Under the pieces are notes generated by a model that searched no databases, was not told the origin of the DNA, and saw nothing but the letters and a program-made list of their open reading frames with translations. A stretch of DNA of 64,000 bases from Gemmatimonadota bacterium. Lineage in GTDB: Bacteria; Gemmatimonadota; Gemmatimonadetes; Longimicrobiales; Gaopeijiaceae. Location of the stretch: the NCBI GenBank assembly GCA_003248075.1, contig QJYK01000207.1, positions 4,603 to 68,602 of the forward strand, read 5' to 3'. Made by a program: the position numbers and the translations under genes. Of this stretch, positions 1-64,000 are shown in pieces. Position 1 is the first letter of the stretch, and each line of letters begins with the position of its first letter.

Positions 1-1748
1 CCCGCTTCCGCGGTGAGCCGGTCGATGGGGCGCACGCGCGCCGCGAGGTACACACCCAGCTGGTGTCCATCCGGCGCCAAGCCGACCTCGACGCTATCCA
101 CGAGCCGTCCCGGCAGCTGGCCTTCGAGGAGCACCGGGGTCTCGGCAGAGCTGACGTAGTCGTACCGGGCCCGCAGCTTCTTGAAGTCCGCACCCACCTT
201 GAGCATCGCCCGCGACGTCAGCTCGATGCCCAGATCGTGCCGCAGCCCGACGAAGGAGAACTCACGGTCGTCCCGGGCGAAGATTCGGTCGGCCATACCT
301 GCGCGCCCGCGGTCCTCGACGAAGCCGAAACGCTCTCGCGTCACCCGGCCCACCGAGGTGACGGTGTTCGCGGACACACGGGGGTGTGGCACAGACTTCC
401 AGGTGAGCCAGGCGTAGCTGGAGCCCCAACCCGTATCGACGTCCACGGCGTCGAGGTCGTCCGCCCCATGGAGGCCGAAATCGTCTCGGGCATGGAGCAC
501 GTGGGCGCTGAGCAGATTGTGGTTGTCGGGCTGCCAGCTGACCCGGCCGAACGCGTCCCAGTACTGGGGAGACAGCCGCCGATCCTCTCCGATCAGCCGG
601 ATGAGGAGACCCATGAAGCCTCGGCGCCCCGACACGAGCCAGCTTCCACGCCCGTCCGCGAAACCGCCGCCGCTCATGGCCGTGACGTTGGTCACGCTCA
701 GACCCAGCGTCGTGCGTGTGTCGCCCACTTCGGTTCGGGACTTCATGTCGAAGATTCCGGTCATCTTCTCGCCGTGCTCGACACCGAAGCCCCCCACCGT
801 GAGCTCGACCCCGCCCAGCGCGTTGAGGTCCACGATCCCGAGGGCCCCGTCCCAGTCCTTCATGTGGTAGGGCTCGTACAGCTCCAGCCCGTCCAGGCGG
901 ACCGCGACCTCTCCGTCCCTGCCGCCGCGGATGTTGAGCCGCGTCGAGATGTCGTGTGAAGCGACTCCAGGGAGCCGCTTCATCGATCGGAACACGTCCT
1001 CCCCCACCTGGGGCATCGTCTGGATCTCTTCACGCGAGAGCGCCTGGACCGCTCCCGGTGGAATGTCCTCCAGGATGCTGAACGTCCCGGGTGCCACCAG
1101 GATCTCGGGGAGTGGAATGGGCTCCCTGGCCAGTCTGACCGTGACGCGCGCCGTATCCGCTGCTTCGACGCGCACCTCGTCGATCAGGGCGGCCGCCCAC
1201 CCCACTGAGGTCACCCTGAGCCGCCGCAGGCCGGCGGGGACGTCGCTGAGGACGAAGCGCCCGGCTCCATCCGACAACACGCCTCGCCCGTCGTCGAGCT
1301 GGATCATGGCGTTGACCACGGGTGATCCGCCCTCGTCCAACACGCGGCCCAGGATGCATCCGGCCTGTGGGAGTGGGGTCCGCGGCTCGAGCGGCACGAT
1401 TCGGATCAAGGTCCCACTCGAGCGGAAGGTGAGCCCCGTGCCCTGGAGAATGCGTTCCAGGGCCTGGCGGACGGTGACATCCTGGCAGACGCAGCGCACG
1501 CCCCCGGACGCCGGCAGCAGGTCGGGACTGTACACGAGCGACACCCCCGCGCTCCGACCGAGCATGCGGAGCGCCTGCTCGATTCCCTGCCCCTGGACCG
1601 TGAGGCGCGCGAACGCCTCCAGCGGCGACTGGGCAGCCACGACCGACGGGCTGATGGCGAGCGCCGCCAGCGCGCATCCCCCGACCACTGCCCTCCTGCG
1701 GCGCGTTCCTCCACGCGATCGCGCTGCTTGTTCCGATCCCGTTCTCAT
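1..1748 (-). CDS. TonB-dependent outer-membrane receptor with N-terminal STN signalling domain (C-terminal part runs off the window)
   Basis: Absent from the ORF track because it leaves the window. My translation from ATG 1748 reads MRTGSEQAARS...AALAISPSVVAAQS (signal peptide). It continues with STN-like 'FARLTVQGQGIEQALRMLGRSAGVSLVYSPDLL', CarboxypepD_reg-like 'GRVLDEGGSPVVNAMIQLDDGRGVLSDGAGRFVLSDVPAG' and plug-like 'VFRSMKRLPGV...NIRGG'. Plus-strand ORFs 63..959 and 931..1815 are its antisense shadows. Confidence 0.85.
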   Translation of the reverse strand, partial: MRTGSEQAARSRGGTRRRRAVVGGCALAALAISPSVVAAQSPLEAFARLTVQGQGIEQALRMLGRSAGVSLVYSPDLLPASGGVRCVCQDVTVRQALERILQGTGLTFRSSGTLIRIVPLEPRTPLPQAGCILGRVLDEGGSPVVNAMIQLDDGRGVLSDGAGRFVLSDVPAGLRRLRVTSVGWAAALIDEVRVEAADTARVTVRLAREPIPLPEILVAPGTFSILEDIPPGAVQALSREEIQTMPQVGEDVFRSMKRLPGVASHDISTRLNIRGGRDGEVAVRLDGLELYEPYHMKDWDGALGIVDLNALGGVELTVGGFGVEHGEKMTGIFDMKSRTEVGDTRTTLGLSVTNVTAMSGGGFADGRGSWLVSGRRGFMGLLIRLIGEDRRLSPQYWDAFGRVSWQPDNHNLLSAHVLHARDDFGLHGADDLDAVDVDTGWGSSYAWLTWKSVPHPRVSANTVTSVGRVTRERFGFVEDRGRAGMADRIFARDDREFSFVGLRHDLGIELTSRAMLKVGADFKKLRARYDYVSSAETPVLLEGQLPGRLVDSVEVGLAPDGHQLGVYLAARVRPIDRLTAEA

Positions 1749-1769
1749 CACCCCCCTCCCGTTCTCATC
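1738..1769 (-). repeat. 20-nt-period direct repeat (CCCGTTCTCATC x2) duplicating the receptor start region and creating a 6-codon uORF
   Basis: The 12-mer cccgttctcatc occurs at 1738-1749 and 1758-1769. On the minus strand each copy carries ATGAGAACGGG. The upstream ATG (1768) reads MRTGGG then TGA (1750-1748), which overlaps the receptor ATG (1748) as TGATG. Confidence 0.6.
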
Positions 1770-1780
1770 CCCGTTCCACC

Positions 1781-2038
1781 TTACGCCTCGGGGCCGATCC
1801 GGCCGGCGGCGCTGATCCCCGGTACACCCAACCTCCCCATCACGCGAGCCGTGATCGACAGCGCGAGCTGCACGGCATCACCCACCACCCCTCCGTTCCA
1901 CACCCAATCGAGGAGCTCCTCCAGGAGCGGCCACTGACCGATCGTCCTCTTCGCCAGGGTCAACGATACGGTGGCCAAGATCACCACCAGCAGCCGTAAC
2001 CGGCGTCTCCTCTCCTCACCACCACCCGTCCGTCCCAT
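1781..2038 (-). CDS. candidate small membrane-anchored protein (85 aa) upstream of the TonB receptor
   Basis: Internal part of listed ORF 1781..2143. ATG 2038 is preceded by GGGAGG with about 9 nt spacing. Product: MGRTGGGEERRRRLRLLVVILATVSLTLAKRTIGQWPLLEELLDWVWNGGVVGDAV..., i.e. basic N-terminus, then a TM helix, then an amphipathic tail. Third-position GC is high like neighbouring genes. No family recognised. Confidence 0.4.
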   Translation of the reverse strand: MGRTGGGEERRRRLRLLVVILATVSLTLAKRTIGQWPLLEELLDWVWNGGVVGDAVQLALSITARVMGRLGVPGISAAGRIGPEA

Positions 2039-2333
2039 CCGCCCCATCCTCCCTTTCCCGCCGGGCCACTCCACCCGAGATCGTCCTGCCTCTCCCGGAG
2101 GCCTCCCCGTGGCACCGATCCGTCGGCGCCTCGACCCATACACGTGCGGCGGCGCGCGTCTCTACCAATTCGCCCTCCGCGACCGGCTTGCGGCACCGTC
2201 GGCCAGGACCGATCGTTCGGGGTCGTACGACGGCGGCAGTCCACCTGCCCGGGCTGGCGTCTCCCCGAAGCACCACGCCCCTGGAGCGTTGCAGCTGCGC
2301 CGCCTCGCCACCCGGGGGAAGGCGTCCGAGTCG

Positions 2334-2903
2334 ATGCCCGATCCGGAGCTACCGCCGGACAGCGAGCTCATCCAGGGGATTCGCTCCGGCGATCCGCGAG
2401 TTCTCGCGCGCCTCCAGACCGCCTATTGGGGCAGGCTGGTCCAGTTCGCCGACCGGATCCTCGACGGCGGCTCCGACCCGCAGGACGTCGTTCAGGAGGC
2501 CTTCATCCGGCTCTGGACACACCGGGAGCGCTGGAGCCCCGAGGGATCGGTGCGCTCGCTCCTGTACACCGTGACGCGGAACGCCGCGCTCGACGAACGC
2601 CGACGTGGCGCGCGGCGCGCGAAGGCCACCCTGTCGGTGGACCCCCCCGCTGGCCGTGACGGTCCCGCCGACGATGCCGTGGCCGACGAGCTTCTGCGCG
2701 CCGCGGCCGACGCGGTCTCCCGATTGCCGCCCAAACGCCAGGAGGTGTTTCGCCTGGCGCGTGAGGAGGGACTCACGTACGCGGAGATCGCGAGGGTTCT
2801 GGAGGTCTCGCCCCAGACGGTGGCGAATCAGATGAGCCTCGCCCTGGGTGACCTCCGACGGGCCCTCGCCGCGTACCTCGAGGAAGAGGCGCCCTCGCGG
2901 TAA
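2334..2903 (+). CDS. ECF (sigma-70 family, group IV) RNA polymerase sigma factor
   Basis: Listed ORF 1971..2903 is over-extended. ATG 2334 gives about 190 aa: 'PDSELIQGIRSGDPRVLARLQTAYWGRLVQFADRIL...DPQDVVQEAFIRLW' (region 2) and 'PPKRQEVFRLAREEGLTYAEIARVLEVSPQTVANQMSLAL' (region 4 HTH). Confidence 0.85.
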   Translation: MPDPELPPDSELIQGIRSGDPRVLARLQTAYWGRLVQFADRILDGGSDPQDVVQEAFIRLWTHRERWSPEGSVRSLLYTVTRNAALDERRRGARRAKATLSVDPPAGRDGPADDAVADELLRAAADAVSRLPPKRQEVFRLAREEGLTYAEIARVLEVSPQTVANQMSLALGDLRRALAAYLEEEAPSR

Positions 2904-2983
2904 GCGTTTCGATTGGTAGAACCCTCCGGTCCCCGACGTGTCAGGGGCGGAGTCCCACGAAAAAGAGTCCTGGAGCGAACCTG

Positions 2984-3979
2984 GTGGACGAGCGGATCAT
3001 CGAGGTACTGGCCGGCAACGCCTCCCCTTCCCGTGAGGAAGAGGTGCGGCGGTGGCGGCAGGCATCCGCTGAGAACGAGGCTCACTATCAGGCGACCCGT
3101 CGTCTGTGGCGAGCGACCGAGCCCTCTGTGCTGGCCGAGGTCCGCGAGCCGGTGGATCCCAGCCTCATCGTCGCGGCATCGGAGGAGCGACGCCTCGCCG
3201 GCGGCGCTCCGGTGGTGATCCCTCTCGCGGCCGTGGCTCGGCCGCGAGGCCGTCTCCGGCGTACGGCCGCCTGGGGCCTCGCGGCGGCCGCCGCCGTGGT
3301 CGCCCTGGCGTTCGGGATCTCCGTGCGTCAGCCGGTTCCGGGCGCCGGACCCCTGGCCACCCTCACGGCAGGCGCGCAGACGGCGCGCACGGTGGTCCTC
3401 GAAGACGGGAGCTTCGCGCGGCTCGCTCCGGGAGCCGAGCTTCAGGTATGGGACTCGCCCGAGGAGCGGCGCGTCGGGCTGACCGGGCGTGCCTTCTTCG
3501 CCGTGGCCCACGACGAGACCCTCCCGTTCGTCGTCGAGGCAGCAGACACCCGGACGACGGTGCTGGGGACGCGCTTCGAGGTCGCCACCGCTGGCGCGAC
3601 CGTGCGCACGATCGTGGTGGACGGACGCGTCGCGGTCTCCAACGAGCGCGGCTCGGTGGAGGTCGTGGGCGGAAGCCTCGCACGCTCCGAGCCGGGGGCC
3701 CCTCCGACCCGAGAGGTCGTGGCAGACGTCTACGCGCTCCTCGACTGGCCGGAGGGAGTCCTCCTGTTCCAAGGCACCCCCCTGGCCCAAGTCGCGGATG
3801 AGGTGGCCCGCCGCTTCGACCGCACTGTGGAGGTTCGGGGCGAGGGGCTACCGGAGCTCCGCATCTCCGGCTCGTTCGAGGACGAGTCGTTCGAGGAGGT
3901 CGTCCTCGCGCTCTGCGAAACGTCGGGCGCGCGCTGCTCACTGACCACGTCCGGAGCCGTGATCGGACCGAACGAGTAG
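2984..3979 (+). CDS. FecR-family anti-sigma / transmembrane sensor
   Basis: GTG start. N-terminal anti-sigma-like segment 'EEEVRRWRQASAENEAHYQATRRLW', one TM helix (AAWGLAAAAAVVALAF), and a FecR-domain-like 'VVLEDGSFARLAPGAELQV...GRAFFAVAHDETLPFVVEAADTRTTVLGTRFEV'. Lies directly after the ECF sigma gene. Confidence 0.85.
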   Translation: MDERIIEVLAGNASPSREEEVRRWRQASAENEAHYQATRRLWRATEPSVLAEVREPVDPSLIVAASEERRLAGGAPVVIPLAAVARPRGRLRRTAAWGLAAAAAVVALAFGISVRQPVPGAGPLATLTAGAQTARTVVLEDGSFARLAPGAELQVWDSPEERRVGLTGRAFFAVAHDETLPFVVEAADTRTTVLGTRFEVATAGATVRTIVVDGRVAVSNERGSVEVVGGSLARSEPGAPPTREVVADVYALLDWPEGVLLFQGTPLAQVADEVARRFDRTVEVRGEGLPELRISGSFEDESFEEVVLALCETSGARCSLTTSGAVIGPNE

Positions 3980-3994
3980 CGCCTCGGGCGAACA

Positions 3995-6004
3995 TCAGGC
4001 CCCGGGCGGGTCCGCCTCCCCACCAAACAGCGCCGAGGCGGCGCTGATCTCTTCGGCGAGTCCGAGGACGACGAGCGCATCGCCCGCCTCCACCACGGAA
4101 TCGCCGCCGGGATTCGGAATCGTCTCCTCGCCACGTCGGATGGCCAGCACGGAGACACCGTACAGCCTTCGGAGGTCGGTGTCGGCGAGCCGATGGCCCA
4201 CGATCGAGCCCCCTTCTCTGACCCTCAGCGTCGTGATCTCGACGTCGGTCAGGGACCCACCCAGGTCGGACAGCGAGAGCGAGGTCGAGGCAGCAGTGCG
4301 GAGCATCTCGTATCCACCGGCGCGCAGCTCGGCCAGGAACGCCTCGATCTCTCGCCTCGGTACCAGGTAGACGCCAAGGAGGCGCGCGACGATCTCGACC
4401 GATGTCTCCAACTCTTCCGGAATCACGACGTCGGCCCCGGCATCGCGGAGGGGCTCGACTTCGCTGAGGTGCCGGGTGCGCGCGATGATTCGGCACCCCG
4501 GGGCAAGGTCCCGGAGCTGTGCCGTGATCATGCGCGTGGCCGCCGCGTCCGAGATCGCGACGACGGCGACCCGCGCCGTTCCCACGCGAAGGTGCTCCAG
4601 CATGGGTCTTTGCGTGGCGTCGCCGAAGAGGATGGGCACCCCTTCCGTGCGCGCCGCGGCGACGATCGTCGGGTTCATGTCGATCGCGACGACGGGTACG
4701 CCGGCGACGCGTGCCGCGCTGGCGACATTGCGGCCGTTCAGGCCGAAGCCGATCACGACGACGTGGTCACTGGTCGGCGGGGTATCCCCACCCCCGTGCG
4801 GCAGCGGAGACAGTCCGCCAACGCGAACCCACTGCGGCAACGGGAGCGAGGACAGCGCCCGGGCCAAGCGCGGCCCCGCGGCCATCAGGAACGGCGTGAC
4901 CCCAATGGAGGCGACCGCCACGACCAGGAACCACCGGTAGGCCTCGGAGGAGAGCAATCCCTCGGCGAGGCCATTCCGGGCGAGCACGAACGAGAACTCG
5001 CCTACCTGAGACAATGCCACCCCCGACAGCACCGCCGTGGCAAGAGACGTCCGCAGGACCAGTGCCGCGGCGCCCGCGACGATTCCCTTCACGAGCAGGA
5101 CACCGGTCACCAGCGCCAGCACACCCGCAGGCTCGCTCGCCACCAGGCCCACGTCCAGAAGCATTCCGATCGAGATGAAGAAGAAGCTGGCGAAGAGGTC
5201 CCGAAAGGGGAGGATGTCCGACAACGCCTGGACGCTGTAGTCGGACTCGGAGACGATCAGACCTGCCAGGAAGGCGCCGAGAGCCAGCGAAAGACCCGCC
5301 TCTGCCGCACCCCAGGCCGTGGCCAGGCACATCGCGACGATCGAGAGCAGGAACAGATCGCGACTCCGTGTGCGCACGATTGCCCGCAGGAGGCGCGGCA
5401 CCACGGCGCGAGCGAGCAGGAGCACGGCCGCGAGCACGACCGCTGCCTTCAGCGCGAAGCCGGCCAGCGCGCCGCCGAAGCTCCCCTGCATCCCCCCAAG
5501 GACCGGGATGAGCAGCATCATCGGCACGATCATCAGATCCTGGTAGACCAGGATCGCGAGGCCGAGCCGACCGTGGGGGGCGTCGAGCTCGGCCCGACTT
5601 TGGAGCAGCCGTATCACGACGGCGGTGCTGCTCAGGCTCGCGATCAGTCCGAGGAAGAAGGCCTGGCTACCGGTGACTCCCGCCATTCGAAGGAGCCCGA
5701 ACGTGACGGCCACGACCCCCAGCACCTGGACGGATCCCCCCAAGAGGACCGCGCGTTTCATGCGCAGAAGTTCGGCAAGGGAGAACTCGAGGCCTACGGA
5801 GAAGAGCACCAGGATGACGCCGATCTCCGCAAGCAGCTCGACCTCGTCGACACCCTGGACGACGCCGAGGCCATGGGGCCCCAGGAGCACCCCGGTGATG
5901 AGGAAGCCCACCACCGGTGGCAGACGCGCGCGGTGGGACAGGTAGACGACGACGATAGAAACCCCGAGGAGGATCACGACGTCGGTCAGGATCGGTTGAT
6001 GCAT
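3995..6004 (-). CDS. CPA2-family monovalent cation:proton antiporter (Kef-type) with C-terminal RCK (TrkA-N/TrkA-C) domains
   Basis: 669 aa. Polytopic Na_H_exchanger-like N-terminus, Rossmann motif 'VVVIGFGLNGRNVA', and TrkA-C-like 'VEITTLRVREGGSIVGHRLADTDLRRLYGVSVLAIRRGEE'. The 611-aa + ORF 4193..6028 is an antisense shadow. Confidence 0.9.
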   Translation of the reverse strand: MHQPILTDVVILLGVSIVVVYLSHRARLPPVVGFLITGVLLGPHGLGVVQGVDEVELLAEIGVILVLFSVGLEFSLAELLRMKRAVLLGGSVQVLGVVAVTFGLLRMAGVTGSQAFFLGLIASLSSTAVVIRLLQSRAELDAPHGRLGLAILVYQDLMIVPMMLLIPVLGGMQGSFGGALAGFALKAAVVLAAVLLLARAVVPRLLRAIVRTRSRDLFLLSIVAMCLATAWGAAEAGLSLALGAFLAGLIVSESDYSVQALSDILPFRDLFASFFFISIGMLLDVGLVASEPAGVLALVTGVLLVKGIVAGAAALVLRTSLATAVLSGVALSQVGEFSFVLARNGLAEGLLSSEAYRWFLVVAVASIGVTPFLMAAGPRLARALSSLPLPQWVRVGGLSPLPHGGGDTPPTSDHVVVIGFGLNGRNVASAARVAGVPVVAIDMNPTIVAAARTEGVPILFGDATQRPMLEHLRVGTARVAVVAISDAAATRMITAQLRDLAPGCRIIARTRHLSEVEPLRDAGADVVIPEELETSVEIVARLLGVYLVPRREIEAFLAELRAGGYEMLRTAASTSLSLSDLGGSLTDVEITTLRVREGGSIVGHRLADTDLRRLYGVSVLAIRRGEETIPNPGGDSVVEAGDALVVLGLAEEISAASALFGGEADPPGA

Positions 6005-6040
6005 GGCTCTGGCGGGGCGGTCAGGTGATCCGGTTTCGGA

Positions 6041-6982
6041 TCAGGGGGTGATGCGCGTCTCCGTGGAAGTCTCGAGATCGAACAGCCAGAGCGCGGTGCT
6101 CGGCGGGGCGCCCCGGACGAAGCTCAGCCAACGACCGAGGGGCGCCGCGCGCGGCGCCGCCCCGTCCGCCAGCACGAACTGCCGCTCCCCGCCCGACGCC
6201 GGGCGCCAGAACACCGAGTCGTTCTGCCCGAAGTAGATGCGCTCGCCGTCGGCAGACCAGTCGGGCTCGGTTCCTTCGCCGATCCGGGTCAGTCCATTCC
6301 CCCCCGGGGCACTCACGTAGACGACCTCGGTCCCGTCCTCGACCGTCGTAAAGGCGATCGAGCTCCCGTCGGGCGCCCACGCCGGCGACCGGTGGCTGGT
6401 CCCAGGGGCCGTGACCGTCATCGGGGTCGGCTCTCCGCCCTGGGCGTCCATCAACCAGAGACGCTCGCCCTGCCCCCCGCGGTCGGAGACGAACACGATG
6501 CGCCGTCCACCCGGCGCATAGTCGGGGTCGCTGTCGTGGGCGGGGCCCGAGGTGAGGGGCTCGGCTCCGGTGCCGTCGGGCCGAACCCGCACGATGTCGC
6601 CTCCCGACCCGAACGCGACCCACAGCCCGTCCGGGGCCCATGACGCCCGTTCGCCGGGCGCGCGCCCGAGGGGCAGTCCCGTGGCCGGCTCGGGGACCAC
6701 GCCCTCTCTCGTGGGCCCGAGCAGACCGAAGAGGCGCACGTCGCCGCCGCGGTCCCACGTCACCACGAGCCGCTGACCGTCGGGGGACCAGGCCGCGTCG
6801 ATCACGGCGTCCACGGCGGGCGCCGGAGTGGAGTTGTCCGCGACCGGGGGCGCCTCGGGAGCCGACCGGTCGAGACAGGCCGCGGCAGCGAGCGCCAGCA
6901 CGGAGAGCAGCACCCTGCCCATCCTCAACGCGGCCCGCTGGCCAGGCCCCCGCGGCGGGCGCGTTGCCCTCATGCCTCGCAC
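6041..6982 (-). CDS. PD40/TolB-like beta-propeller lipoprotein
   Basis: Signal peptide plus lipobox-like 'LALAAAACLD'. Repeated 'SPDG/APDG...DI..V..DG' PD40-type motifs (WSPDGQRLV, WAPDGLWVAF, YAPGGRRIVFVSDR, WAPDGSSIAF, WSADGERIYF). The start could be an internal ATG (6973 or 6922). Confidence 0.8.
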   Translation of the reverse strand: MRGMRATRPPRGPGQRAALRMGRVLLSVLALAAAACLDRSAPEAPPVADNSTPAPAVDAVIDAAWSPDGQRLVVTWDRGGDVRLFGLLGPTREGVVPEPATGLPLGRAPGERASWAPDGLWVAFGSGGDIVRVRPDGTGAEPLTSGPAHDSDPDYAPGGRRIVFVSDRGGQGERLWLMDAQGGEPTPMTVTAPGTSHRSPAWAPDGSSIAFTTVEDGTEVVYVSAPGGNGLTRIGEGTEPDWSADGERIYFGQNDSVFWRPASGGERQFVLADGAAPRAAPLGRWLSFVRGAPPSTALWLFDLETSTETRITP

Positions 6983-7021
6983 AGTACGACCGTCACCGCC
7001 CCGGAGCGACGTCGAGGGCCG

Positions 7022-8122
7022 TCACCCGATCACCTCGCGATACACCCGATACACGTTTTCCCCCATGATCCGCTCCACGTCGCGCGCGGCGTATCCGCGC
7101 CGCACGAGTCCGTCCCAGACGACCTCCATTCGACGTGGACCGTTCAGCTCGTCGATGAAGTAGGGAAGCTCGCTGTCCGTCACCTGGCTCCCTTCCTCGC
7201 GCCGCAGCTCGGCGACGTACTCGGGCGTCATGGTGATCACCCGATGGTCGCGGTCACTGCCGATGCACACGTGCTCGATGCCACAGACCTGAACCGCGTG
7301 GTCGATATGGTCGAAGTATGCGTGCAGGTTGGTCTGCTTCTTCGCGGTGAGGAACGGTCTCAGCTGGCACATTCCCACCACGCCGCCGGTCTGGGCGACG
7401 CCCCGCAGGTTCTCGTCCGTCGTATTACGCAAGTGAGGGTAGACCGCATCGCACGCGGTGTGGGAGATGATCACCGGCTCGGAGGTGTGGGCGATCACGT
7501 CCCGCATGGTCGACATGTTCGCGTGGGAAAGATCGACGAGCATCCCGACGTCGTTCATGCGCTCGACGAGCTCCCGCCCGAAGGCCGTGAGCCCTCCGTC
7601 GTCTCCTTCGGCCCGGCACCCGACACCAGCGCGGTTTCGCTCGTTGTACGTGATCTGCGCACTGCGTAGCCCGAGCCTGTGGAACATGTCGACGCGGTCG
7701 AGATCGTCTCCGAACTGCTCCGAGTTCTGACACAAGTAGAAGACGGACATCCGCCCCGAAAGGCGTGCGCGGTCTATGTCCGCGACGGACGTCGCAGCCA
7801 GCAACAGCTCGGGGTTCTCGGCGACGAAGCGATCGTACGTCAGCAGTCCGTCGACGGCGAGCTCGAGCGCCTCGGCGCCCACGGGCTTGGGATCACAGAT
7901 GGTGACGGTGATCGAATCGATGCCGCTGGCAAGCATCTCACCGATGAGCGGGGCATCGTATTCGGGACGGAGTTCGCCCATCGCGTCGACGATCAGGGCA
8001 CGGGGATCCGGTATGCCGAGTCGGACCTCGTGCCGGAACGGGACCGTCGACGTCCACGGTCCGCCTCCCACGACGGTCAACGTCGAAGCGGATGCGGCCT
8101 TCACGAAGTCTCTTCGGTCCAT
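7022..8122 (-). CDS. M19 (renal/membrane dipeptidase)-family protein with Tat-type signal
   Basis: 'MDRRDFVKAASAS' twin-arginine motif. M19-like blocks 'DLSHANMSTMRDVIAHTSEPVIISHTA...LRNTTDENLRGVAQTGGVVGM' and 'HIDHAVQVCGIEHVCIGSDRD'. N-terminal metal-ligand positions look substituted (see findings). Confidence 0.85.
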   Translation of the reverse strand: MDRRDFVKAASASTLTVVGGGPWTSTVPFRHEVRLGIPDPRALIVDAMGELRPEYDAPLIGEMLASGIDSITVTICDPKPVGAEALELAVDGLLTYDRFVAENPELLLAATSVADIDRARLSGRMSVFYLCQNSEQFGDDLDRVDMFHRLGLRSAQITYNERNRAGVGCRAEGDDGGLTAFGRELVERMNDVGMLVDLSHANMSTMRDVIAHTSEPVIISHTACDAVYPHLRNTTDENLRGVAQTGGVVGMCQLRPFLTAKKQTNLHAYFDHIDHAVQVCGIEHVCIGSDRDHRVITMTPEYVAELRREEGSQVTDSELPYFIDELNGPRRMEVVWDGLVRRGYAARDVERIMGENVYRVYREVIG

Positions 8123-8260
8123 GGTGTTCCTCCCGGACGGGAGCGTATCGCGGGCTCATCGAGCGGGCAACTCGCGTGTCCCCGTCCACACGTACAGGTC
8201 TGTCGGCCCGCGGGTCCCTGAGGTACGATCCGGACGTCGCGACAAACCCGGAGGGCTCTC

Positions 8261-11200
8261 ATGCACGCACGTCTCCTGGCCGCGCTCGTGGCGCTGGCCA
8301 CGCTCCCGCTCTCGACACTGGCGCAGTCCCCTGCGCTCCCGGATGGTGCCCTCGGCCTCTACCGCTACCCGGCGCTCCACGGCGACCGCATCGTGTTCGC
8401 GGCGGAGGGGGACCTCTGGCGCGTTTCCGTGACGGGAGGTCTGGCGCAGCGGCTCACCACCCACCTGGCCGACGAGCGCGACCCCGTCATCTCGCCGGAC
8501 GGGCGAACCGTCGCCTTCACGGCCCGGTACGAGGGCCCGGCGGAAGTATACACGATGCCGATCGACGGCGGCCTTCCGGTACGCCGCACGTACGAGCCGG
8601 AGCTGTCGCTGGCCACGGCCTGGAGGCCCGACGGCCGGCTCGTGTACACGACCACGCACTACTCGACGCTGCCGCAGAACCAGCTGGTCGCGCTGGATCT
8701 CGCGAGCGGCGCCAGCGAGCGGATCCCGCTCTATACTGCGTCCGAGGGGTCGTGGGACGCGAGCGGGCAAACGCTGTACTTCGTGCGCCCCGCGTTCCAC
8801 AACAACGTCACGAAGCGATACGTGGGTGGAACCGCCAGGGATATCTGGAAGTTCGAAAGGGCCGCCAGCGAAGCCGTCGAGCTCACGGGAGACTACGCGG
8901 GCGAGAGCCATTCACCCATGTGGTACGACGGCCGGGTCTACTTCGTGAGCGACCGGGACGGCACCATGAACCTCTGGTCGATGGACGAAAGCGGTGGCAG
9001 CCTCCGGCAGCTCACGCGCCATTCGGGCTGGGACGTCAAGGAGCCCGATCTCCAGGACGGACGCATCGTCTACCAGCTCGGTGCCGATTTGCGCCTGTTC
9101 GACATCGGCTCCGGCCGCGACGCCCTCGTGCCCATCACGCTCGCGTCCGACCTCGAGCAGCTGCGGGAGAAATGGATCGACACGCCCCTGGAGTACCTGA
9201 CTTCCGCGCACTTGGACCCGGACGGTTCCCACGTCGTGCTCACCGCGCGCGGCCGGGTCTTCGTGGCGCCCACGGGAGCCGGACGCCTCGTGCGGGCATC
9301 CGTCAAGGAAGGCGTGCGCTATCGGGACGTGACCTTCCTTCCCGACGGCGAGACGCTCCTTGGCCTCTCGGACGCATCGGGCGAGTTCGAGTGGGTGACG
9401 CTGCCGGCCGCGGGCGTGGGTCAGGAGCATGCACTCACCCGGGACGGTGAAGTGCTCCGGTACGGCGGTGCGGTCTCGCCCGACGGTGCGCGCTTGGCGT
9501 ACGTGGATCACCACCGGGACCTGTGGGTGCTCGAGTTGGCGTCCGGGCGTCAGCGGGCGATCAATGGTCAGCGCGAAGGGGCGGGCGATCCGGCGTGGTC
9601 GGCGGACTCGCGATGGCTCGCGTTCTCGGAGACGGCGCCCAACACGTTCGCCCAGATCAAGCTGTACGACACCCGCAACGGCGAAGTCACCACCGTCACC
9701 TCGGACCGGGTCAACAGCGTCGCCCCTGCATGGGATGCGGAGGGCGACTTCCTCTACTTCCTCTCGGACCGCAACCTGACGTCGAGCGTCGGCCAACCAT
9801 GGGGGAGCCGTCAGCCCGAGCCCTACTTCGACAACCAGTGGGAGATCTACCAGATCGGCCTACGTCCGGGAGTGCGCTCCCCGTTCCGGCCCCACGACGA
9901 GCTGGCCCCCGGGGGATCCGGTGACGCGGGCACCGCGGGAGGGGATCGAGGCTCACCGACCGGGCGCGCACCCACTCCGGTCGAGATCGCGCTCGAGGGG
10001 ATCGCGATGCGCCTGGCCAGGGTCCCCGTGCCAGCCGGCAACTACGGCAACCTGAGCGCCAACGCCACCGCGCTCTTCTTCCAGTCGCGCGAGGCCGGAC
10101 AGTTCGGGGGTGGCGCCCTGGTCGCGGTCCCGTTCGCCGGCGACGAGCACGCGTCGGTCACGGTCGCGGAGAACGTCCAGGGTTACGAGCTCAGCGGTGA
10201 CGGCAAGAAGCTGCTCCTGCGGCAGCGCAACGCGCTCTCCGTGGTGGACGCCAGGGCGCAGAAGCCGGCGAGCCTCGCCGATGCCCGCATCGATCTGTCG
10301 GGATGGAGCTTCCCCATCGACGTGCGGGAGGACTGGCGTCAGATCTTCGTCGACGCCTGGCGGATGGAGCGGGACTATTTCTACGACCCCGGCATGCACG
10401 GTGTCGACTGGGTGGGGGTGCGTGACAAGTACCTCCCGCTCGTCGAGCGGGTCACCACGCGGGAGGAGCTGTCCGACGTCATCGGTCGTGTCATCGGTGA
10501 GCTCTCGGCACTGCACACCAGCGTGCGGGGTGGAGACATGCGCCAGGGCGAAGACGACATCTCGGTCGCCACGCTGGGCGCCCGGCTCGAGCGTGACGCC
10601 GGCGCGGGCGGTTGGCGTATCGACTACGTGTACAGGTCGGATCCGGACTACCCGGAAGAGCTCTCCCCGCTGGCCGACCCGTCGGTCGATGTCCGCGAGG
10701 GCGACGTCATCGAGCAGGTGAACGGCGTCGCTACCCTGGACGTCCCGCACATCGGCGCGCTGCTACGCAACCAGGGCGGGAAGCAGGTCCGGCTGCGCGT
10801 GCGCGCACGCGGGGCGGAAGCCCGCGACGTGGTCGTCACGGCCACCACCTCCGAGCAGAGCCTCCGCTACTCGGACTGGGAGTACACGCGACGCCTCAAG
10901 GTCGAGGAGGACGGCGACGGCCGCATCGGCTATGTCCACCTGCGCGCCATGAGCGGCGGCAACCTCACGGAGTGGTACCGGAATTTCTACCCGGTCTTCG
11001 ACCGCCAGGGTCTCATCATCGACGTGCGTCGGAACTCGGGAGGCAACATCGATTCGTTCATCCTCGAGAAGCTGATGCGCCGCGCCTGGATGTACTGGCA
11101 GGACAACGTCGGGGCGCCGAGCTGGAACATGCAGTACGCGTTTCGCGGGCACATGGTCGTGCTCGTGGACCAGAACACGGCCTCCGACGGCGAGGCGTTC

Positions 11201-11569
11201 GCCGAGGGGTTCCGTCGCCTCGGCCTCGGGCCCGTGATCGGAATGCGCACCTGGGGTGGCGAGATCTGGCTGGGCAGCAGCAACCGGCTCACCGACGACG
11301 GCTTCGCCCGGGCCCCGTCCACGGGCGTTTACGGCCCCGAGGGCGAGTGGCTCATCGAGCAGGTGGGTGTCGAGCCGGACATCGTGGTGGACAACCTGCC
11401 GCACGCCACATTCAACGGGGAGGACGCGCAGCTGGACGCGGCGATCCGATACCTGCAGGAGAAGATCGCCGAGGATCCGAGGGCCGTTCCTCCCCCCCCG
11501 CCCTATCCCGACCGCGGCTTCCGCTACCGGGCCGACGACGGCGGGCGCTCGGGAAACGGGGGGCGCTGA
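8261..11569 (+). CDS. Tricorn-protease-like S41 peptidase (PD40 propellers + PDZ + S41 domain), secreted
   Basis: 1102 aa with GGAGGG SD and a signal peptide. Starts 'YRYPALHGDRIVFAAEGDLWRV' as Tricorn homologues do. Multiple SPDG repeats. C-terminal S41 block 'GYVHLRAMSGG...IIDVRRNSGGNID...VVLVDQNTASDGEAF'. Confidence 0.9.
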   Translation: MHARLLAALVALATLPLSTLAQSPALPDGALGLYRYPALHGDRIVFAAEGDLWRVSVTGGLAQRLTTHLADERDPVISPDGRTVAFTARYEGPAEVYTMPIDGGLPVRRTYEPELSLATAWRPDGRLVYTTTHYSTLPQNQLVALDLASGASERIPLYTASEGSWDASGQTLYFVRPAFHNNVTKRYVGGTARDIWKFERAASEAVELTGDYAGESHSPMWYDGRVYFVSDRDGTMNLWSMDESGGSLRQLTRHSGWDVKEPDLQDGRIVYQLGADLRLFDIGSGRDALVPITLASDLEQLREKWIDTPLEYLTSAHLDPDGSHVVLTARGRVFVAPTGAGRLVRASVKEGVRYRDVTFLPDGETLLGLSDASGEFEWVTLPAAGVGQEHALTRDGEVLRYGGAVSPDGARLAYVDHHRDLWVLELASGRQRAINGQREGAGDPAWSADSRWLAFSETAPNTFAQIKLYDTRNGEVTTVTSDRVNSVAPAWDAEGDFLYFLSDRNLTSSVGQPWGSRQPEPYFDNQWEIYQIGLRPGVRSPFRPHDELAPGGSGDAGTAGGDRGSPTGRAPTPVEIALEGIAMRLARVPVPAGNYGNLSANATALFFQSREAGQFGGGALVAVPFAGDEHASVTVAENVQGYELSGDGKKLLLRQRNALSVVDARAQKPASLADARIDLSGWSFPIDVREDWRQIFVDAWRMERDYFYDPGMHGVDWVGVRDKYLPLVERVTTREELSDVIGRVIGELSALHTSVRGGDMRQGEDDISVATLGARLERDAGAGGWRIDYVYRSDPDYPEELSPLADPSVDVREGDVIEQVNGVATLDVPHIGALLRNQGGKQVRLRVRARGAEARDVVVTATTSEQSLRYSDWEYTRRLKVEEDGDGRIGYVHLRAMSGGNLTEWYRNFYPVFDRQGLIIDVRRNSGGNIDSFILEKLMRRAWMYWQDNVGAPSWNMQYAFRGHMVVLVDQNTASDGEAFAEGFRRLGLGPVIGMRTWGGEIWLGSSNRLTDDGFARAPSTGVYGPEGEWLIEQVGVEPDIVVDNLPHATFNGEDAQLDAAIRYLQEKIAEDPRAVPPPPPYPDRGFRYRADDGGRSGNGGR

Positions 11570-11633
11570 CCGACCGACCCCGAAGCTGGCGGGCAGGCCG
11601 GCTCCCACACCGCGGAGCCGGCCGCCCCCACGG

Positions 11634-12725
11634 TCAGAAGTGCAGGTAGGTCTGGAGCTTGAGCCCCCAGATCGTCTCTCCGGCCTGCGGGTGCCACATG
11701 TCGACGTTGGCGGCGACCTTGTTCCGACCCTCGAAATGGACGACGAGCCCGGGGGTGAGCAGGAGCCCGCCGTCGGAGCGCGCGTCGCGGTCGGGATCAC
11801 CCCAGCTCACGCGTCCGACCGGCTCGATCGCGCGCACCCTCCCGTCGTCGCTCAGAGGGATACGGTAGGTCGTGATTCCCTGCCACGCGACGTATCGGCT
11901 CTCTTCGCCGCCGGCGTCCAGGTTCATCCAGTTCTGGCCGGAAAGGACGGCGGCCTGGACGTGGAGGCCCCGCTCGAAATTCCCCAGCTCCACGTCCACG
12001 CTCACCGACGGCGCGTGCGCATCGGCCAGCGTGATCGGGTTCGGATAGTCGTGGACGCTGGCATTGGCGCCCAGCTTGAGGTCGGCCCGGGGGAGCCACT
12101 CCAGCCGAGCCGCCACGGACTTGGCGTCGTTCTCCTCGCGTCGGTTGGGGCCAGAACCGTTGGTCACGCTGAGGAGGTAGTCGAGCCTTCCGCCGGCGAG
12201 CTCGCCCTCCACCAGCACGCCCACGTCCAGGGAAGACAGCTGGAGCCGCTCGCTGAAGCGAGAGAAGCTGCACACGCCTCCGATCCCCGCGCAGGGCTCG
12301 ACGCCCCGCACGTTGCCGTCGCGCTCCACCACGAGGATGCCCGAAGACGGGGTCAGCTCGAAGAGATCGAACGCCCGCTTGAACTGGCCGAAGGAGAGCC
12401 GCGCCCTTGGGCTCGGCGACAGGCGCACGAACGCGTAGCGCGCGACCGCCCCCTCGCCGGCCACATCGACGTGCACGACGCCGTCGATCCAGTCGTTGAA
12501 TCGGGTCGCCACCCAGATGCGGGCGCGGCGCACCAGGAGCTCCGAGGAGACCTCGCCATCGGCGCTGGTCGTGTTCAGCTGAAAGTGGAGCCGGCCTCCG
12601 AGCTCGGTCCGCTCCACCGGCTCCCTGGGCTCGACGGCCTGAGCGGCGAGGGCGGTCGCCGCCGGCCCGGCGAGGGTGCTCAGGATGAGGACACGGGCGG
12701 TGCGGTGGATTCGGCTTCGGGGCAT
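11634..12725 (-). CDS. outer-membrane beta-barrel porin-like protein
   Basis: Listed ORF 11634..13469 is over-extended into the next gene. ATG 12725 gives a signal peptide (RVLILSTLAGPAATALAAQA), alternating beta-strand pattern and C-terminal '...LQTYLHF' (terminal Phe). Resembles phosphate-selective porin O/P-type proteins; exact family unverified. Confidence 0.7.
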   Translation of the reverse strand: MPRSRIHRTARVLILSTLAGPAATALAAQAVEPREPVERTELGGRLHFQLNTTSADGEVSSELLVRRARIWVATRFNDWIDGVVHVDVAGEGAVARYAFVRLSPSPRARLSFGQFKRAFDLFELTPSSGILVVERDGNVRGVEPCAGIGGVCSFSRFSERLQLSSLDVGVLVEGELAGGRLDYLLSVTNGSGPNRREENDAKSVAARLEWLPRADLKLGANASVHDYPNPITLADAHAPSVSVDVELGNFERGLHVQAAVLSGQNWMNLDAGGEESRYVAWQGITTYRIPLSDDGRVRAIEPVGRVSWGDPDRDARSDGGLLLTPGLVVHFEGRNKVAANVDMWHPQAGETIWGLKLQTYLHF

Positions 12726-12795
12726 GGTGGATGGCGAAGGAGTCGACGACAAAGGCGGTGAAGCTAGAGGCAGCCCGTCCGTGCGCAATCCGTGG

Positions 12796-13974
12796 CTAGC
12801 GTGAGGACACCCACTGCCGAGCGAGCTCGACCACGTGGTCCACGTCGGACGCGTCGTTATAGACCCCGATCGACATGCGTAGCACGCCCTTGCGGACAGA
12901 CAAGCGCACACCGCCGTCCGTGAGATGGCGGTAGAGGTCCGCGAGCGCGGGGTCGTCCACCGTGTCGTGGTGGCCCTCGCCCGCACGGCCCACGGCCACG
13001 ATGTGCGCGAGATGCTGTCCGGGTGGCCCGCCGACGACCGGCAGACCGAGCCGGAGGAGGCCCTCGGCCAGCCGTGCCGCCAGACCCCGCACGTGCTCCT
13101 CGACCCGACCGATGCCGATCTCGTGAAGGAGGTCGAGTGCGGTCGCGGCGGCGCGCGCCCCCAGATAGTTGAAGTTGCCCAGGTCGAACCGTCGCGCGCC
13201 GGCCGCGTACGGAAGCGCGCCGTCGCTTCGCGCGGTCTCTCCCGACTCGGTGCCGAGATCCATCCCGTAGCGGGCGACGTGGGACGGTCGGAGCGCCTCG
13301 GCAACCTCCCTCCGCACGTACAGGAACCCCAGGCCGTACAAGGACAGGAGTGCCTTCTGCGTCGCGACCGCCAGGGCGTCCACACCCAGGTCCTCGACGT
13401 CGGTACGGATGGCCCCCACGGACTGGGCCGCGTCCACCAGGACGAGCGCGCCACGCGCGCGTGCCCCATCGGACACGGCGCGCACGTCGGTTCGGAATCC
13501 CGGCGAGAACGAGACGTGCGGGACCGTGACCACCCGCGTGCGTCGGTCGATCGCTTCGAGGATCGACCCCACGTCGATCGTGCCCCCGGTCGGTGGCACG
13601 GCCCGCACTTCGATTCCGCGCGTGGCCCGCAGGTTGTACCAGAGGAAGACGTTGTTGGGGTGCTCGACCTCGGGACAGATGACCACGTTGTCTCCCCGTT
13701 CCCACGGGAGGCTCGAGGCGAACAGGTTGAGGCCCTCCGACACGTTCTTGGTCACCGCCACCTCGTCGGCGGACGCGCCCAGGAGGGACGCCAGTCGGGA
13801 CCGGGCCCGCTCCACGTGTCCCTGGAAGTCGGCCTTGTCGCCCGAACCCATCACCCGCTCCCTCAGGTGCGCCTGGGCGGCCTCGGCGACGGGGGTGGGG
13901 ACGAGCCCGCGCAGCGCGACGTCCAGGTAGACCTGACCCTGGACGCCTGGAAAGAGCGCGCGGATCTCGTTCAC
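12796..13974 (-). CDS. class V aminotransferase / cysteine-desulfurase-like PLP enzyme
   Basis: 392 aa. 'VYLDVA...', 'VTVPHVSFSPG', 'LVLVDAAQSVGAI..DV..LGVDALAVATQKALL' (PLP-Lys context). GTG start overlaps the upstream stop (GTGA). Confidence 0.85.
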   Translation of the reverse strand: MNEIRALFPGVQGQVYLDVALRGLVPTPVAEAAQAHLRERVMGSGDKADFQGHVERARSRLASLLGASADEVAVTKNVSEGLNLFASSLPWERGDNVVICPEVEHPNNVFLWYNLRATRGIEVRAVPPTGGTIDVGSILEAIDRRTRVVTVPHVSFSPGFRTDVRAVSDGARARGALVLVDAAQSVGAIRTDVEDLGVDALAVATQKALLSLYGLGFLYVRREVAEALRPSHVARYGMDLGTESGETARSDGALPYAAGARRFDLGNFNYLGARAAATALDLLHEIGIGRVEEHVRGLAARLAEGLLRLGLPVVGGPPGQHLAHIVAVGRAGEGHHDTVDDPALADLYRHLTDGGVRLSVRKGVLRMSIGVYNDASDVDHVVELARQWVSSR

Positions 13975-15163
13975 CGGTGCGGGTCCCCGCGCATCGCCCC
14001 CTCGGATCGAGCCACCAGGATGGTGCCCACCATGTCCCCCATCACGTTCACGGTCGTGATGCCCATGTCGACCAATCGGTAGATGCCGCCCACGATCGCA
14101 GCGAGCTCCAGGGGGAGCCCCATCGCCTGGATGAGAATGAGGGAGACGACGAATCCTCCCGCCGGGATCCCCCCCGAGCCCGCAGAGAGGCCAGCTCTCC
14201 GGGTCCGAGATCGACGCCCGACGCCTGCGCCGTGAAGAGCACCACGGTCATGAGCAGGATCGCGGTGCCGTCCTTGTTCACCTGGGCGCCCAGGGGCAGC
14301 GTGAACGAGTAGACGGGCCGCGGCAGTCGGAGCCCTTCGGCGACCTCGAGCGCGACCGACAGCGAGGCCAACGAGGATGTCGTCGCCGCCGTGGTGGCCC
14401 ACAGCGGCCCCGTGCGCTGGAGAAAAGGCAGGGGGCGCCAGCCCACGACGCGAAGGAGGGTGAGGTAGAGGGTGACCATGACGAGCTGCGCACCCCACAC
14501 ACCGCCCACGAAGCGCGCCATGGACCCGAAGAGCTCCGCTCCGTAACGGCCCACGGTCACCGCCATCAGCGCGCCGATCCCGTACGGCGCGACTCCCAGG
14601 ATCAGGTCGACCAACCTCCTGAAGAGGTCCGCCAGGTCCGCGTAGAGCTGGCGGAGCCGGTCCCGCGGTCCCTCGGGCAGACGGAGCGTCGCCAGGCCGA
14701 CGATCGCGGCCACGACCACGATCTGAGCGACGTTTCCGTCCGCGAAGGCGCGAAAGACGTTCGAGGGCACGAGGTCGAGCAGGACGTCGGAGAAGGACGG
14801 GACCGCGGCCACGTCACCTCCGAGCTGGGCGCCCGTGGTCATACCCTGACCGGGCCGCAGGAGACCGGCGGTCGCAAGCCCGAGGCACAAGGCGATCACC
14901 GTCGTGACCAGGTAGAAGCCGAGGATCTTGGCCGCCAGCCGCCCGAGGGTTCCCACGTCGGTGAGGGCCGTCAGCCCGGCGAGGAGGTTGGCGAAGACCA
15001 GCGGCAGCGCGGCGAGCATGAGGAGGCGGATGAACAGTTCACCCACGGGCTCGATGGGGACGACGCGAGCGCCGAGCGCGGCACCGAGCCCGGCACCGGC
15101 CACCATGCCGATGAGGATCCGCGTGCCGAGACCGAGCCGACGGGGGAAGAAGTGTTCCGTCAT
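13971..15163 (-). pseudogene. dicarboxylate/amino acid:cation symporter (DAACS, GltP/DctA-like) interrupted by a frameshift near 14185-14200
   Basis: N-terminal about 320 aa are in ORF 14048..15163 up to '...FTAQASGVDLGPGELASL'. The conserved C-terminus 'SAGSGGIPAGGFVVSLILIQAMGLPLELAAIVGGIYRLVDMGITTVNVMGDMVGTILVA' is in the frame of ORF 13971..14498. Confidence 0.7.
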
Positions 15164-15207
15164 CGGAAGAACTTGCGCGGCGCCGGACGCGCGCGCGAGA
15201 GTGCCCC

Positions 15208-15708
15208 ATGGACCTCCGGCTGCGCCCTCTCGTGGCGATCCTCGACGTGAACACGCGGCTGTTCCGGAACTGTCTTCGCGACGTCGACGAAGAGGGTGCG
15301 CTCACGCGCATCGACGCGCGCACCAACCACCTGTCGTTCCTCGCCTGCCACCTGGTGGGCGCCCGTGCCTACCTGGCAGGTGCCTTGGGGGGCGATGGAT
15401 CCGACCCGTTCGCCCACCTGACGGGCGATGCGCGGACCATCGAGGAGGTTCCCCGGTTCCCGTCGGTAGCCGAGGTGCTCGAAGCCTGGGAGGCCGTGAC
15501 GGCGCGGCTCATGGACCGCATGCGGCGGCTGGGCCGGGCCGAGCTGGACGCCGAGGCGCCCGCACGCTTTCCGGTCGACGACCCCACCGTGCTCGGAATG
15601 CTGGCATTCCTCATGCAGCACGACGCCTACCACGTCGGCCAGATGGCCCTCCTGCGGAAGCACGTCGGCCTCGGGGCCATGGAGTACGGTGAACCGGAGG
15701 AACGATGA
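15208..15708 (+). CDS. DinB-family protein
   Basis: 166 aa. Four-helix DinB_2-like pattern with His residues 'LACHLVGAR' and 'FLMQHDAYHVGQMALL'. Confidence 0.8.
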   Translation: MDLRLRPLVAILDVNTRLFRNCLRDVDEEGALTRIDARTNHLSFLACHLVGARAYLAGALGGDGSDPFAHLTGDARTIEEVPRFPSVAEVLEAWEAVTARLMDRMRRLGRAELDAEAPARFPVDDPTVLGMLAFLMQHDAYHVGQMALLRKHVGLGAMEYGEPEER

Positions 15709-15926
15709 AGAAGCTTCTCCTGACCGTTCTGGTGGGCGGCACGGTCGCCTGCGGCGGCTCGCGGAGCGCCGAGGCGCGCACCGCGGTGGATACCCTCACG
15801 CGGCGGCAGAAGGACAGTCTCGTCTCCACCATGCCGATCCCGGGCGCGTCCCGGATCCGCGACGCTCAGAAGGCGTCCGACGCGCAGCGCGCACGAAACG
15901 CCCTGCTGGACTCACTGGCGCGCTGA
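15705..15926 (+). CDS. small lipoprotein, unknown function
   Basis: 'MKKLLLTVLVGGTVACGG' signal plus lipobox Cys. ATGA overlap with the DinB gene. Confidence 0.6.
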   Translation: MKKLLLTVLVGGTVACGGSRSAEARTAVDTLTRRQKDSLVSTMPIPGASRIRDAQKASDAQRARNALLDSLAR

Positions 15927-15965
15927 TCCACGGCGCCCGCCGCCCGCGTGCCGGCGTGGTGCCCG

Positions 15966-16250
15966 TCAGTCCCGGGTGCGCGGAAGCTCCCGTGCCTTCC
16001 TCTCCTCACCGGCGAGGAGCCGCTCCGTGAAGTCCTGGCGCTCCTCCATGAGTCGCAGGCGAGCGTTCATGGTCTCGAGAAGATCCCGGATCTGACCGAC
16101 GTCGCTTTCGAGGCCCTGCTGCTTGTCCCTGGCGTACAGCTCCAGGAGCTCGCTGATACGCTTCGCGATCGGGCGCAGGACCGCGACGCCCCCCACGGTG
16201 AGGATGAAGACGATCGAAACGATCATCGGGGCGATCACTTCCCAGTCCAT
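15966..16250 (-). CDS. small single-TM coiled-coil protein, unknown function
   Basis: 94 aa. N-terminal TM 'IAPMIVSIVFILTVGGVAVL', then a charged helical tail 'IRDLLETMNARLRLMEERQDFTERLL'. Architecture is reminiscent of PspB, but this is not established. Confidence 0.55.
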   Translation of the reverse strand: MDWEVIAPMIVSIVFILTVGGVAVLRPIAKRISELLELYARDKQQGLESDVGQIRDLLETMNARLRLMEERQDFTERLLAGEERKARELPRTRD

Positions 16251-16381
16251 GGCATCTCCGATCCGCGGTGCGAGGCGGCGTTCTCCTCACCTACGAGCGC
16301 CGCCGCCGGCCGTTCCAAGCTCCGTCGGGGACGCGCCGGGCGCAACGGCGGTCGCCCAGGCCCGCCGGTGTGGGGCGGACG

Positions 16382-16534
16382 TCAGGCGGGCCCGTCGTCG
16401 TCGTCCATGAGGATGCGCAGGGGCGGGTCGTCGAGGTCGTCGAACTGTCCGTCCCGGGCGGCGCGCAGGAAGAGAATCAGAAAGACGGCGGCCAACCCCA
16501 GGGCGATCGGCACCAGGAAGAGCAGCGAGTTCAC
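16382..16534 (-). CDS. ccoS: cbb3 oxidase maturation protein CcoS/FixS
   Basis: GTG 16534 overlaps the ccoI stop (GTGA). 'NSLLFLVPIALGLAAVFLILFLRAARDGQFDDLDDPPLRILMDDDD' matches the CcoS pattern (TM + SGQ[YF]DDL + ILxDDD). Listed ORF 16382..16585 is over-extended. Confidence 0.8.
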   Translation of the reverse strand: MNSLLFLVPIALGLAAVFLILFLRAARDGQFDDLDDPPLRILMDDDDGPA

Positions 16535-18858
16535 GCGCCCCCCTCGCGACGACGGACCTCCGCCTCGACGCGCGAAGATCCCCATACGACCATCGCGCTC
16601 GACAGCGGCATGAGGACCGCTGCCACCAACGGGTTCACCCAGCCCAGCGCGGCCGCTCCGACGGCGACGATGTTGTAGCCGACGGACCGGGCCTGGTTCC
16701 TCCGGATCGCGCTGCGGCAGGCCTTGCTCGCCTGGATGCCCGTGACGAGGGGCAGCAGCGAGCCACCCGCCAGGACGCCGTCGGCCACGAGGATGCTGGT
16801 GGCCGAACCCGTGCCCATCGCGACTGCGACATCCGCGGCTGCGAGTGCGGGGCCGTCGTTCAGCCCGTCACCCGCGAACAGCACCCTCCGCCCACGGGCG
16901 CGAAGTGCCCGGATCATCGCGGCCTTTTCCTCCGGACCCGCCGCGGCCCGGACGTCGTCGATGCCGGTCGCACGCGCGATGCGGTTGGCCACCCGCTCCC
17001 GGTCGCCCGTGAGGAGCGTCACCTCCACCCCCAGCTCCCGCAGCCGACGCACGGCTTCGCCCGAGTCGTGCCGCAGGTTGTCCCCGAGGCGGAGCAGACC
17101 CGCGTACCCGTCGGGCCCCTCGAGGAGCAGGGCGTCGGGACCGCCGGACCGGAGGCTCCAGCACACGCCATCCACGAGCCCCGAGATCCCGACGCCCGCC
17201 ACCTCCACCACCTCGCTCGCGGAGGGCAGCGGGATCTCTCTCGCCGCCGCCTCCCGCACCACGGCCGCGGCTACCGGATGCCGGGAGTGACGCTCGAGCC
17301 CCGCGGCCACCCGAAGGTCTGCGTCGCGGGCGGAGACCACCTCGAATGCTCCGGCGGTCACCGTGCCGGTCTTGTCGAGCACGACCTGATCCACCACGGC
17401 GAGCTCGAGCAGTGCGTCGGCCGAGCGGAAGAGCAGGCCGCGACGGGCGACCGCTCCCAGTCCCGCGGCCGCGGCGAGGGGCCGCGACAACGCCAGGGCG
17501 CACGGGCACGCGACGACCAGGACCGCGATGGTGGCAGACAGCGCCGCGCCGGGATCCCCCAGGCGGGTCCACGCGACGAAGGTGCCACAGGCTATGGCGA
17601 GCGTGGCCGACGTGAACCATGGCGCGATGCGATCGGTGGAGGACGGCCGGGAGCCCCGGTCGGCGGCGCTACGAAGCTCCTCCGCCATGCGTCGCACGAC
17701 GGTGTCGTCCGCAGCCTCCGTGACGTCGACCGTCAGCGATCCGTCCACCACGACCGTCGCGGCCCAGACCCGGCCGCCCGCGGACACCTCCACCGGCGCC
17801 GACTCGCCGGTGAGGAGCGCCATGCGCACGCTGGCGCGACCCTCGACCGCGACGCCGTCCGCCGGCACCTCGTCCCCCGCAGAAACCACGATTCGGTCAC
17901 CCGGCCTCAGGCGCTCCGACGAGACCGTCTCGACGCGCGCGTCCACGAGTCGGCGGGCCGTGGGCGGCAGCGTCGCGGCGAGGGTCACGGCCGCCTCGGC
18001 GGCACGCCGCCGCCCTCGCGTCTCCATCAGTCGACCGGCCAGGAGGAGGGCCACGAGCATCGTCAGGGAGTCGAGGTAGGTGTCCCCTCCCCTCAGCGTG
18101 GCCCACCACCCCTGCGCGTACAGGATCACGATCGCCAAGGCGATCGGCACATCCATGTGCAGCGCGCGGTTGCGTAGGCCGGACCATGCCCCCGCGAAGA
18201 AGGGGGCGGCGCTCCAAGCGACGACGGGAGTGGCGAGGGCGAGCGACATCCACCGGAACAGCGCGGCGAAGCGCGCTTCCATGCCCGCCGTCCACCCCGC
18301 GTAGAGCGCGGCGGAGAACATCATCACGTTCACGGCGGCGAAGGCCGCCACGCCGAGCCGGAGTAGGAGGTCGCGGTCCGGACGGCCTTCCTCGCCGAGC
18401 ACCCGCGGACGGTAGCCCAGCGAGGCGATGCGGTCGGCCAGCTCGGAAAGTCGTACGGTGGCAGGGTCCCAGCGGAGCGTCGCCCGCCCGGTCGCGTAGC
18501 TCACCGTCGCTTCCGCGACGCCTCGCATCCTGCGCAGCACGCCCTCCGTGACCCACACGCACGATGCGCAACGCAGCCCGTCGATGGAGAGGCGGACGCT
18601 GCAGGTCCCATCCGCTCCGGCAGCCAGCGGTACGGCGTCCCACCCCCCCGGCATCGGCTCGGGACGCGGCGCGAACGCCTCCCGCTCCCGATAGTAGCGC
18701 TCGAGGCCGGCGCCGCGGATGATGGCATACGCCGCTTCGCACCCGGCGCAGCAAAAGGCATCACTCTCGCCCTCCACCACGGTTCCGCAGTGTGGGCAGC
18801 GCGAGGCGCCGCGGGTAGGCACCGCTGTGCCCGGCCTCAGAGTGGGTGCGAAGGCCAC
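16531..18858 (-). CDS. ccoI: copper-translocating P-type ATPase CcoI/FixI
   Basis: 775 aa. N-terminal 'CPHCG...FCCAGCEAAYAII', 'CPCAL' transmembrane metal motif, 'DKTGTVT' phosphorylation site, 'GDGLNDGPAL' hinge. Confidence 0.9.
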   Translation of the reverse strand: MAFAPTLRPGTAVPTRGASRCPHCGTVVEGESDAFCCAGCEAAYAIIRGAGLERYYREREAFAPRPEPMPGGWDAVPLAAGADGTCSVRLSIDGLRCASCVWVTEGVLRRMRGVAEATVSYATGRATLRWDPATVRLSELADRIASLGYRPRVLGEEGRPDRDLLLRLGVAAFAAVNVMMFSAALYAGWTAGMEARFAALFRWMSLALATPVVAWSAAPFFAGAWSGLRNRALHMDVPIALAIVILYAQGWWATLRGGDTYLDSLTMLVALLLAGRLMETRGRRRAAEAAVTLAATLPPTARRLVDARVETVSSERLRPGDRIVVSAGDEVPADGVAVEGRASVRMALLTGESAPVEVSAGGRVWAATVVVDGSLTVDVTEAADDTVVRRMAEELRSAADRGSRPSSTDRIAPWFTSATLAIACGTFVAWTRLGDPGAALSATIAVLVVACPCALALSRPLAAAAGLGAVARRGLLFRSADALLELAVVDQVVLDKTGTVTAGAFEVVSARDADLRVAAGLERHSRHPVAAAVVREAAAREIPLPSASEVVEVAGVGISGLVDGVCWSLRSGGPDALLLEGPDGYAGLLRLGDNLRHDSGEAVRRLRELGVEVTLLTGDRERVANRIARATGIDDVRAAAGPEEKAAMIRALRARGRRVLFAGDGLNDGPALAAADVAVAMGTGSATSILVADGVLAGGSLLPLVTGIQASKACRSAIRRNQARSVGYNIVAVGAAALGWVNPLVAAVLMPLSSAMVVWGSSRVEAEVRRREGGA

Positions 18859-18864
18859 GATCGG

Positions 18865-19047
18865 TCAGCGGTCCCCGTGCAGGTAGGACGGCGCCACCTC
18901 GTCGGCGCCCCGCACCGCGATCCAGATGAACGTCGCGTTCACGGCGATGACCACGGCCAGGGCAATGCCGATCGCGATCGGCCAAACGAGTTCGTGGCTC
19001 AACGTGAGGCGGCGCGCTGCCGTAACCCGCTCAGTCGTCCTGTCCAC
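18865..19047 (-). CDS. FixH/CcoH-like single-TM mini-protein (60 aa)
   Basis: Sits in the ccoH position between ccoG and ccoI. 'LVWPIAIGIALAVVIAVNATFIWIAVRGADEVAPSY' resembles only the N-terminal TM segment of FixH. Overlaps the ccoG 3' end by 17 nt. Confidence 0.5.
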   Translation of the reverse strand: MDRTTERVTAARRLTLSHELVWPIAIGIALAVVIAVNATFIWIAVRGADEVAPSYLHGDR

Positions 19048-20383
19048 CCAGGCTCGCTCCGGTCTTGAAGGTGGTCGGGAGGAGCAGCTCCGCCGTCGGT
19101 GATGCCACCCGCACCGTGAACGGTACCGTTCGACGGTTCGCCGCCTCGCGGGGAAGCCGAACGATCAAGGGCAACGTCACGGTCTGTTCCGGAGCCAGGC
19201 GGACCGGCACGGCGGTGACCTCGGCGCGATCGAGACCGTCGATCGCGATGTCGTACTCGACCGGCAGCTCAGACGGTTCGTTGTTCGTGATCCGCAGCAG
19301 GTACGTGTTGCGCACGAATCCGTCCGCGTCCTCGGTGTACAGCGAACCCGGTGCCCTGTTCACCGATGCCTCGAACGGCACCCTCGCGAGCACCAACACC
19401 ACGGCCGCGGCGGTGAGCGCCGTCAGCATTCCCCCGTACACCAGCGTGCGGGGGCGTAGCGGGCGGGACTCACGCCCCTCGTCTGCGGCGATCGAGCTGT
19501 ACCGCACCAGGGTGGGTTGGTCGAACCGGCTCATGACGCTCTCGCAGGCGTCCACACAGCGCGCGCACTGGATGCATTCCAGCTGAAATCCGTCGCGTAT
19601 GTCGATCCCCTGAGGGCACACCACGACGCATTTCTGGCACGCGATGCACCCGCCCTCGGGGCCACGCTTGGGACCCCGGGGCTCACCTCGCTTCGTGTCA
19701 TAGGAGATCAACAGGGTCTCCTCGTCCGTCAGGGCGCTCTGGAAGCGGGCGTAAGGGCACAAAAAGATGCAGAACTGCTCCCTGAACCAGACGAAGTCCA
19801 CGAACCAGAGCGCAGAGAAGATCGCCACGAAGGCGTACGAGGCGGCGCTCGCCTGGCCCGTCCACAGCGGGCGGGCACCGGCGAACAGGCTGGTCATGGC
19901 CATGCCCAGCAGAAGAGACACGCCGAGGAAGGCGGCCCACTTGACGATCTTCCTCCAGGCCTTGTCGAGAGACAGCCCCTGTGCGTCCCTCCTCTTACGG
20001 CGCGTCCGGTCGCCTTCGGTCCACTGCTCGAGCGGTCGGATCCAACTCTCCAGGAAGACGGTCTGGGGACAGGCGTATCCGCACCATATACGCCCGAAGA
20101 TCGCGGTGAAGAAGAACAGGGAGAACGCCAGGAACAAGAGCAGCAGGACCAGAAAGATCGTGTCCGAAGGCGTGTAAATTGCGCCCATGAGGTGGACCCG
20201 ACGATGGGGCAGGTCCAGCAGGACCATCGGGTGACCCCTCACCGTGATCCACGGCGCCACGAACAGAGCGGCGTGCAGCAGCAGGAACGTCCACCGGCGC
20301 ACGCTGGTGAATGCCCCGTGGATCGACTGCGGGTAGACCCACTCCCTGGACCCGGACATGCCGGGTAGCCGGACGACCGACAC
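19031..20383 (-). CDS. ccoG: cbb3 oxidase accessory protein CcoG/FixG (4Fe-4S ferredoxin-type)
   Basis: 450 aa. 'CGYACPQTVFLE', 'CIACQKCVVVCPQGIDIRDG..LECIQCARCVDAC', C-terminal Ig-like FixG_C region. Confidence 0.9.
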   Translation of the reverse strand: MSVVRLPGMSGSREWVYPQSIHGAFTSVRRWTFLLLHAALFVAPWITVRGHPMVLLDLPHRRVHLMGAIYTPSDTIFLVLLLLFLAFSLFFFTAIFGRIWCGYACPQTVFLESWIRPLEQWTEGDRTRRKRRDAQGLSLDKAWRKIVKWAAFLGVSLLLGMAMTSLFAGARPLWTGQASAASYAFVAIFSALWFVDFVWFREQFCIFLCPYARFQSALTDEETLLISYDTKRGEPRGPKRGPEGGCIACQKCVVVCPQGIDIRDGFQLECIQCARCVDACESVMSRFDQPTLVRYSSIAADEGRESRPLRPRTLVYGGMLTALTAAAVVLVLARVPFEASVNRAPGSLYTEDADGFVRNTYLLRITNNEPSELPVEYDIAIDGLDRAEVTAVPVRLAPEQTVTLPLIVRLPREAANRRTVPFTVRVASPTAELLLPTTFKTGASLGGQDD

Positions 20384-20395
20384 GCCGAGCTCCGT

Positions 20396-20995
20396 TCAGC
20401 CCACGGGATCGCCGGCGGACCCCGACGGGTCGGGCACGGCGTCCTCGCCCGATCCGAGGATGTCCCCGAGCGGACGTCCCGTCGCTTCGCTGTTCTTCGT
20501 GATCACGTACGCCGCCACCTGATTGATCTGCTCAGGACTGAGGATCCCACCCCACGGGATCATTCCCTTGGCGGGAACGCCCTGCGTGATCGTGGTCAGG
20601 ATGTCCTTGGCCTGGCCTCCGTGCAGCCATTCGTCGTCGAGAAAGGTCGGCCCGATGCCCCCCTCGAGGTTCTGGCCATGACAGACCACGCAGTTCTGCT
20701 GGAATACGGCCTCACCCGCCGCGACCGCCTCGGCGGTCACCGCGAAGTCGGCCGCCGCCGCGGCCAGCGCCTCCGCCTGCGCAGGCCACCGCGCCTCCGC
20801 CGCCGTCATCTCCTCCGAGAGCCGCCTCGCCTGCGACCGGTCACCGATCACGTGGTACCAGAGACCGTAGCCGACTGCCCACAGGACCGTGAACCAGAAG
20901 AGGCCCACCCACCAATCCGGGAGCGGGTTGTCGTACTCGTCGATGCCGTCCGCCTCGTCCGCATGACCGAGCAGGCGATTGGTATCCTTGCTCAC
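20396..20995 (-). CDS. ccoP: cbb3 oxidase subunit III CcoP, apparently monohaem
   Basis: 199 aa. FixP_N-like 'DEYDNPLPDWWVGLFWFTVLWAVGY'. A single CxxCH (CVVCH) with a Met ligand context 'KGMIPWG'. GTG start overlaps the ccoQ stop. Confidence 0.85.
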   Translation of the reverse strand: MSKDTNRLLGHADEADGIDEYDNPLPDWWVGLFWFTVLWAVGYGLWYHVIGDRSQARRLSEEMTAAEARWPAQAEALAAAAADFAVTAEAVAAGEAVFQQNCVVCHGQNLEGGIGPTFLDDEWLHGGQAKDILTTITQGVPAKGMIPWGGILSPEQINQVAAYVITKNSEATGRPLGDILGSGEDAVPDPSGSAGDPVG

Positions 20996-21171
20996 GCGTC
21001 ACCTCCATCCATGAACGGCATCCGGCCGATCTCCTCCATCATCGCCCGATGCTTCGGTCGATAGGCCCAGAAGACCCACCCGAGGAACACGGCCAGGAAC
21101 ACGACCGTCATCGCCCCCAGGACCCACCCGAGCTGGACGGACGCCGCGGCCTCCCTGAGAAGCGGGTTCAC
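20992..21171 (-). CDS. ccoQ: cbb3 oxidase small subunit CcoQ/FixQ (59 aa, below ORF-track cut-off)
   Basis: My translation: GTG 21171 (GTGA overlap with the ccoO stop) gives MNPLLREAAASVQLGWVLGAMTVVFLAVFLGWVFWAYRPKHRAMMEEIGRMPFMDGGDA; its TGA overlaps the ccoP GTG. Single TM plus 'AYRP.K' FixQ-like motif. Confidence 0.65.
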   Translation of the reverse strand: MNPLLREAAASVQLGWVLGAMTVVFLAVFLGWVFWAYRPKHRAMMEEIGRMPFMDGGDA

Positions 21172-21896
21172 TGTCCACCTCCCTGCGTGGCGAGGTGCTG
21201 CCTGCCCTCGACGCCGAGCCTCTGCAGGTACGCGATCAGCGCTACGATCTCGTCGTCCCAGGCGGCGGTGATCCCTGCCTGGGCGAGGTTGTCCACGATC
21301 ATCTGCCCGTCGGAACGGAGCCGGGCCGTCACCGCGCCCTCCTCCGTGGTCGTGTACGGCGTGCCGAGCTTGGCGAGCGCGGCCATGGAAGCCGTGACGT
21401 CGGCGGGATCGATCTTGTCCCGATGGAGCCAGGGATAGGTCGGCATCACCGAACCCGGTGAGGTCGCACGCGGATCACGCATGTGCTCGTAGTGCCACGC
21501 GTCCGGGTATTTCTGTCCGACCCTCTGCAGATCGGGGCCCAGGCGCCGGGACCCGAGCAGGAAAGGCCGGTCGTACTGGTATTCGGCGGCCCGGGTCCAT
21601 TCTCCGTAGCGTAGCATCTCGGCGCGCATGGGCCGGACCATCTGCGAATGGCACAGGTAGCACCCTTCACGGATGTAGATGTCCCGGCCGGCCACTTCCA
21701 GCGGGGCGTACGGCGTCACCCAGCCGGCCCGCTCCCACGACAGGGAGGATGTGCTGAACATCGGGATGATCTCCACCACGCCACCGACCGAGATCGCGAC
21801 CGTCGTCGCGATCGCGAAGATCGCCGCCTTCCCTTCGAAGAGTCGGCGGTGGAGTCGGCCATAGGCCTTCTCGGACTGGCTCTGATCGTTGCTCAT
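21168..21896 (-). CDS. ccoO: cbb3 oxidase subunit II CcoO (monohaem cytochrome c)
   Basis: 242 aa. 'GRDIYIREGCYLCHSQMVRP', 'GPDLQRVGQKYPDAWHYEHMRDPRATSPGSVMPTYPWL'. Confidence 0.92.
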   Translation of the reverse strand: MSNDQSQSEKAYGRLHRRLFEGKAAIFAIATTVAISVGGVVEIIPMFSTSSLSWERAGWVTPYAPLEVAGRDIYIREGCYLCHSQMVRPMRAEMLRYGEWTRAAEYQYDRPFLLGSRRLGPDLQRVGQKYPDAWHYEHMRDPRATSPGSVMPTYPWLHRDKIDPADVTASMAALAKLGTPYTTTEEGAVTARLRSDGQMIVDNLAQAGITAAWDDEIVALIAYLQRLGVEGRQHLATQGGGQ

Positions 21897-21906
21897 GGGT
21901 CGCCTC

Positions 21907-23358
21907 TCAGTCCGCGGCTACGGGCACGGGCTCGGCCGCCGGCCGCTCCGGTCCACGGATCGTCTGCCAGAAGTTCACAGCCATCATCACCGCCCCGGTG
22001 AGGTACATCGCTCCGCCCAGGAGTCGAATCCACAGGAACGGATTGAGGCGCGCCGTGATGTCCACGAAGATCGGGTTCGCGAGCTGGCCGGCGTCGTTGA
22101 GCGCACGCCACTGCAGCCCTTCCATGAGGCCCGCGGCCCACATGGACACGGTGTAGAGCACGATGCCGATGGTCGCCAGCCAGAAGTGGTGTGACGCCCA
22201 AGTCGGGTGCGCCAAGGGCCGCTTCCAGATGTTCTGCACCATCCAGTACAACATCCCGAACGAGATCATCCCCACCCATCCGAGCGCCCCGGAGTGGACA
22301 TGTCCGATGACCCAGTTGGTGTAGTGCGCGAGCCCATTGACCGCGCGGATCGACATCATCGGGCCCTCGAACGTGCTCATGCCGTAGAAGCTCACCGCAA
22401 CCACCATGAACTTCAGGATCGGATCGGTTCGGACCCGATCCCAGGCGCCACGGAGCGTCAGGAGCCCGTTGAGCATACCGCCCCATGAGGGCGCGATCAG
22501 CATGACGCTGAACACCATGCCCAGCGTTTGCGCCCAATCGGGAAGCGCCGAGTACAGGAGGTGGTGCGGCCCGGCCCAGATGTACAGAAAGACCAGGGCC
22601 CAGAAATGGATGATCGACAGCCGATAGCTGTAGACCGGTCGCTCGGCCGCCCGCGGCAGATAGTAGTACATGAGGCCCAGGAAGGGCGTGGTCAGGAAGA
22701 AGCCCACAGCGTTGTGTCCGTACCACCACTGCACGAGCGCGTCCGTGAGACCGGAGTAGACGGGGTAGGAGCGGAACCAGGTCGCCGGAACCGCCAAGCT
22801 GTTCACGATGTGCAGCACCGCGATCGTGATCACGAAGGACATGTAGAACCAGATCGCGACGTAGAGGTGCTGTACCTTCCGGCGCGCGAGGGTCCCGAAG
22901 AAGTTCACGCCGAAGACCACCCAGACGACGGTGATCAGCACGTCGATGGGCCAGATGAGCTCGGCGTACTCCTTCGATTGGGTCATGCCGAGGGGCAGCG
23001 TCACGGCAGCCAGCACGATGATGGACTGCCACCCCCAGAAGTGCACCCGCGACAGCGTGTCGCTGAACATCCGGGTGCGCAGCAGCCGCTGCGTGGAATG
23101 GTAGATGCCCGTGAAGACCACGTTGCCGCCGAAGGCGAAGATCACGGCGTTGGTGTGCAAGGGTCGCAGGCGACCGAACGTCGTCCATGGCAGCCCGAGA
23201 TTCGCGGGCCACCAAGCCAGCTGGAGCGCGATGATCACGCCGACCAGCATGCCCACGAGGGCCCAGACCACCGTCGCCGTGAAGAACATCTTCACGATGT
23301 CGAGGTCGTAGCCGACGTCCGTTCCGGCGGCGACTGTACCCGTCGTCGTCTTTTCCAT
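21907..23358 (-). CDS. ccoN: cbb3 oxidase catalytic subunit I CcoN
   Basis: Polytopic HCO subunit I of C-type. '[19 protein letters not shown]', '[15 protein letters not shown]', 'WAGPHHL', '[13 protein letters not shown]'. Start chosen at ATG 23358 (MEKTTT); the listed start 23388 is possible. Confidence 0.92.
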
Positions 23359-23436
23359 AAGGTTCCCTGATGAGGGTGGCTCCAGCATCCTCGATTGCGA
23401 CTACGCACCTGCGCGGGCAGTGCCCGCCTGAGCCCC

Positions 23437-24309
23437 ATGCTCCCAGCCATCGCCGCGGCGGCCCTCGCCGGCCTCCTCGGTAGTCCACACTGCGTCGGGA
23501 TGTGCGGTCCCTTCGCCCTCGCGTGCGGCGGTCGTCTGAGCCACGGCCTCGCTTGGCACGCGGGAAAGACGCTCACCTACGCGACGCTGGGGGCCCTCGC
23601 AGGGTGGACCGGACACTCCGTGCCGGGTCCCGCCTGGGTGGCCACAGCGATCTCCGCCGCACTCGTGGTCTGGTTCGCCGCCGCGCTCGCGGGATTGGCC
23701 CCCGAACCGGCCCTGCGGGTCCCGGGCCTCTCGCGTCTCGCCGGACGCGCGGCCCAGCGGGGCGACCTCGCCTCCCGGTTTCTCTTCGGAGTCGCGAACG
23801 GGACGCTGCCCTGCGGGCTCGTCTACGCGGCGTTGGGCGTCGCGGTGGCTTCCGCCGACCCGCTCACCGGATGCCTCGCCATGGCGGCCTTCGGCCTCGG
23901 CACGGTGCCGGCCCTGACGGCGTTCACCCTGGGCATGCGACGCCTGGCCGCGGACCGCCCCTGGACTCGGAGGGCGTTGGCCGCCCTCGTCCTCGTCACC
24001 GGACTGTGGATGGTGGTGCACCGGCAGCGCATGGCCCCCGGACACACCCCACCTGACCCGCCCTCAAACAGCATGCGGTTGAACGTCGGTCCGCGGCAGG
24101 TTTCCTACAGTCGGGAAGAACCGGAATCGTTCTGTGGGAGGTTGCCCCACACCCCTTGTGCGGGGTCGAGTCTGGATCACGTCGTCCCGTCCGCGACCTT
24201 CGAGGTCCGCGCCTCGGCCTGTGGCGTCGGAGTGCCTCGAGGATCCCTGAAACAGTCTGGGCGCGCGCGGACGTATTGGGAACTCCGGCCGGTAGTCAGG
24301 GGTCCGTGA
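23437..24309 (+). CDS. TauE/SafE- or DsbD_2-like membrane protein (HCxxMCGP motif), divergent from ccoN
   Basis: 'MLPAIAAAALAGLLGSPHCVGMCGPFALA', six TM-like segments ending near 24020. The last roughly 90 codons up to the stop at 24309 have poor third-position GC and look non-coding, so the 3' end is uncertain. Confidence 0.7.
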   Translation: MLPAIAAAALAGLLGSPHCVGMCGPFALACGGRLSHGLAWHAGKTLTYATLGALAGWTGHSVPGPAWVATAISAALVVWFAAALAGLAPEPALRVPGLSRLAGRAAQRGDLASRFLFGVANGTLPCGLVYAALGVAVASADPLTGCLAMAAFGLGTVPALTAFTLGMRRLAADRPWTRRALAALVLVTGLWMVVHRQRMAPGHTPPDPPSNSMRLNVGPRQVSYSREEPESFCGRLPHTPCAGSSLDHVVPSATFEVRASACGVGVPRGSLKQSGRARTYWELRPVVRGP

Positions 24310-24365
24310 GCAAAGGCGGAGCGGACGGTCCCGCCCACCTACCGACGACCCGAACTGGAGTTCCC
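24278..24365 (+). promoter_or_regulatory. possible structured leader: 9-bp long-range stem sequestering the SD of the downstream dehydrogenase gene
   Basis: GGGAACTCC (24278-24286) is the exact complement of GGAGTTCCC (24357-24365). The latter contains the GGAG 8 nt before ATG 24368. Inner pairings GGTAG/CTACC and TCCG/CGGA are visible. Confidence 0.35.
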
Positions 24366-24367
24366 CC

Positions 24368-25525
24368 ATGGCCCGGACCCCTCGTGTGGTGCTCCTCGCG
24401 TCCGTGACCGCGATCGCAGTGCCTGCTGCCGGAGCACAGGAGCCCGTGCTCCGGTCCGCGTACCACGACTATCGCGTGGTGCCGGTCGCGGAGGGGCTGG
24501 TCAATCCATGGTCGATGACCTGGCTGCCCACCGGGGACATGCTGATCACCGAGCGGCCGGGACGCCTCCGCATCGTACGGGCGGGCCGGCTCCTCCCGGA
24601 CCCCGTCCAAGGCGTCCCGGCGGTGCACGCGCAGGGCCAGGGTGGGCTGCTGGACGTGCTGCCGCACCCGGATTTCGCCTCAAACCGACTCCTGTACCTG
24701 TCCTACTCGAAGCCCCTCGAGGACGGCGGGTCCACCACCGCGGTGGCGCGGGGTCGCTTCGAGAACGATCGGTTGGTCGGAGTCCGCGACATCTTCGTCG
24801 CGGACACTCGAGGCAACGGCCACTACGGGTCGAGGCTCGCCTTCGACCGGGACGGGTTCCTGTTCGTGACCGTGGGCGACCGGCAGGCGCCCCCCAGCGG
24901 TGACCTGGAGGGCCATCCGGCGCAGGATCGCTCCAACCATCACGGCACCATCAACCGCCTCCGCGACGACGGAAGCGTGCCGGACGACAATCCGTTCGTC
25001 GGCCAGGAAGGGATTCGGCCGGAAATCTGGAGCTGGGGCCACCGCAATCCCCAGGGCCTGGCGATCGACCCCGAGACGGGCGCCGTCTGGGCGACGGAGC
25101 ACGGGCCGCAGGGCGGCGACGAGCTCAACCTGATCCGACCGGGCACGAACTACGGTTGGCCGGTGGTCGGGTACGGGGTCAACTACCGGACGGGACTCGC
25201 GATCCACGAGGGGACGATGCGGGAGGGCATGGAGGGCCCCGTCGACCTTTGGATTCCTTCGATCGCGACGTCGGGGTTGGCCGTATACAGGGGCGACCGC
25301 TTCCCGCACTGGAGGGGAAGCCTCCTCGTGGGGGGTCTCGCGGGCCAGCAGATCGCCCGGCTCACGCTGGAAGGGCAGCGCGTCGTCTCGGAGGAGACGC
25401 TGCTCCAGGGCCTGGGTCGCGTGCGGGACGTCCGTCAGGGGCCGGACGGCTACATCTACGTGGCGCTCGAGGACCGGGACGGTGCGCCGACGCCGGTCGT
25501 TCGCCTCGAACCGGTCGGGGGTTGA
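24368..25525 (+). CDS. PQQ-dependent (soluble) sugar dehydrogenase, GDH-B/YliI family, secreted
   Basis: 385 aa with a signal peptide. 'NPWSMTWLPTGDMLITERPGRLRIV', 'GQGGLLDV..HPDFASNRLLYLSY', 'HYGSRLAFDRDGFLFVTVGD', 'SWGHRNPQGLAIDPETGAVWATEHGPQGGDELN'. Confidence 0.9.
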   Translation: MARTPRVVLLASVTAIAVPAAGAQEPVLRSAYHDYRVVPVAEGLVNPWSMTWLPTGDMLITERPGRLRIVRAGRLLPDPVQGVPAVHAQGQGGLLDVLPHPDFASNRLLYLSYSKPLEDGGSTTAVARGRFENDRLVGVRDIFVADTRGNGHYGSRLAFDRDGFLFVTVGDRQAPPSGDLEGHPAQDRSNHHGTINRLRDDGSVPDDNPFVGQEGIRPEIWSWGHRNPQGLAIDPETGAVWATEHGPQGGDELNLIRPGTNYGWPVVGYGVNYRTGLAIHEGTMREGMEGPVDLWIPSIATSGLAVYRGDRFPHWRGSLLVGGLAGQQIARLTLEGQRVVSEETLLQGLGRVRDVRQGPDGYIYVALEDRDGAPTPVVRLEPVGG

Positions 25526-25571
25526 GGTCCCGGAGCTCGCTCCCCCGGGAACGAGCCCGCCGGACGTCAGG

Positions 25572-27497
25572 TCAGATCAGCCGGTTGGCCAGATAGGCAC
25601 CGAGGTAGGCCAGAGCCAGCATGTAGGAGAACTGTAGCGCCGGCCATCTCCACCCGTTGGTCTCCCGGCGCATGACCGCGACCGTGGACATGCACTGGAG
25701 CGCGAACGCGAAGAAGACCAGCAGGGCCACTGCCCCACCCAGATCGAGGTCCCGCCTCAGCGCGGCCTGCAGCTCGAGGGACCCCTCGTCGGCGTCCTGC
25801 ACGCCGTTGATCGTCCCCAGGGTGCCTACGATGACTTCCCGGGCGGCGAGCGACGAGACGAGTCCGATCCCGATCTTCCAGTCGAAGCCGAGGGGACGGA
25901 TCACGGGCTCGACGACGTGGCCGGCCACGCCCAGCGCGCTGCGCTCGATGGGGGGCGGGGAGCCGCCCGAGCGCGGAACCTGCGTGAGCAGCCAGAGGAC
26001 CACGGCGACTCCGAGGATCACGCGACCCGCCCGCCGCAGAAAGACCTTCGAGCGATCGAGCAGGCGCAGGCCGAGGGACGCGAGGGATGGGATCCGGTAC
26101 GACGGCAGCTCCATGAGAAACGGCGCGGCGTGGCCGCGCAGGATCGTGCGCCGGATCAAGAAGGCGGTGCCGACCGCCGCGCCCACCCCCAGCCCGTAGA
26201 GTCCGAGCAGCGTCGCGGCGCGCGTCCCCATGAGCGGTCCCACGACCGGCCTCTCGGGTACGAACGCCGCGATCAACAGGGCATAGACCGGCAATCGCGC
26301 CGAGCAGGTCATGAATGGCGTGACGAAGATGGTGGTCAGCCGGTCCCGCTCGTCCTCGACCGTCCGGGCCGAGAGGATGGCGGGCACGGCGCACGCATAG
26401 GCCGACAGGAGCGGGAGAAAGGCGCGCCCCTGGAGCCCGACGCGGTACATGAGCCTGTCGGCGATCACCGCGGCCCGCGCCATGTATCCCGAGTCCTCCA
26501 TCACGCCCAGGAACAGGAAGAGGACCAGGATCTGGGGCAGGAATACCAGAACCGACCCCACACCGGCCCAGACCCCGTCCACGAGCAGGCTGCGGAACCA
26601 CGAGGGTGGAAGGGCCCCTCGCACCCATTCCCCCGAGGTCGCGATGAGCCACTCGACCCCGTCCATCAGCGGGGTCGCCCACGTGAACATGGCCTGGAAT
26701 ACGACCAACACCACCACGAGGAACACGAGGGGCCCCCAGACCCGGTGGAGCAGCACCGAGTCCAGGCGCTCCTGGAGGGGGGACGGTCCGGCCGGAGCGA
26801 AGCGCGCGTCCCGGGCCAACGCCCTCACGCGTTGGCGCCGCTGGGCGAACACGTCCACCATGGGTAGCTGAACCCCGTGCGGGACATTCCGGACCGCGGG
26901 GCAGGGCCGCTCCGGGAACGCCCCTCTGTCGACGGCGCCGGCCAGAAAACGATCCACCGCTCCCATCCCCCGCCCGGTGCGCACCGCCGCGCGCACGACC
27001 TCCACGCCGAGTTGGTCTGCGAGCAGCTCCTCGTCGATGCGACCCCCGCGGCGATCGAGCTCGTCGGACATGTTGAGCACCAGCAGCGTGGGCACACCCA
27101 ACTCGAGGACCGGCTCGCACAGCATGAGCTGCTGCTCGAAGCGCGTGACATCCACGATCAGGACCACCGCGTCCGGTGGCCGTATGCCCTCCGCACGACC
27201 CTCGAGCACGTCACGGGTGATCCGCTCGTCCAGCGTGCGGGCGGAGAATCCGTTCACACCGGGCAGGTCGACGACGTCGATCTCGCGGCCGTCCCTCAGG
27301 CGCGCACGTCCGACCTTCCGCTCGACGGTCACGCCCGGGTAGTTCGCGACCTTCTGGCGAAGGCCGGTCAGCCGATTGAAGAGCGTCGACTTGCCGGAAT
27401 TCGGTGGACCCACGAGGGCCACCAGCGGGCGCTGGGCGCCCTCCACCGGCCAGGCCGGTCGCTTCGAGACGTCAGAGTGGGTGGATCGGGCAGACAA
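25572..27497 (-). CDS. feoB: ferrous iron transporter FeoB
   Basis: 641 aa. G-domain 'VALVGPPNSGKSTLFNRLTG..QKVANYPGVTVE...VDLPG', followed by a polytopic gate/nucleoside-recognition membrane domain. Confidence 0.92.
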   Translation of the reverse strand: MSARSTHSDVSKRPAWPVEGAQRPLVALVGPPNSGKSTLFNRLTGLRQKVANYPGVTVERKVGRARLRDGREIDVVDLPGVNGFSARTLDERITRDVLEGRAEGIRPPDAVVLIVDVTRFEQQLMLCEPVLELGVPTLLVLNMSDELDRRGGRIDEELLADQLGVEVVRAAVRTGRGMGAVDRFLAGAVDRGAFPERPCPAVRNVPHGVQLPMVDVFAQRRQRVRALARDARFAPAGPSPLQERLDSVLLHRVWGPLVFLVVVLVVFQAMFTWATPLMDGVEWLIATSGEWVRGALPPSWFRSLLVDGVWAGVGSVLVFLPQILVLFLFLGVMEDSGYMARAAVIADRLMYRVGLQGRAFLPLLSAYACAVPAILSARTVEDERDRLTTIFVTPFMTCSARLPVYALLIAAFVPERPVVGPLMGTRAATLLGLYGLGVGAAVGTAFLIRRTILRGHAAPFLMELPSYRIPSLASLGLRLLDRSKVFLRRAGRVILGVAVVLWLLTQVPRSGGSPPPIERSALGVAGHVVEPVIRPLGFDWKIGIGLVSSLAAREVIVGTLGTINGVQDADEGSLELQAALRRDLDLGGAVALLVFFAFALQCMSTVAVMRRETNGWRWPALQFSYMLALAYLGAYLANRLI

Positions 27498-27515
27498 AGC
27501 GACTCGGCCGTCTCG

Positions 27516-27848
27516 TCACCTCGGACCGGGGGTCGGGTCCCCGTCCTGGACGAAGTCGCCATCGGCGAGCCGTACGCACAGGCAGCCGGCCATCTCGCGT
27601 CTGAGGGCCAGGAGGTTCCCGTCCACGGTGACGATCGGGTCTCCCCCGGGGGATCGCCTCACCGGACACATGCGGCACCCGGGAAGCAGGCCACGCTCCA
27701 GGAGGGGCTCCACCTGCTCGATCGGAAGGTCGATGCGCACCAGCTCGACGGTCTGCTGGAGGGGCACCGCGTCGAGCCGGAGCTCCTGCGGCTGCTCAGG
27801 GACGCTTCCGGCCGTGGGGCCCACCGTGGGGAGGCTGCGGGGCGACAT
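27516..27848 (-). CDS. feoA: FeoA-domain protein
   Basis: 'LERGLLPGCRMCPVRRSPGGDPIVTVDGNLLALRREMAGCLCV' matches the FeoA SH3-like pattern. Lies 18 nt upstream of feoB. The true start may be internal. Confidence 0.75.
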   Translation of the reverse strand: MSPRSLPTVGPTAGSVPEQPQELRLDAVPLQQTVELVRIDLPIEQVEPLLERGLLPGCRMCPVRRSPGGDPIVTVDGNLLALRREMAGCLCVRLADGDFVQDGDPTPGPR

Positions 27849-27881
27849 CGCGAGGAATCGCGCGGGGTTTCGAGGATCGGG

Positions 27882-27896
27882 TGAGAATGAATCTCA
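27882..27896. promoter_or_regulatory. Fur-box-like inverted repeat upstream of feoAB
   Basis: TGAGAATGAATCTCA (TGAGA-N5-TCTCA) lies within a local low-GC patch, about 34 nt upstream of the feoA ORF start. Confidence 0.4.
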
Positions 27897-27968
27897 ACTA
27901 CGAAGATACCAGGGTACCCGAGCACCGCAATACGTCCGGCAGGTCGCCGAAGAATGGGAGCGGCTCGG

Positions 27969-29006
27969 TCACGAGCCCTGTCCTTCCCCCACGCGATGCC
28001 GTTCCAGGAAGTCCTCGGTGCCATCGGGCACCAGGAGGCTATCCGAGATCGCCGCAATCTCCTCGGCTTCCTTCCACGCCCGCTCCAGCAGCCACAGCTC
28101 CCCTTCGAGCGCGCGCCTTTCCTGCTCCTCGTGAAGCGCCATCTCCACGGCCAGCTTGGTCGCCTTGGGCATCTTGTTCACGTAGCCGGGTACGCCCTTC
28201 TTGTCCCTGAAGCGGTCTCCCGAGGCGATCTCGCGCAGAAACGCTTCCGGGTGGCCGACGCCCTCGATGTGGCTCACCGCGTCCTGTACGGTCTCCTGCT
28301 TCCCGCCGGCGGCGTTCATCTTGGGAAGGATGGCTCCGGCCACGCGCCGTGCCTCGTCGCCCCGGAACCACCGCGTCTTCTTCCCCTTCCTGACCTCCAC
28401 CGAAAAGCCCAGCGGGTCGTCGGAAGACCGCAGCCGGGTCCCGAGCAGGTCGATGCGCTTGAGGCGGAGGACGGCACCGTCATCGGTGCGGAGCTTCACG
28501 CGCGTGCGCCCGTTCACCCACATGCTCCACCAGTTCCCGCTCTGCGACAGGAGCGCACCGCTCAGCACTCCGGTGGCGGCCCCGCCGATCATCACGCCGG
28601 CGAAGACCGCGGCGCCACCGACGCCCAGGAGGATCTGCTTCTTCCGGCGCCGCCCGAACTGATCGCCGTAACGCCAGGCGGCGAACTCGGGCCTCATCGG
28701 TCTCCCGACGCGCACCAGCTCGAGTCCCTCCGGGTGCCGCGCGAGCCCGATGTTCTCGGTCGACACCCGAACCCGCGTGCCCCTGAAGACCTCCTCCAGT
28801 GCCTCGACCGCCTCCCAGCGCTCCTCCATCGGGGAGAGGTTCCACCGCTCGCAGCGGCGACACACCACCCACAGGCGACCGCGCTCCGCATCGAAGGCCA
28901 GGCGCCTTCCCACCGGGAACGTCTCGACCACCTGATTCGACCCGAGCGCGCGATTGCAGAACATGCACGTCGTGTACAAACGTCCCTCCTCCCCGAATCC
29001 TTCCAT
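27969..29006 (-). CDS. zinc-ribbon (CxxC...CxxC) membrane protein, unknown function
   Basis: C-terminal 345 aa of listed ORF 27969..30092. 'MEGFGEEGRLYTTCMFCNRALG...LWVVCRRCERWNL', TM 'ILLGVGGAAVFAGVMIGGAATGVLSGALL', helical acidic C-terminus. The upstream 360 codons of the listed ORF are antisense to gene 29241..30299. Confidence 0.7.
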   Translation of the reverse strand: MEGFGEEGRLYTTCMFCNRALGSNQVVETFPVGRRLAFDAERGRLWVVCRRCERWNLSPMEERWEAVEALEEVFRGTRVRVSTENIGLARHPEGLELVRVGRPMRPEFAAWRYGDQFGRRRKKQILLGVGGAAVFAGVMIGGAATGVLSGALLSQSGNWWSMWVNGRTRVKLRTDDGAVLRLKRIDLLGTRLRSSDDPLGFSVEVRKGKKTRWFRGDEARRVAGAILPKMNAAGGKQETVQDAVSHIEGVGHPEAFLREIASGDRFRDKKGVPGYVNKMPKATKLAVEMALHEEQERRALEGELWLLERAWKEAEEIAAISDSLLVPDGTEDFLERHRVGEGQGS

Positions 29007-29240
29007 CCCGACGTCCCGAGTACGCGTCGGGCCCGCCCCGCCTTCAGCCTGACGTTCCGGGCAGCCGGTCCGCTCTCGCCGAAGCGCCCCAAGAAAGAAT
29101 AGCCGACCCCAATCCGCGTCGCCCCCGGCGCGTGCCGCGAGCCCGGCGGCGCGACAAAACAAAACGACCGCCTCCTCCGTAGTGGCCTTCGGGGCGCGCG
29201 ATTCGGCGCTCTCGCGGACGCGAAAGGGAGGAGGTCGGAG

Positions 29241-30299
29241 ATGCACGACGAGTTCGAGCGGGCGATGGCCGGCGAGCCACGGCGGCGTGGGCTTTCCGCC
29301 CTCGGATGGCTCATGGTGTTCCTGGGCTTCTTCTTCGTGGTCGGTGTCGTGGGCGTCGGCTGGGCCATCTCGAAGGCGACCCACCGGGCCAAGGACCTTG
29401 CCGCCCAGTTCGCGGCCGGCTTCCATCCCGTCGAGATCGCCAACGATGTGGTCTCGCGTCTGCGCACCCACGAGCGACTTCTCGCGATGACCCCGGACGA
29501 GGGCTTGAGATACCTCAGGGGGCTGGACGCCGGCGATCCGGCGGAGGCCGTGCTCCAGGACGTGGTCGCGCTCCCGTTCCGGACCCTCGGCGACGTGTCC
29601 TCCGCGCTCGAGCGCGAGGCACGCACCGGCGGATCGGCGAGCCGCGACGGCTCGCTCACGCTGCATTCCGATCAGGGGGACGTGCGCTTCGATCTCCAGC
29701 GGCGGGATGACGGTGCCTCGTTGGTCATCGACTCCAACGACGGACGCGTGCGCCTCGATCTCGGTCGCACCGGAAACGGTGGCTTCCTCACCATCGACTC
29801 CGACGACGGAAGCGCGCGACTCGATCTCGCCCGCACGGAGAACGGCGGGACCCTCACCATCGACTCCGACCAGGGCACGATCCGGGTCGAGGCCACCGGT
29901 GGCGAGGACCGGGCCCGCGTCGAGATAAGCTCGGACGACGGGGAGGTCCTCCGCCTGGGCCTCGGCGGCGACGCGGCCGAGATCCCCGGCTGGGTTCCGC
30001 GTTTGGACGGCATGCCCGACGCTCCACGTCCGGTCTACTCCCTCGAGGCCTCGGAAGGCGTGCTGGGAGGCGTGACCTGGGCGAGTGACCACTCATCCGA
30101 GGACGTGCTCGACTTCTATCGGAATCGACTGGAGGACGCGGGCTACGACCTCCGGGCCGAGCACTCGAGGCGCGGCGCCGGCTTCGACGAGGGCTCACTC
30201 TGGGCCCGGGACGAGGGCGATGGCCGTCTCGTCTTCGTGGTCGCGCGCAGCGATCGCGAGGGGACGCGCGTCCTGCTCGGATACGGAGAGCGACGCTAG
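29241..30299 (+). CDS. membrane-anchored protein with 22-aa tandem repeats, unknown function
   Basis: GGGAGGAGG SD. TM 'LSALGWLMVFLGFFFVVGVVGVGWAI'. Repeats 'IDSxDGxxRLDLxRTxNGGxLT'. C-terminal 'VLDFYRNRLEDAGYDL' domain. Confidence 0.75.
   Translation: MHDEFERAMAGEPRRRGLSALGWLMVFLGFFFVVGVVGVGWAISKATHRAKDLAAQFAAGFHPVEIANDVVSRLRTHERLLAMTPDEGLRYLRGLDAGDPAEAVLQDVVALPFRTLGDVSSALEREARTGGSASRDGSLTLHSDQGDVRFDLQRRDDGASLVIDSNDGRVRLDLGRTGNGGFLTIDSDDGSARLDLARTENGGTLTIDSDQGTIRVEATGGEDRARVEISSDDGEVLRLGLGGDAAEIPGWVPRLDGMPDAPRPVYSLEASEGVLGGVTWASDHSSEDVLDFYRNRLEDAGYDLRAEHSRRGAGFDEGSLWARDEGDGRLVFVVARSDREGTRVLLGYGERR
29661..29990 (+). repeat. five tandem 66-nt (22-codon) coding repeats
   Basis: ATCGACTCC recurs at 29727, 29793 and 29859 (period 66). 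Units: LHSDQGDVRFDLQRRDDGASLV / IDSNDGRVRLDLGRTGNGGFLT / IDSDDGSARLDLARTENGGTLT / IDSDQGTIRVEATGGEDRARVE / ISSDDGEVLRLGLGGDAAEIPG. Confidence 0.8.
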
Positions 30300-30306
30300 G
30301 GAAGCG

Positions 30307-32400
30307 TCACGCCAGCGCGGCCAGCACGCGTTCGGGGGTCATCGGAAGCTCGTGCATCCGTTTCCCGATCGCATCGTGGATGGCGTTCGCGAGCACGGCG
30401 CCGACCATGGTCACCGAGGGCTCGCCACCGCCTTGCGGTCCGAGAGCCGGGTTGTCGACGATCGTGACCTCGATCGAGGGCAGCCAGCTGAAGCGCGGAA
30501 GCTCATAGCGGTCGAAGTTCCGTTCGATGATCGCCCCGCGGTCGAAGTGGATCTCCTCCCGAAGCGCGTAGCCGAGGCCCTGAATCAGTCCGCCCTCCAT
30601 CTGCATGCGCGCGCCCTCCGGGTTGATGACCTCACCCATGTCCTGGGCACAGACCACGCGCAGCACCCGCACGGCTCCGGTCTTCCGGTCCACGTCGACC
30701 TCGGCCATCGCCGCGACCACGGTGCCGGCGTCGGCTCCACTCGCGACGCCGTGGCCACGCCCAGACGGTCCCGCACGCCACTCCTCTCCGAACAGGTCCG
30801 CCGCGGCCCTGAGCACGCCGCGGACACGCTCGTCCTTGGCGTGCTCCAGCCGGAAGGACAGGGGATCCCTGCCGGCGACCTCCGCCATGATGTCGACCTG
30901 CGATTCGATGGCGAAGTGATTCACGTTGGCGCCCGGCCCCCGCCAGGCGCCCACCCGTAGGGGATGATAGCGGGGACCGCTGCCGCCCCATCCACCCGCG
31001 GACGTGACCCGGTGGTGAGGAATCGCGTATACCGGATCGGAGCTGCGGTTTCCTCCATGGAGGTTGCGGTAGTCCCAGAAGACCAGGCGTCCCGCGTGAT
31101 CGACACCCGATGCGACATGCACGATCGTCGCCGGCCTGAAGCTGTCGTAGAAGAACTCCTCCTCCCGAGTCCACGCGACCTGGACCGGCGCCCCCACGGC
31201 CCTCGACAAGCGCACCGCCTCGTGGGCCTGGTCGTTCTCGGTCTTGCCGCCGAAGCCGCCTCCCACGAAGGGCGTGATGACGCGCACATCCTCTTCGGGA
31301 CACCCGAGAATCTCGGCCGCCTCCCGCCGGAGCGTGAACGGGTTCTGGGTGGAGGCCCAGATCGTCGCGCCCTGCCCGTCCACGCTGGCGAGCGCCGCGT
31401 GCGGCTCCATGGGGGCGTGCGCCATGTAGTTCGCGCGAAAGGTGCTCTCGCGCACCGTTTCGGAGGCGGCGCGGCCCGCGCTCAGGCTACCGGCCTCGCT
31501 CACCACACGCGCCTCGGGCAAGTTCCCTTCCAGGTACTCGAAGATGTTGGAGGAGCCCGGTCCTTCGGCAGGAGGATCCCAGGTGGCGGTCACCATCCCG
31601 AGGGCCTCCTGCGCGACGTCCGGGTGCCGGTGCAGCACGGCGACCAGGTCCCCGTCGCGTACGACGCGGACGCCCTCGACCGAAGCCGCGCGGGTCGTGT
31701 CCGCATCCCGGAGCCTCGACCCGTGCGCCGGGGGTCGCAGGATGCGGGCGCTCAGCATCCCGTCCAGTCGGATGTCGGCCGCGTACCGCGCCTGGCCGGT
31801 GACCTTGGCCCGACCGTCCTGGCGCTCGGTGGCCACACCGCTGACCGTGTATCCGGTCGGCTCGTCCCGGGACACCTCCCCGCGCACCACCCGCTCGATG
31901 CGCTGACCTCGAGCCAGCTCCGCGTAGGTCACCGACACGGCCGGGTCGGCAACGTCGTACACGACGCCGTCCCGTGTGCCGAGGCGGTCCGGCGGGACCC
32001 CGAGCCGCTCGGCTGCCAGATCCTTCAGCACCGCTTTGGCCTCCGCTGCCGCCTGGCGCATCGGTGGGCCGAAGAAACGCGTGCTCATCGACCCGAACGT
32101 TCCCATGTCCCACGGACAGAGATCCGTGTCCCCGAGGATCGGGTCGACGGAGGAGAGCGGCACGTCGAGCTCCTCGGCGAGCATCTGGGGGAGGGACGTG
32201 TAGACGCCCTGACCCATCTCGATCTTGCCGGTGAAGAACGCGACTCGGCCGTCTTCGCCGATACGCAGATAGGCGTTGAAGTCCTTGGGGTAGTCGCGGA
32301 ACTGGAACGTCCGGCGAGCCATGAGCTCGCGGATGTCCATCGTGTACAGGACCACGATGCCCATCCCCGAGATCCGGAGGAAGTCACGGCGGGTGGTCAT
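30307..32400 (-). CDS. molybdopterin-dependent hydroxylase large subunit (IorB / aldehyde oxidase-xanthine dehydrogenase family) with Tat signal
   Basis: ATG 32400 (ATGA overlap with the small-subunit stop). 'MTTRRDFLRISGMGIVVL', 'KIEMGQGVYTSLPQMLAEELDV', 'GGGFGGK', 'NPEGARMQMEGGLIQGLGYAL'. Listed ORF 30307..33048 is an over-extension through the neighbouring gene. Confidence 0.9.
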   Translation of the reverse strand: MTTRRDFLRISGMGIVVLYTMDIRELMARRTFQFRDYPKDFNAYLRIGEDGRVAFFTGKIEMGQGVYTSLPQMLAEELDVPLSSVDPILGDTDLCPWDMGTFGSMSTRFFGPPMRQAAAEAKAVLKDLAAERLGVPPDRLGTRDGVVYDVADPAVSVTYAELARGQRIERVVRGEVSRDEPTGYTVSGVATERQDGRAKVTGQARYAADIRLDGMLSARILRPPAHGSRLRDADTTRAASVEGVRVVRDGDLVAVLHRHPDVAQEALGMVTATWDPPAEGPGSSNIFEYLEGNLPEARVVSEAGSLSAGRAASETVRESTFRANYMAHAPMEPHAALASVDGQGATIWASTQNPFTLRREAAEILGCPEEDVRVITPFVGGGFGGKTENDQAHEAVRLSRAVGAPVQVAWTREEEFFYDSFRPATIVHVASGVDHAGRLVFWDYRNLHGGNRSSDPVYAIPHHRVTSAGGWGGSGPRYHPLRVGAWRGPGANVNHFAIESQVDIMAEVAGRDPLSFRLEHAKDERVRGVLRAAADLFGEEWRAGPSGRGHGVASGADAGTVVAAMAEVDVDRKTGAVRVLRVVCAQDMGEVINPEGARMQMEGGLIQGLGYALREEIHFDRGAIIERNFDRYELPRFSWLPSIEVTIVDNPALGPQGGGEPSVTMVGAVLANAIHDAIGKRMHELPMTPERVLAALA

Positions 32401-32891
32401 GGCCGGTCCTCCTGTGCGCGTAGTTGGCGCGCCGCCTGCTCGACCGCGTCCACGATGCGGTTGTAGGTGCCGCAGCGGCAGAGGTTGGTCTCCATTCCCC
32501 GCGCGATGTCCTCGCGTGTCGGGTCGGGGTTGCGGCGAAGGAAGCCGACCGCACGCATGACCATCCCCGGAGTGCAGAAACCGCATTGGAGCCCCCCGTG
32601 CTCGACCAGGGCCTCCTGGACCGGGTGCAGCGTCCCGTCCGGCGACGCGACGCCCTCCGCGGTCATGACCTCCCGACCCTCGACCGAACCCACGCGCTGA
32701 CGGCAGGAGAAGACGGGGCGCCCGTCCACCAGGACCGTACACGCCCCGCACTCCCTCTCTCCACAGCCGTACTTCGTCCCCGTCAGACCCAGGTCCGAAC
32801 GCAGGACCCAGAGGAGCAGCCTCCCGGGCTCCGCGTCGACCTCGACGGGTCGACCGTTCACGGTGAACCGGATCGCACGACGCATGGCCAC
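32397..32891 (-). CDS. (2Fe-2S)-binding small subunit of the Mo-hydroxylase (IorA-like)
   Basis: 164 aa. 'GCGERECGACTVLVDG' and 'QCGFCTPGMVM...NLCRCGTY' (two 2Fe-2S motifs). Confidence 0.9.
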   Translation of the reverse strand: MAMRRAIRFTVNGRPVEVDAEPGRLLLWVLRSDLGLTGTKYGCGERECGACTVLVDGRPVFSCRQRVGSVEGREVMTAEGVASPDGTLHPVQEALVEHGGLQCGFCTPGMVMRAVGFLRRNPDPTREDIARGMETNLCRCGTYNRIVDAVEQAARQLRAQEDRP

Positions 32892-33052
32892 CTCGGGTTA
32901 TGCGGAACCTCGCGAGCCTCAGTAACACTCTCGGGCGGCGACGCCTTTCGATCAAGTGGGACCCCCGGATCCCGCGAGCGCCGGCGGCGTACCAACCCCA
33001 AGACGAGCCACCCGGTGCGCTCTCCCGCACCGTTCGCCGAGGTGCCACCGCG

Positions 33053-33457
33053 ATGACGAATCCACGCCGCGCCCGCTGGTTCGTGGTCCTCCTGGTCGGG
33101 ACGATCTACGGATGCGTCGGTCCGAGAGCTGCCGACCTCGACGACCTGGTGTTGCGCGACAGCACGTACCTGGTCGCCGAGACCCTCGAGCCGTTCACCG
33201 GTCGCGTGGTCCGCCACTTCGCCTCCGAACCCGACAGGGTCCAGCTCGAGGGGACGCTCCGGGAGGGAGCCTGGGAGGGAGAGCTCACGGTGTACCACGA
33301 GAGTGGCCGGGTCCGATACCAGGGCAGGCTCTCGGCGGGCACCCCCTGTGGCGCCTGGGTCGAGAACCGGGACGACGAGCCCTCCGGAACGGTGTACCAG
33401 GAGCTGAGGCGCGAGATCGAGAGCATGGGGATCTACCCGCCATGTCCGGAGCGTTAG
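33053..33457 (+). CDS. small lipoprotein, unknown function (possible YwqK/MORN-like repeat)
   Basis: ATG 33053: 'MTNPRRARWFVVLLVGTIYGCVGP' (lipobox Cys). 'GTLREGAWEGELTVYHESGRVRYQGRLSAGTPCGAWVE'. Listed ORF start 32900 is over-extended. Confidence 0.6.
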   Translation: MTNPRRARWFVVLLVGTIYGCVGPRAADLDDLVLRDSTYLVAETLEPFTGRVVRHFASEPDRVQLEGTLREGAWEGELTVYHESGRVRYQGRLSAGTPCGAWVENRDDEPSGTVYQELRREIESMGIYPPCPER

Positions 33458-33628
33458 CCCCCGCTACGGTACCGCGGCCCGACCCGGCACGTCCCTTGCG
33501 TGACGTGGGTCCCTGACGCCACGCGCCGGCCGTCAGGGAAGCGAGACCGGTTCGCGGGGTGCCCGCACGGATGTGCCGGGCCGGGGAACCTTTTTCCGGC
33601 ACGGTGCTCCCCAGATCGGAAATGACCC

Positions 33629-34249
33629 ATGAAGCGATCCAGGTTCGCGATGCTCCTCACGGCATCCGTCGGCGTCGCCGCGTGCGGCGACAGCGGCACC
33701 GGGCCGACCGGTGATCCGTTGACCCAGGCCGAGGCCCAAGCGCTCGCCGAGATCCTCATGTCCCAGTCGTACCAGGGTGCCGACGGCGGCCTCGCGCCGG
33801 TGGCGGGCGGCCCCCAGGCGGTCCCCGTCGTCCTCGAGACGACCGTGGACGCCGACGTCCCGTGCGCGCTCGGCGGCGCCATCGCCGTCCACGGCACACT
33901 CAGGATCGAGGGCGACAGCGAGCTCGAGGGCGGCACGATCGACTACAGGGTCACCCACGTGCATCACGACTGCGTCGCGCAGGACGCGGAGGTTCAGTTC
34001 ACCTTCACGCTGAACAGCGACCCCGGGGTGACCACCACGCTCTTCCTGGACAGCGATCCCCTCGGCGCGCTCACCCTGGAGGGCGGGATCTCCGGCAGGA
34101 TCTCGTGGGCCATGGGTGACAAGAGCGGCAGCTGTGGAATCGAGCTCACCTTCAACGGGTCGGCCGACAGCACGACGGGTGCCGGTTGGTCGAAGGTGCT
34201 GGGCAACGTCTGCGGTACATCGATCGACCAGGAGATGACGGTGGGCTGA
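33629..34249 (+). CDS. lipoprotein, unknown function
   Basis: 'MKRSRFAMLLTASVGVAACGD' signal plus lipobox. Four further Cys. No family recognised. Confidence 0.65.
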   Translation: MKRSRFAMLLTASVGVAACGDSGTGPTGDPLTQAEAQALAEILMSQSYQGADGGLAPVAGGPQAVPVVLETTVDADVPCALGGAIAVHGTLRIEGDSELEGGTIDYRVTHVHHDCVAQDAEVQFTFTLNSDPGVTTTLFLDSDPLGALTLEGGISGRISWAMGDKSGSCGIELTFNGSADSTTGAGWSKVLGNVCGTSIDQEMTVG

Positions 34250-34265
34250 GGCCCCGGTCGGGCCG

Positions 34266-35570
34266 TCACCGACAGGTGTCCACGTAGGGCTCGGCGCCCG
34301 GGTCGGTCGCGGTCGGATCTCCCACGATCCCCAGGAACAGCACCGTACCGGACAGACGCTCCCGTAGCGCGAAGGCGAACGGGCGATCCGCGATCACACC
34401 GAGGAAGGAGGTCGCGCCGACGCCCACGCCGGTGACCGCGGCCGCGCGCGTGCCCCGCTCGTCCACCTCGATGAACGTCTTCTGGCGGACGAAGTCGAGG
34501 CACATCTGGTCGCCGATGGGAGACAACCCGGTGAAGTCCGCGCCCGGCGCGAACGCGCCCTCCATGCCCATCGCCTTCAGCGCGTCGTTCAGGTATGCAT
34601 CGTACGACAGCGTGAGCCGGGGGATCGATACGAGATCCACCTCCACCGGGTTCAGCGCGGAGACGAGCTCGGCCCACGCGCCCGCGTCGAACCCGCTCAG
34701 GAGCGCACGCACGTCGGTGCCGGGGTGCGGGACGACGACGACCATGGAGAACGCGCCGCCCCCGTATGGCAGCTCGACCGCGGCGAATCCGGGTCCTCCG
34801 CCGAGGGGGAGCTCCACCCCGTCGAGGCTCATCATGTCGACGTCCACCGTCGTCCCGTCCGCACGGGTGAACGCCCGCACCCGGGTGTCCGAAGGGTCGA
34901 AGCGGGTGGACCACGCGCCGTCGAAATAGATGGCGTTGATGAGGAGCATCACCGCCGTCGGATCCAGGGAATCGATGATCCCGTCGATCAGCCCATCCGT
35001 GCTCTCCCGCACCCACCGGTTGATCTCGTCGACCGTCGACGGATCTGCGAAATCACGGGTTTCGGTCCGCGCGTCGAAGGCCGCGCGGGCGACGTCCAGG
35101 AACGCCGGCTCGACAGGCACCCCGATCCGGGCCCAGATCGAGCTCGCGATGTCGAAGTGCACGTCCGGGTCGAGCTCGGTCAGGAGATCGATCAGTCCGC
35201 GGTACGACTCGTTGATCTGGACCTGATCCAGCGCTCCGAAGCGCAGGGTCGAGCGCATCTCGTCGAATGTCTGGGACCTGGCTCCGTTCAGGGTCATGCC
35301 CAGGGCCATCGAGGCGCTCAACGGAGACAGCACGACGTTCGGACGCCGATCCTTCTCGAGGACCGCCCTCATCAGGTCGAAGCCGAATGCGTTCGCGCCC
35401 GTGATCACCTCGACTTCCGAGGTGGTCAGCTGCCTGGGTAGCTCGGTGATGGGTACGAAGCCGTCGCCGGGCCCGGACGGATCACCACACGCCGCCGCCA
35501 CCAGCGCAAGAGCCAACGTGAAGCGCCGTGCGCTGGACACCCCCGGGCGCAGCCGGTCGGTACCTTGCAT
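34266..35570 (-). CDS. serpin (serine protease inhibitor family), lipoprotein-type signal
   Basis: 434 aa. 'LALALVAAACGD' lipobox. Serpin core 'NVVLSPLSASMALGMTLNGA', 'LINAIYFDGAWSTRF', hinge/RCL 'EVDERGTRAAAVTGVGVGATS', 'ADRPFAFALRE'. Confidence 0.88.
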   Translation of the reverse strand: MQGTDRLRPGVSSARRFTLALALVAAACGDPSGPGDGFVPITELPRQLTTSEVEVITGANAFGFDLMRAVLEKDRRPNVVLSPLSASMALGMTLNGARSQTFDEMRSTLRFGALDQVQINESYRGLIDLLTELDPDVHFDIASSIWARIGVPVEPAFLDVARAAFDARTETRDFADPSTVDEINRWVRESTDGLIDGIIDSLDPTAVMLLINAIYFDGAWSTRFDPSDTRVRAFTRADGTTVDVDMMSLDGVELPLGGGPGFAAVELPYGGGAFSMVVVVPHPGTDVRALLSGFDAGAWAELVSALNPVEVDLVSIPRLTLSYDAYLNDALKAMGMEGAFAPGADFTGLSPIGDQMCLDFVRQKTFIEVDERGTRAAAVTGVGVGATSFLGVIADRPFAFALRERLSGTVLFLGIVGDPTATDPGAEPYVDTCR

Positions 35571-35684
35571 GGGACCGCTCGCTGGTGGAAGGTCGGGGGC
35601 TCCCCCCCGTTCTTCGGGGCGCCCCTGCAGCCGAGATACGAGTGGGACTCCGACGCTGTGACGGTGCGCGAGGGCGTCGCGACC

Positions 35685-37643
35685 TCAAGCGTCGACGTCG
35701 TCCTGGGTCAGCCCGCCCAAACCGACCGCCTCGAGGAGCTTCAGGGCGTTGCGCGTCGTCGCGATGCCCTCCCGCAGGAGGTGGTCGAAGGTCAGGAGCG
35801 TGCCGCCTCCTCCGTCCGCCTCCACGTTCTCCCGGAAGTGGACCTTCACAGCGGCCTGGGTCAGATCCGCCGTCTCGGCCAGGGTGAGGTCGTGGGTGCT
35901 CACGGCCCCGATCGCGTTCGCTTTCAGGAGGTGTCTCAAGACCCCCCGGGCCGCCACCCGACGCTCGGCGGTGTTGGTGCCATGCAGGATCTCGTCCAGG
36001 AGGTAGAGGACCGCCCGCCCGCACGAATCGGCCACCCCGGCCGCCTCGACGATCTGCCGTATGCGCAGGAGCTCCGCCATGAACAGCGAAACGCCCTCGG
36101 AGAGTGAATCCTCGACGCGGGCACTGGTGTGCACGCGCAAGGGCGGTAGCTGGAGGGACGCCGCGCAGACCGGCGCCCCCGCCGAGGCGAGCACGACGTT
36201 GGAACCCAAGGCGCGTAGGAGCGTGCTCTTGCCGGACATGTTGGAGCCCGTAACCAGCAGAAACGTGCCCGCCGGACCTACGGTCACGTCGTTGCAGACG
36301 CACCGTTCCGGTCGGAGCAGCGGATGACCGAGCGCGGTCGCCGAGAGCGTGGCGCCCTCACCCGACGAGAAGACCGGCTCGGCCCAGCCCGGATGGTCGT
36401 GGGCCAGCGTGGCCATCGCCGCGATGGCCTCCCACTCGCCGAGCGCCTCGAGCCAGTCACGGATCCGCTGTCCGTGCTCGGCTCGCCAGCGGTCGAGACG
36501 CACGGCAAGGTGCACGTCCAGGAGCAGGACGGGCGCCAGTGCCGCGTACACCATGTTCCGACGACTCTCGACCGTGTCCAGGAGGCTGGACAGGCGCTCG
36601 AGGTGGTAGTGCGCCGCGTCGTCCCCGTCCCCGAGGCGACGCCCGATGTCCACGAGGGGCGTAGCCGTCCAGCCGCGCCCCTCCAACAAGACCAGCTGCG
36701 CCACGATCGAGCGCAGGGGCGCGCCACCCGCCTCCGCAAGTCGGAAGCCGTCACGGGTCGATGCGCTCACGCGGCGGAACACGTCCAGCTGGACCAGTCC
36801 GGGGAGGATCCACAGCGGGGGCGAGCCGGCCAGGACGTCCGCGGCCACCCCCAGGAGGAGAAGCGAGGGAAGCACCCAGGACGCCATTCGGATCATGGGG
36901 CGCCCGAGGACCCACGGCTCCGACTCGGCCCAATCGAGGAACGCGTCGATTCCGTGGAGCGCCTCCGGGCCCTCCAGGCGCCCCCGGGCAGTGACGGCCG
37001 CCCTGAGCCCCAGGTCCGGCGCGAGCTCGCGCACTGCCCTGTGCCGGTCGGTCGCGTCCGAGGGACTGGACGGCTTGAGGAGCCAGCCCCGGAGGATCGA
37101 ACGGCCCCGCTCCGAGGTCACGGGTCCCAACAGCCGCACCAGCGAGGCCTGGCCCAAGACGTCCAGGTCCCGCGCGTAGGGATGATCGGGATCCACCCGG
37201 GCCTCTCCGCGCTCCGCCGGTGGTAACGAGGCCTCGAGTGCCTCCCAGTCGCGGTCAAGCCGCAGCAGCCCCTCTTCGAAGACGGCAGCGAGCGCGGCCT
37301 CCCAGCGCTGGGCGGTGCGGACGCGTCGGTGAACGACGATCTGGACGAGGAAGACGGCGACGGCGACCCCGAGTACGACGAGCGCGAGCCTCTCAGGCGT
37401 TCCGGAGAAGAAGTCCCACGCGATCAGCGCCACCAGGCCGACCACGAACGAAACGGCCCTCTGGTTCGACAGTCGGAGCGAGCGGTGCGCGGCTTCGTCC
37501 CGCGCCCTTCCGTGCCGGGTCGCAAGGTCGACGTAGCGTTGCCGGGGCGAGTTGGGTTCGACGGTCACGAGGCGGTCGGCCGCGGGGAACGGAGGCACCT
37601 TCCGGAGTCTACCCGGGGAGGACCCCCGGGGGAACTTCGCCAC
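35685..37643 (-). CDS. MutS-related ATPase (domain V only) with N-terminal transmembrane region
   Basis: 652 aa. TM helices (VSFVVGLVALIAWDFF; LALVVLGVAVAVFLVQIVV; VLPSLLLLGVAADVL). MutS domain V 'LLVTGSNMSGKSTLLRALG', 'SLFMAELLRIRQI', 'LYLLDEILHGTNTAER', 'STHDL'. No mismatch-binding or Smr domain seen. Confidence 0.85.
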   Translation of the reverse strand: MAKFPRGSSPGRLRKVPPFPAADRLVTVEPNSPRQRYVDLATRHGRARDEAAHRSLRLSNQRAVSFVVGLVALIAWDFFSGTPERLALVVLGVAVAVFLVQIVVHRRVRTAQRWEAALAAVFEEGLLRLDRDWEALEASLPPAERGEARVDPDHPYARDLDVLGQASLVRLLGPVTSERGRSILRGWLLKPSSPSDATDRHRAVRELAPDLGLRAAVTARGRLEGPEALHGIDAFLDWAESEPWVLGRPMIRMASWVLPSLLLLGVAADVLAGSPPLWILPGLVQLDVFRRVSASTRDGFRLAEAGGAPLRSIVAQLVLLEGRGWTATPLVDIGRRLGDGDDAAHYHLERLSSLLDTVESRRNMVYAALAPVLLLDVHLAVRLDRWRAEHGQRIRDWLEALGEWEAIAAMATLAHDHPGWAEPVFSSGEGATLSATALGHPLLRPERCVCNDVTVGPAGTFLLVTGSNMSGKSTLLRALGSNVVLASAGAPVCAASLQLPPLRVHTSARVEDSLSEGVSLFMAELLRIRQIVEAAGVADSCGRAVLYLLDEILHGTNTAERRVAARGVLRHLLKANAIGAVSTHDLTLAETADLTQAAVKVHFRENVEADGGGGTLLTFDHLLREGIATTRNALKLLEAVGLGGLTQDDVDA

Positions 37644-37723
37644 CAGCGGATGAAAGGGGGTGTGGGACCCCTCGGGGATCGCGCCGGGTAGTGGATCCCG
37701 ACGTCCCTCGAACCCGAAAGGCC

Positions 37724-38233
37724 ATGACGAAGCACAGCCTCTGGATCGCTGCCCTTCTCTGCCCGCTCCTCGCCGCGTGTGGCAGCGCCGACGCCTCCCA
37801 GGGAGCAGGCTCGGGAAGCGCGCCCCTCGCCGACGTCGCGGCCGCGCCCCAAGGGCTCCCCCCGGTGCTCGTCTACAAGACGCAGGGATGTGGATGCTGC
37901 AACGGGTGGGTCGAGCACCTGCGCGCCGCGGGCTACGAGGTCGACGCGCGCAACGTCACGGACCTCATGGCCGTCAAGCTGGATGCGGGCGTGCCAGCCG
38001 ACCTGTCTTCCTGCCACACCGCGCTCATCGACGGCTACGTGGTCGAGGGACACGTCCCCGCCGACATCATCGAACGGCTCCTGGCCGAACGGCCGGAGAT
38101 CGCGGGGATCTCGGCGCCGGGCATGCCCGTCGGCTCGCCCGGCATGGAGGGGCCCGGAGCCAAGCCGTACCAGGTGTACGCCTTCGACCGGCAGGGTGGG
38201 CGCCGCGTCTTCGCCGAAGTCGACCCGCGCTGA
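37724..38233 (+). CDS. DUF411 / CopG-like periplasmic metal (copper)-binding protein
   Basis: ATG 37724. Lipoprotein signal 'LLCPLLAACGS', 'VYKTQGCGCCNGWVEHLRAAGYEV', 'SCHTALIDGYVVEGHVPADII', 'GMPVGSPGME'. Listed ORF 37220..38233 is over-extended. Confidence 0.85.
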   Translation: MTKHSLWIAALLCPLLAACGSADASQGAGSGSAPLADVAAAPQGLPPVLVYKTQGCGCCNGWVEHLRAAGYEVDARNVTDLMAVKLDAGVPADLSSCHTALIDGYVVEGHVPADIIERLLAERPEIAGISAPGMPVGSPGMEGPGAKPYQVYAFDRQGGRRVFAEVDPR

Positions 38234-38250
38234 ACGATCGACCGGGCCCC

Positions 38251-38907
38251 TCACATCTCCTTGAGGAGCCCGACCCGCAGAGCGAAGCGGACCAGCTCGG
38301 AGCGGTGGTTCAGCCCGAGCTTGTCCATGATCCGTGAGCGGTAGGTGTCGACCGTCTTCGGGGAGATGAAAAGCTTCTTGCCGATCTCCCGCGACGAGTA
38401 GCCCTCGGCGGTGAGCGCAAGGACTTCCTGCTCGCGGGTGCTCAGGTCGTGCAGCCCTGCCTGGTCCTCATTCTCGGCCGACTTGTACCGTTGGAGCAGC
38501 AGGGTCGTCGCCTTCGGTGGCAGGAACACTTCCCCCCGTGCCACGACCTTCAGCGCCTCGATGAGGTCGGTGTCCGCGCTGGTCTTGGTCAGGTAGCCAC
38601 TGGCGCCGGCCTCCACGACCGGCACCAGATACTCCTCCTCGGCGTGCACGGTCAGGACCAGGACCTTCGTGTCGAACCCGAGTGCCGCGATGCGCCGGGT
38701 CGCCTCCAGCCCGTTGGACCCGGGCATGGACAGGTCCATGACCACGACGTCCGGCTTGAGCTCGCGGACGCGGTCCACCGCTTCGTCCCCCGACGAGGCC
38801 TCCCCCACCACCTCGAGCCGACTCTCGGCCTCCAAGAGGGCCTTGATCCCCGCCCGGAACATGGCGTGATCGTCGACCAGGAGGATCTTGGTGCCCCCCT
38901 CAGACAT
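38251..38907 (-). CDS. NarL/LuxR-family response regulator
   Basis: ATG 38907. 'KILLVDDHAMFRAGIKALL...DVVVMDLSMPG' receiver and 'LSTREQEVLALTAEGYSSREIGKKLFISPKTVDTYRSRIMDKLG' HTH. The start overlaps the kinase stop by 8 nt. Confidence 0.9.
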   Translation of the reverse strand: MSEGGTKILLVDDHAMFRAGIKALLEAESRLEVVGEASSGDEAVDRVRELKPDVVVMDLSMPGSNGLEATRRIAALGFDTKVLVLTVHAEEEYLVPVVEAGASGYLTKTSADTDLIEALKVVARGEVFLPPKATTLLLQRYKSAENEDQAGLHDLSTREQEVLALTAEGYSSREIGKKLFISPKTVDTYRSRIMDKLGLNHRSELVRFALRVGLLKEM

Positions 38908-39976
38908 GTCCCTGCTCCTTGATAGATCCGGGTAGCTCGACCCGGACGCGGGTTCCCTGGCCCGGCACGCTCTCGATCGCGACGCGACCACCGAACATCA
39001 CGGCACGCTCCTGCATTCCCAATAGTCCCAGCCCCCCGCCTCGCTCGGTGGCATCTCGCACCAGGAAGCCACGCCCCCGGTCCTCCACGACCGCGACCAC
39101 CGCCTCGTCCTCGACGCCGAGGCGAAGACGAGCCCGCCGGACGCCCGCGTGCCGGAGGACGTTGCTGAGAGATTCCTGGACGATCCGATAGAGGGCGAGC
39201 CGCCCCTCGGCGTCCAACATGTGATCGACCCCCTCGATCTCCGCGTCCACCTCCAAGTTCGCGCCAACACGCAGATCGCGCAGGTGCGCCTGCAGCGCCG
39301 TGGCCAGCCCCACCTCGTCCAGAGCAGGGGGTCGCAGGCCCCGCGCGATGCGCCGGACGCCCTCCGCGGCCTCCTTGAGCTGCTCACGGATCGCGTCCAC
39401 CTCCACCCGCTGATCCGCGTCGTCTTCGACGCGCGCCAGGAGCCGGAGCCGCAGGATGAGCGTCGCCAGGCGCTGCGCCGTGTCGTCGTGCAACTCCCGG
39501 GCGATACGTCGGCGCTCCTCCTCGGCGGACCGGAGTGCCGCCTCCGAGAAGTCGCGCAGGCGGATCCGTTCGCCGACGTCCCGGACCGTGCAGATCACGT
39601 AACCGCGGTCGTCGCCGGGGACCGGCGCGAGGCTGATCTCGGCGATCAGCTCGGTCCCGTCCTTGCGCCGTCCCCGGAGCCGAAGGTCGACCCCCATCGG
39701 GCGGGGCCTGGGGTCATGCCCGAACGACTCCCGCAAGGCCCCGTGCCGCCCTCGCACCGACTCCGGGACCAGGATCTCGACGGGCTGGCCGAGCAGTTCC
39801 TCACGCACATATCCGAACAACGCCTCCGCCTGCGGGTTGAGCTCGGTGATGGTACCGTCGCCGGCCACCACGAGAATCCCGTCCGGAGAGGCTTCGAAGA
39901 CCGTCCTGTATTCCTCCGCGCTGAGCACCTCGAACGCTGCTCCTCTCTTGTCGCGAGGTGTGGAGAAAAACCCCAC
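38900..39976 (-). CDS. PAS-domain sensor histidine kinase (HisKA_3 / HATPase_c)
   Basis: 'YRTVFEASPDGILVVAGDGTITELNPQAEALFGYVREELLGQPV' PAS, 'ARELHDDTAQRLA' H-box, 'VEDRGRGF...GGLGLLGMQERA'. The start is uncertain: I chose GTG 39976, whereas the longest ORF reaches 40186 through low-GC, non-protein-like sequence. Confidence 0.8.
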   Translation of the reverse strand: MGFFSTPRDKRGAAFEVLSAEEYRTVFEASPDGILVVAGDGTITELNPQAEALFGYVREELLGQPVEILVPESVRGRHGALRESFGHDPRPRPMGVDLRLRGRRKDGTELIAEISLAPVPGDDRGYVICTVRDVGERIRLRDFSEAALRSAEEERRRIARELHDDTAQRLATLILRLRLLARVEDDADQRVEVDAIREQLKEAAEGVRRIARGLRPPALDEVGLATALQAHLRDLRVGANLEVDAEIEGVDHMLDAEGRLALYRIVQESLSNVLRHAGVRRARLRLGVEDEAVVAVVEDRGRGFLVRDATERGGGLGLLGMQERAVMFGGRVAIESVPGQGTRVRVELPGSIKEQGHV

Positions 39977-40179
39977 ATCGGGGTCGGCGCATTTCCCACC
40001 GGGCCAGGGGCGTTGTACCCGACAGCCTACCGAAGGGGGCCGCGCAAGAATGTATTCGCGTACCGGCTCAAGGCGAGCCCCCACGGTCGCATCCCCGGTT
40101 TTCCGGCCGCCAGCGGCCGAGTTCATAGATGCCGTATACCCGAGATCCGGACGTCGCTCGGTAGGAGGGACCTCCAGCC

Positions 40180-41304
40180 ATGCCACGCCAGCCCGCGGCT
40201 CCAGCGCCTCCCGGCGGGTCCGCCGGTTGGATGGACAGGCTCGCGCGGTATTCCCTGGTCCAGCGCTTCCTGGGCCTGACGCTGTTCTGGAAGATCGTCA
40301 CCGCCAACACGGCCCTCATCGCGGGAACCGCAGCCGTCGTACGGGCCTCGACGTCGCCGATCGGCATGGAGGGCCTCACCCTGTTCGGAATCCTGGCCCT
40401 CGCGATCGCCGTCGCCGCCAACGCCCTCCTCGTCCGGGCCGCGTTATCCCCCCTCGGAGCGTTGGAGCGCGCGGCCCGCCGGGTGTCGAGCGGCTCCACG
40501 ACCGTGCGCGCCGAGCTCTCGCCGCTCGCCGATCGTGAGCTGAGTCGGATGACGGAGGTCTTCAACGGCATGCTCGATGCCCTCGAGGAGAACCGCGTGC
40601 GGCAGAGGGAGCTGGCGCGGCGCGTGCTCGAGTCAGAGGAGCGGGAGCGCGAGCGGATCGCGCACGAGCTCTTCTCGGGGACGGCGCAGACGCTTGCGGC
40701 AGTCCTGCTGCGCCTTCGCATCGCTGAGCGCTCGCTCTCGAACGGCCACTCCGAGGCGCTCTCGGAGATCCGGGACGGGATCGTGGATGCCCTCGAGGAG
40801 GTGCGCGGCGTGGCGCGCCGCCTGCGCCCGCCGGAGCTCGACGAGCTCGGGGTCAGGGTGGCTCTGGAGGCCCACGCCCGCGCCATGTCGGAGGGCCGCG
40901 CGGTCGAGCTGCGCATCACGGGGGACATCCCCGAGCTGTCCCGCGAGTCGGCGCTCGCCCTTTTTCGCATCGTGCAGGAAGCCATCAACAACGCGGTCCT
41001 CCATGCCGAAGCCGACCTGGTCAGGGTGTCGTTCGTCCGGGAGGGCGACAGCGTCGTGGCCGAAGTGGTCGACGACGGCCGCGGCTTCGAGCCGGATCTG
41101 GCTCTGGAGCACGCAGGGGAGAGCCTGGGACTCTTCGGAATGCACGAGCGAGCCGGTTACGTGCGCGGTGAGCTCTCCCTCGAGTCCGGGCCGGGGCGCG
41201 GCACACGCGTTCGGGCGCGTATCCCGCTCGACGGTCCGACCGGCGTCCCGCACTACGACGAGATCGCGGATCGGCTCGTCCACGGGTTGATGGACGCGGG
41301 CTAG
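40180..41304 (+). CDS. membrane sensor histidine kinase (HAMP, HisKA_3, HATPase_c)
   Basis: GGAGGG SD. Two TM segments, HAMP-like 'ELSRMTEVFNGMLDAL', 'AHELFSGTAQTLAA' H-box, 'VDDGRGFE...LGLFGMHERA'. Confidence 0.85.
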   Translation: MPRQPAAPAPPGGSAGWMDRLARYSLVQRFLGLTLFWKIVTANTALIAGTAAVVRASTSPIGMEGLTLFGILALAIAVAANALLVRAALSPLGALERAARRVSSGSTTVRAELSPLADRELSRMTEVFNGMLDALEENRVRQRELARRVLESEERERERIAHELFSGTAQTLAAVLLRLRIAERSLSNGHSEALSEIRDGIVDALEEVRGVARRLRPPELDELGVRVALEAHARAMSEGRAVELRITGDIPELSRESALALFRIVQEAINNAVLHAEADLVRVSFVREGDSVVAEVVDDGRGFEPDLALEHAGESLGLFGMHERAGYVRGELSLESGPGRGTRVRARIPLDGPTGVPHYDEIADRLVHGLMDAG

Positions 41305-41400
41305 AAGCGTGCGCGCCTTCCCGATCACCCTTCTTGCCCAAATGCTGCATCCGTCATCGTTCGCGCGGCGCTGAGCCCGAGGCGCCGAGGAGGCACTGGC

Positions 41401-42294
41401 GTGTACCGAACCATCATGGTCCCGCTCGACGGCTCGACCTTCGCCGAGTCGGCCTTGCCGCTGGCGATCTCCGTAGCGCGCCGAACCGGGGCGGGCCTTC
41501 AACTCGTGGCCGTGCATGAGCCGATCCCGTCGTTCGCCTACGACGAATGGGAGAGCGCATCCCGGGAATGGACGACCGATTATCTACGCCGCACGACGGA
41601 GCGCATCGGGGAAGCCGGTCCGGTCGCCGGCTCGGAGCTCCGCACGGGTCCCGTGGTGGAAGCACTCGAGGCGCAGGCCGACGCCTGCGACGCGAGTCTC
41701 GTCGTGATGGCGACGCACGGAAGGGGCCTCCTGTCCCGTGCGTGGCTCGGAAGCGTCGCCGACGCATTCGTGCGGCACACCGATCGACCGGTCCTGCTGG
41801 TTCGTCCCGAGGACGATGCACGGGCGGACATCTCCGAGGACCGGACGTTCCGGAACATCCTGATCCCGCTGGACGGCTCCGCGCTCTCCGAGGATGCCAA
41901 GGACCACGCGGTGGAGCTGGGGTCCCGCTTCGACGCCGGTTATCACCTGGTTCGCGTGGTCCCCTTCCCGGCCGATGTGGCCTCCTCGTACCTCCCCTAC
42001 ACCGTCCAGGTCAACCAGGGAATCGTGGAAGAGGCCAAGCTCGCCGCGGCCGACTACCTGGAGGATCAGGCCGAGTCGTTGCGAACCGCAGGACACCGCG
42101 TCACCACGAGCATCCAGGTAGACGCCCAGCCCGGCCACGGGATTCTCCGTGCCGCGGAGGCCGAAGCCTGCGACCTCATCGCCATGGCGACGCACGGTCG
42201 CTCGGGGTTGACCCGTGCCCTCCTCGGAAGCGCCTCCGACAAGGTCCTTCGTGGCACGCACCTCCCACTCCTCCTGCATCGACCCTCGAACTGA
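41401..42294 (+). CDS. tandem universal stress protein (two Usp domains)
   Basis: 297 aa with GTG start after GAGGAGG. 'IMVPLDGSTFAESAL...LVVMATHGRGLLSRAWLGSVA' and 'ILIPLDGSALSEDA...LIAMATHGRSGLTRALLGSASDKVLR'. Confidence 0.88.
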   Translation: MYRTIMVPLDGSTFAESALPLAISVARRTGAGLQLVAVHEPIPSFAYDEWESASREWTTDYLRRTTERIGEAGPVAGSELRTGPVVEALEAQADACDASLVVMATHGRGLLSRAWLGSVADAFVRHTDRPVLLVRPEDDARADISEDRTFRNILIPLDGSALSEDAKDHAVELGSRFDAGYHLVRVVPFPADVASSYLPYTVQVNQGIVEEAKLAAADYLEDQAESLRTAGHRVTTSIQVDAQPGHGILRAAEAEACDLIAMATHGRSGLTRALLGSASDKVLRGTHLPLLLHRPSN

Positions 42295-42370
42295 GACGGA
42301 GCGGTAGGCCAGGTTTGTCCCGGACCCCCCGGGCGGCTATTCATCCGGTCGCCCGAGGTCACGCCCGCTC

Positions 42371-43690
42371 GTGACCGGCCATCCCACAGCCTTCCGGAGC
42401 ACCGACGTGCGCGCTCACGAACCTGCCAGGCCTGCCGCTCGGACCGTCCCCTGGCTGGCCCTCGCCTTCCTGGCCGCGCCGCTGTCCGGTCAGGACCGAC
42501 CCCAGACGCAGTCCGACGACTACACGCTTTACGAGCTCCAGGCGCCGGGGAGCAGCGCTTTCCGGATCTTCTACGACGTGTCCGCAACCACCGCCGGAGC
42601 CCTCTTCTACTACAACACCATCCGGGCGGGCGCCGAGGAGGAGGTCCACGGGGTCACGGACCTGCACACGGGCGACGCACTGGCATGGGAGATCGTCGAT
42701 GGCGCCCACGCACGCGCTCACGGGCACCCGCGGGCGAGCCTGGAAAGTCGCTACATCAAGGTCACGCTCGCCCGCCCCGTGCCGGAAGGCGGCCAGGCCC
42801 GGGTCCGCATCGACAAGACGTACATCGACGGGAACAGCTATCACGTGGACGGCCGCGACCTGGTGTTCGAGCGATCCCTCGGAATCCGGCGCAACGCCGT
42901 CGTCCTACCGCCTGGCTACGAGCTGGTGGAGGCGAACTACCCCGTGCAGGTCGACACCGAGACGGACGGACGCGTGCGTCTGAGCTTCATGAGCCCGGGC
43001 CCCGGGGCGATCGACTTGCGCGTGCGCGGTCGATCTCTGCCCGCCGGACGTCGTCCCCGAGCACGACCCGAGGAAGCGTCCGAGGTTCCCACCGGTGGTG
43101 GGGGATCGCCGCAGCGGGCCCGCGTGGGCTGGACGTTCCCGGAGCGCGCCTACCAGGACCGGGACATCACCTACTTCCTCGCGCAGCCCGAGACGCATGC
43201 GTTCCGCCTCTTCCACGACTACACCGAATCCCGTCCGGGAGTGGACCGCTACGTCAACGTCGTGCGGGCCGGAAGCTCGGCGTCCGATCCGGAGGCCTGG
43301 AACCTGGACACGGGGGCGCGGCTCGAGGTGGAGCAGCTGAGGGGCGAAGAAATCGCGAGACGTGGTATCGACATCGGGGGCACGCCCACCGCGGAATCGG
43401 AGGTGGTGGTGATCTGGTTCGACCCGGTCCCCGCGGGCGCATCGACGCGGCTCCGGATCTGGGAGACGTACACCGACCCCGGCCGCTACGTGCTCGCGGG
43501 AGACGAGCTGGTCTGGGACCGGGGGTTCGGCAGAGCCCGGAACACGGTCGTGCTCCCGGAGGGCTGGTTCCTGGTGGCGAACGCCATCCCGGGTGTGGTG
43601 GACACGACCGAGGACGGTCGCATCCGGATTCGCTACGTGAACCCCCGCCCCGACGAAATCCAGGTGTTCATCCGGGCACAGCGGCGCTAG
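42371..43690 (+). CDS. secreted protein with internal tandem duplication of a roughly 175-aa domain, unknown function
   Basis: Signal 'VPWLALAFLAAPLSGQD'. The halves align: 'YTLYELQAPGSSAFRIFYDVS' / 'ITYFLAQPETHAFRLFHDYT' and 'LVFERSLGIRRNAVVLPPGYELVEAN.PVQVDTETDGRVRLSF' / 'LVWDRGFGRARNTVVLPEGWFLVANAIPGVVDTTEDGRIRIRY'. Confidence 0.7.
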   Translation: MTGHPTAFRSTDVRAHEPARPAARTVPWLALAFLAAPLSGQDRPQTQSDDYTLYELQAPGSSAFRIFYDVSATTAGALFYYNTIRAGAEEEVHGVTDLHTGDALAWEIVDGAHARAHGHPRASLESRYIKVTLARPVPEGGQARVRIDKTYIDGNSYHVDGRDLVFERSLGIRRNAVVLPPGYELVEANYPVQVDTETDGRVRLSFMSPGPGAIDLRVRGRSLPAGRRPRARPEEASEVPTGGGGSPQRARVGWTFPERAYQDRDITYFLAQPETHAFRLFHDYTESRPGVDRYVNVVRAGSSASDPEAWNLDTGARLEVEQLRGEEIARRGIDIGGTPTAESEVVVIWFDPVPAGASTRLRIWETYTDPGRYVLAGDELVWDRGFGRARNTVVLPEGWFLVANAIPGVVDTTEDGRIRIRYVNPRPDEIQVFIRAQRR

Positions 43691-43753
43691 GATCCTGTCC
43701 GAGTATGGGGTGGCACGGCCCCTCCTCCGGCGTTGGCGCTCCTCCGAGCCGCC

Positions 43754-44266
43754 TCAGCGCACCTCCAGCGACCGGCCTGCCGTGTCGAGCGTGACGAGCA
43801 CGACCCGCCCGGAGATGGCCGTCACGGTCCCGCGCCACTCGAGCGAGGGGGCTCCCGGCGGGAGCTGGGCACCTCCGCCCGAAAGCGGGAGGTAGGCGAC
43901 GTCCAGGGCCCGTGGACCGGGGTCGAGCCCCAGCTCCCGGAAGACATACATGGGCCGGTCGGCCCGCGCACCCGACGCGACCACGGTGTCGCGGATGAGC
44001 TCCCGCCCGTCCACCGCGACGGTCAGGCTGTACGGAAGCGTCCCGCCCGAGCACACGGTGGGGGTGCGCATGTGGGTCGGAAGCCTCGCCAGCTCCTCCT
44101 CCGTCCGGGGTCGGCAGGACGCCACCGAAACGGGGTCGAGCCGCCACGACAGGCGCAGCGAAGACTCGTCGGGTCCGCGCAGCGACAGGGGCACTCGGGA
44201 CAGGAACGCGGTCCCGGCCACCAGGCCGAGAGCCACCGCGACACCGACGGGCGTGCGAGCCGTCAT
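43754..44266 (-). CDS. membrane-anchored protein, unknown function, translationally coupled to the cytochrome b fusion gene
   Basis: ATG 44266 overlaps the upstream stop (ATGA). 'MTARTPVGVAVALGLVAGTAFL' anchor. No family recognised. Confidence 0.6.
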   Translation of the reverse strand: MTARTPVGVAVALGLVAGTAFLSRVPLSLRGPDESSLRLSWRLDPVSVASCRPRTEEELARLPTHMRTPTVCSGGTLPYSLTVAVDGRELIRDTVVASGARADRPMYVFRELGLDPGPRALDVAYLPLSGGGAQLPPGAPSLEWRGTVTAISGRVVLVTLDTAGRSLEVR

Positions 44267-45897
44267 CCGACCTCCGCGGCGGATGCCTCCGGCACCTCGC
44301 ACTCGGCCTCCACGTCGATGCGCTCCTCGGCGGTGGCCCTGGCGAGTCTCTTCACCTCCGCTCGGAACCCGTTCAGGGCCGCGGCCACGCGCAGAGGCTC
44401 AGCTTCGGCGGCGTACACAATGCGTACTCGCGCCCGATCCACGCGCTCCTTGAGCTCGGCCTCCCTCCCCTGGTGGACGCGGGCCTCCAGGTAGCCCACG
44501 CCCTCGCGGTTCCAGCAGTCCCGCGGCGGACATGCGACCAGAAGGACCCCGCCGGCGCCCGCGCGCACCAGGTACTCGATGACCGAGGTGTGGACGCTGC
44601 CCGAGCACGATACGGGCAGGACCGGCGCGTCGAGGAAGCGTTCCTCACGCGCTGCGCCGCCCGACCCGCGATCGCAAGCTACCAGCACGATGTCGTCCGC
44701 CCCAGGGCGGACGTGGTCGAGGAACGCGCGCACGCGCTCCAGCTGATCCCGCCCCGTGCGTCCCGGGGGTCCGACGCCCATGGGTGCACACGAACCCGCG
44801 CAGATGCCGCAGCTCACGCACAGCCCCGGGTCCACACGGGCCACCCAACCGTCGCGACCGTCGGAGCGCCGTACCATGGCGATCGCCTCGTACGGACAAT
44901 CGTGGTAGCACTGCTCACACCCCGTGCAGAAGCGCTCGTTGACGACCGATGCAGGCGGCCGGCGCCGGCGCGTCGGACGCGTCAGGAGCGGGACAGCGGC
45001 AAGGATTCCGACCACGAGCAACCCCAGGAGCCACACCCACCCGGCACCGAGCGGCCGGGTGAACGGCAGCCAGAACCCGTACAGGACGTCGAAGGGCACC
45101 CGTCCCGGGAGCGCGAGCAGGTCGGCCTCCGGCGCCACCCCGATGGGCCACGCCACGGAAGCCACCAGGAGCAGGGCCACTGCGCCCCGCAGCAGGGCGC
45201 GGGGGGGGAGCAGCGACGCCCTCGCGAGGCGGGAGACATGGATCCACAGCAAAAGCGCGACGCCCACGGGAAGCGCGATGTGGGCGAAGAGATTCAGGAA
45301 GAAGAACGCCGGGGGCATCGGCCGCTCTCCCACGAACGCGCGGGAGATCGGCTCGGAGAAGATCGGAAGCGCATCGAGCCATCGCGCGCCTTCGGCGGCG
45401 AGCAGGTGCGCCTGCTCATCCCAGACCATCACGTATCCGGTCCAGCCGCAGAGCAGGAAGACGCAAAAGAGCGCGACGCCCGAGACCCACGCGAGGGCTC
45501 GCGGACCCCAGGCGCGTCCCTGGGCGAACATCCTCACGGCGTGCACCAGCGCGGCCACGAGCGCCACCGCGGACGCATAGCGGTGTAGCGTTCGGATCCA
45601 GCGTCCGGCCCAAACCTGCGCGGTGATCCCGGCTACCGAGGTGTGGGGGCTACCGATCCGGTAGAAGACCAACAGGTACAGGCCGCTCACGAGGAGCACC
45701 ACGAAGCTGGTGACCACCAGGGCGCCCGAGTGGTAGAGCGGATTGAGCCGCCACCCATAGAGGGCGTTCATCCATCCGTCGAGGCGCGCCAGCGTGCGTC
45801 GGCTACCCCCGCGGAGCAGGGTGATGGTGCGGTGCATCGAACGGGGTTCGGGAGAATCTGTCGGGTCCGCTGATTCTTGCGCGGGCCTATTTATCAT
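44263..45897 (-). CDS. fusion protein: dihaem cytochrome b (N-terminal) + 2x[4Fe-4S] ferredoxin + MvhD/FlpD-like domain
   Basis: His pairs 14 residues apart in two helices (TLHRY..LVHAV; FAHIA..WIHVS). 'CTGCEQCYHDCP' and 'CVSCGICAGSCAP'. 'IVLVACDRGSGG...VLPVSCSGSVHTSVIEYLVRAGAGGVLLVACPPRDCW'. The start may be ATG 45837 instead of 45897. Confidence 0.85.
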   Translation of the reverse strand: MINRPAQESADPTDSPEPRSMHRTITLLRGGSRRTLARLDGWMNALYGWRLNPLYHSGALVVTSFVVLLVSGLYLLVFYRIGSPHTSVAGITAQVWAGRWIRTLHRYASAVALVAALVHAVRMFAQGRAWGPRALAWVSGVALFCVFLLCGWTGYVMVWDEQAHLLAAEGARWLDALPIFSEPISRAFVGERPMPPAFFFLNLFAHIALPVGVALLLWIHVSRLARASLLPPRALLRGAVALLLVASVAWPIGVAPEADLLALPGRVPFDVLYGFWLPFTRPLGAGWVWLLGLLVVGILAAVPLLTRPTRRRRPPASVVNERFCTGCEQCYHDCPYEAIAMVRRSDGRDGWVARVDPGLCVSCGICAGSCAPMGVGPPGRTGRDQLERVRAFLDHVRPGADDIVLVACDRGSGGAAREERFLDAPVLPVSCSGSVHTSVIEYLVRAGAGGVLLVACPPRDCWNREGVGYLEARVHQGREAELKERVDRARVRIVYAAEAEPLRVAAALNGFRAEVKRLARATAEERIDVEAECEVPEASAAEVG

Positions 45898-45898
45898 A

Positions 45899-45910
45899 TC
45901 ATCATGATGA
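45899..45910. promoter_or_regulatory. perfect 12-bp palindrome TCATCATGATGA in an AT-rich island: candidate Rrf2 operator in a divergent promoter region
   Basis: 45887-45923 reads ctatttatcatatcatcatgatgaaatcaatctatcc in an otherwise very GC-rich window. It lies between divergent genes 44263..45897 and 45966..46409. Confidence 0.5.
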
Positions 45911-45965
45911 AATCAATCTATCCCCGGAGAGCCACGCGGCTCAAGCCATACAAGGGAGCACGGTC

Positions 45966-46409
45966 CTGATCCTCTCGCAGACCTCGATCTACGCGCTGAA
46001 GGCGGTCCACTATCTGGCGAAGGAAGAGCGCGCTCGACCGGTTCCCGTCGACGAGATGTCGGAGGCGCTCGGCATCCCCCGGAACTATCTGTCCAAGATC
46101 CTCCACGCGCTCGCCCGCGGGCGTCTGCTGGAGTCGACAAGAGGCCCGCGGGGCGGCTTCACGCTTGCCCGAGAGCCGGCTTCGATCGTGCTCCAGGAGG
46201 TGGTCGAGGTGTTCGACGATATCGGCAGCACCTCTCGATGCCTCCTTGGACGACCGCAGTGCAGCGATGGCAACCCCTGTCCGGTCCACGGGCGTTGGAA
46301 GGAGCTCTCGGGCTCCATGATGGCTTTTTTCCGCGACACCACCGTGCTCATGGACTCGGCCGTTCCCGAGCCGCCGAGCCCAGCAACCCGAGGAGGTCGT
46401 GATGGATGA
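45966..46409 (+). CDS. Rrf2-family (IscR/NsrR-like) Fe-S transcriptional regulator; apparent CTG start
   Basis: Listed ORF starts only at 46056 (MSEALGIPRNYLSKIL...). The same frame upstream encodes 'LILSQTSIYALKAVHYLAKEERARPVPVDE', which aligns with the Rrf2 N-terminus. There is no ATG/GTG/TTG in frame. AGGGAG (45953-45958) lies 7 nt before CTG 45966. Cluster ligands 'CLLGRPQCSDGNPCPVH'. Confidence 0.8.
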   Translation: MILSQTSIYALKAVHYLAKEERARPVPVDEMSEALGIPRNYLSKILHALARGRLLESTRGPRGGFTLAREPASIVLQEVVEVFDDIGSTSRCLLGRPQCSDGNPCPVHGRWKELSGSMMAFFRDTTVLMDSAVPEPPSPATRGGRDG

Positions 46410-46572
46410 TCCTCAGGCAGCCCCCCAGGGAGACACCCCGGTCCCCTTCCTCCAACGGATGTACGATCGCCCGTTCCTGCTCCTCGGGCTCGGGCTCACC
46501 GTCATGTTGGTCCTCTTCACCTTCTGGGGCCTATGGGAGATCGTCCGCCTTCCCACGGCCCCCCTGCCCTGA
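46402..46572 (+). CDS. 56-aa single-TM protein (possible oxidase subunit IIa analogue), below ORF-track cut-off
   Basis: My translation: GGAGG, 6 nt, then ATG 46402 gives MDDPQAAPQGDTPVPFLQRMYDRPFLLLGLGLTVMLVLFTFWGLWEIVRLPTAPLP. Overlaps the Rrf2 stop by 8 nt. The listed 98-aa ORF 46406..46702 is in another frame and is Arg/Ser/Pro-rich. Confidence 0.5.
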   Translation: MDDPQAAPQGDTPVPFLQRMYDRPFLLLGLGLTVMLVLFTFWGLWEIVRLPTAPLP

Positions 46573-46587
46573 CCCGGAGGGGCGACG

Positions 46588-47184
46588 ATGTACACGACCG
46601 GCATCACACCGCAGAAGGGTGTCTGGTGGAAGCCCGCTCACAAGAGCGAGAAGGTCTGGTTCACGATCGCGTTCGCATGGTGCATGGTGCTCTTCGCCAT
46701 GATGCCCTTCTGGCACCTGCGGGGAGGCCAGAACCCCTCGGGAACCCGCTCACGGGTCGACCCGGCGGCCTACCGCACCCGCGTTCAGGAGTTCGTCCAG
46801 CAGTATCAGGTCGCGACCGACAACGGCATCCCCGTGGTCGCGCCCCCGGCGGGAAGCGACATCTATCTGCAGGGGCAGATGTGGATGTGGCTGCCCGTGC
46901 TCCAGCTGGAGGAGGGGTCGGAGTACACGCTCCACCTGTCCTCGGTGGACGTGAACCACGGCTTCAACCTCTACCCCTTCAACATCAACTTCCAGGTCGT
47001 GCCGGGTTACGACTACGCCCTGCGCGTCACCCCCACCGAGGCCGGTGACTTCCGAGTCGTCTGCAACGAGTTCTGCGGAGTCCTCCACCACACCATGGTA
47101 GGCAGGATCATCGTCCGCGAGCGGGGCAGCTCGGCGGTTGCCGCGCTCCTCGGCTCGGACGTCGACAAGGGAGGCGACCGATGA
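46588..47184 (+). CDS. heme-copper oxidase subunit II, B-type (ba3-like), CuA site intact
   Basis: 198 aa. One TM. Cupredoxin 'LHLSSVDVNHGFNL' and 'FRVVCNEFCGVLHHTMVGRIIV' (H...CxExCGxxHxxM). Confidence 0.88.
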   Translation: MYTTGITPQKGVWWKPAHKSEKVWFTIAFAWCMVLFAMMPFWHLRGGQNPSGTRSRVDPAAYRTRVQEFVQQYQVATDNGIPVVAPPAGSDIYLQGQMWMWLPVLQLEEGSEYTLHLSSVDVNHGFNLYPFNINFQVVPGYDYALRVTPTEAGDFRVVCNEFCGVLHHTMVGRIIVRERGSSAVAALLGSDVDKGGDR

Positions 47185-48926
47185 GCACCACCACCGGCGC
47201 CCCCGCATCGGGCGCTTTCCGTGTCTGCCCCACCACGGGGCTCAAGGTCCACCGGGATGCCGACGCGCTCATCAAGGCGAACGCGGTAGTCGCCACCGTC
47301 GCGCTCCTGGTCGGCGGGTTGGCAGCGATCCTCGTGCTGCTCACGCGCTGGCAGGCGGTCCACCTCCTGGACGAGGTCTGGTTCTACCGCGTCCTGACCA
47401 TCCACGGGATGAACATGCTCATCTTCTTCATCCTGTTCTTCGAGATGGCGGTCCTGTACTTCGCTTCCGCGGTCCTGCTGAACTCCCGGGTGGCGGCACC
47501 CCGGGTCGGCTGGGTGGCGTTCGCGCTCATGGTCCTGGGCGCGGGCATGGTCGAGTGGACCATGTTTGCGGGAAAGGCGGACGTCCTCTTCACCTCGTAC
47601 GTGCCCCTGCGGGCCCATCCCCTCTTCTACCTGGGTGTGATCCTCTTCGCAGTCGGCGCCCTGGTCGTGGTGAGCATCTTCTTCGCGACCCTCGTCGTGG
47701 CGAAGAACGAGCGCACGTACGAGGGGTCGGTCCCGCTCGTCACGTTCGGCGCAATCACCGCCGCCATCATCGCGGTGATCACGCTGGTGCACGGCGCGGC
47801 GATCTACATCCCTACCTTCCTGTGGTCGTTGGACCTCATGCCCATGGACGCCGAGGTCTACCGCATGGTGTGGTGGGGGCTCGGCCATTCCTCGCAGCAG
47901 ATCAACGTGGCCGCCATGGTGGCGATCTGGTACCTGCTCGGCGCGCTCACCGTAGGTGCCGTCGTGGTGAACGAGAAGATCAGCCGCACGGCCTTCGTGC
48001 TCTACATCCTCTTCATCTCGATGGCGTCGGCCCACCACCTCCTGGTGGATCCCGGCTTCGGCCCGGCCTGGAAGATCGTCAACACGTCGTATTTCATGTA
48101 CATGGCGGTGCTCGCCTCCATGTTGCACGGCTTCACCGTGCCCGCAGGCGTGGAGCTCGGCATGCGGCTCCGGGGGTTCACGCAGGGCGTGTTCGGGTGG
48201 CTGCGGAGGGCGCCCTGGGGTGATCCCGGGTTCAGCGCCCTGGTCCTCTCGGTGGTTGTCTTCGGCTTCGTCGGAGGCATCACCGGCGTGACCTTCGGAA
48301 CCGAGCAGATCAACATCATCGCGCACAACACGCTGCGGATCCCCGGGCACTTTCACGCGACGGTGGTCAGCGGCACCGCGATGGCCTTCATGGGCATCAC
48401 CTATTACGTGATCCCGCTGATCTTCCGTAAGCGCGTGGCCTTCTACGGGATGGCACGGTGGCAGCCCTACGTGTTCGCGGTCGGCATGCTCATCTTCTCC
48501 ATGGCGATGACATTCGCCGGTACGTTCGGCGTTCCGCGCCGCCACTGGGACATCACGTTCACCAACGCGCCGTTCGACGTGGCTTACTCGCCGGCCGTCG
48601 ACCTCATGATCGGCGTGATGGCGGTCGGAGGACTCCTCGCGGCGCTGGGAGGCGGGATGTACATCCTGGTCACCGTGTGGTCGGTCTTCTTCGGCAAGCC
48701 CTTGGGTGAGGACTGCACAGACGCGGCGCTGGCAGGCTCGGTGCCCCCGGGCGTGTATGCACGCCCGTTCCTCGAGCTCCCCGAGGAGGATGTGGCAGTG
48801 GAGGTCCACGGAAGGCTCGGGACCATGCCCGGCACGATGGTCCTCGTGCTCGTGTTCCTGGCGGCTTTCGTGCTCTACTACTTCGCGAACTGGAAGCTGC
48901 TCTCCTTCGTCTGGCGGGTCGGTTGA
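47181..48926 (+). CDS. heme-copper oxidase subunit I, B-type-like, lacking the active-site Tyr (candidate NO reductase-type enzyme)
   Basis: 581 aa with ATGA overlap with subunit II. Six canonical His are present ('LTIHGMNMLIFF', 'WWGLGH', 'MASAHHLLV', 'RIPGHFHATVV'), but helix VI reads GHSSQQ, not GHPxVY. The 598-aa minus ORF 47013..48809 is an antisense shadow. Confidence 0.9.
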   Translation: MSTTTGAPASGAFRVCPTTGLKVHRDADALIKANAVVATVALLVGGLAAILVLLTRWQAVHLLDEVWFYRVLTIHGMNMLIFFILFFEMAVLYFASAVLLNSRVAAPRVGWVAFALMVLGAGMVEWTMFAGKADVLFTSYVPLRAHPLFYLGVILFAVGALVVVSIFFATLVVAKNERTYEGSVPLVTFGAITAAIIAVITLVHGAAIYIPTFLWSLDLMPMDAEVYRMVWWGLGHSSQQINVAAMVAIWYLLGALTVGAVVVNEKISRTAFVLYILFISMASAHHLLVDPGFGPAWKIVNTSYFMYMAVLASMLHGFTVPAGVELGMRLRGFTQGVFGWLRRAPWGDPGFSALVLSVVVFGFVGGITGVTFGTEQINIIAHNTLRIPGHFHATVVSGTAMAFMGITYYVIPLIFRKRVAFYGMARWQPYVFAVGMLIFSMAMTFAGTFGVPRRHWDITFTNAPFDVAYSPAVDLMIGVMAVGGLLAALGGGMYILVTVWSVFFGKPLGEDCTDAALAGSVPPGVYARPFLELPEEDVAVEVHGRLGTMPGTMVLVLVFLAAFVLYYFANWKLLSFVWRVG

Positions 48927-49819
48927 CCAGCACGTTGACCAGGGCCGAGCGGTGGGCCCTCACGGCCCTGGGGTTTCTGGTGGCGGTCACAGCGGCGTGG
49001 TGGGCGCTCGCCCTGTGGCCGCTGCCGGACGCGCCGCCGGCGTGGCTGGAGCGGACCCGCGCCGTATGCTTCAACGCGGGCCCGACGGGTCTCCCCGACC
49101 CGTCGGGGTGGATCCTGTTGGTGGGACAGCCGCTGGGGATGCTCGGGACTCTGCTGGCCGGGTGGAAGACCGACGTCCTGTCCGCGCTGCGCGTGCTCGG
49201 GCGGTCGTGGTCAGGGCGTTCCGCCATGGGGACGGTGGCGATCGCGGTCGTGTTCGGCGCGGGGGCGGCCGCTACTCGCGTCGCCACGGCCCGCCAGCCG
49301 TCGGCCGGGCTGACAGATGCGGGGGACGTCCCGCCCACCTACCCGCGCCTCGACCGCCCGATTCCCGACATGTCGGGGCTGGTCGACCAGAAGGGACGGC
49401 CCTTCGAGCCGAGTGCCCTGAGTGGCCGTGCGGCTCTGATCACCTTCGGGTACGGTCATTGCGAGACCGTATGCCCGCTCCTGGTGCGCTCGGCCCTGCA
49501 GGTGCGGGACGGGCTCCTCGACCAGCGCCCCCTGACCGTGGTGACGATCACGCTCGACCCGTGGCGGGACACGCCGTCGCGCCTGCGGGCGATCGCGGAC
49601 ACGTGGGGGCTGGGCGCCGGGGACGTTCTCCTCGGCGGCGACGTCGACGCGGTCGAGGCGGCCCTGGACGCCTGGGACGTGCCACACACCCGGGACGAGC
49701 GGACCGGGGAAGTGATCCATCCCGCCCTGACCTATCTCGTCGAACCGGACGGGACGGTCGCCTACGCGTCGACGGGGGGCCCGAGCCAGCTCCGAGCGCT
49801 AGCGCTCCGGCTCAGGTAG
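48923..49819 (+). CDS. SCO1/SenC-type copper chaperone fused to an N-terminal three-TM domain
   Basis: TTG start overlapping the subunit I stop. Three TM-like segments in residues 1-125. SCO fold 'ALITFGYGHCETVCPLL' (CxxxC) and 'GEVIHPALTYLVEPDG' (conserved His). Confidence 0.8.
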   Translation: MTSTLTRAERWALTALGFLVAVTAAWWALALWPLPDAPPAWLERTRAVCFNAGPTGLPDPSGWILLVGQPLGMLGTLLAGWKTDVLSALRVLGRSWSGRSAMGTVAIAVVFGAGAAATRVATARQPSAGLTDAGDVPPTYPRLDRPIPDMSGLVDQKGRPFEPSALSGRAALITFGYGHCETVCPLLVRSALQVRDGLLDQRPLTVVTITLDPWRDTPSRLRAIADTWGLGAGDVLLGGDVDAVEAALDAWDVPHTRDERTGEVIHPALTYLVEPDGTVAYASTGGPSQLRALALRLR

Positions 49820-49846
49820 CCCGCCGCCCGGCCAGGGGGTCCGGCG

Positions 49847-50770
49847 TTACCGACCGCCCCGCGCCCGATCCCGCTTGTCGCGCGGAATGTCCACCTGCCC
49901 CCCGATCCCCGAGTAGCGGATGCCACCGCTGCCATCCCGGCCCACGCGGAAATCCCCTCGGACGTCGCGTACCGAGATCGAGCCGGAGCCGTCCGAATCG
50001 ATGACCACGTCGCGCTGGACCTCGAAGACCGAGATGGAGCCAGAGCCATCGCGTACGCGAACCGTGCCGAGCACGTCCGTCACGTCCACCTCTCCCGAGC
50101 CGTCCTCGATCTCCACGTCGCCCGAGACACCTCTCACGTCGATCTCCCCCGACGAGTCGTCGATCCAGAGCGGGCCCTCGACCTGCCTCACGAGAATTGA
50201 CCCCGAGGAGTCGTCGATGCGCGTCTCGCCGGTGCCCCCGACCTCCATCGAGCCCGACGAATCGTCGATGTCGACCGCCATGTGCAGCGGCACCTCCACG
50301 ACCAGATCCAGACGGGCGTACTCGTTGTCCCACCCCCGGGACCGATCGGGGTAGTGGGCCGACAAGACCACGTCGCGATCGACCCTCTCCAGCGTGAGCG
50401 TCAGCTCGTCCAGAGCTCGCTCGTCGGAAGCGCAGGCGCGTGCCACCGCCTGCACCCGGGTCAGGCCCTCACGCCCCTGCACGGAGAGCTCGCCCGACCC
50501 TGCCGACAGCCGCAGCCACTCGTCCGCCGAAGCCGCCAAGGCGACCCGCCGCTCCGCCTCGAAGTCGCAGCGGCCGTTTCGCGCCAACACCGAGATGTCG
50601 ACGTCGACGTCGATATCCACCGGGTCCAGCTTCGTGGCCTGCGCGGTCACGTCCAGTCGGGTCGCGCCGTCCGACACCTCGCCCGCGAACAGGCCCATCG
50701 CCCAGCCGCCACCGACGCCGAGCGCGCCGAATCCCAGGAACATCGTCGTCAGCTTCAATCCTCGAATCAT
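49847..50770 (-). CDS. DUF4097-like beta-strand-repeat (putative adhesin-fold) protein, membrane-anchored
   Basis: GGAGGA, 8 nt, then ATG 50770 (alternative start 50812). 'MIRGLKLTTMFLGFGALGVGGGWAMGLF'. Repeats 'IDDSSGSMEV / IDDSSGSILV / IDDSSGEIDV / IEDGSGEVDV / VRDGSGSISV / IDSDGSGSISV'. Listed ORF 49847..51475 is over-extended. Confidence 0.75.
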   Translation of the reverse strand: MIRGLKLTTMFLGFGALGVGGGWAMGLFAGEVSDGATRLDVTAQATKLDPVDIDVDVDISVLARNGRCDFEAERRVALAASADEWLRLSAGSGELSVQGREGLTRVQAVARACASDERALDELTLTLERVDRDVVLSAHYPDRSRGWDNEYARLDLVVEVPLHMAVDIDDSSGSMEVGGTGETRIDDSSGSILVRQVEGPLWIDDSSGEIDVRGVSGDVEIEDGSGEVDVTDVLGTVRVRDGSGSISVFEVQRDVVIDSDGSGSISVRDVRGDFRVGRDGSGGIRYSGIGGQVDIPRDKRDRARGGR

Positions 50771-50914
50771 CACCCCGATCCTCCCGCGCGATTGGGCCGT
50801 ATCGTCCGTCATGCCCTTTGGACGGCGGTGCCGGGGGACGGGTTGGAACGTGTGCGCCCCCACTGCGGTTAAAGGAGGGTTCCGTCGCTCCGTTTGCCCA
50901 GAAAGGGATCCCCC

Positions 50915-51448
50915 ATGACTCGCCTGGCTCCGACGCTCATCCTGGCCGCCCTGGCCGCCGCGCCCGCCTCGCTGCATGCCCAGGCCTCGGCGGATCGGGG
51001 GTGGAAGCCCGCGGAGATCGGCCTGCGGGCGGGATACGACAACAACTCCCAGGGCTCCGTGGTGGGAGCGCAGCTGCACATCCCGCTGCTCCCGTCCGGG
51101 CTGGTCGAGCTGTCTCCGAACGGCGACATCACCTTCTATCGCGGCTTGAAGGACTACCAGGTCGCGATCGATGCCGTTTTCGTCACCGGCGCGCGGCGTG
51201 CCGGGTTCTTCGGCGGCGTCGGCTGGGCGAGGCGCCGCTCGATCTTCAGCGACGGCGAGACCCCCCGCGAGTGGAAGGCGGGTTGGGACCTGGTGGCCGG
51301 GGTGCGCACCGCCGCGGACCCTCGCGCCACCCTTCCTGTCGGCATCCAGCTCGAGATGCGTTGGGTCTTCGTCGACGACGTCTACAAGCCGCAGGTTCTC
51401 ACCTTCGGCGTCAACGTCCCGCTTTGGGGTTGGGGGGGCCGTCGGTAG
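50915..51448 (+). CDS. small outer-membrane beta-barrel-like protein
   Basis: AAAGGGA SD then ATG 50915. Signal 'MTRLAPTLILAALAAAPASLHAQ'. Alternating hydrophobic beta-strand pattern. Family not identified. Confidence 0.65.
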   Translation: MTRLAPTLILAALAAAPASLHAQASADRGWKPAEIGLRAGYDNNSQGSVVGAQLHIPLLPSGLVELSPNGDITFYRGLKDYQVAIDAVFVTGARRAGFFGGVGWARRRSIFSDGETPREWKAGWDLVAGVRTAADPRATLPVGIQLEMRWVFVDDVYKPQVLTFGVNVPLWGWGGRR

Positions 51449-51459
51449 AGGTCGAGGAC

Positions 51460-52623
51460 ATGGGGACAACCCCACCGCGATGGCCGGCGGTCGCGATCAT
51501 CTTCGTCAACGCGTGCGCGTCCCCCGTCGGTTCCGGCGAGTCCGATCCCCCGAAGGGCGGTGATTACGCCCTCGAGGTCGTCGCACGGGGCCTGGAGGCC
51601 CCGCTGCTGCTCGTGGCCCCTCCGGACGACGCACGGCTCTTCGTGGTCGAGCAGGCCGGGCGGATCAGGATCGTCCGTGGCGGGTCGGTGCTCCAAACCC
51701 CCTACCTGGACCTTACGGACCGGGTGGGCAGCGGCGGTGAGCGGGGGCTTCTCGGCCTCGCGTTCGACCCCGACTTCGACACGACGGGACGGCTCTGGGT
51801 CATGTACACGGACCGCGACGGTGTCTCCACCGTGGAGGAGTTTCGTGACGTCCCCGGAACGGATCGGGCAGACCCGACCTCCGGACAGGTTTACCTCCGT
51901 CTGGCACAGCCGTACGCGAATCACAACGGGGGGCATCTGGCGTTCGGGCTGGACGGTTTCCTGTACGTCGGGCTGGGTGACGGGGGCGGCGGCGGCGACC
52001 CGCTGGGGAGCGGTCAGGACCGATCCACGCTGCTCGGCTCGATCCTTCGCGTGGACCCGCGGAGCGCTCCCGGTCCACCCTGGGCGATCCCGACGTCCAA
52101 CCCGTTCGTGGGCAGTCAGGGCGCTCGGGGGGAGCTCTTCCACTACGGTCTGCGCAACCCCTGGCGATTCTCCTTCGACGGCGTCGACGGCAGGCTGTGG
52201 ATCGCCGACGTCGGTCAGAACCGCTGGGAGGAGGTGGACGCCGTCGCCGTGTCCGAGAGTGGCGTCAACTTCGGTTGGAACCTCATGGAGGGACCGGACT
52301 GCTACGGCGCGACCTCCTGCGACCGCTCCGGCCTGCGGGAGCCCGTTTTCGCATACGACCACGACCTCGGATGCTCCATCACCGGCGGTCATGTCTACCG
52401 CGGAAAGATCCTTGCCGCGCTGGTGGGATGGTACGTGTTCTCCGACTACTGCGCCGGGTGGCTGCGCGCCCTGAAGCCGACCGCGGCGGGCGACGTAGAA
52501 ACCGTCGTGGACCTGGGCGTGCCGCAGGGCGGCCGCGTCACGTCGTTCGGGACGGACGCCGACGGAGAGCTGTACGTGCTCGTGCAGGAGGGGATCGTCT
52601 ACCGGCTCGTGGCCGCCCGGTGA
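51460..52623 (+). CDS. PQQ-dependent sugar dehydrogenase (GDH-B family) paralogue, lipoprotein-type signal
   Basis: ATG 51460. 'VAIIFVNACAS'. 'GERGLLGLAFDPDF', 'HNGGHLAFGLDGFLYVGLGDGG', 'GLRNPWRFSFD...LWIADVGQNRWEEV', 'NFGWN'. Listed ORF 50440..52623 is over-extended. Confidence 0.88.
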   Translation: MGTTPPRWPAVAIIFVNACASPVGSGESDPPKGGDYALEVVARGLEAPLLLVAPPDDARLFVVEQAGRIRIVRGGSVLQTPYLDLTDRVGSGGERGLLGLAFDPDFDTTGRLWVMYTDRDGVSTVEEFRDVPGTDRADPTSGQVYLRLAQPYANHNGGHLAFGLDGFLYVGLGDGGGGGDPLGSGQDRSTLLGSILRVDPRSAPGPPWAIPTSNPFVGSQGARGELFHYGLRNPWRFSFDGVDGRLWIADVGQNRWEEVDAVAVSESGVNFGWNLMEGPDCYGATSCDRSGLREPVFAYDHDLGCSITGGHVYRGKILAALVGWYVFSDYCAGWLRALKPTAAGDVETVVDLGVPQGGRVTSFGTDADGELYVLVQEGIVYRLVAAR

Positions 52624-52626
52624 CCG

Positions 52627-53451
52627 TCAGGATCGTACGATCCTGATCGCGTTGTCGTCGAGGTCGAAGACCGTGCCCTCCCCCAGGTCCCCGAGTATCC
52701 GCTCCCGGGCCGCCATCGACGGCACCACCAGGTCCACGGACGCCAGGCCGAGAGCGCCCCGGGGAGGCCGGGGGGCTCCGCTCCCGCCCCAGACGTTGAG
52801 CCCGAAATGGTGATGGTACCCGCCGGCCGCCACGAACAGGGCACCGGGATAGTCACGGGTGGTGACCTCGAAGCCCATGCGCCGGACGTAGAAGGCCTCG
52901 GCGGCGGCCAACGTGGACACCCGCAGGTGCACGTGCCCCACCCGTGTGCCCTCGGGCAGGCGCTCGGCCGGCCTCTGCAATCCGGCCACCAGCGTCCCGG
53001 GGTCGAGGGCTTCGGTCGTCATGAACATGCGGCCGTCCGGGAGGCGCCACGCCGACGGGGCCCGGTCCGCGTAAAGCTCGATTCCGTTCCCCTCGAGGTC
53101 CTCCAGGTATACCGCCTCGCTCACGTTGTGGTCTGAGAACCCGGTGAACATCGCTCCCGCCTCGCGGGCACGGAGGGTCAGGGCCCCCAGGTCCCCTCGA
53201 GAAGGCAGGAGGAACGCCACGTGGAAGAGCCCCGTGGATCCGCGCGGCGCCGACGGCGCGCCAGGTGCCGCATGCAGAACCAGGAGGGGCGGCCCGCTCT
53301 CGGTTCCCAGGGCCGCCGTCCCCGAGTCCTCAGCCAGCACGGAAAAGCCCAGGGCCTCCCTGTACCATCGGGCCGCGCCCTCGAGATCGCTCACCCGCAG
53401 GTGGACCGCGCCAAGACGGACATCGGCGGGAAGCACGGGTGGGCGTGTCAT
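52627..53451 (-). CDS. two-domain VOC (glyoxalase/extradiol dioxygenase-like) family protein
   Basis: 274 aa. 'LGAVHLRVSDLEGAARWYREALGF', 'FHVAFLLP', 'VGHVHLRVSTLAAAEAFYVRRMGFEV', 'GGYHHHFGLNVW'. Confidence 0.85.
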   Translation of the reverse strand: MTRPPVLPADVRLGAVHLRVSDLEGAARWYREALGFSVLAEDSGTAALGTESGPPLLVLHAAPGAPSAPRGSTGLFHVAFLLPSRGDLGALTLRAREAGAMFTGFSDHNVSEAVYLEDLEGNGIELYADRAPSAWRLPDGRMFMTTEALDPGTLVAGLQRPAERLPEGTRVGHVHLRVSTLAAAEAFYVRRMGFEVTTRDYPGALFVAAGGYHHHFGLNVWGGSGAPRPPRGALGLASVDLVVPSMAARERILGDLGEGTVFDLDDNAIRIVRS

Positions 53452-53458
53452 GGCGACC

Positions 53459-54520
53459 TCACGGCCGGACGCCGTGCTCCGATCCCGGCGGCGTGTCCGG
53501 ACGGGCGGTGAGGATCACGAAGTCGGCGAGGTCGCGATGCTCGTCGTCGCTCCACGCGCCCACGTCCGTCACGGGCTGCATCACGACGGTGAGGACGCGG
53601 GTCCCGGGTCGATACTCGATCACCTTCTCCGGGATCCCGGTGTGCCACTGGACGTGGAAGGAGCCCGCGTAGTGGACGACGAGTGCCCCGGGGCGGCGCC
53701 CGAGCGCCTGAGTGATCGATTCGGCCATGGACGCGTCCCACAGAGCCTGCGCGTCCAGAGCGTTGCCGAGGTCGTGTCGTGGGGCTTCCTCACCGGCTTC
53801 CGAGGGGGGCTCAGGCGTGGCAGGGGCCGTCTCGCGTTCACTCCGCACGGAGCCGCTGTCCCCCTTCGGGGCCATCATCTCGGCCATGAGCCGGTTCCAC
53901 TGCCCCGCATACCGCTCCGAGGCGCCCGGATACGGCAGGGGCGGCAGGAATGCCTTGGCGGCCTCCGAGAGATCGTTCAGCGAGGCTGGACCGAGGCGCG
54001 TCACACGGTTCACGTACCGACGCGGTGCGTTCGCCGCGACGACCGGAAGTCGGTGGGCGCGGGCGATCTCCAACATCGGCCGGTAATCCGTATCGTACCG
54101 TTCCCACGGCCTCGAGCTACGCTTGAACTGGTCCTCGGTGATCAGGCCCTGCAGGTACTCGTCCAGCACGTACTGGACGTCCCGCTCGAACATCTCGAGC
54201 GACAGGACCACGGGTCGGCCGGCCTCCGGGCCCGCCAGCGCGCCCAGTCGCTGCGCCGCACGGAGCAGGATCTCCGACTCCACTCTGTGCCCGGTGACGT
54301 CGTCGTGCTCTTCGCCGACGAGGAGCGCGTCGATCCGGTCCACCGCCGCAAGCAGGTCCGCGAAGGAACGGTCCCGCCCGCGGGCGTCGTAGACCCGGAA
54401 GTCGGCGCCCTCCACGGGCCCGCCGGGGAGCTCGGGATGCTGACGCGCCAGGGCGGCCCCGGGAAGGCAGGTGGCGGCAGCCAACACGAGCGTCGAAACC
54501 CTGGCAATCGGTGTCACCAC
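53459..54520 (-). CDS. ChaN-family (haem-binding uptake / Tiki-like) lipoprotein
   Basis: 'ALLVGEEHDDVTGHRVESEIL', 'VLSLEMFERDVQYVLDEYL', 'LPVVAANAPRRYV', 'ALWDASMAESI', 'VHYAGSFHV'. Start placed at GTG 54520 because a terminator-like hairpin lies inside the longer ORF (to 54619). Confidence 0.78.
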   Translation of the reverse strand: MVTPIARVSTLVLAAATCLPGAALARQHPELPGGPVEGADFRVYDARGRDRSFADLLAAVDRIDALLVGEEHDDVTGHRVESEILLRAAQRLGALAGPEAGRPVVLSLEMFERDVQYVLDEYLQGLITEDQFKRSSRPWERYDTDYRPMLEIARAHRLPVVAANAPRRYVNRVTRLGPASLNDLSEAAKAFLPPLPYPGASERYAGQWNRLMAEMMAPKGDSGSVRSERETAPATPEPPSEAGEEAPRHDLGNALDAQALWDASMAESITQALGRRPGALVVHYAGSFHVQWHTGIPEKVIEYRPGTRVLTVVMQPVTDVGAWSDDEHRDLADFVILTARPDTPPGSEHGVRP

Positions 54521-54548
54521 AGAATCATCCGCTGCAGATAAGGAACGC

Positions 54549-54574
54549 GCCCGACCCTCCGGGGAGGGCCGGGC
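54549..54574 (-). terminator. GC-rich hairpin, candidate intrinsic terminator after the ATPase gene
   Basis: GCCCGACCCTCC-GG-GGAGGGCCGGGC (12-bp arms, one A/C mismatch). On the minus-strand transcript it is followed by GCGUUCCUUAUCU. Confidence 0.45.
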
Positions 54575-54661
54575 GGAGTCGTCGTCTCCAAGGTAGGGAA
54601 CGTACCCCCCAAGCGCCACGCGCGATCATGAGCGGCCCAGGCGACGCGCTCGCCAGTCCAT

Positions 54662-55504
54662 TCACTCGTCCTCGGACCAGATGAGCCGGAGGAACCGCTC
54701 GGGGGCCTGGAGGAAGTCGCGCATGAGCCGCACCGGCTCCAGCTCGTCGTAGGTCACGGGGCGCACGGGCGGATCGTCGAAGGAGAGAATCTCGGCACCC
54801 GGGATCGCCATGAGCATCGGCGAGTGGGTCGCGATCACGAACTGCGAGCCGGACGCAACGGCGTCCTTCACCATCGCCAGGAAGCCGAGCTGACTCTGCG
54901 GCGACAGGGCGGCTTCGGGCTCGTCGAGGAAGAACAGACCGTCCGGGGCGAGTCGCGACCCGAAGAGGCGAAGAAACGCCTCCCCGTGTGACGCGGCGTC
55001 CGGGTTGTCGCCGTAGCGGCGGGACATGTCCGTCAGGGAAGCGCGGTGCGGTCCCATCGCCAGGCTGCGCGCATAGCCGGAGGCGCCCGCCATCTCACGG
55101 TCGATACGCGCCATCTCCGACTCGTGGTCGGCCCGCGCCCGAGCGATCTGCCTCTGGAACCCGAAGAAGTCCTCGGCTCGCAGGAAGAAGCCACGATGTG
55201 TTCGCCGCCTCCACGAAAGCCGGAAGTGCCGGGCGAGGCGGCGCTGGGCCTCGAGCGTGGGGTCGGCCGAGAGTCGTGTCGAGCCCACCGCCGGTAGGTC
55301 CACGGCGAGCGCGAGCGATTCGAGGAACGTGGACTTTCCGGTTCCGTTCTCTCCGACCAGGAGCGTGACCGACGCCTCCAGATCGATGCCCGCGAAGCCT
55401 CTCAGCGCCGGCACCGAGAACGGGAAGGCGTGGACCTCTTCCGGAGCTTCGTAGCGCACGGCGGCCAGCTGGACGGGCGGCAGGTCCGCGCCCCGCGGTG
55501 CCAC
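54662..55504 (-). CDS. stand-alone ABC/SMC-like AAA ATPase (AAA_21-type), unknown role
   Basis: 280 aa. Walker A 'VGENGTGKSTFLESL', signature-like 'ASHGEAFL', Walker B 'LFFLDEPEAALSP', 'VIATHSPML'. Confidence 0.85.
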   Translation of the reverse strand: MAPRGADLPPVQLAAVRYEAPEEVHAFPFSVPALRGFAGIDLEASVTLLVGENGTGKSTFLESLALAVDLPAVGSTRLSADPTLEAQRRLARHFRLSWRRRTHRGFFLRAEDFFGFQRQIARARADHESEMARIDREMAGASGYARSLAMGPHRASLTDMSRRYGDNPDAASHGEAFLRLFGSRLAPDGLFFLDEPEAALSPQSQLGFLAMVKDAVASGSQFVIATHSPMLMAIPGAEILSFDDPPVRPVTYDELEPVRLMRDFLQAPERFLRLIWSEDE

Positions 55505-55525
55505 GCGCCGGTTCCTGGCGACCCG

Positions 55526-57388
55526 CTAGCGGGCGTCCGGAGACCAACGGTTGTCGGCCCGGTTGACGTCCGGGAAGCGCCGCTCCGGATCCAGAACCAC
55601 CTCGGTCACGGCGCCCGAGACCTCCAGCCGGATGGCCATGGCCCCGGAGCGCCACTCTCGCACGTCCGCCATTGCCCGACTGCGGGCACCCGTGTCCGTA
55701 CGTACCTCGACGATGACCGGCATCGGGATCTCGCCCCGGTCCTCCACGACCACGGTGACCGCTCCGTCCCCCTGGGTCACCTGCCCGATGCCCTGATCCA
55801 GGACACGGGTCGTGTACATCCAGGGTTGGAAGTACCAATCGAGGTCGCGGCCGGACACGTCCTCGAAGGTCCAGAACAGGTCCAGCGGCGTCGGGTGCTT
55901 GAAGGCCCATCGACGCAGGTACGCGCGCAGCGCGCCGTCGAAGACGGCCGGGCCCAGGATGGCGCGGAGCGCCCTGAAGACCGTCGCGGGCTTCTGATAG
56001 GATGCGATTCCGCGGTTTCCGAACGGTCCGTAGAGATCGGCAGGACGCATGGATTCCGTCTCCCGGTCGGTCCCGGCCACCCGTAGGTATCGGTCCATCG
56101 TCGAGAGCCCGGCATCCTCTTCCGGAAAGAGCAGCGGGGTCGCCAGGTCCTCCGCGAACGACGCCAGCCCCTCGTCCATCCAGGCGTGGCTGCGCTCGTC
56201 CGATCCCGCCACCATCGGCCACCACATGTGTGCGAGCTCGTGCGAGATCACCCCGTACAACGCCAGTGGCGTGCGTCCACCCCCGATGATCGTGATCATG
56301 GGGTACTCCATTCCACCCCCTATGACCCCCTCGTTGACCGTCATCTGCGGGTATGGATACGGATACCAGCTCGAGTGCGTCTCGATCGCGTGTCGCGCGA
56401 ACTCGGCACTCCGCCCCCAGTTGGGCTTGTCGGGGCGATAGAACGTGTAGATCGCGGAGCGGGCCGTCGTGCCATCGTCCGCCGGGTATTCGGCGACGGT
56501 ACCGTCCCACACGTACCGGCTCGAAGCGCCCCAAGCGAAGTCCCGCACATTGTGTGCGGCGAAGCGCCAGGTCAGCGTCCCGTCCGTTCCTGCAGGCGCG
56601 GTCGCTCGTCCCTCGTCCCGGTCCCTCCGGGTCACGATGTGGGTCACGCGCCCGCGCTCCAACGAGCGCATCCTGGAGACCGCATCGGCGGTCAGCACCT
56701 CGTCCGCATTCTCGAGGACCCCCGACGCGCTCACGAGCCAGCCGCCAGGCACGGTGACCTCCACGGTGAAGTCCCCGTAGTCGAGGTAGAACTCCCCGTC
56801 TCCCAGATAGGGGTCACGCACCCAACCGCGCAGATCGTCGTACGTCGCAACCTGCGGGTACCACTGTGCGAGGTAGAACACCTCGGAGGCCTCGCGCCCC
56901 ATGCGGAACGTCCCCTCAGGAACCAAGAAGCCCCAATCGATCTCGACAACAGCGGAGGCACGCGGAAGCAGAGGTGTTGTCAACGGCACGGACAGCACCG
57001 TGCCCACCGAGCCGGCCGCCCGTTGTAACGGAACAGCACGTCCCTGGACTACGATCCTCGTCACGTCGAATCCACCCGTGATCGGTGCGGTCCGATTCCG
57101 CGGACTACCCGGTGCGAACACGTTCTGCGCGAGGTTGAGCACGATCTCGCGCAGCGTATCCGGGGACTGATTCTGGTAAACGATCGCCTCCGATCCCGTG
57201 ACACGATTCTCCTCCGGGATGAGGCGTGTCCGAATGTCGTATGCGACGCGCTGCTGCCAGTACGATCCACCGGGGGCACCCGAGCGGCTGCGGGTGTCGT
57301 TGAGAAGCGCAGCCCGGTACGCGTCCGGAACGGGAATCGTGTCTGCGGGCAGCATCAGAAGACCGGCGAGGGCGAACGGATGCATCAT
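55526..57388 (-). CDS. M1-family zinc metallopeptidase (aminopeptidase N-like), secreted
   Basis: GGAGG, 6 nt, then ATGATG 57388. Signal 'MMHPFALAGLLMLPA'. 'GGMEYPMIT', 'HELAHMWW...WMDEGLASF' (HExxH-18-E). Listed start 57496 is over-extended. Confidence 0.9.
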   Translation of the reverse strand: MMHPFALAGLLMLPADTIPVPDAYRAALLNDTRSRSGAPGGSYWQQRVAYDIRTRLIPEENRVTGSEAIVYQNQSPDTLREIVLNLAQNVFAPGSPRNRTAPITGGFDVTRIVVQGRAVPLQRAAGSVGTVLSVPLTTPLLPRASAVVEIDWGFLVPEGTFRMGREASEVFYLAQWYPQVATYDDLRGWVRDPYLGDGEFYLDYGDFTVEVTVPGGWLVSASGVLENADEVLTADAVSRMRSLERGRVTHIVTRRDRDEGRATAPAGTDGTLTWRFAAHNVRDFAWGASSRYVWDGTVAEYPADDGTTARSAIYTFYRPDKPNWGRSAEFARHAIETHSSWYPYPYPQMTVNEGVIGGGMEYPMITIIGGGRTPLALYGVISHELAHMWWPMVAGSDERSHAWMDEGLASFAEDLATPLLFPEEDAGLSTMDRYLRVAGTDRETESMRPADLYGPFGNRGIASYQKPATVFRALRAILGPAVFDGALRAYLRRWAFKHPTPLDLFWTFEDVSGRDLDWYFQPWMYTTRVLDQGIGQVTQGDGAVTVVVEDRGEIPMPVIVEVRTDTGARSRAMADVREWRSGAMAIRLEVSGAVTEVVLDPERRFPDVNRADNRWSPDAR

Positions 57389-57540
57389 GACGGACCTCCG
57401 ACCTCGGGCCGGCTCGTAGGCTGCTTGGCATGACGGCCGGTCCCAGGCGGGACCGGCGGCATCCGGAGTGTCGCTCCGGGGGGTCGGGGCCAGCAACCCC
57501 CCGGACGCGATGGATGGTCAGCGAAGCGCCGGCGAACGGC

Positions 57541-58110
57541 TCAGATCTGCTCGAGGTCCTTGCGCGCCCGGTCCAAGACCTCGCGGATCCGTTCGATCCG
57601 CTCCTCGTCCGAGCGCGCCGCGGCCTTGAACGCGGTCTTCGTCAAACGGCCCCACGCGCTCCAGATCTCCGCGCTCTCCGGGCCCACGGTCCCGCTCCAT
57701 TCCTTCCAGCCGCCGGCGCGTTTCCAGATGCGGGCGATGGACTCCTCGTGAAGCAGGATCTCCTCCCGCCCCGCGTCCGTCAGCTGATACACCTTCTTGC
57801 CATCTTCCTCCTGGACCCTGACGAGGCCCTCGTCCTCGAGCTGCTGCAGTACCGGATAGACGGTCCCGGCGCTGGCCTGATAGAGGCCCCCGGAGCGCTC
57901 CTCGAGCCTCTTCATGAGCTCGTATCCGTGCGCCGGACCGTCATCGAGAAGGGACAACAGGGCCAGTCGGACTTCCCCCTGACGAAAGAATGCCCGCCTG
58001 GGGCCCTGACCCCTCCCCGCCCGACCCCTTCCCCGCCGGCGGGGCCCGAACCCGAAGTCCCAATCGAAGATCCAGTCGAAATCCCGGCTCATGCATCCGA
58101 TTCCAATCAT
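57541..58110 (-). CDS. PadR-family transcriptional regulator
   Basis: 'RLALLSLLDDGPAHGYELMKRLEERSGGLYQASAGTVYPVLQQLEDEGLVRVQEEDGKKVYQLTDAGRE'. GGAGGA SD before ATG 58110. Confidence 0.85.
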   Translation of the reverse strand: MIGIGCMSRDFDWIFDWDFGFGPRRRGRGRAGRGQGPRRAFFRQGEVRLALLSLLDDGPAHGYELMKRLEERSGGLYQASAGTVYPVLQQLEDEGLVRVQEEDGKKVYQLTDAGREEILLHEESIARIWKRAGGWKEWSGTVGPESAEIWSAWGRLTKTAFKAAARSDEERIERIREVLDRARKDLEQI

Positions 58111-58123
58111 CCTTCAATCCTCC

Positions 58124-58183
58124 GCGATGCAACGGACAATGTATCGTAGATTGTGTCGTACGATATATACTCCGATGCATCGC
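58124..58183. promoter_or_regulatory. 60-nt imperfect palindrome in a low-GC intergenic region upstream of the PadR gene
   Basis: Outer arms GCGATGCA (58124-58131) / TGCATCGC (58176-58183) and inner arms GTATCGTA (58141-58148) / TACGATAT (58159-58166) share one centre. 21 of 25 arm positions are complementary. Confidence 0.5.
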
Positions 58184-58232
58184 CGCAAGGCGTTTCGGGT
58201 CGGGTCAGATTGTGGACGATTCTCTCAAAAGC

Positions 58233-59132
58233 TCAGCGTCGCCCCAGCTCCTCCAACTCCTCGAGCGTGCGCGGCCAGTCGTCTCCGAGAAGGCGGCTGA
58301 GCCCGCGGTCGGCGAGGACCTTGCCCCCGGTCTGGCACCTGGCACAGTAGTTGGTTTCCCGATCCGCATACCTGATGCGCTGGATCGGTGACCCACACTG
58401 TGGGCATGGCTCCCCGAACCGGCCGTGCGCGGCCATGCCAGGGTGGAAGGCCGTGATCTTCTCGGGGAACGCGCCCGCGAACTCCTCGCGCAGACGGGCG
58501 ATCCACTCGCGCAGGGACGCCTGGGCGACCCAGTGCAGGCGCGACATCTCCTCGCCGTCCAGCTGGTGCGTGGTGCGCAAAGGGGAGAGACGGGCCTGGA
58601 GCAGGATCTCGTCCGAGTGGGCGTTTCCGATCCCACTCAGGATCCGCGGATCGGTCAGCGCCCGCTTGAGCGTCCGGTTCTCGCGCCTCAGCGCCGCCGA
58701 GAACTCCTCCAGCGAGCTGTCCAACACCTCGAGACCACCGGGATCGAGAGCTCCCAGGGCCTCATCCCCCCATACGGCGTGTAGTGAGGCCCGCTTGTGC
58801 GAGGCGCGCTCGGTGAGAAGAAGCGTGCCCGCAGGGAAGTCGAAGGCCCCGTGTGCACCTTTCCTGGGGACCGCCGCTCCCCTCTTCTTCCAGTGGAAGC
58901 GTCCCGAGATCATCAGATGGAAGACGAGATGGAGCCCGTCCTCGAGGTGCCAGACGATCCGCTTTCCGATTCGCCCGAATCCGGTGACCACTCTTCCCTC
59001 GGCGGCGGCGATCGGCGGATCCCAGGTGCGCAGCAGCGACGGCGACCGCAGCCGGATCCGTTCCAGGCGCTGGCCCGCAAGGTCGCGCTCGAGGGCCTCC
59101 ACGTAGGCTGTGATCTCGGGGAGTTCCGGCAT
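58233..59132 (-). CDS. Fpg/Nei-family DNA glycosylase/AP lyase
   Basis: 'MPELPEITAY' (catalytic Pro2/Glu3), H2TH region, C-terminal zinc finger 'CPQCGSPIQRIRYADRETNYCARCQ'. Confidence 0.9.
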   Translation of the reverse strand: MPELPEITAYVEALERDLAGQRLERIRLRSPSLLRTWDPPIAAAEGRVVTGFGRIGKRIVWHLEDGLHLVFHLMISGRFHWKKRGAAVPRKGAHGAFDFPAGTLLLTERASHKRASLHAVWGDEALGALDPGGLEVLDSSLEEFSAALRRENRTLKRALTDPRILSGIGNAHSDEILLQARLSPLRTTHQLDGEEMSRLHWVAQASLREWIARLREEFAGAFPEKITAFHPGMAAHGRFGEPCPQCGSPIQRIRYADRETNYCARCQTGGKVLADRGLSRLLGDDWPRTLEELEELGRR

Positions 59133-59227
59133 GTTCCCATGGTACCCGCGGCGGCCGCCTGAGACGAGCCCCTTGCGGCCAGGCTCCTCGGGCCGGAGGT
59201 TTTCTGTACGCCAGACGGGAGGCTCCC

Positions 59228-59554
59228 ATGGAAGCTCGCTGCACGGGGTGCGGGGGGCGGGTGATGCCGTACCACCAATACGTCACCCACTTCAGGCCGA
59301 CTGCGACATGCGCGTCCTGCGGGCGTGTCGTGCGCTTCCGGTTCTTTTCCCCCGTCCTGGTCGTGCTGGGCACGACCGTGCTCGTCTTTTTCGGCTTCAC
59401 GCGGTTCGTGGACTCGGTGGCCCTGGAAGTCACCGTGGGAGCGGCGCTGATCCTGCTCGGGCTCCTCGGCGACCTCTGGACCTACAAGAAGGTCGCATGG
59501 GATCCGGTACGCAGTGAAGGCGAGGCCACGGGCTCGCGTACCGCCTCAGCGTAG
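59228..59554 (+). CDS. small zinc-ribbon membrane protein, unknown function
   Basis: 'CTGCGG...CASCG' followed by two TM helices (FFSPVLVVLGTTVLVFFGF; VTVGAALILLGLLGDLW). Confidence 0.55.
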   Translation: MEARCTGCGGRVMPYHQYVTHFRPTATCASCGRVVRFRFFSPVLVVLGTTVLVFFGFTRFVDSVALEVTVGAALILLGLLGDLWTYKKVAWDPVRSEGEATGSRTASA

Positions 59555-60709
59555 GTCCAGCACCTGGCGCGTTACCAGGTCCCAGTAGGATCCGAAGCCC
59601 CCGGCGACCGCCACCGACACCGGTTGCAGCGTCTGCGTCGAATAGTAGCCGGGCACCGACGACGGGTGCGGCAGGCCCGACGTGGGAAAGTAGCTCCGGA
59701 TGATCACCGCGTCGGGATCTGCGGGGAGGGTGGCCAGGTTGTCCAGCCACGCAGCGAGCGTCCCGCCGCCCGCGAGGTAGAACTCCACGTTGGACGTGTA
59801 GAACGCGGTGAGCTCGACCCCCACCTCCTCCATCACCCGACCGATCTCACGCACGGCCCTGGGCCCCGACAGATCGCCGACGACAGGCACGATCCTGTTC
59901 GAGAGATGGAGTGCACGCACGGTCTCGTAGCCCGTTGCGCTCGCGAGCCAGGATGAGGGCTCACCCTCGATGTCGGTCTCCAGCACGAGCTGTCGGTAGG
60001 TCGGATAGTAGGGCCGTGGCCGTCGCCCGAAGCTGGTGAAGCGCAGGTCCATCCCCCAGCGGATGAACTCCTCGTGGAATCGCGCGATGGTCGCGCGGTC
60101 CTCGTCCGTGAGGGGTATCCCCATCTCGGAGACGGCCCGATCCACCTGTTCACGCAAGGCCACGACGACCGCCGAGTCGGCCCGATGCCCGTCGACCCAC
60201 GTCACCACCTCATCCAGCGATCGAACCGACCACGCGCCGGGGTCGGGTGGGGCCGGTCGACCGAGCAGGCCACTTAGGAACTCGACGCGGGTCGGTGCTC
60301 TCTCGACGAGCGCCTTGAGTAGGAGGTGCTCGAGCAGATTGTCTCGTCGGATGTCGGTGATGAAGGCCAGGTCGGGCCCGAGGCGTGCGATATAGGAGTA
60401 GTTCTGGTCGGGTCCGACACCGACGTAGCCCCCGCCGTGCAGCCCGAGCCGGTCCAACGCACCCACGACCTTGAGGTAGCCTCGCTCGTTCGAGATCAGG
60501 TTGTCGGTGTCGAAGTAGCCGGCCGGCTCGGATATGCGCTCGATCAGCGCCCCGAAGACCGAATCGGGGAGGGCTCCGGCCGGCGACGTGGAGCGCGCCG
60601 GACTCGTGACCGCCTGGGACGCCCCCCGGTCGCAGGCCGCGACTGCGCACAGCGCGAGAGCCAGGGGGAGGGAGAGGGGGAGGAAGGTCCCCCTACGCCG
60701 CTCAGCCAC
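59546..60709 (-). CDS. lipoprotein, unknown function
   Basis: 387 aa. 'LPLALALCAVAACD' lipobox. Well-formed globular sequence with high third-position GC. No family recognised. Confidence 0.7.
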   Translation of the reverse strand: MAERRRGTFLPLSLPLALALCAVAACDRGASQAVTSPARSTSPAGALPDSVFGALIERISEPAGYFDTDNLISNERGYLKVVGALDRLGLHGGGYVGVGPDQNYSYIARLGPDLAFITDIRRDNLLEHLLLKALVERAPTRVEFLSGLLGRPAPPDPGAWSVRSLDEVVTWVDGHRADSAVVVALREQVDRAVSEMGIPLTDEDRATIARFHEEFIRWGMDLRFTSFGRRPRPYYPTYRQLVLETDIEGEPSSWLASATGYETVRALHLSNRIVPVVGDLSGPRAVREIGRVMEEVGVELTAFYTSNVEFYLAGGGTLAAWLDNLATLPADPDAVIIRSYFPTSGLPHPSSVPGYYSTQTLQPVSVAVAGGFGSYWDLVTRQVLDLR

Positions 60710-63700
60710 CCGGACGTCTCGGGATCGGCACGGAATCGCCCGGGTCGGCCCGCACGCCGGCCTGGTTCATCCGTTGCTGCAGCGCCGGTACGCGGTCGGT
60801 CAGGTAGGCGTTGAGACGCTCGATGAGGGCAGGAACATCGTCCCAGGCCCGTTCGATCGCCCGCAGCTCATCCGCCGTGGGCGGACCCGCGTTCCTCTCC
60901 AGGCCGCCGGCGACCCGACCGAGCCCCGCCCTCTGCACCTCGGCGCGGAGTGAATCGAGCTCCTCGCCGAGGGCCTTGGCTTCGGCGACGAGCGCGTCGT
61001 CGGCGTCGACCTCCTCGAGGAGCGTGCTCGCCCCGTCCACGATGTCCTCGAGCCGCCGCAGCGTCCGCGTGGCCTGGGACAGCGAGCCCGAAAGGACCGC
61101 CGCGCCGCGTGCCGCACGGTGACGGGCCTCGAGTGCCACCCTGTCCACCTCCACGCGCGGGTCCATCCGCACGGTGACTTCGCGCTCCGCCACCTCGTCA
61201 CCCGCCTCGAGCCGCACGAGGTAGGTGCCTGGAAGAACCAGAGCGCCCCGGGGCGGTCCGCCGAATCCTCCGCCTCCACCCCCACCCCCGCCGGCACCCT
61301 CGGACGCCCCCGCCGGCGGCTCTTCGCGCATGTCCCAGACGACCTCGTGCAAGCCCCGCTTCCCCGAGCCCTCGAGCTTGCGAATGGCTTCACCCGTCGT
61401 CGTGGCGATCGTGAGCGTCGGTGCATCCGGTAGCTCGTCGGGGAGCCAGTAGCGGATCACCGCCCCGTCCGCGGGCCCGGGCGCCTCGTACAGATCGCCC
61501 CAGAACGGCCACCCTCCGGTTCGGAACCACTCGGTCGCGGTCGGCACGGGAAACAGGGTCATGGACCTGTCCGAGACGAGCCCTTCGGCCATGGTCACGA
61601 GCGGGCCCAGGTCGTCGAGGATCCAGATGCTGCGCCCATGCGTCCCGAGGATGAGGTCGTCGTCGCGCGGGTGGATCATGATGTCGTCGACGGGCACGGT
61701 CGGGAGCCCTTTCATGCGGTGCCACGTCGCACCTCGATCCACCGATACGAAAACGCCGATCTCGTTGCCCACGAAGAGCAGGTTTTCGGCGGCGGCATGC
61801 TCACGCACAGCGTTGACCGAATGCTCGGGCAGACCCGAGGAGATCGAGCGCCAGGACGCGCCGAAGTCCTGGCTCACGAACACGTACGGGCGGTAGTCGT
61901 CGTCGAAATGACGGTCGAAGGTGACATACACGCGGCCGGTCTCGTGCGCGGACGCGGCGATTCGACTTACGTAGGACCGACCCGGGAGCCCACCCACGTT
62001 GGCGATGACGTTGGTCCAGTTGGCGCCCCCGTCGCGCGTCACCTGCAGGTTGCCGTCGTCGGTGCCCACCCAGAGCACGTCGGGTGAGCGCGGGGACTCC
62101 TCGATCACGGTGATCGTGCCGTAGGCGCTGATCCCGTCGTTTCCCGAAAGTGTCTCCTCGGTGACCACCGCACCCATGATCTCGAGCGTGTCGCGGTCGA
62201 TGGACCTGGTCAGGTCGGGACTGGCCTCCTCCCAGGTGGCTCCGCCGTCGCGCGAGCGCATGAGGTGGTTGGATCCCACGTACACGGTTCCCGGCGTGTG
62301 CGGGGACGGCGCGATCGGGGCGTTCCAGTTGAAGCGATACTCGCGCTCCGGATCCTCTTCCGTGGGTCGGTCGGCCGGCCGGAGGTTCCAGCGCTCCCCG
62401 GTCACGAGGTCGACCCGGCCCGAGTTCCCGCCCTGCGACTCGGTGTACAGGACGTTCGTATCCCTCGGATCGAACTCGTTGTAGAAGCCGTCGCCACCCC
62501 AGACGTCCAGCCAATCGCGGTTACGCAGGCCGTACTCGGTGAGCGTGTGGTTGGGCGCGCACCAGGAGCTGTTGTCCTGGAGCCCGCCACAGACCCTGTA
62601 GGGGTCGTTCAGATCGGCGCCGACCTCGTAGAACTGGCCGATCGCCAGATTGTTGTGGTGTCGCCACGTACGCGAGCCGTCCCAGCTGGACGCGATCCCC
62701 CCGTCGTTGCCCAGGATCAGGTGGCTCGAGTTGGCCGGGTCGATCCACAGCGCGTGGTGATCCACGTGGATCCCCTCCGCGGCGTCTCCCTCCCACCAGG
62801 TCCGACCGCCGTCGTCCGACGCGCTGAAGGACACGCCCCCGAGGTAGACGCGCTCCGGGTTGTTCGGGTCGATGCGCACCTGGCTGAAGTACATGGGTCG
62901 GGGGTTTCGGTCGCTCACGCGCCGCCAGCTCTCGCCCCGGTCGTCCGATCGGTACAACCCCCGCCCTGCTCCGTCGGACTCCACCAGCGCGTAGACCAGG
63001 TTACCGTCCCGCCGGTACACGTCGATCCCGATGCGACCCTTGTCGCCCTCCGGAAGCCCGCGGGTCAGCTCGACCCAGGTGTCTCCGCCGTCGGTCGTAC
63101 GATAGAGCCCGCTCCCGCCCCCGCTCGCGCTGAAGCCGAACGCCGTGCGCCGGCGCTGGTACATGGCGGCGAACAATGTGTTGGGGTCGCCAGGGTCCAT
63201 GGTAAGGTCGATGGCTCCGGTGTTCTCGTCCACGTACAGAACCCGCTCCCAGGTGCGCCCGCCGTCCGAAGTGCGGTACACGCCCCGCTCCGCGTTGGGG
63301 CCCCACAGGTGCCCGACGGCGGCGACGAAGGCGACGTCCGGGTTGGACGGGTGCAGGCGGATGCGCGCCACGTGGCGGGTGCCTTCCAGGCCCGCCGGGG
63401 TCCACGTGCGTCCTCCGTCCGTCGAGCGGAACACGCCGCAGCCATAGGGCGAGCTCTGGCGGTTCTGGGGCTCACCCGTACCGACCCACACCACGTTCGG
63501 GTTCGCCTGGAGGATGGTGACGTCGCCGATGGAGGAGCAGGGCTGTTCGTCGAAAAGCGGCGTCCAGCTCATGCCCTGGTTGGTCGTCTTCCAGACGCCG
63601 CCGGTCGCGAGCCCCACGTAGAAGATCGATGGGTTCGACTCGACCGCGTCGATGTCCGCCACGCGGCCTCCGGTGATCGCTGGGCCCACCTCGCGGAAGG

Positions 63701-63809
63701 ACAGACCCTCCAGCGCGGTTTCGACGGGTTGCTGCGCGGCGGCAGCGAGCGGCATCCAGGCCGTGCCCACTGCGACGATGGCCATGCCGGCGGGTGTCGG
63801 ACGCATCAT
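60702..63809 (-). CDS. sortilin/VPS10-like BNR (Asp-box) repeat protein, secreted
   Basis: ATGATG 63809 after GGAGAG, with a signal peptide. At least ten Asp-boxes (STDGGRTW, TSDGGRTW, TTDGGDTW, SDDRGESW, SDDGGRTW, SWDGSRTW, SRDGGATW, TRDGGANW, SQDFGASW, SVDRGATW). Gly-rich linker, then a helical C-terminus. Confidence 0.85.
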   Translation of the reverse strand: MMRPTPAGMAIVAVGTAWMPLAAAAQQPVETALEGLSFREVGPAITGGRVADIDAVESNPSIFYVGLATGGVWKTTNQGMSWTPLFDEQPCSSIGDVTILQANPNVVWVGTGEPQNRQSSPYGCGVFRSTDGGRTWTPAGLEGTRHVARIRLHPSNPDVAFVAAVGHLWGPNAERGVYRTSDGGRTWERVLYVDENTGAIDLTMDPGDPNTLFAAMYQRRRTAFGFSASGGGSGLYRTTDGGDTWVELTRGLPEGDKGRIGIDVYRRDGNLVYALVESDGAGRGLYRSDDRGESWRRVSDRNPRPMYFSQVRIDPNNPERVYLGGVSFSASDDGGRTWWEGDAAEGIHVDHHALWIDPANSSHLILGNDGGIASSWDGSRTWRHHNNLAIGQFYEVGADLNDPYRVCGGLQDNSSWCAPNHTLTEYGLRNRDWLDVWGGDGFYNEFDPRDTNVLYTESQGGNSGRVDLVTGERWNLRPADRPTEEDPEREYRFNWNAPIAPSPHTPGTVYVGSNHLMRSRDGGATWEEASPDLTRSIDRDTLEIMGAVVTEETLSGNDGISAYGTITVIEESPRSPDVLWVGTDDGNLQVTRDGGANWTNVIANVGGLPGRSYVSRIAASAHETGRVYVTFDRHFDDDYRPYVFVSQDFGASWRSISSGLPEHSVNAVREHAAAENLLFVGNEIGVFVSVDRGATWHRMKGLPTVPVDDIMIHPRDDDLILGTHGRSIWILDDLGPLVTMAEGLVSDRSMTLFPVPTATEWFRTGGWPFWGDLYEAPGPADGAVIRYWLPDELPDAPTLTIATTTGEAIRKLEGSGKRGLHEVVWDMREEPPAGASEGAGGGGGGGGGFGGPPRGALVLPGTYLVRLEAGDEVAEREVTVRMDPRVEVDRVALEARHRAARGAAVLSGSLSQATRTLRRLEDIVDGASTLLEEVDADDALVAEAKALGEELDSLRAEVQRAGLGRVAGGLERNAGPPTADELRAIERAWDDVPALIERLNAYLTDRVPALQQRMNQAGVRADPGDSVPIPRRPGG

Positions 63810-63925
63810 GGCTGGCTCTCCGGGATCGATGGTAGGAGCCTCGAAACGGCGCTGCCATCGGAAGCGGCGCAAGTGCCCCGGGTGCCCCGCTCGTCCGCCA
63901 GACCCCGGAGGGGGGGAGGCGGCCC

Positions 63926-64000
63926 TCAGCCGTCGGACGATCCCTCCCCGTCGGGAATCTCGGGGGGCGGCTCCTGCAGGGACGCGCGCAGCACCCCGCG
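63926..64000 (-). CDS. 3' end of an unidentified gene continuing beyond the window
   Basis: Open frame on the minus strand ending '...RGVLRASLQEPPPEIPDGEGSSDG' + TGA (63928-63926). Too short to classify. Confidence 0.3.
   Translation of the reverse strand, partial: RGVLRASLQEPPPEIPDGEGSSDG

Follow-up and report, generated by a model that had tools for sequence, protein, structure and literature searches.

NosR, NarI–NarH, DsrMK and QmoC-type proteins each connect one particular terminal reductase, with which they are co-encoded, to the quinone pool through membrane subunits and a cytoplasm-facing poly-ferredoxin. NapGH and NosGH have likewise been described as quinone-oxidising modules. CcoG (FixG) is a cupric reductase and an assembly factor for cbb3 oxidases, and its physiological electron donor is unknown. 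Haem–copper enzymes of the eNOR type have been shown to reduce NO and, in some sediments, are reported to exceed all other NO reductases in abundance and transcription; the eNOR papers that we read describe neither the physiological electron donor of the enzyme nor its assembly pathway. Related gene clusters include that of sNOR in ammonia oxidisers (norSY-senC-orf1; NE0684–NE0681 in N. europaea, in which orf1 is NE0681) and that of the CuA-NOR of Bacillus, which has an accessory six-helix protein, cbaD. Both share with the locus described here the order small peptide, subunit II, subunit I, SenC/SCO1 and a membrane protein of unknown function. For orf1, which we considered as a possible equivalent of the cytochrome b gene described below, the literature provided locus tags but no description or sequence that we could find, and no match was found for the tags NE0684–NE0681.

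We analysed a 64,000-nucleotide stretch of a Gemmatimonadota genome (the window) in which a haem–copper enzyme operon lies beside a divergent gene for a cytochrome b fused to a 2×[4Fe–4S] ferredoxin and an MvhD/FlpD-like domain. This fusion is a widespread, uncharacterised membrane protein: an earlier note on the same DNA did not know the architecture as characterised, and we found no characterised member of the family in the searchable literature. In the quinone-linked modules named above, the membrane folds are of the NapH/NosR type or are cytochromes b of the NarI/HdrE type, and none is known to join a bc-type cytochrome b with MvhD. We consider it probable, although no experiment has been done on any family member, that the fusion is a dedicated redox module of an eNOR-type NO-reductase gene cluster. 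The module is a testable candidate for the delivery of electrons or reduced copper to an N2O-producing enzyme, and cultured carriers exist, among them Pararhizobium sp. IMCC3301 and Defluviimonas salinarum, in which a knock-out is possible. It also puts the cytochrome b scaffold of bc1/b6f complexes to a new use, in which no Rieske protein takes part and iron–sulfur clusters stand in for the Qi side.

The enzyme operon encodes a small, 56-amino-acid protein with a single transmembrane helix (46402..46572(+), identified by translation and conserved in 77/85 loci); subunit II, a cupredoxin (46588..47184(+); Pfam COX2, NCBIfam CoxB-type); subunit I, a Tyr-less, B-family-related haem–copper oxidoreductase (47181..48926(+); Pfam COX1, E = 2e-60); and an SCO1/SenC copper chaperone (48923..49819(+); PF02630, E = 5e-24), which is present in 66/85 loci. 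The 56-amino-acid protein occupies the same position as a 46-amino-acid peptide of the Bacillus CuA-NOR cluster and is a probable small subunit of the haem–copper enzyme. Subunit II carries a complete CuA motif, read from the translation as CNEFCGVLHHTM. In subunit I, the motif GH[SPA][SA]QQIN is invariant in 73 loci and places Gln where the cross-linked Tyr would be; in an alignment with ba3 oxidase, Y237 is replaced by Gln and the K-channel residue S309 is retained as Ser.

The published diagnostics of eNOR are replacement of the active-site Tyr by Gln, a CuA-type subunit II and retention of S309 (ba3 numbering). With Gln in place of Tyr and CuA retained, the neighbouring enzyme is consistent with eNOR, which reduces nitric oxide, rather than with an oxidase. 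The earlier note had treated it as an oxidase, an assignment that we would replace: an eNOR-type NO reductase appears more likely, a judgement that depends on two aligned positions and on synteny, without a phylogeny. Both sNOR and bNOR have Asn at the position at which this enzyme has Gln. The criteria for sNOR (Asn at the Tyr position and S309 missing) fail, as Gln stands at H+4 and the Ser is retained, but a shifted alignment is not fully excluded for this comparison because an Asn lies two residues beyond the Gln. Other genes also speak for an NO context: at one locus (L208) nirS is directly downstream, in two Alphaproteobacteria a hemerythrin gene comes after the partner gene described below, and the cluster has an Rrf2 regulator and a conserved operator.

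The linkage between the fusion gene and this enzyme is almost absolute in both directions. Subunit I is present at all 75 assessable genome loci of the fusion gene (75/75), and when loci were sampled in reverse, by the subunit I motif alone, the fusion was found at 59/62 assessable loci, with the genes on the same strand in 51 of those 59. Synteny with a Tyr-less haem–copper operon is kept in essentially every assessable relative; together with the domain scan and the conservation of the fusion, both described below, all three tests that the earlier note had set for itself thus came out in its favour. In almost every lineage sampled, the genes for the module and the enzyme are found together; these lineages are Gemmatimonadota, Acidobacteriota, Myxococcota, Bdellovibrionota, Methylomirabilota and Alphaproteobacteria. 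One-strand clusters, in which the usual order is small–II–I–(ctaB)–SCO1–fusion–partner and the fusion gene is placed after ctaB and SCO1, occur in Bdellovibrionota, Methylomirabilota and Alphaproteobacteria. With a possible link to orf1 of the ammonia oxidisers in mind, we also searched with a profile built from proteobacterial members, and the best 120 matches listed included only Alphaproteobacteria.

The fusion gene occupies 44263..45837(−), as supported by the open reading frame, the called product (P0001, 524 amino acids), Pfam matches and an AlphaFold2 model. Its open frame reaches 45897 (44263..45897(−), 544 amino acids), and the earlier note had described one polypeptide of that length. 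The single gene stands, whereas the length probably does not: the gene callers start at Met21 (45837), homologues are mostly about 520–530 amino acids long and the upstream ATG (45895–45897) falls within a conserved operator. The true start is most likely Met21, giving a protein of 524 rather than 544 amino acids. We also weighed whether two genes had been joined by misassembly or a frameshift, or whether the protein is a quinol:Fe–S oxidoreductase unrelated to the neighbouring enzyme, readings that have only a priori possibility in their favour. The same architecture is kept in thousands of sequences (per search, about 2,500–4,400 clusters at the 90% identity level; at 50% identity, 401 clusters with E ≤ 1e-30), examples are found on complete chromosomes and on the plasmid of an isolate, and the contig of the window has been recovered from independent samples too. 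An artefact was therefore discarded, and the near-absolute synteny in both directions counts equally against an unrelated oxidoreductase; we give neither any real credence.

The gene is joined by an ATGA overlap to an open reading frame for a 170-amino-acid partner (43754..44266(−)). The translational coupling had been noticed at the outset, and the identical four-nucleotide overlap recurs in five other loci (L003, L004, L005, L087 and L210). The partner is present in 83/85 loci and consists of one N-terminal transmembrane helix and a periplasmic beta-sandwich (AlphaFold2 pLDDT, 93.3), with conserved residues R38, C51, E58, P63, H65, M66, C72, Y79, D103 and P105. It matches no Pfam family at E ≤ 1, FixG_C included; a Foldseek comparison of its fold with the PDB gave just generic Ig-like or TCR matches (E > 0.01); and apart from C, H–M and C it has no recognisable cofactor motif. 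In most of the distant relatives, the partner domain forms the C terminus of the cytochrome b chain itself (blastp E values as low as 3e-29), in proteins of 650–750 amino acids. Because the two are fused into one chain in most other phyla, we treat the fusion protein and its partner as one functional unit. The description of the partner as a membrane-anchored unknown is thus right about the anchor, but 'unknown' undersells an integral part of the system.

The membrane domain of the fusion protein (residues 1–290; 44968..45837(−)) begins with an N-terminal amphipathic helix, followed by six transmembrane helices that correspond to helices A–F of cytochrome b in bc1, or to b6 together with the first two subunit IV helices. 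Hydropathy and the AlphaFold2 model (pLDDT, 90.1; pTM, 0.87) both give six helices, in line with the initial estimate of about six, and the basic patch TRPTRRRRPP comes, as proposed, after helix 6. The cytochrome b assignment is borne out by Pfam (Cytochrome_B, PF00033; 49.1 bits against a cut-off of 27.2, residues 51–224 in 544-amino-acid numbering), with 51/51 fused relatives also matching this family; by the match of the family profile to cytochrome b6 among solved structures (E = 1e-26); and by Foldseek, which aligned 280–298 columns with most bc1 cytochrome b chains. Two His pairs, H85/H99 and H186/H200 (524-amino-acid numbering), are each exactly 14 residues apart, the spacing read from two helices in the earlier note, and the four residues are kept in 482–485 of 485 family members. 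They are predicted to ligate haem as H85/H186 and H99/H200; there are no data on haem binding itself. The best NCBIfam match of the domain is ExtP, from the selenite/tellurite reduction operon of Geobacter (E = 2e-25, residues 55–226), another short, b6-like cytochrome b that lacks the C-terminal half. The match scores 89.6, however, far below the cut-off of 290, and ExtP, with about 205 amino acids, stands alone as a protein and belongs to a different operon context.

With PetB/PetD of the b6f complex and cytochrome b of bc1, the fusion shares the fold of helices A–F, the four haem His residues on helices B and D with bc1-type spacing of 14 residues, a b6-like W–D motif following helix C and the cd helices; a motif in the ef loop can also be aligned, though only marginally, to PEWY. 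This putative Qo-type motif has the family form P-x-D-(W/V)-F-Y and reads PFDVLYGFWLP in the window protein, which has Val and not Trp. The alignment to PEWY of subunit IV/cytochrome b is marginal (E = 0.008–0.2); in the comparison of the helix E–F region with b6f subunit IV (E = 0.008), D250 lies opposite the Glu of PEWY, and the Asp is present in 474/485 family members. Unlike its bc relatives, the fusion lacks helices G and H, its n-side is capped by the Fe–S domain in place of a Qi site, and it is genetically tied to a haem–copper NO reductase; Cys35, which binds haem cn in b6, is not conserved.

Cytochromes c1 and f and a Rieske protein are also missing from the cluster and window. No Rieske motif (CxHxGC...CxCH) occurs in any frame of the window, no credible CxxCH open reading frame was found near the cluster and no c-type cytochrome is encoded in the window. 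The annotated clusters similarly contain no Rieske or c-/f-type cytochrome, although a gene elsewhere in the genome is not excluded. A canonical bc complex was discarded for want of a Rieske or cytochrome c gene, and a true Qo-type (bifurcating) oxidation would, for the same reason, have no obvious high-potential acceptor. A rare relative bears an added cytochrome c domain, which points to electron transfer on the periplasmic side.

The protein could nevertheless be imagined as a bifurcating complex that does without Rieske, in which one quinol electron would pass from the Qo-like site to CuA, possibly through the beta-sandwich, and enter the very high-potential, NO-reducing branch, while the other would cross the two haems and the cytoplasmic Fe–S chain to a low-potential cytoplasmic acceptor. 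Qo-site elements appear to be kept, and the n-side quinone-site position, five residues past the inner-haem His, is Ala (we take H196/H201 of the bovine protein to be the appropriate comparison), with the Fe–S domain fused there; in Hdr/Mvh complexes, domains of the MvhD type connect one protein with another, and the link to an NO reductase is tight. Yet the partner has no evident high-potential cofactor, the cluster has no conserved gene for a cytoplasmic acceptor and the Fe–S potentials are unknown. We regard this scheme, the most speculative of those considered, as unlikely. If bifurcation does take place, NO reduction, usually regarded as not energy-conserving, could provide denitrifiers with low-potential reductant or with additional charge separation.

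On the cytoplasmic side, a 2×[4Fe–4S] ferredoxin domain (44722..44946(−)) is supported by Pfam matches, motifs, conservation and its match to the C-terminal ferredoxin domain of HdrA. Its ligands form two CxxCxxCxxxC motifs, at residues 304–314 (C304/307/310/314) and 340–350 (C340/343/346/350), and are kept in 484–485 of 485 family members. The adjoining MvhD/FlpD-like domain (44338..44700(−); PF02662) has a putative [2Fe–2S] site with predicted ligands C388, C411, C436 and C441, kept in 481, 483, 483 and 459 of 485 members, respectively. In an alignment to the MvhD chains 9sw2_D and 5odc_D, C411, C436 and C441 sit on the CSG, GC and DC cysteines, and C388 lies upstream; the four-Cys site presumably holds a [2Fe–2S] cluster. 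Both the pair of ferredoxin motifs and the MvhD/FlpD block that had been picked out by eye score above the Pfam cut-offs: Fer4 at 30.0 against 21.1 and Fer4_7 at 30.1 against 27 (residues 318–371 in 544-amino-acid numbering), and FlpD at 49.4 bits against 22.3 (residues 426–518, same numbering). Among solved structures, the family profile matched HdrA and MvhD (E = 5e-10, and about 1e-9 for MvhD chains), and positions 559–774 of the NCBIfam HdrA2 model match residues 304–521 (E = 6e-18).

The succession of a 2×[4Fe–4S] domain and an MvhD-type four-Cys domain is that of the C-terminal module of Methanosarcina HdrA2 and of free MvhD. The fusion scores far below the cut-offs of these families, however, and it lacks the flavin-containing body of HdrA. 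Its module is bound to the membrane and occurs in bacteria that are aerobic or denitrifying, and no Hdr (heterodisulfide reductase) or [NiFe] hydrogenase genes were found in any annotated neighbourhood of the fusion gene. By analogy, the MvhD-like domain would be a connector in the manner of MvhD, but outside any Mvh/Hdr system.

The linear arrangement of cofactors would permit electron flow in either direction. A cytoplasmic reductase might dock on the MvhD-like domain, with electrons passing from the Fe–S clusters to the inner and then the outer haem and out to the periplasm, where they would feed CuA or the partner directly and bypass the quinone pool; NOX, FRE and MsrQ-type proteins, which also have two haems, work in this way. 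A cytoplasmic donor domain that serves a two-haem cytochrome is a well-established arrangement, known for instance from eukaryotic cupric reductases. The fusion, by comparison, has no flavin or NAD(P)H domain, the cluster contains no conserved cytoplasmic partner gene, and the conserved, putative Qo-type pocket would be left without a role; we think export of electrons slightly less likely than bifurcation.

Because it is the near-obligatory gene partner of an eNOR-type enzyme, the fusion protein probably either feeds electrons to that enzyme or assists in its assembly. Function is untested, and our preference, held at a little under even confidence, is for the first possibility, in which the fusion would be the quinol-oxidising electron-input and activation module of its own reductase, comparable to NapGH, NosGH or NosR for other periplasm-facing denitrification enzymes. 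Quinol would be bound close to the outer haem, at the Qo-like site, and electrons would pass from this haem to the inner one, through the two [4Fe–4S] clusters in turn and on to the [2Fe–2S] cluster. Given this path, which is inferred and for which the true direction of flow is unknown, the module would act as a transmembrane wire from the quinone pool or periplasmic face to a cytoplasmic docking surface. That the chain links the quinone pool to cytoplasmic clusters remains an inference from sequence, strengthened by the putative Qo-type motif but not demonstrated.

Several observations weigh against electron input. A periplasmic CuA site needs no cytoplasmic Fe–S chain, and the gene lies after ctaB/SCO1, where maturation factors usually lie. 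The beta-sandwich partner, too, is without a recognisable cofactor motif. Moreover, eNOR purified from R. marinus is active with artificial donors and haem As alone have been reported in it, so the fusion is not an obligatory stoichiometric subunit there.

A close rival, which we consider possible but somewhat less probable than electron input, is that the fusion is a maturation factor, acting on the copper (or haem) centres of the reductase much as CcoG does for cbb3 oxidases. Electrons from quinol or a cytoplasmic donor would reach the Fe–S chain and reduce Cu(II) to Cu(I) for copper insertion or, alternatively, keep the thiols of SCO1 and CuA reduced for that purpose; the beta-sandwich might take the still-unknown role of the Ig-like domain of CcoG or handle copper in a PCuAC-like way. 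CcoG, too, is a membrane protein with two cytoplasmic [4Fe–4S] clusters and a periplasmic, Ig-like C-terminal domain, encoded just downstream of haem–copper structural genes, and in one-strand clusters the fusion gene similarly comes behind the structural genes, after those for haem O synthase and SCO1. The partner retains two Cys residues plus His–Met, copper-related genes lie nearby in some loci (CopD in L005; DUF411 in the contig of the window, L001, and in L005) and purified eNOR works without the fusion protein. The likeness to CcoG is architectural alone, however: among 52 members scanned, none matched FixG_C or a related family at E ≤ 1. CcoG has neither haems nor an MvhD domain and acts on another enzyme family; CcoG would need neither a Qo pocket of the bc type, which seems fully retained here, nor the additional cluster of the MvhD type, and no conserved non-ligand Cys/His copper motif was seen in the cytoplasmic domain.

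Between the divergent genes lies a conserved palindromic operator, TTATCAT-N6-ATGAT(A/G)A (45891..45910), which in the window reads TTATCAT-N6-ATGATAA and recurs, in the same position, in almost all loci that contain Rrf2. The best explanation is that, in this Gemmatimonadota genome, both transcription units share one operator controlled by Rrf2. In most other phyla all genes of the cluster are on one strand, presumably as a single operon. The palindrome and this one-strand order support the proposal of the earlier note that the genes form one regulon. A conserved GCAAG (CTTGC at 45876–45880 on the forward strand) stands between the operator and the cytochrome b start codon. The Rrf2-family regulator itself (45966..46409(+); Pfam Rrf2, E = 9e-21; NCBIfam rrf2_super) has its N-terminal HTH in frame and carries a C-x6-C-x5-C..H cluster motif. 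As no ATG, GTG or TTG is available, it probably starts at the CTG at 45966; its homologues begin GTG ATC CTC.

The frame of the fusion gene extends over 544 codons (44263..45897, minus strand), and the earlier note had read it as one 544-aa polypeptide. That frame exists, but we take the gene to be 44263..45837, because the public gene call for the same metagenomic contig (JGI 3300027985) starts at Met21 (45837), homologues retrieved with the window protein are mostly about 520–530 amino acids long and the ATG upstream of Met21 falls within a conserved operator. The protein thus has 524 residues, and we number from Met21 unless stated otherwise. Its proposed domains all exceed Pfam cut-offs (positions in the 544-aa frame): Cytochrome_B at 49.1 bits (cut-off 27.2; residues 51–224), Fer4 and Fer4_7 above their curated cut-offs (residues 318–371) and FlpD at 49.4 bits (cut-off 22.3; residues 426–518). 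Hydropathy gives six transmembrane segments, where about six had been proposed, and the 14-residue spacing of the His pairs is exact (H85/H99 and H186/H200).

A profile of 48 family members matches a solved cytochrome b6 (E = 1e-26) and MvhD (E = 5e-10), as well as solved structures of bc1 cytochrome b and the C-terminal ferredoxin domain of HdrA. Two CxxCxxCxxxC motifs occupy residues 304–314 and 340–350, and C411, C436 and C441 align with the CSG, GC and DC cysteines of MvhD. Across a family alignment of 485 members, the four haem His are kept in 482–485, the eight [4Fe–4S] Cys in 484–485 and the four MvhD-type Cys in 481, 483, 483 and 459. Residue 416 (window about 44590–44592), five after the second MvhD-type Cys, is His in 335 members and Pro in 128, and in 23 members Ala, Pro, Gly or Thr stands in place of C441, the fourth of these Cys; given this variation, the ligation of the [2Fe–2S] cluster may differ between subfamilies.

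Assembly error joining two ORFs can be rejected as the origin of the gene, as the same architecture recurs in thousands of sequences. The window protein retrieves more than 2,500 clusters at 90% identity, a profile of long (fused) relatives 1,291 clusters and a profile of two proteobacterial members 4,426 clusters; among representatives at 50% identity, 401 match with E ≤ 1e-30. Some of these relatives are encoded on complete chromosomes, and an isolate has one on a plasmid. Pararhizobium sp. IMCC3301, Defluviimonas salinarum, Limibaculum sp. FT325 and Marivita sp. S2033 are carriers that have been cultured. Each domain is known, and a membrane cytochrome b with Fe–S modules is a known kind of protein. 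The suspicion that this architecture has not been characterised holds: in the searchable literature we found no description of a bc-type cytochrome b (helices A–F) joined to a ferredoxin, MvhD, a further transmembrane helix and a periplasmic β-sandwich, of such a fusion without a Rieske partner, or of its near-obligatory tie to eNOR-type clusters. The sole trace is in an appendix table, which lists a single accession with ‘cytochrome b6 / DMSOR_beta-like / FlpD’ domains. Database names are only generic (‘cytochrome b N-terminal domain-containing protein’, ‘hydrogenase iron-sulfur subunit’ or ‘ferredoxin’).

The AlphaFold2 model of the fusion is confident (pLDDT 90.1, pTM 0.87; single model, 48-sequence alignment). 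Foldseek aligns 280–298 of its columns with most bc1 cytochrome b chains, versus about 175 with b6 (TM-score 0.68–0.73 on the target), which argues that the modelled membrane domain reaches past the four-helix haem bundle. A profile restricted to residues 205–300 matches subunit IV of b6f (E = 0.008), and it also matches helices E–F of bc1 cytochrome b. This marginal match sets the family motif P-x-D-(W/V)-F-Y against PEWY, and the family A-D-L-L against the preceding PADPF or PANPL motif. This Asp is kept in 474 of 485 members; the residue after it is Trp in 259, and Val, Leu or Ile in the clade of the window. A b6-like W-D motif beyond helix C is kept in 483 of 485, and the model has two short cd helices. 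Judging from the PEWY-aligned motif, the W-D motif and these helices, the elements that build a Qo-type quinol pocket are predicted to be kept. In contrast to bc1 and b6f, the fusion lacks helices G and H, and unlike b6 it lacks the Cys that binds haem cn. No Rieske motif occurs in any frame of the 64-kb window; a Rieske-less bifurcating complex is among the less likely readings of the protein.

The 170-aa partner (43754..44266, minus strand) is coupled to the fusion as had been proposed, its start overlapping the fusion stop codon by ATGA, and the identical 4-nt overlap is found at L003, L004, L005, L087 and L210. Most relatives with less than about 45% identity to the fusion are 650–750 amino acids long, and their extra C-terminal stretch corresponds to the partner: in blastp, the 170-aa protein aligns along its entire length with the representatives (E as low as 3e-29). 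By this homology, the fusion and its partner form a Rosetta-stone fusion. The Fe–S and MvhD part is cytoplasmic, given its position after helix 6 and the basic patch, and the partner domain is periplasmic, since the chain of fused relatives crosses the membrane once more after that part. AlphaFold2 models the partner as one transmembrane helix and a β-sandwich (pLDDT 93.3); the model has no significant PDB match (best E = 0.018) and no Pfam family matches the protein. Its conserved residues are R38, C51, E58, P63, H65, M66, C72, Y79, D103 and P105. At two metagenomic loci (L156 7198–9194 and L152 9386–13184) the partner gene lies ahead of the fusion gene rather than after it.

We scanned 85 loci with the proteins of the window: its own contig, four loci retrieved through an exact protein match and 80 species genomes. 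Most of these genomes are from Gemmatimonadota; the remainder are from Acidobacteriota, Myxococcota and Burkholderiales, plus a single MAG that bears the label ‘Deltaproteobacteria’. Matches were found to the partner in 83 loci, the subunit II-like gene in 78, a 56-aa membrane peptide in 77, subunit I in 75, SCO1 in 66 and Rrf2 in 50. The other ten loci give no match to subunit I, but their contigs break off within about 1.4 kb upstream of the fusion gene, so subunit I is present in all 75 loci that can be assessed. In the reverse test, metagenome contigs were searched for the back-translated subunit I motif W-G/A-x-G-H-x-x-Q-Q-I-N; of the resulting 120 loci, 59 have the fusion, 58 are too short to tell and 3, with at least 5 kb of downstream sequence, lack it. 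One of these three, L187, is of the divergent type and stops at the Rrf2 gene, which makes it hardly assessable. The synteny with haem–copper genes is thus conserved in both searches. At L201 and L131, a few kb separate the fusion from subunit I.

Fusion and subunit I share a strand in 51 of the 59 loci, usually in the order small peptide, subunit II, subunit I, (haem O synthase), SCO1, fusion, partner. This order is found in a Methylomirabilota MAG (L209) and in two alphaproteobacterial isolates, on a plasmid of Defluviimonas sp. (L087) and the chromosome of Pararhizobium sp. IMCC3301 (L210), where a hemerythrin-family gene follows the partner (11116–11520 and 11106–11513, respectively). Hemerythrin-like di-iron proteins include NO-stress Fe–S repair proteins. 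In Magnetospirillum, a haem O synthase gene follows mcaII-mcaI, as it does in the alphaproteobacterial order here. In a Bdellovibrionaceae MAG (L208), the next gene, directly 3′ of the fused gene, is the cd1 nitrite reductase gene nirS (Cytochrom_C plus Cytochrom_D1; 11309–13270), a neighbour that sets the cluster in a denitrification context. In L086 (5166–6876), the fused gene is followed by a 472-aa ORF with a weak COX1 match and by a 108-aa cytochrome c; both may serve that lineage as further components of electron transfer on the periplasmic side. In L004, subunits II and I are cut off from Rrf2 and the small peptide by a segment with an IS copy (HTH_Tnp_1 plus rve genes) on either side, the two in inverted orientation (5871–6997 and 14544–15670); an IS-mediated inversion seems to have broken up the reductase operon there.

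The CuA motif of subunit II is complete (CNEFCGVLHHTM, from translation), and the best alignments of subunit I are with ba3 oxidases of the B family (E about 1e-45). In the ba3 alignment, Gln faces the cross-linked Tyr237 (GHSSQQIN versus GHPIVYFW) and Ser faces Ser309; GH[SPA][SA]QQIN is invariant in 73 loci, alphaproteobacterial ones included. In published diagnostics, Gln marks eNOR, Asn marks sNOR and the Bacillus CuA-NOR, and Asp marks gNOR, with S309 kept in eNOR and bNOR and lost in sNOR. The eNOR of Rhodothermus marinus, which uses a haem a derivative, reduces NO but does not reduce O2; another protein assigned to this family is the ‘cytochrome a1-like’ protein of Magnetospirillum. On these diagnostics, with Gln at Tyr237, Ser309 kept and the CuA motif, the neighbouring enzyme is likely to be of the eNOR type, although we have no tree with reference sequences. 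The ‘oxidase operon’ of the earlier note therefore stands as Tyr-less and haem–copper, whereas the enzyme is probably an NO reductase rather than an oxidase. The sNOR cluster of ammonia oxidisers (norSY-senC-orf1) and the Bacillus CuA-NOR cluster follow the same logic of small peptide, II, I, SenC and unknown membrane protein. A 46-aa peptide co-purified with the Bacillus enzyme, and by analogy the single-TM 56-aa protein encoded between Rrf2 and subunit II (46402–46572, plus strand) is probably a small third subunit.

Cofactor-binding residues and domain order are conserved in the fusion, and its genetic tie to the enzyme is tight. Its two haems b would span the membrane as in bc1, and the Fe–S domain would occupy the place of the Qi site; the position five after the inner-haem His is Ala in the window protein, not His. 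Electron transfer could link the MvhD-type cluster with the Qo-like pocket or the periplasmic face. Its natural direction would be from quinol through the outer and inner haems to Fe–S, as in the low-potential chain of bc1; an electron exporter with a cytoplasmic reductase as its source seems less likely. Periplasm-facing denitrification enzymes typically have their own quinol-oxidising membrane module with cytoplasm-facing poly-ferredoxin domains, such as NapGH, NosGH and NosR. From this analogy, the conserved Qo elements and a rare relative with an extra cytochrome c domain, we tentatively favour a dedicated electron-input and activation module of the reductase, its purpose not being settled. 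The main rival, which we hold to be possible with lower confidence, is a role in maturation of the reductase: the fusion gene is placed after ctaB and SCO1, purified eNOR is active without the module and the layout (a membrane part, two cytoplasmic [4Fe–4S] clusters and a periplasmic Ig-like domain) resembles that of CcoG, a cupric reductase encoded after cbb3 oxidase genes.

In the window, the fusion and its partner are oriented away from Rrf2, the structural genes and SCO1. The intergenic palindrome TTATCAT-N6-ATGAT(A/G)A (45891–45910) is kept at the same position in nearly all Rrf2-containing loci, with a conserved GCAAG beyond it on the side of the cytochrome b gene. A C-x6-C-x5-C..H motif is present in the Rrf2 protein. 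The suggestion that a shared control region makes the two units one regulon is, given the palindrome and Rrf2, well supported by sequence, but not shown experimentally. Rrf2-less loci have different palindromes at this place, TATGAC-N4-GTCATA in Acidobacteriota (L059, L062, L063, L065, L067, L075 and L079) and TTTCCCA...TGGGAAA in some Gemmatimonadaceae (L060, L071 and L078), which suggests that this divergent promoter has passed to other regulators.

None of the start codons ATG, GTG and TTG is available ahead of the HTH of the Rrf2 gene (45951–46060, plus strand). Relatives open with GTG ATC CTC and the window has GTC CTG ATC CTC, apparently through an insertion of 3 nt; the CTG at 45966 is therefore the probable start. 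An independent sample (L002) has the same sequence. In the public gene call Rrf2 is absent, and its place is taken by a 123-aa ORF read from the opposite strand (1932–2303 of L001, the contig of the window). The flank of the cluster (about 38250–42300 and 42371–43690, with a DUF411 gene at about 37720–38230) encodes a Usp protein, two HisKA_3 sensor kinases, of which one has PAS and the other HAMP, a LuxR-type response regulator and a 439-aa ORF without a Pfam match. The same flank genes occur in the Longimicrobiales locus L005 (10632–17119), and the flank may be a linked region for sensing low oxygen or redox state.

Follow-up and report, generated by a model that had tools for sequence, protein, structure and literature searches.

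A gene cluster of a Gemmatimonadota bacterium very likely encodes an eNOR-family nitric oxide reductase with its own regulator and copper chaperone

We identified a gene cluster that, with high confidence, encodes an eNOR-family nitric oxide reductase (NOR) together with its own regulator and copper chaperone, in a 64-kb stretch of DNA (hereafter the window) from a Gemmatimonadota MAG that probably belongs to the Longimicrobiales. By its sequence, the catalytic subunit I belongs to the haem-copper oxidoreductases derived from the B family. Glutamine at the position of the cross-link tyrosine is the published diagnostic of eNOR (Hemp and Gennis 2008; PMC8756737 section 2.7.1, Table A4), and the family evolved from B-type oxygen reductases. 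Because Gln at His+4 defines eNOR, we assigned the cluster to this family; the assignment is in line with sequence identity, clade membership, the CuA subunit, and the K-channel residues. A preliminary description of this DNA had proposed either a member of the B-family-derived NOR families, eNOR among them, or a Gln-type variant that could not be placed; the same features support the first proposal, and the second was not upheld.

Five plus-strand genes form a single run (table 1), encoding an Rrf2 regulator, a 57-aa one-helix protein, a CuA subunit II, the haem-copper subunit I, and an SCO chaperone. From the 57-aa ORF through the SCO gene, neighboring genes are either 15 nt apart or overlap by 4 nt, and the Rrf2 frame shares 11 nt with the 57-aa ORF. 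The Pfam scores were 100 bits for Rrf2, 23 bits for COX2, 205 bits for COX1, and 85 bits for SCO1-SenC. Both the ORF coordinates and these assignments bear out the five co-directional, overlapping or tightly spaced genes of the preliminary description; its single-TM ORF was also recovered, but with a length of 57 rather than 56 aa. The cbb3 oxidase that had been noticed in the same window is genuine, with ccoN, ccoO, ccoP, ccoG, and ccoI present.

Table 1. Features of the eNOR-type cluster and its surroundings; positions are those of the window.
Feature	Position	Strand	Basis or remark
Perfect palindrome ATCATATCATCATGAT (ATCAT-N6-ATGAT)	45893..45908	.	Candidate operator
Rrf2-family regulator, 147 aa	45966..46409	+	Pfam Rrf2 and TIGR00738
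57-aa protein, single transmembrane helix	46399..46572	+	ORF call
Subunit II, 198 aa	46588..47184	+	Pfam COX2; NCBIfam CoxB/NosZ CuA-region matches
Very likely eNOR catalytic subunit I, 581 aa	47181..48926	+	Pfam COX1, alignments, tree
Membrane-anchored SCO1/SenC-type copper chaperone, 298 aa	48923..49819	+	Pfam SCO1-SenC
Cytochrome b6-like/[4Fe-4S]/MvhD fusion, divergent accessory gene	44263..45897	-	Pfam, NCBIfam, PDB phmmer
170-aa partner of the cytochrome b fusion	43754..44266	-	ORF; N-terminal membrane helix and beta-sandwich domain
cbb3 operon ccoN, ccoO, ccoP, ccoG, ccoI	16531-23388	-	

The six canonical histidines that had been read from subunit I are all kept, and the motifs TIHGM, WWGLGH, SAHH, and GHFH are present; H75, H390, and H392 are the haem ligands, H236, H285, and H286 are the non-haem metal ligands, and the low-spin haem is ligated by His/His in the site table. 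In the HMMER alignment, the GHSSQQ stretch of subunit I fell on GHPIVY of the Thermus thermophilus ba3 oxidase, which places Gln240 at the Tyr237 position. HMMER, the MAFFT alignment, and the site table thus agree with the earlier observation that G-H-S-S-Q-Q, with Gln at His+4, stands where ba3 has G-H-P-x-V-Y, and Gln239-Gln240-x-Asn242 replaces V-Y-F-W of ba3. The K-channel-like residues are Y251, S313, H316, and T319, and conserved polar residues of this kind are a feature of eNOR (PMC11214002). Y251 and S313 (the equivalents of ba3 Y248 and S309) and H316 were each at least 97% conserved across eNOR-type loci; at T319, relatives vary among Thr, Ser, and Ala.

All strong PDB sequence matches of subunit I were ba3-type oxidases, and those of T. 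thermophilus (PDB 1EHK, 1XME, 3S8F; E about 1e-44; Foldseek rank 2) were the closest solved structures. They have in common with the window proteins the six His ligands, the S309 and Y248 equivalents, and the CuA subunit II, and a small one-helix protein is likewise encoded upstream. However, they are only ~25-33% identical to subunit I, in which Gln240 takes the place of Tyr237, Gln239 that of Val236, Asn242 that of Trp239, a Val that of Tyr244, and His316 that of Thr312. With an AF2 model of low confidence, poor in the catalytic core, Foldseek also appeared to place B-family oxidases first, and the cbb3, cNOR, and qNOR structures ranked far below them; the closeness to the B family is also borne out by the distance tree described below. 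A ba3-type oxygen reductase was rejected, since the tyrosine of the His-Tyr cross-link is missing, Gln240 occupies its site, and Ile279 is found at the place of the C-family tyrosine.

In nNOR, cNOR, and qNOR, a Glu ligand takes the Tyr position; the low-spin haem of nNOR is ligated by His/Met, and cNOR and qNOR are of C-family ancestry. These three families were rejected because the site here is Gln rather than Glu, the low-spin ligands are His/His, and cNOR and qNOR gave much weaker model-based Foldseek matches (E 9e-5 and worse). The cNOR (Pseudomonas aeruginosa NorBC, PDB 3O0R) and qNOR enzymes catalyze the same overall reaction and likewise lack the cross-link Tyr; however, their Glu at His+4 is an FeB ligand, they have a cytochrome c subunit or a quinol site, and they are without a conserved cytoplasmic proton channel. 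The bNOR (qCuANOR) of Bacillus azotoformans and sNOR are B-family-related NO reductases that resemble the window enzyme in their cupredoxin subunits and in the loss of the active-site Tyr, but were rejected because they have Asn instead of Gln at the Tyr position (PMC8756737 Table A4). The gNOR family, marked by an Asp in place of one active-site His and by a subunit II without CuA ligands (PMC11214002), was rejected as well, since all three metal His and a full CuA motif are present in the window proteins.

We scanned genomes with the DNA form of the signature W-G-x-G-H-x-x-Q-Q-[IV]-N, which yielded at least 120 matches; every match listed encodes a subunit I, 48-79% identical to the window protein. 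At least 124 loci share the signature at this level of identity, and it is present in >120 species-level genomes. Accumulibacter, Gallionella, Magnetospirillum, and Anaerolineales, all named in the literature as eNOR hosts, are among the matches, and haloarchaea and Thermus also have homologues. A plasmid group from Defluviimonas, Thermus, and Thermomicrobium, found to be of the QQ type by alignment, was 49-55% identical to the window subunit I, and plasmid-borne ba3-type oxidases were only ~28-34% identical. In a distance (NJ) tree, the 25 sampled QQ sequences, including Accumulibacter, Gallionella, a haloarchaeon, and Thermus, formed one clade without intruders (bootstrap 77). The Thermus homologue shows His/Lys low-spin haem ligation, as reported for "some eNORs", and its neighbors include genes for NirK-like, Rrf2, and DUF542 proteins.

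The eNOR purified from Rhodothermus marinus reduced NO and did not reduce O2 (PMC11214002). As described, the eNOR of R. marinus DSM 4252 (Rmar_0161; PMC11214002; bioRxiv 10.1101/2021.10.15.464467) has the family's B-derived subunit I with Gln for Tyr, and its CuA subunit II and K-channel-like residues are shared with the window operon. Rhodothermus is absent among the signature-scan matches listed, and we infer the closeness of the window protein to purified Rmar_0161 via other taxa. Unlike the R. marinus system, the window operon comes from a different phylum (Gemmatimonadota) and is headed by an Rrf2 gene, and neither the operon nor the 64-kb window yielded a haem O or haem A synthase gene (ctaB or ctaA).

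Subunit II consists of an N-terminal membrane helix, with Glu21 immediately ahead of it, and a cupredoxin domain. The CuA motif noted previously (DVNHGF and CNEFCGVLHHTM) is intact and provides a complete site of H124, C159, E161, C163, H167, and M170; E21 and these ligands were at least 97% conserved in 107 loci. The 57-aa protein had no match in Pfam or NCBIfam and occupies the position of cbaD (subunit IIa) in ba3 operons. By tblastn, its homologues lie directly 5' of subunit II in 74 of the 124 eNOR-type loci listed, with P16, Q19, D23, L29, G32, W43, and G44 near-invariant. The SCO chaperone, presumably needed for CuA loading, bears a CxxxC motif (CETVC); homologues come after subunit I in 52 of the loci listed (tblastn), and a second, divergent SCO class was observed in 39 further ones.

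A minus-strand gene pair diverges from the operon. Its first product is a fusion in which a cytochrome b6-like di-haem membrane domain with two H-x13-H pairs continues into 2x[4Fe-4S] ferredoxin and FlpD/MvhD domains (Pfam, NCBIfam); PDB phmmer matched it to cytochrome b6 (E 4e-14), with HdrA and MvhD matching the tails. Homologues of the fusion occur in 73 of the 124 eNOR-type loci listed, and the divergent layout was also found in locus L001 and on the Defluviimonas plasmid. The 170-aa partner, found by tblastn in 27 of the loci listed and always adjoining the cytochrome b gene, had no match in Pfam, and PDB fold comparison of its AF2 model (pLDDT 82.8) gave nothing significant. The common eNOR layout is given as subunit II, subunit I, haem o synthase, and sco1 in a Ferrigenium preprint (bioRxiv 10.64898/2026.01.22.701106). 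The operon of Ferrigenium straubiae KS resembles the present one in that subunit II and subunit I are followed by sco1 and accompanied by a gene for a cytochrome b/[Fe-S] protein, an arrangement shared by the Gallionella loci examined. However, the Ferrigenium accessory genes lie downstream on the same strand, and they include one for haem o synthase and another for a cytochrome b/FeS/FAD/NADH protein of larger size. In the window, the cytochrome b/FeS/MvhD gene diverges from the operon, in which the Rrf2 gene comes first.

The regulator scored 112 bits with TIGR00738 and carries the C-x6-C-x5-C-x2-H motif previously described, whose Cys3-His aligns with C92/C98/C104/H107 of IscR. Near the N-terminus, its frame offers no ATG, GTG, or TTG as a start; translation probably begins at the CTG at 45966, which aligns with the ATG of orthologues and is preceded by a Shine-Dalgarno-like AAGGGAG at 45952-45958. 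The IscR equivalog TIGR02010 scored 73.9 bits (cutoff 207.55); assignment to the NsrR equivalog was rejected (NF008240, 36.8 bits against a cutoff of 182), and the PDB match to NsrR reached only E 8e-4. The regulator shares the winged-helix Rrf2 fold with IscR (Escherichia coli, PDB 4HF0) and NsrR (Streptomyces coelicolor, PDB 5N07), but it is encoded alongside a respiratory enzyme rather than isc or hmp genes. On these sequence comparisons it looks more like IscR than NsrR, and NO sensing is thus a plausible candidate role of this Rrf2 protein rather than an assigned one. Rrf2 genes adjoin eNOR genes in 9 loci of several lineages. The palindrome, found in the 68 bp between the two divergent transcription units, overlaps the cytochrome b start codon and is the sole exact match within the window. 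It is kept in 7 loci; the same motif, as ATCATAT-N3-C-ATGAT, was observed at the equivalent place in loci L001, L062, L073, L065, L042, and L054.

According to published family work, eNOR catalyzes 2 NO + 2 e- + 2 H+ -> N2O + H2O, does not reduce O2, and contains a-type (As) haems. We proposed that electrons would pass from a periplasmic donor through CuA to the low-spin haem (H75/H392) and on to the high-spin haem (H390) and non-haem metal (H236/H285/H286), with CuA loaded by SCO and the 57-aa protein acting as a structural subunit comparable to subunit IIa of ba3. Protons would be taken up from the cytoplasm via Glu21 of subunit II and Y251, S313, H316, and T319 of subunit I, so that the reaction would be electrogenic. 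The Rrf2 protein would hold an Fe-S cluster on Cys3-His and bind the ATCAT-N6-ATGAT palindrome; NO or redox stress would damage the cluster, the protein would let go or alter its control, and the eNOR operon would be switched on together with the divergent pair of cytochrome b/Fe-S genes.

It is possible, if doubtful, that this eNOR-family enzyme acts to detoxify NO during microoxic or nitrosative stress rather than in respiratory denitrification. Nitrite and nitrous oxide reductase genes (nirK, nirS, and nosZ) were not found in the 64-kb window, a stress-type Fe-S regulator heads the operon, a low-O2 cbb3 oxidase is nearby, and a detoxification role for eNOR was raised in the Ferrigenium preprint as well. 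However, the search covered the window, and nir and nos may lie elsewhere in the genome; moreover, the conserved K-channel-like residues suggest energy coupling, and the eNOR of R. marinus serves complete aerobic denitrification (PMC11214002).

We consider it very improbable that the enzyme is a B-family oxygen reductase whose missing helix-VI Tyr is supplied by another helix, as in cbb3 oxidases. Two tyrosines, Y275 in helix VII and Y304 in helix VIII, are invariant within the QQ clade and missing from the aligned ba3-type sequences, and ba3 oxidases are the closest solved structures; however, in the alignment, Ile279 stands where cbb3 has its Tyr, six residues ahead of the first His of the HH pair. 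Y275, ten residues ahead of H285, would sit deeper in the membrane, approximately at the level of ba3 Y244 (Val in eNOR), a depth that, from helix geometry, suggests a role in a proton path. Neither the models of the authors of PMC11214002, which contain no such migrated Tyr, nor the purified eNOR, which did not reduce O2, favor an oxygen reductase of this kind. That the protein is a Gln-type variant outside every described NOR family is extremely unlikely: NCBIfam and Pfam label it generic COX1 and public annotations read cytochrome c oxidase or cbb3-type subunit I, but its Gln is the published eNOR diagnostic (PMC8756737), the signature is widespread and includes literature-named eNOR hosts, and the QQ sequences are monophyletic.

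Published counts put the eNOR family in 547 GTDB genomes and in 2,709 entries of IMG metagenomes (PMC11214002 Table 1), and among the nor types of an estuary surveyed in 2026, eNOR ranked first in abundance (PMC13592168). Thus, eNOR is already described, common, and biochemically characterized, and the present cluster, very likely of this family, is a real but ordinary instance. What goes beyond the eNOR literature surveyed is the divergent cytochrome b6-like/[4Fe-4S]/MvhD gene, found together with eNOR genes in different phyla, the IscR-like Cys3-His Rrf2 regulator, and the conserved ATCAT-N6-ATGAT palindrome, a candidate operator, in the divergent promoter region.

The catalytic site of subunit I places the enzyme among the nitric oxide reductases derived from B-type oxygen reductases (eNORs). 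Strong PDB matches by HMMER were to B-family oxidases only, namely the 7DEG oxidase and the Thermus thermophilus ba3 oxidase (E about 1e-45), and the HMMER alignment set the window protein WWGLGHSSQQINV over ba3 FWWTGHPIVYFWL. One register was obtained from three sources (HMMER, MAFFT with plasmid-borne homologues, and an HMM-based site table), and in all three Gln239-Gln240 stood at ba3 Val236-Tyr237, which bears out the loss of the active-site tyrosine claimed in the preliminary description. By MAFFT and the site table, the metal ligands were H236, H285, and H286, and the haem ligands H75, H390, and H392. Compared with ba3, the protein carries Asn242 at the position of Trp239, Val at that of Tyr244, and His316 at that of Thr312, whereas Tyr251 (ba3 Tyr248) and Ser313 (ba3 Ser309) are kept.

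A conserved Gln where oxygen reductases carry the cross-link Tyr identifies the eNOR subunit I (PMC8756737). Table A4 of that paper, based on Hemp & Gennis 2008, assigns each family its residue at this site: Y in oxygen reductases, E in cNOR and qNOR, N in sNOR and CuANOR, D in gNOR, and Q in eNOR. Since Gln is thus the published eNOR residue, the Gln variant left unplaced in the preliminary description belongs to this family; of its two readings, membership of a described nitric oxide reductase family stood, and a new Gln-type active-site variant did not. Family-defining residues in the site table ruled out bNOR/sNOR, gNOR, and nNOR/cNOR/qNOR identities. The purified eNOR of Rhodothermus marinus reduced NO and not O2; its haems were of the a type (As), one subunit was of CuA type, and it shared a conserved proton path resembling the K-channel (PMC11214002). 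This enzyme (Rmar_0161) was compared here through proxies, the host taxa named in the literature. The residue comparisons support the window enzyme as a probable further member of the known eNOR family. Table 1 of PMC11214002 gives eNOR in 547 GTDB genomes and 2,709 for IMG metagenomes, and in a 2026 estuary study enor was the nor type with the highest abundance and the highest expression (PMC13592168).

Identities to the window protein by tblastn against plasmids were bimodal: 55% for a Defluviimonas plasmid group, 49% for T. thermophilus plasmids, and 55% for Thermomicrobium roseum, compared with about 28-34% for plasmid ba3-type genes. The first three groups shared GH(S/G)(S/A)QQ(I/V)N (MAFFT and site table). 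In the Thermus homologue GHFK replaces the GHFH of the window protein, a His/Lys low-spin haem pair as reported for some eNORs (PMC11214002). On T. thermophilus plasmid pHB5018d (locus L002, 8858-14392), the eNOR homologue lies beside genes for a NirK-like/cupredoxin fusion, a cytochrome c, Rrf2, and DUF542, which looks like a compact NO-handling island. A profile-free search over 1.84 billion cluster representatives, followed by the site table, yielded 37 representatives with QQ at the ba3 Val236-Tyr237 positions, 15 with canonical VY, and six with QY, in which the Tyr is kept, from an archaeal group (Hodarchaeales and Thermoproteota). One QQ representative was haloarchaeal (Natrarchaeobius), in agreement with the first description of the family, from haloarchaea. 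Members of the archaeal group (P0124, P0127, P0131, and P0144; 38-45% identity to the window protein) read H-x-x-Q-Y-x-N, keeping the Tyr yet sharing with eNOR a Gln at +3, an Asn at +6, and a His at the T312 site; they may represent the oxygen-reductase stock ancestral to eNOR. Four other haem-copper subunit I homologues (P0175, P0178, P0215, and P0256; one from Dehalococcoidia) had Tyr in the H282 and H384 alignment columns and H-x-x-H-Y in helix VI, and are either misaligned or possess an odd active site.

The family was also followed by scanning one genome per GTDB species for DNA encoding W-G-x-G-H-x-x-Q-Q-[IV]-N, which returned at least 120 rows. Subunit I was 48-79% identical to the window protein at every signature locus among the matches listed; therefore, none was a chance match. 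Hosts among these matches included Accumulibacter, Gallionella, Magnetospirillum, and Anaerolineales, taxa for which the literature already reports eNOR (PMC8756737, PMC11214002, PMC13592168), and Rhodothermus was absent from the at least 120 matches listed. In a neighbour-joining tree, all 25 sampled QQ sequences formed one clade without intruders (bootstrap 77), with a Longimicrobiales genome as neighbour of the window protein; the deep branching is unreliable because distances to the cbb3 outgroup were saturated.

We then considered whether another helix might supply the missing tyrosine. In cbb3 oxidases this residue reportedly (work of Hemp et al. in 2006) sits six residues ahead of the helix VII HH pair. 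No Tyr was found at that position in the MAFFT alignment, where the residue is Ile279. The nearby Y275, specific to the QQ clade, lies ten residues ahead of H285; it would be about three helical turns deeper, approximately level with ba3 Tyr244 (Val in the window protein), and a role in a proton path is more likely. An AF2 model built from an alignment of 50 close relatives had a mean pLDDT of 60, falling below 50 over residues 242-394, the catalytic core; the core was too poor to show whether another helix supplies a tyrosine or what surrounds the metal site, and the model served solely for its resemblance to ba3 in overall fold. Among the matches listed, residues at least 97% conserved across 124 loci were H75, E88, W232, H236, Q239, Q240, N242, Y251, Y275, H285, H286, S313, H316, and H390 of subunit I and E21, H124, C159, E161, C163, H167, and M170 of subunit II, together with seven positions of the small protein. 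E88 (codon ~47442-47444), a helix II Glu in FFEMA, reached this level in the QQ clade and was missing from the aligned ba3-type sequences. E21 of subunit II is positioned just before the membrane helix, like Glu15 of the K-path in ba3 subunit II. Together with Y251, S313, H316, and T319, E21 agrees with the proton path of K-channel type reported for eNOR.

Features of the eNOR region and other loci mentioned in the text
Feature	Position	Strand	Source
cbb3 operon (ccoNOP, ccoG, ccoI)	16531-23388	-	
Serpin gene	34266-35570	-	Pfam Serpin
Cytochrome b/FeS/MvhD gene and 170-aa partner gene	43754-45897	-	
Palindrome	45893-45908		
Rrf2 regulator	frame translated from 45966	+	Pfam Rrf2
57-aa ORF	46399-46572	+	ORF list
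Subunit II	46588-47184	+	ORF list, Pfam COX2
Subunit I	47181-48926	+	ORF list, Pfam COX1
SCO protein	48923-49819	+	ORF list, Pfam SCO1-SenC

The co-directional gene set described previously was present in the ORF list, with a full-length Rrf2 domain in the Rrf2 frame; the cited motifs were all found in the sequence, and the cbb3 operon was as claimed. Overlaps of 4 nt marked the subunit II/subunit I and subunit I/SCO junctions, and the NCBIfam matches of the operon proteins were superfamily-level or sub-threshold only. A relative with 87% identity, located on a 4.1-Mb contig, shared this layout, divergent gene pair included. By the public names of proteins 85-89% identical to its own, the window belongs to Gemmatimonadota, probably to Longimicrobiales. 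The window is uniform in composition (G+C ~70%); neither nir nor nos genes, nor ctaA or ctaB, were detected in its 64 kb, and a promoter/terminator scan of 45600-50200 found no sigma-70-like promoter and terminator-like sites at chance level only. This bacterial window also encodes a full-length serpin (306 bits).

The Rrf2 protein aligned best with IscR, its Cys3-His set lying over IscR C92, C98, C104, and H107, and scored far under the IscR and NsrR equivalog cutoffs of NCBIfam. An adjoining Rrf2 gene accompanied the eNOR genes at 9 of the 124 loci, in several lineages, among the matches listed. The 68-bp divergent intergenic region contains a perfect palindrome, ATCATATCATCATGAT, occurring once in the window, and an ATCATAT-N3-C-ATGAT motif occupied the equivalent place at six related loci (L001, L062, L073, L065, L042, and L054); the palindrome is a candidate Rrf2 operator. 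The first Rrf2 codon (45966-45968) is CTG, preceded at seven bases by AAGGGAG; orthologues have ATG at the aligned codon, and no ATG, GTG, or TTG start was found for this gene. Either CTG is a non-canonical start or the gene is weakened or defective. In two related Acidobacteriota loci, L063 (~4530-4560) and L127 (~1220-1245), the stretch that separates the eNOR operon from the cytochrome b gene contains another palindrome, TATGAC-N4-GTCATA; no Rrf2 gene was detected at either, and the motif suggests that another regulator may act there.

In other phyla the order was small ORF, subunit II, subunit I, and then variable genes. Among the matches listed, subunit I was followed by haem o synthase at 38 loci and by SCO at 52, plus 39 with a divergent SCO class, and hemerythrin occurred at 10. 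At 73 of the 124 loci the eNOR genes were accompanied by a protein that joins a cytochrome b6-like di-haem domain to 2x[4Fe-4S] and FlpD/MvhD, and at 27 by its 170-aa membrane-anchored beta-sandwich partner, again among the matches listed. The pair was found in the window, at L001, L003, L026, L071, and many other loci, on the same strand as eNOR in Proteobacteria and divergent from it in Gemmatimonadota and Acidobacteriota. The partner had no Pfam match, its good AF2 model had no significant PDB fold match, and a word-indexed search gave nine homologues. At L026 (4993-6982; a Magnetospirillum MAG), the eNOR, ctaB, SCO, and cytochrome b cluster is followed by an additional COX1-like gene, highly divergent (Pfam 50.9 bits), and by a COX2-like one. 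A Ferrigenium preprint (10.64898/2026.01.22.701106) reported the order subunit II, subunit I, haem o synthase, sco1 as very commonly observed and viewed the cytochrome b/Fe-S genes as unusual; in the papers cited here such a gene was noted for Ferrigenium alone. Our counts suggest that these genes are common at eNOR loci. We propose, tentatively and with more doubt than confidence, that eNOR is part of a larger conserved module, in which the cytochrome b6-like/2x[4Fe-4S]/MvhD fusion and its partner, found with eNOR genes in many phyla, would form a dedicated electron-transfer or cofactor-maturation unit, and an IscR-like Rrf2 acting on a shared ATCAT-N6-ATGAT candidate operator would co-regulate both halves in Gemmatimonadota and Acidobacteriota. 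The unit could be a quinol-linked donor or a helper of haem A formation at low O2.

Because the active-site variant, fold, and operon core have already been described, these results bring nothing new for enzymology; the leads left are modest, one being the Rrf2 regulator and the conserved palindrome near it, the other the cytochrome b/Fe-S protein that so widely accompanies eNOR. Public records name the subunit I gene cytochrome c oxidase or cbb3-type oxidase subunit I, a label better read as nitric oxide reductase, and the same mislabelling skewed earlier Ferrigenium work (10.64898/2026.01.22.701106). Read as a nitric oxide reductase, subunit I implies that this lineage of Gemmatimonadota probably produces N2O.
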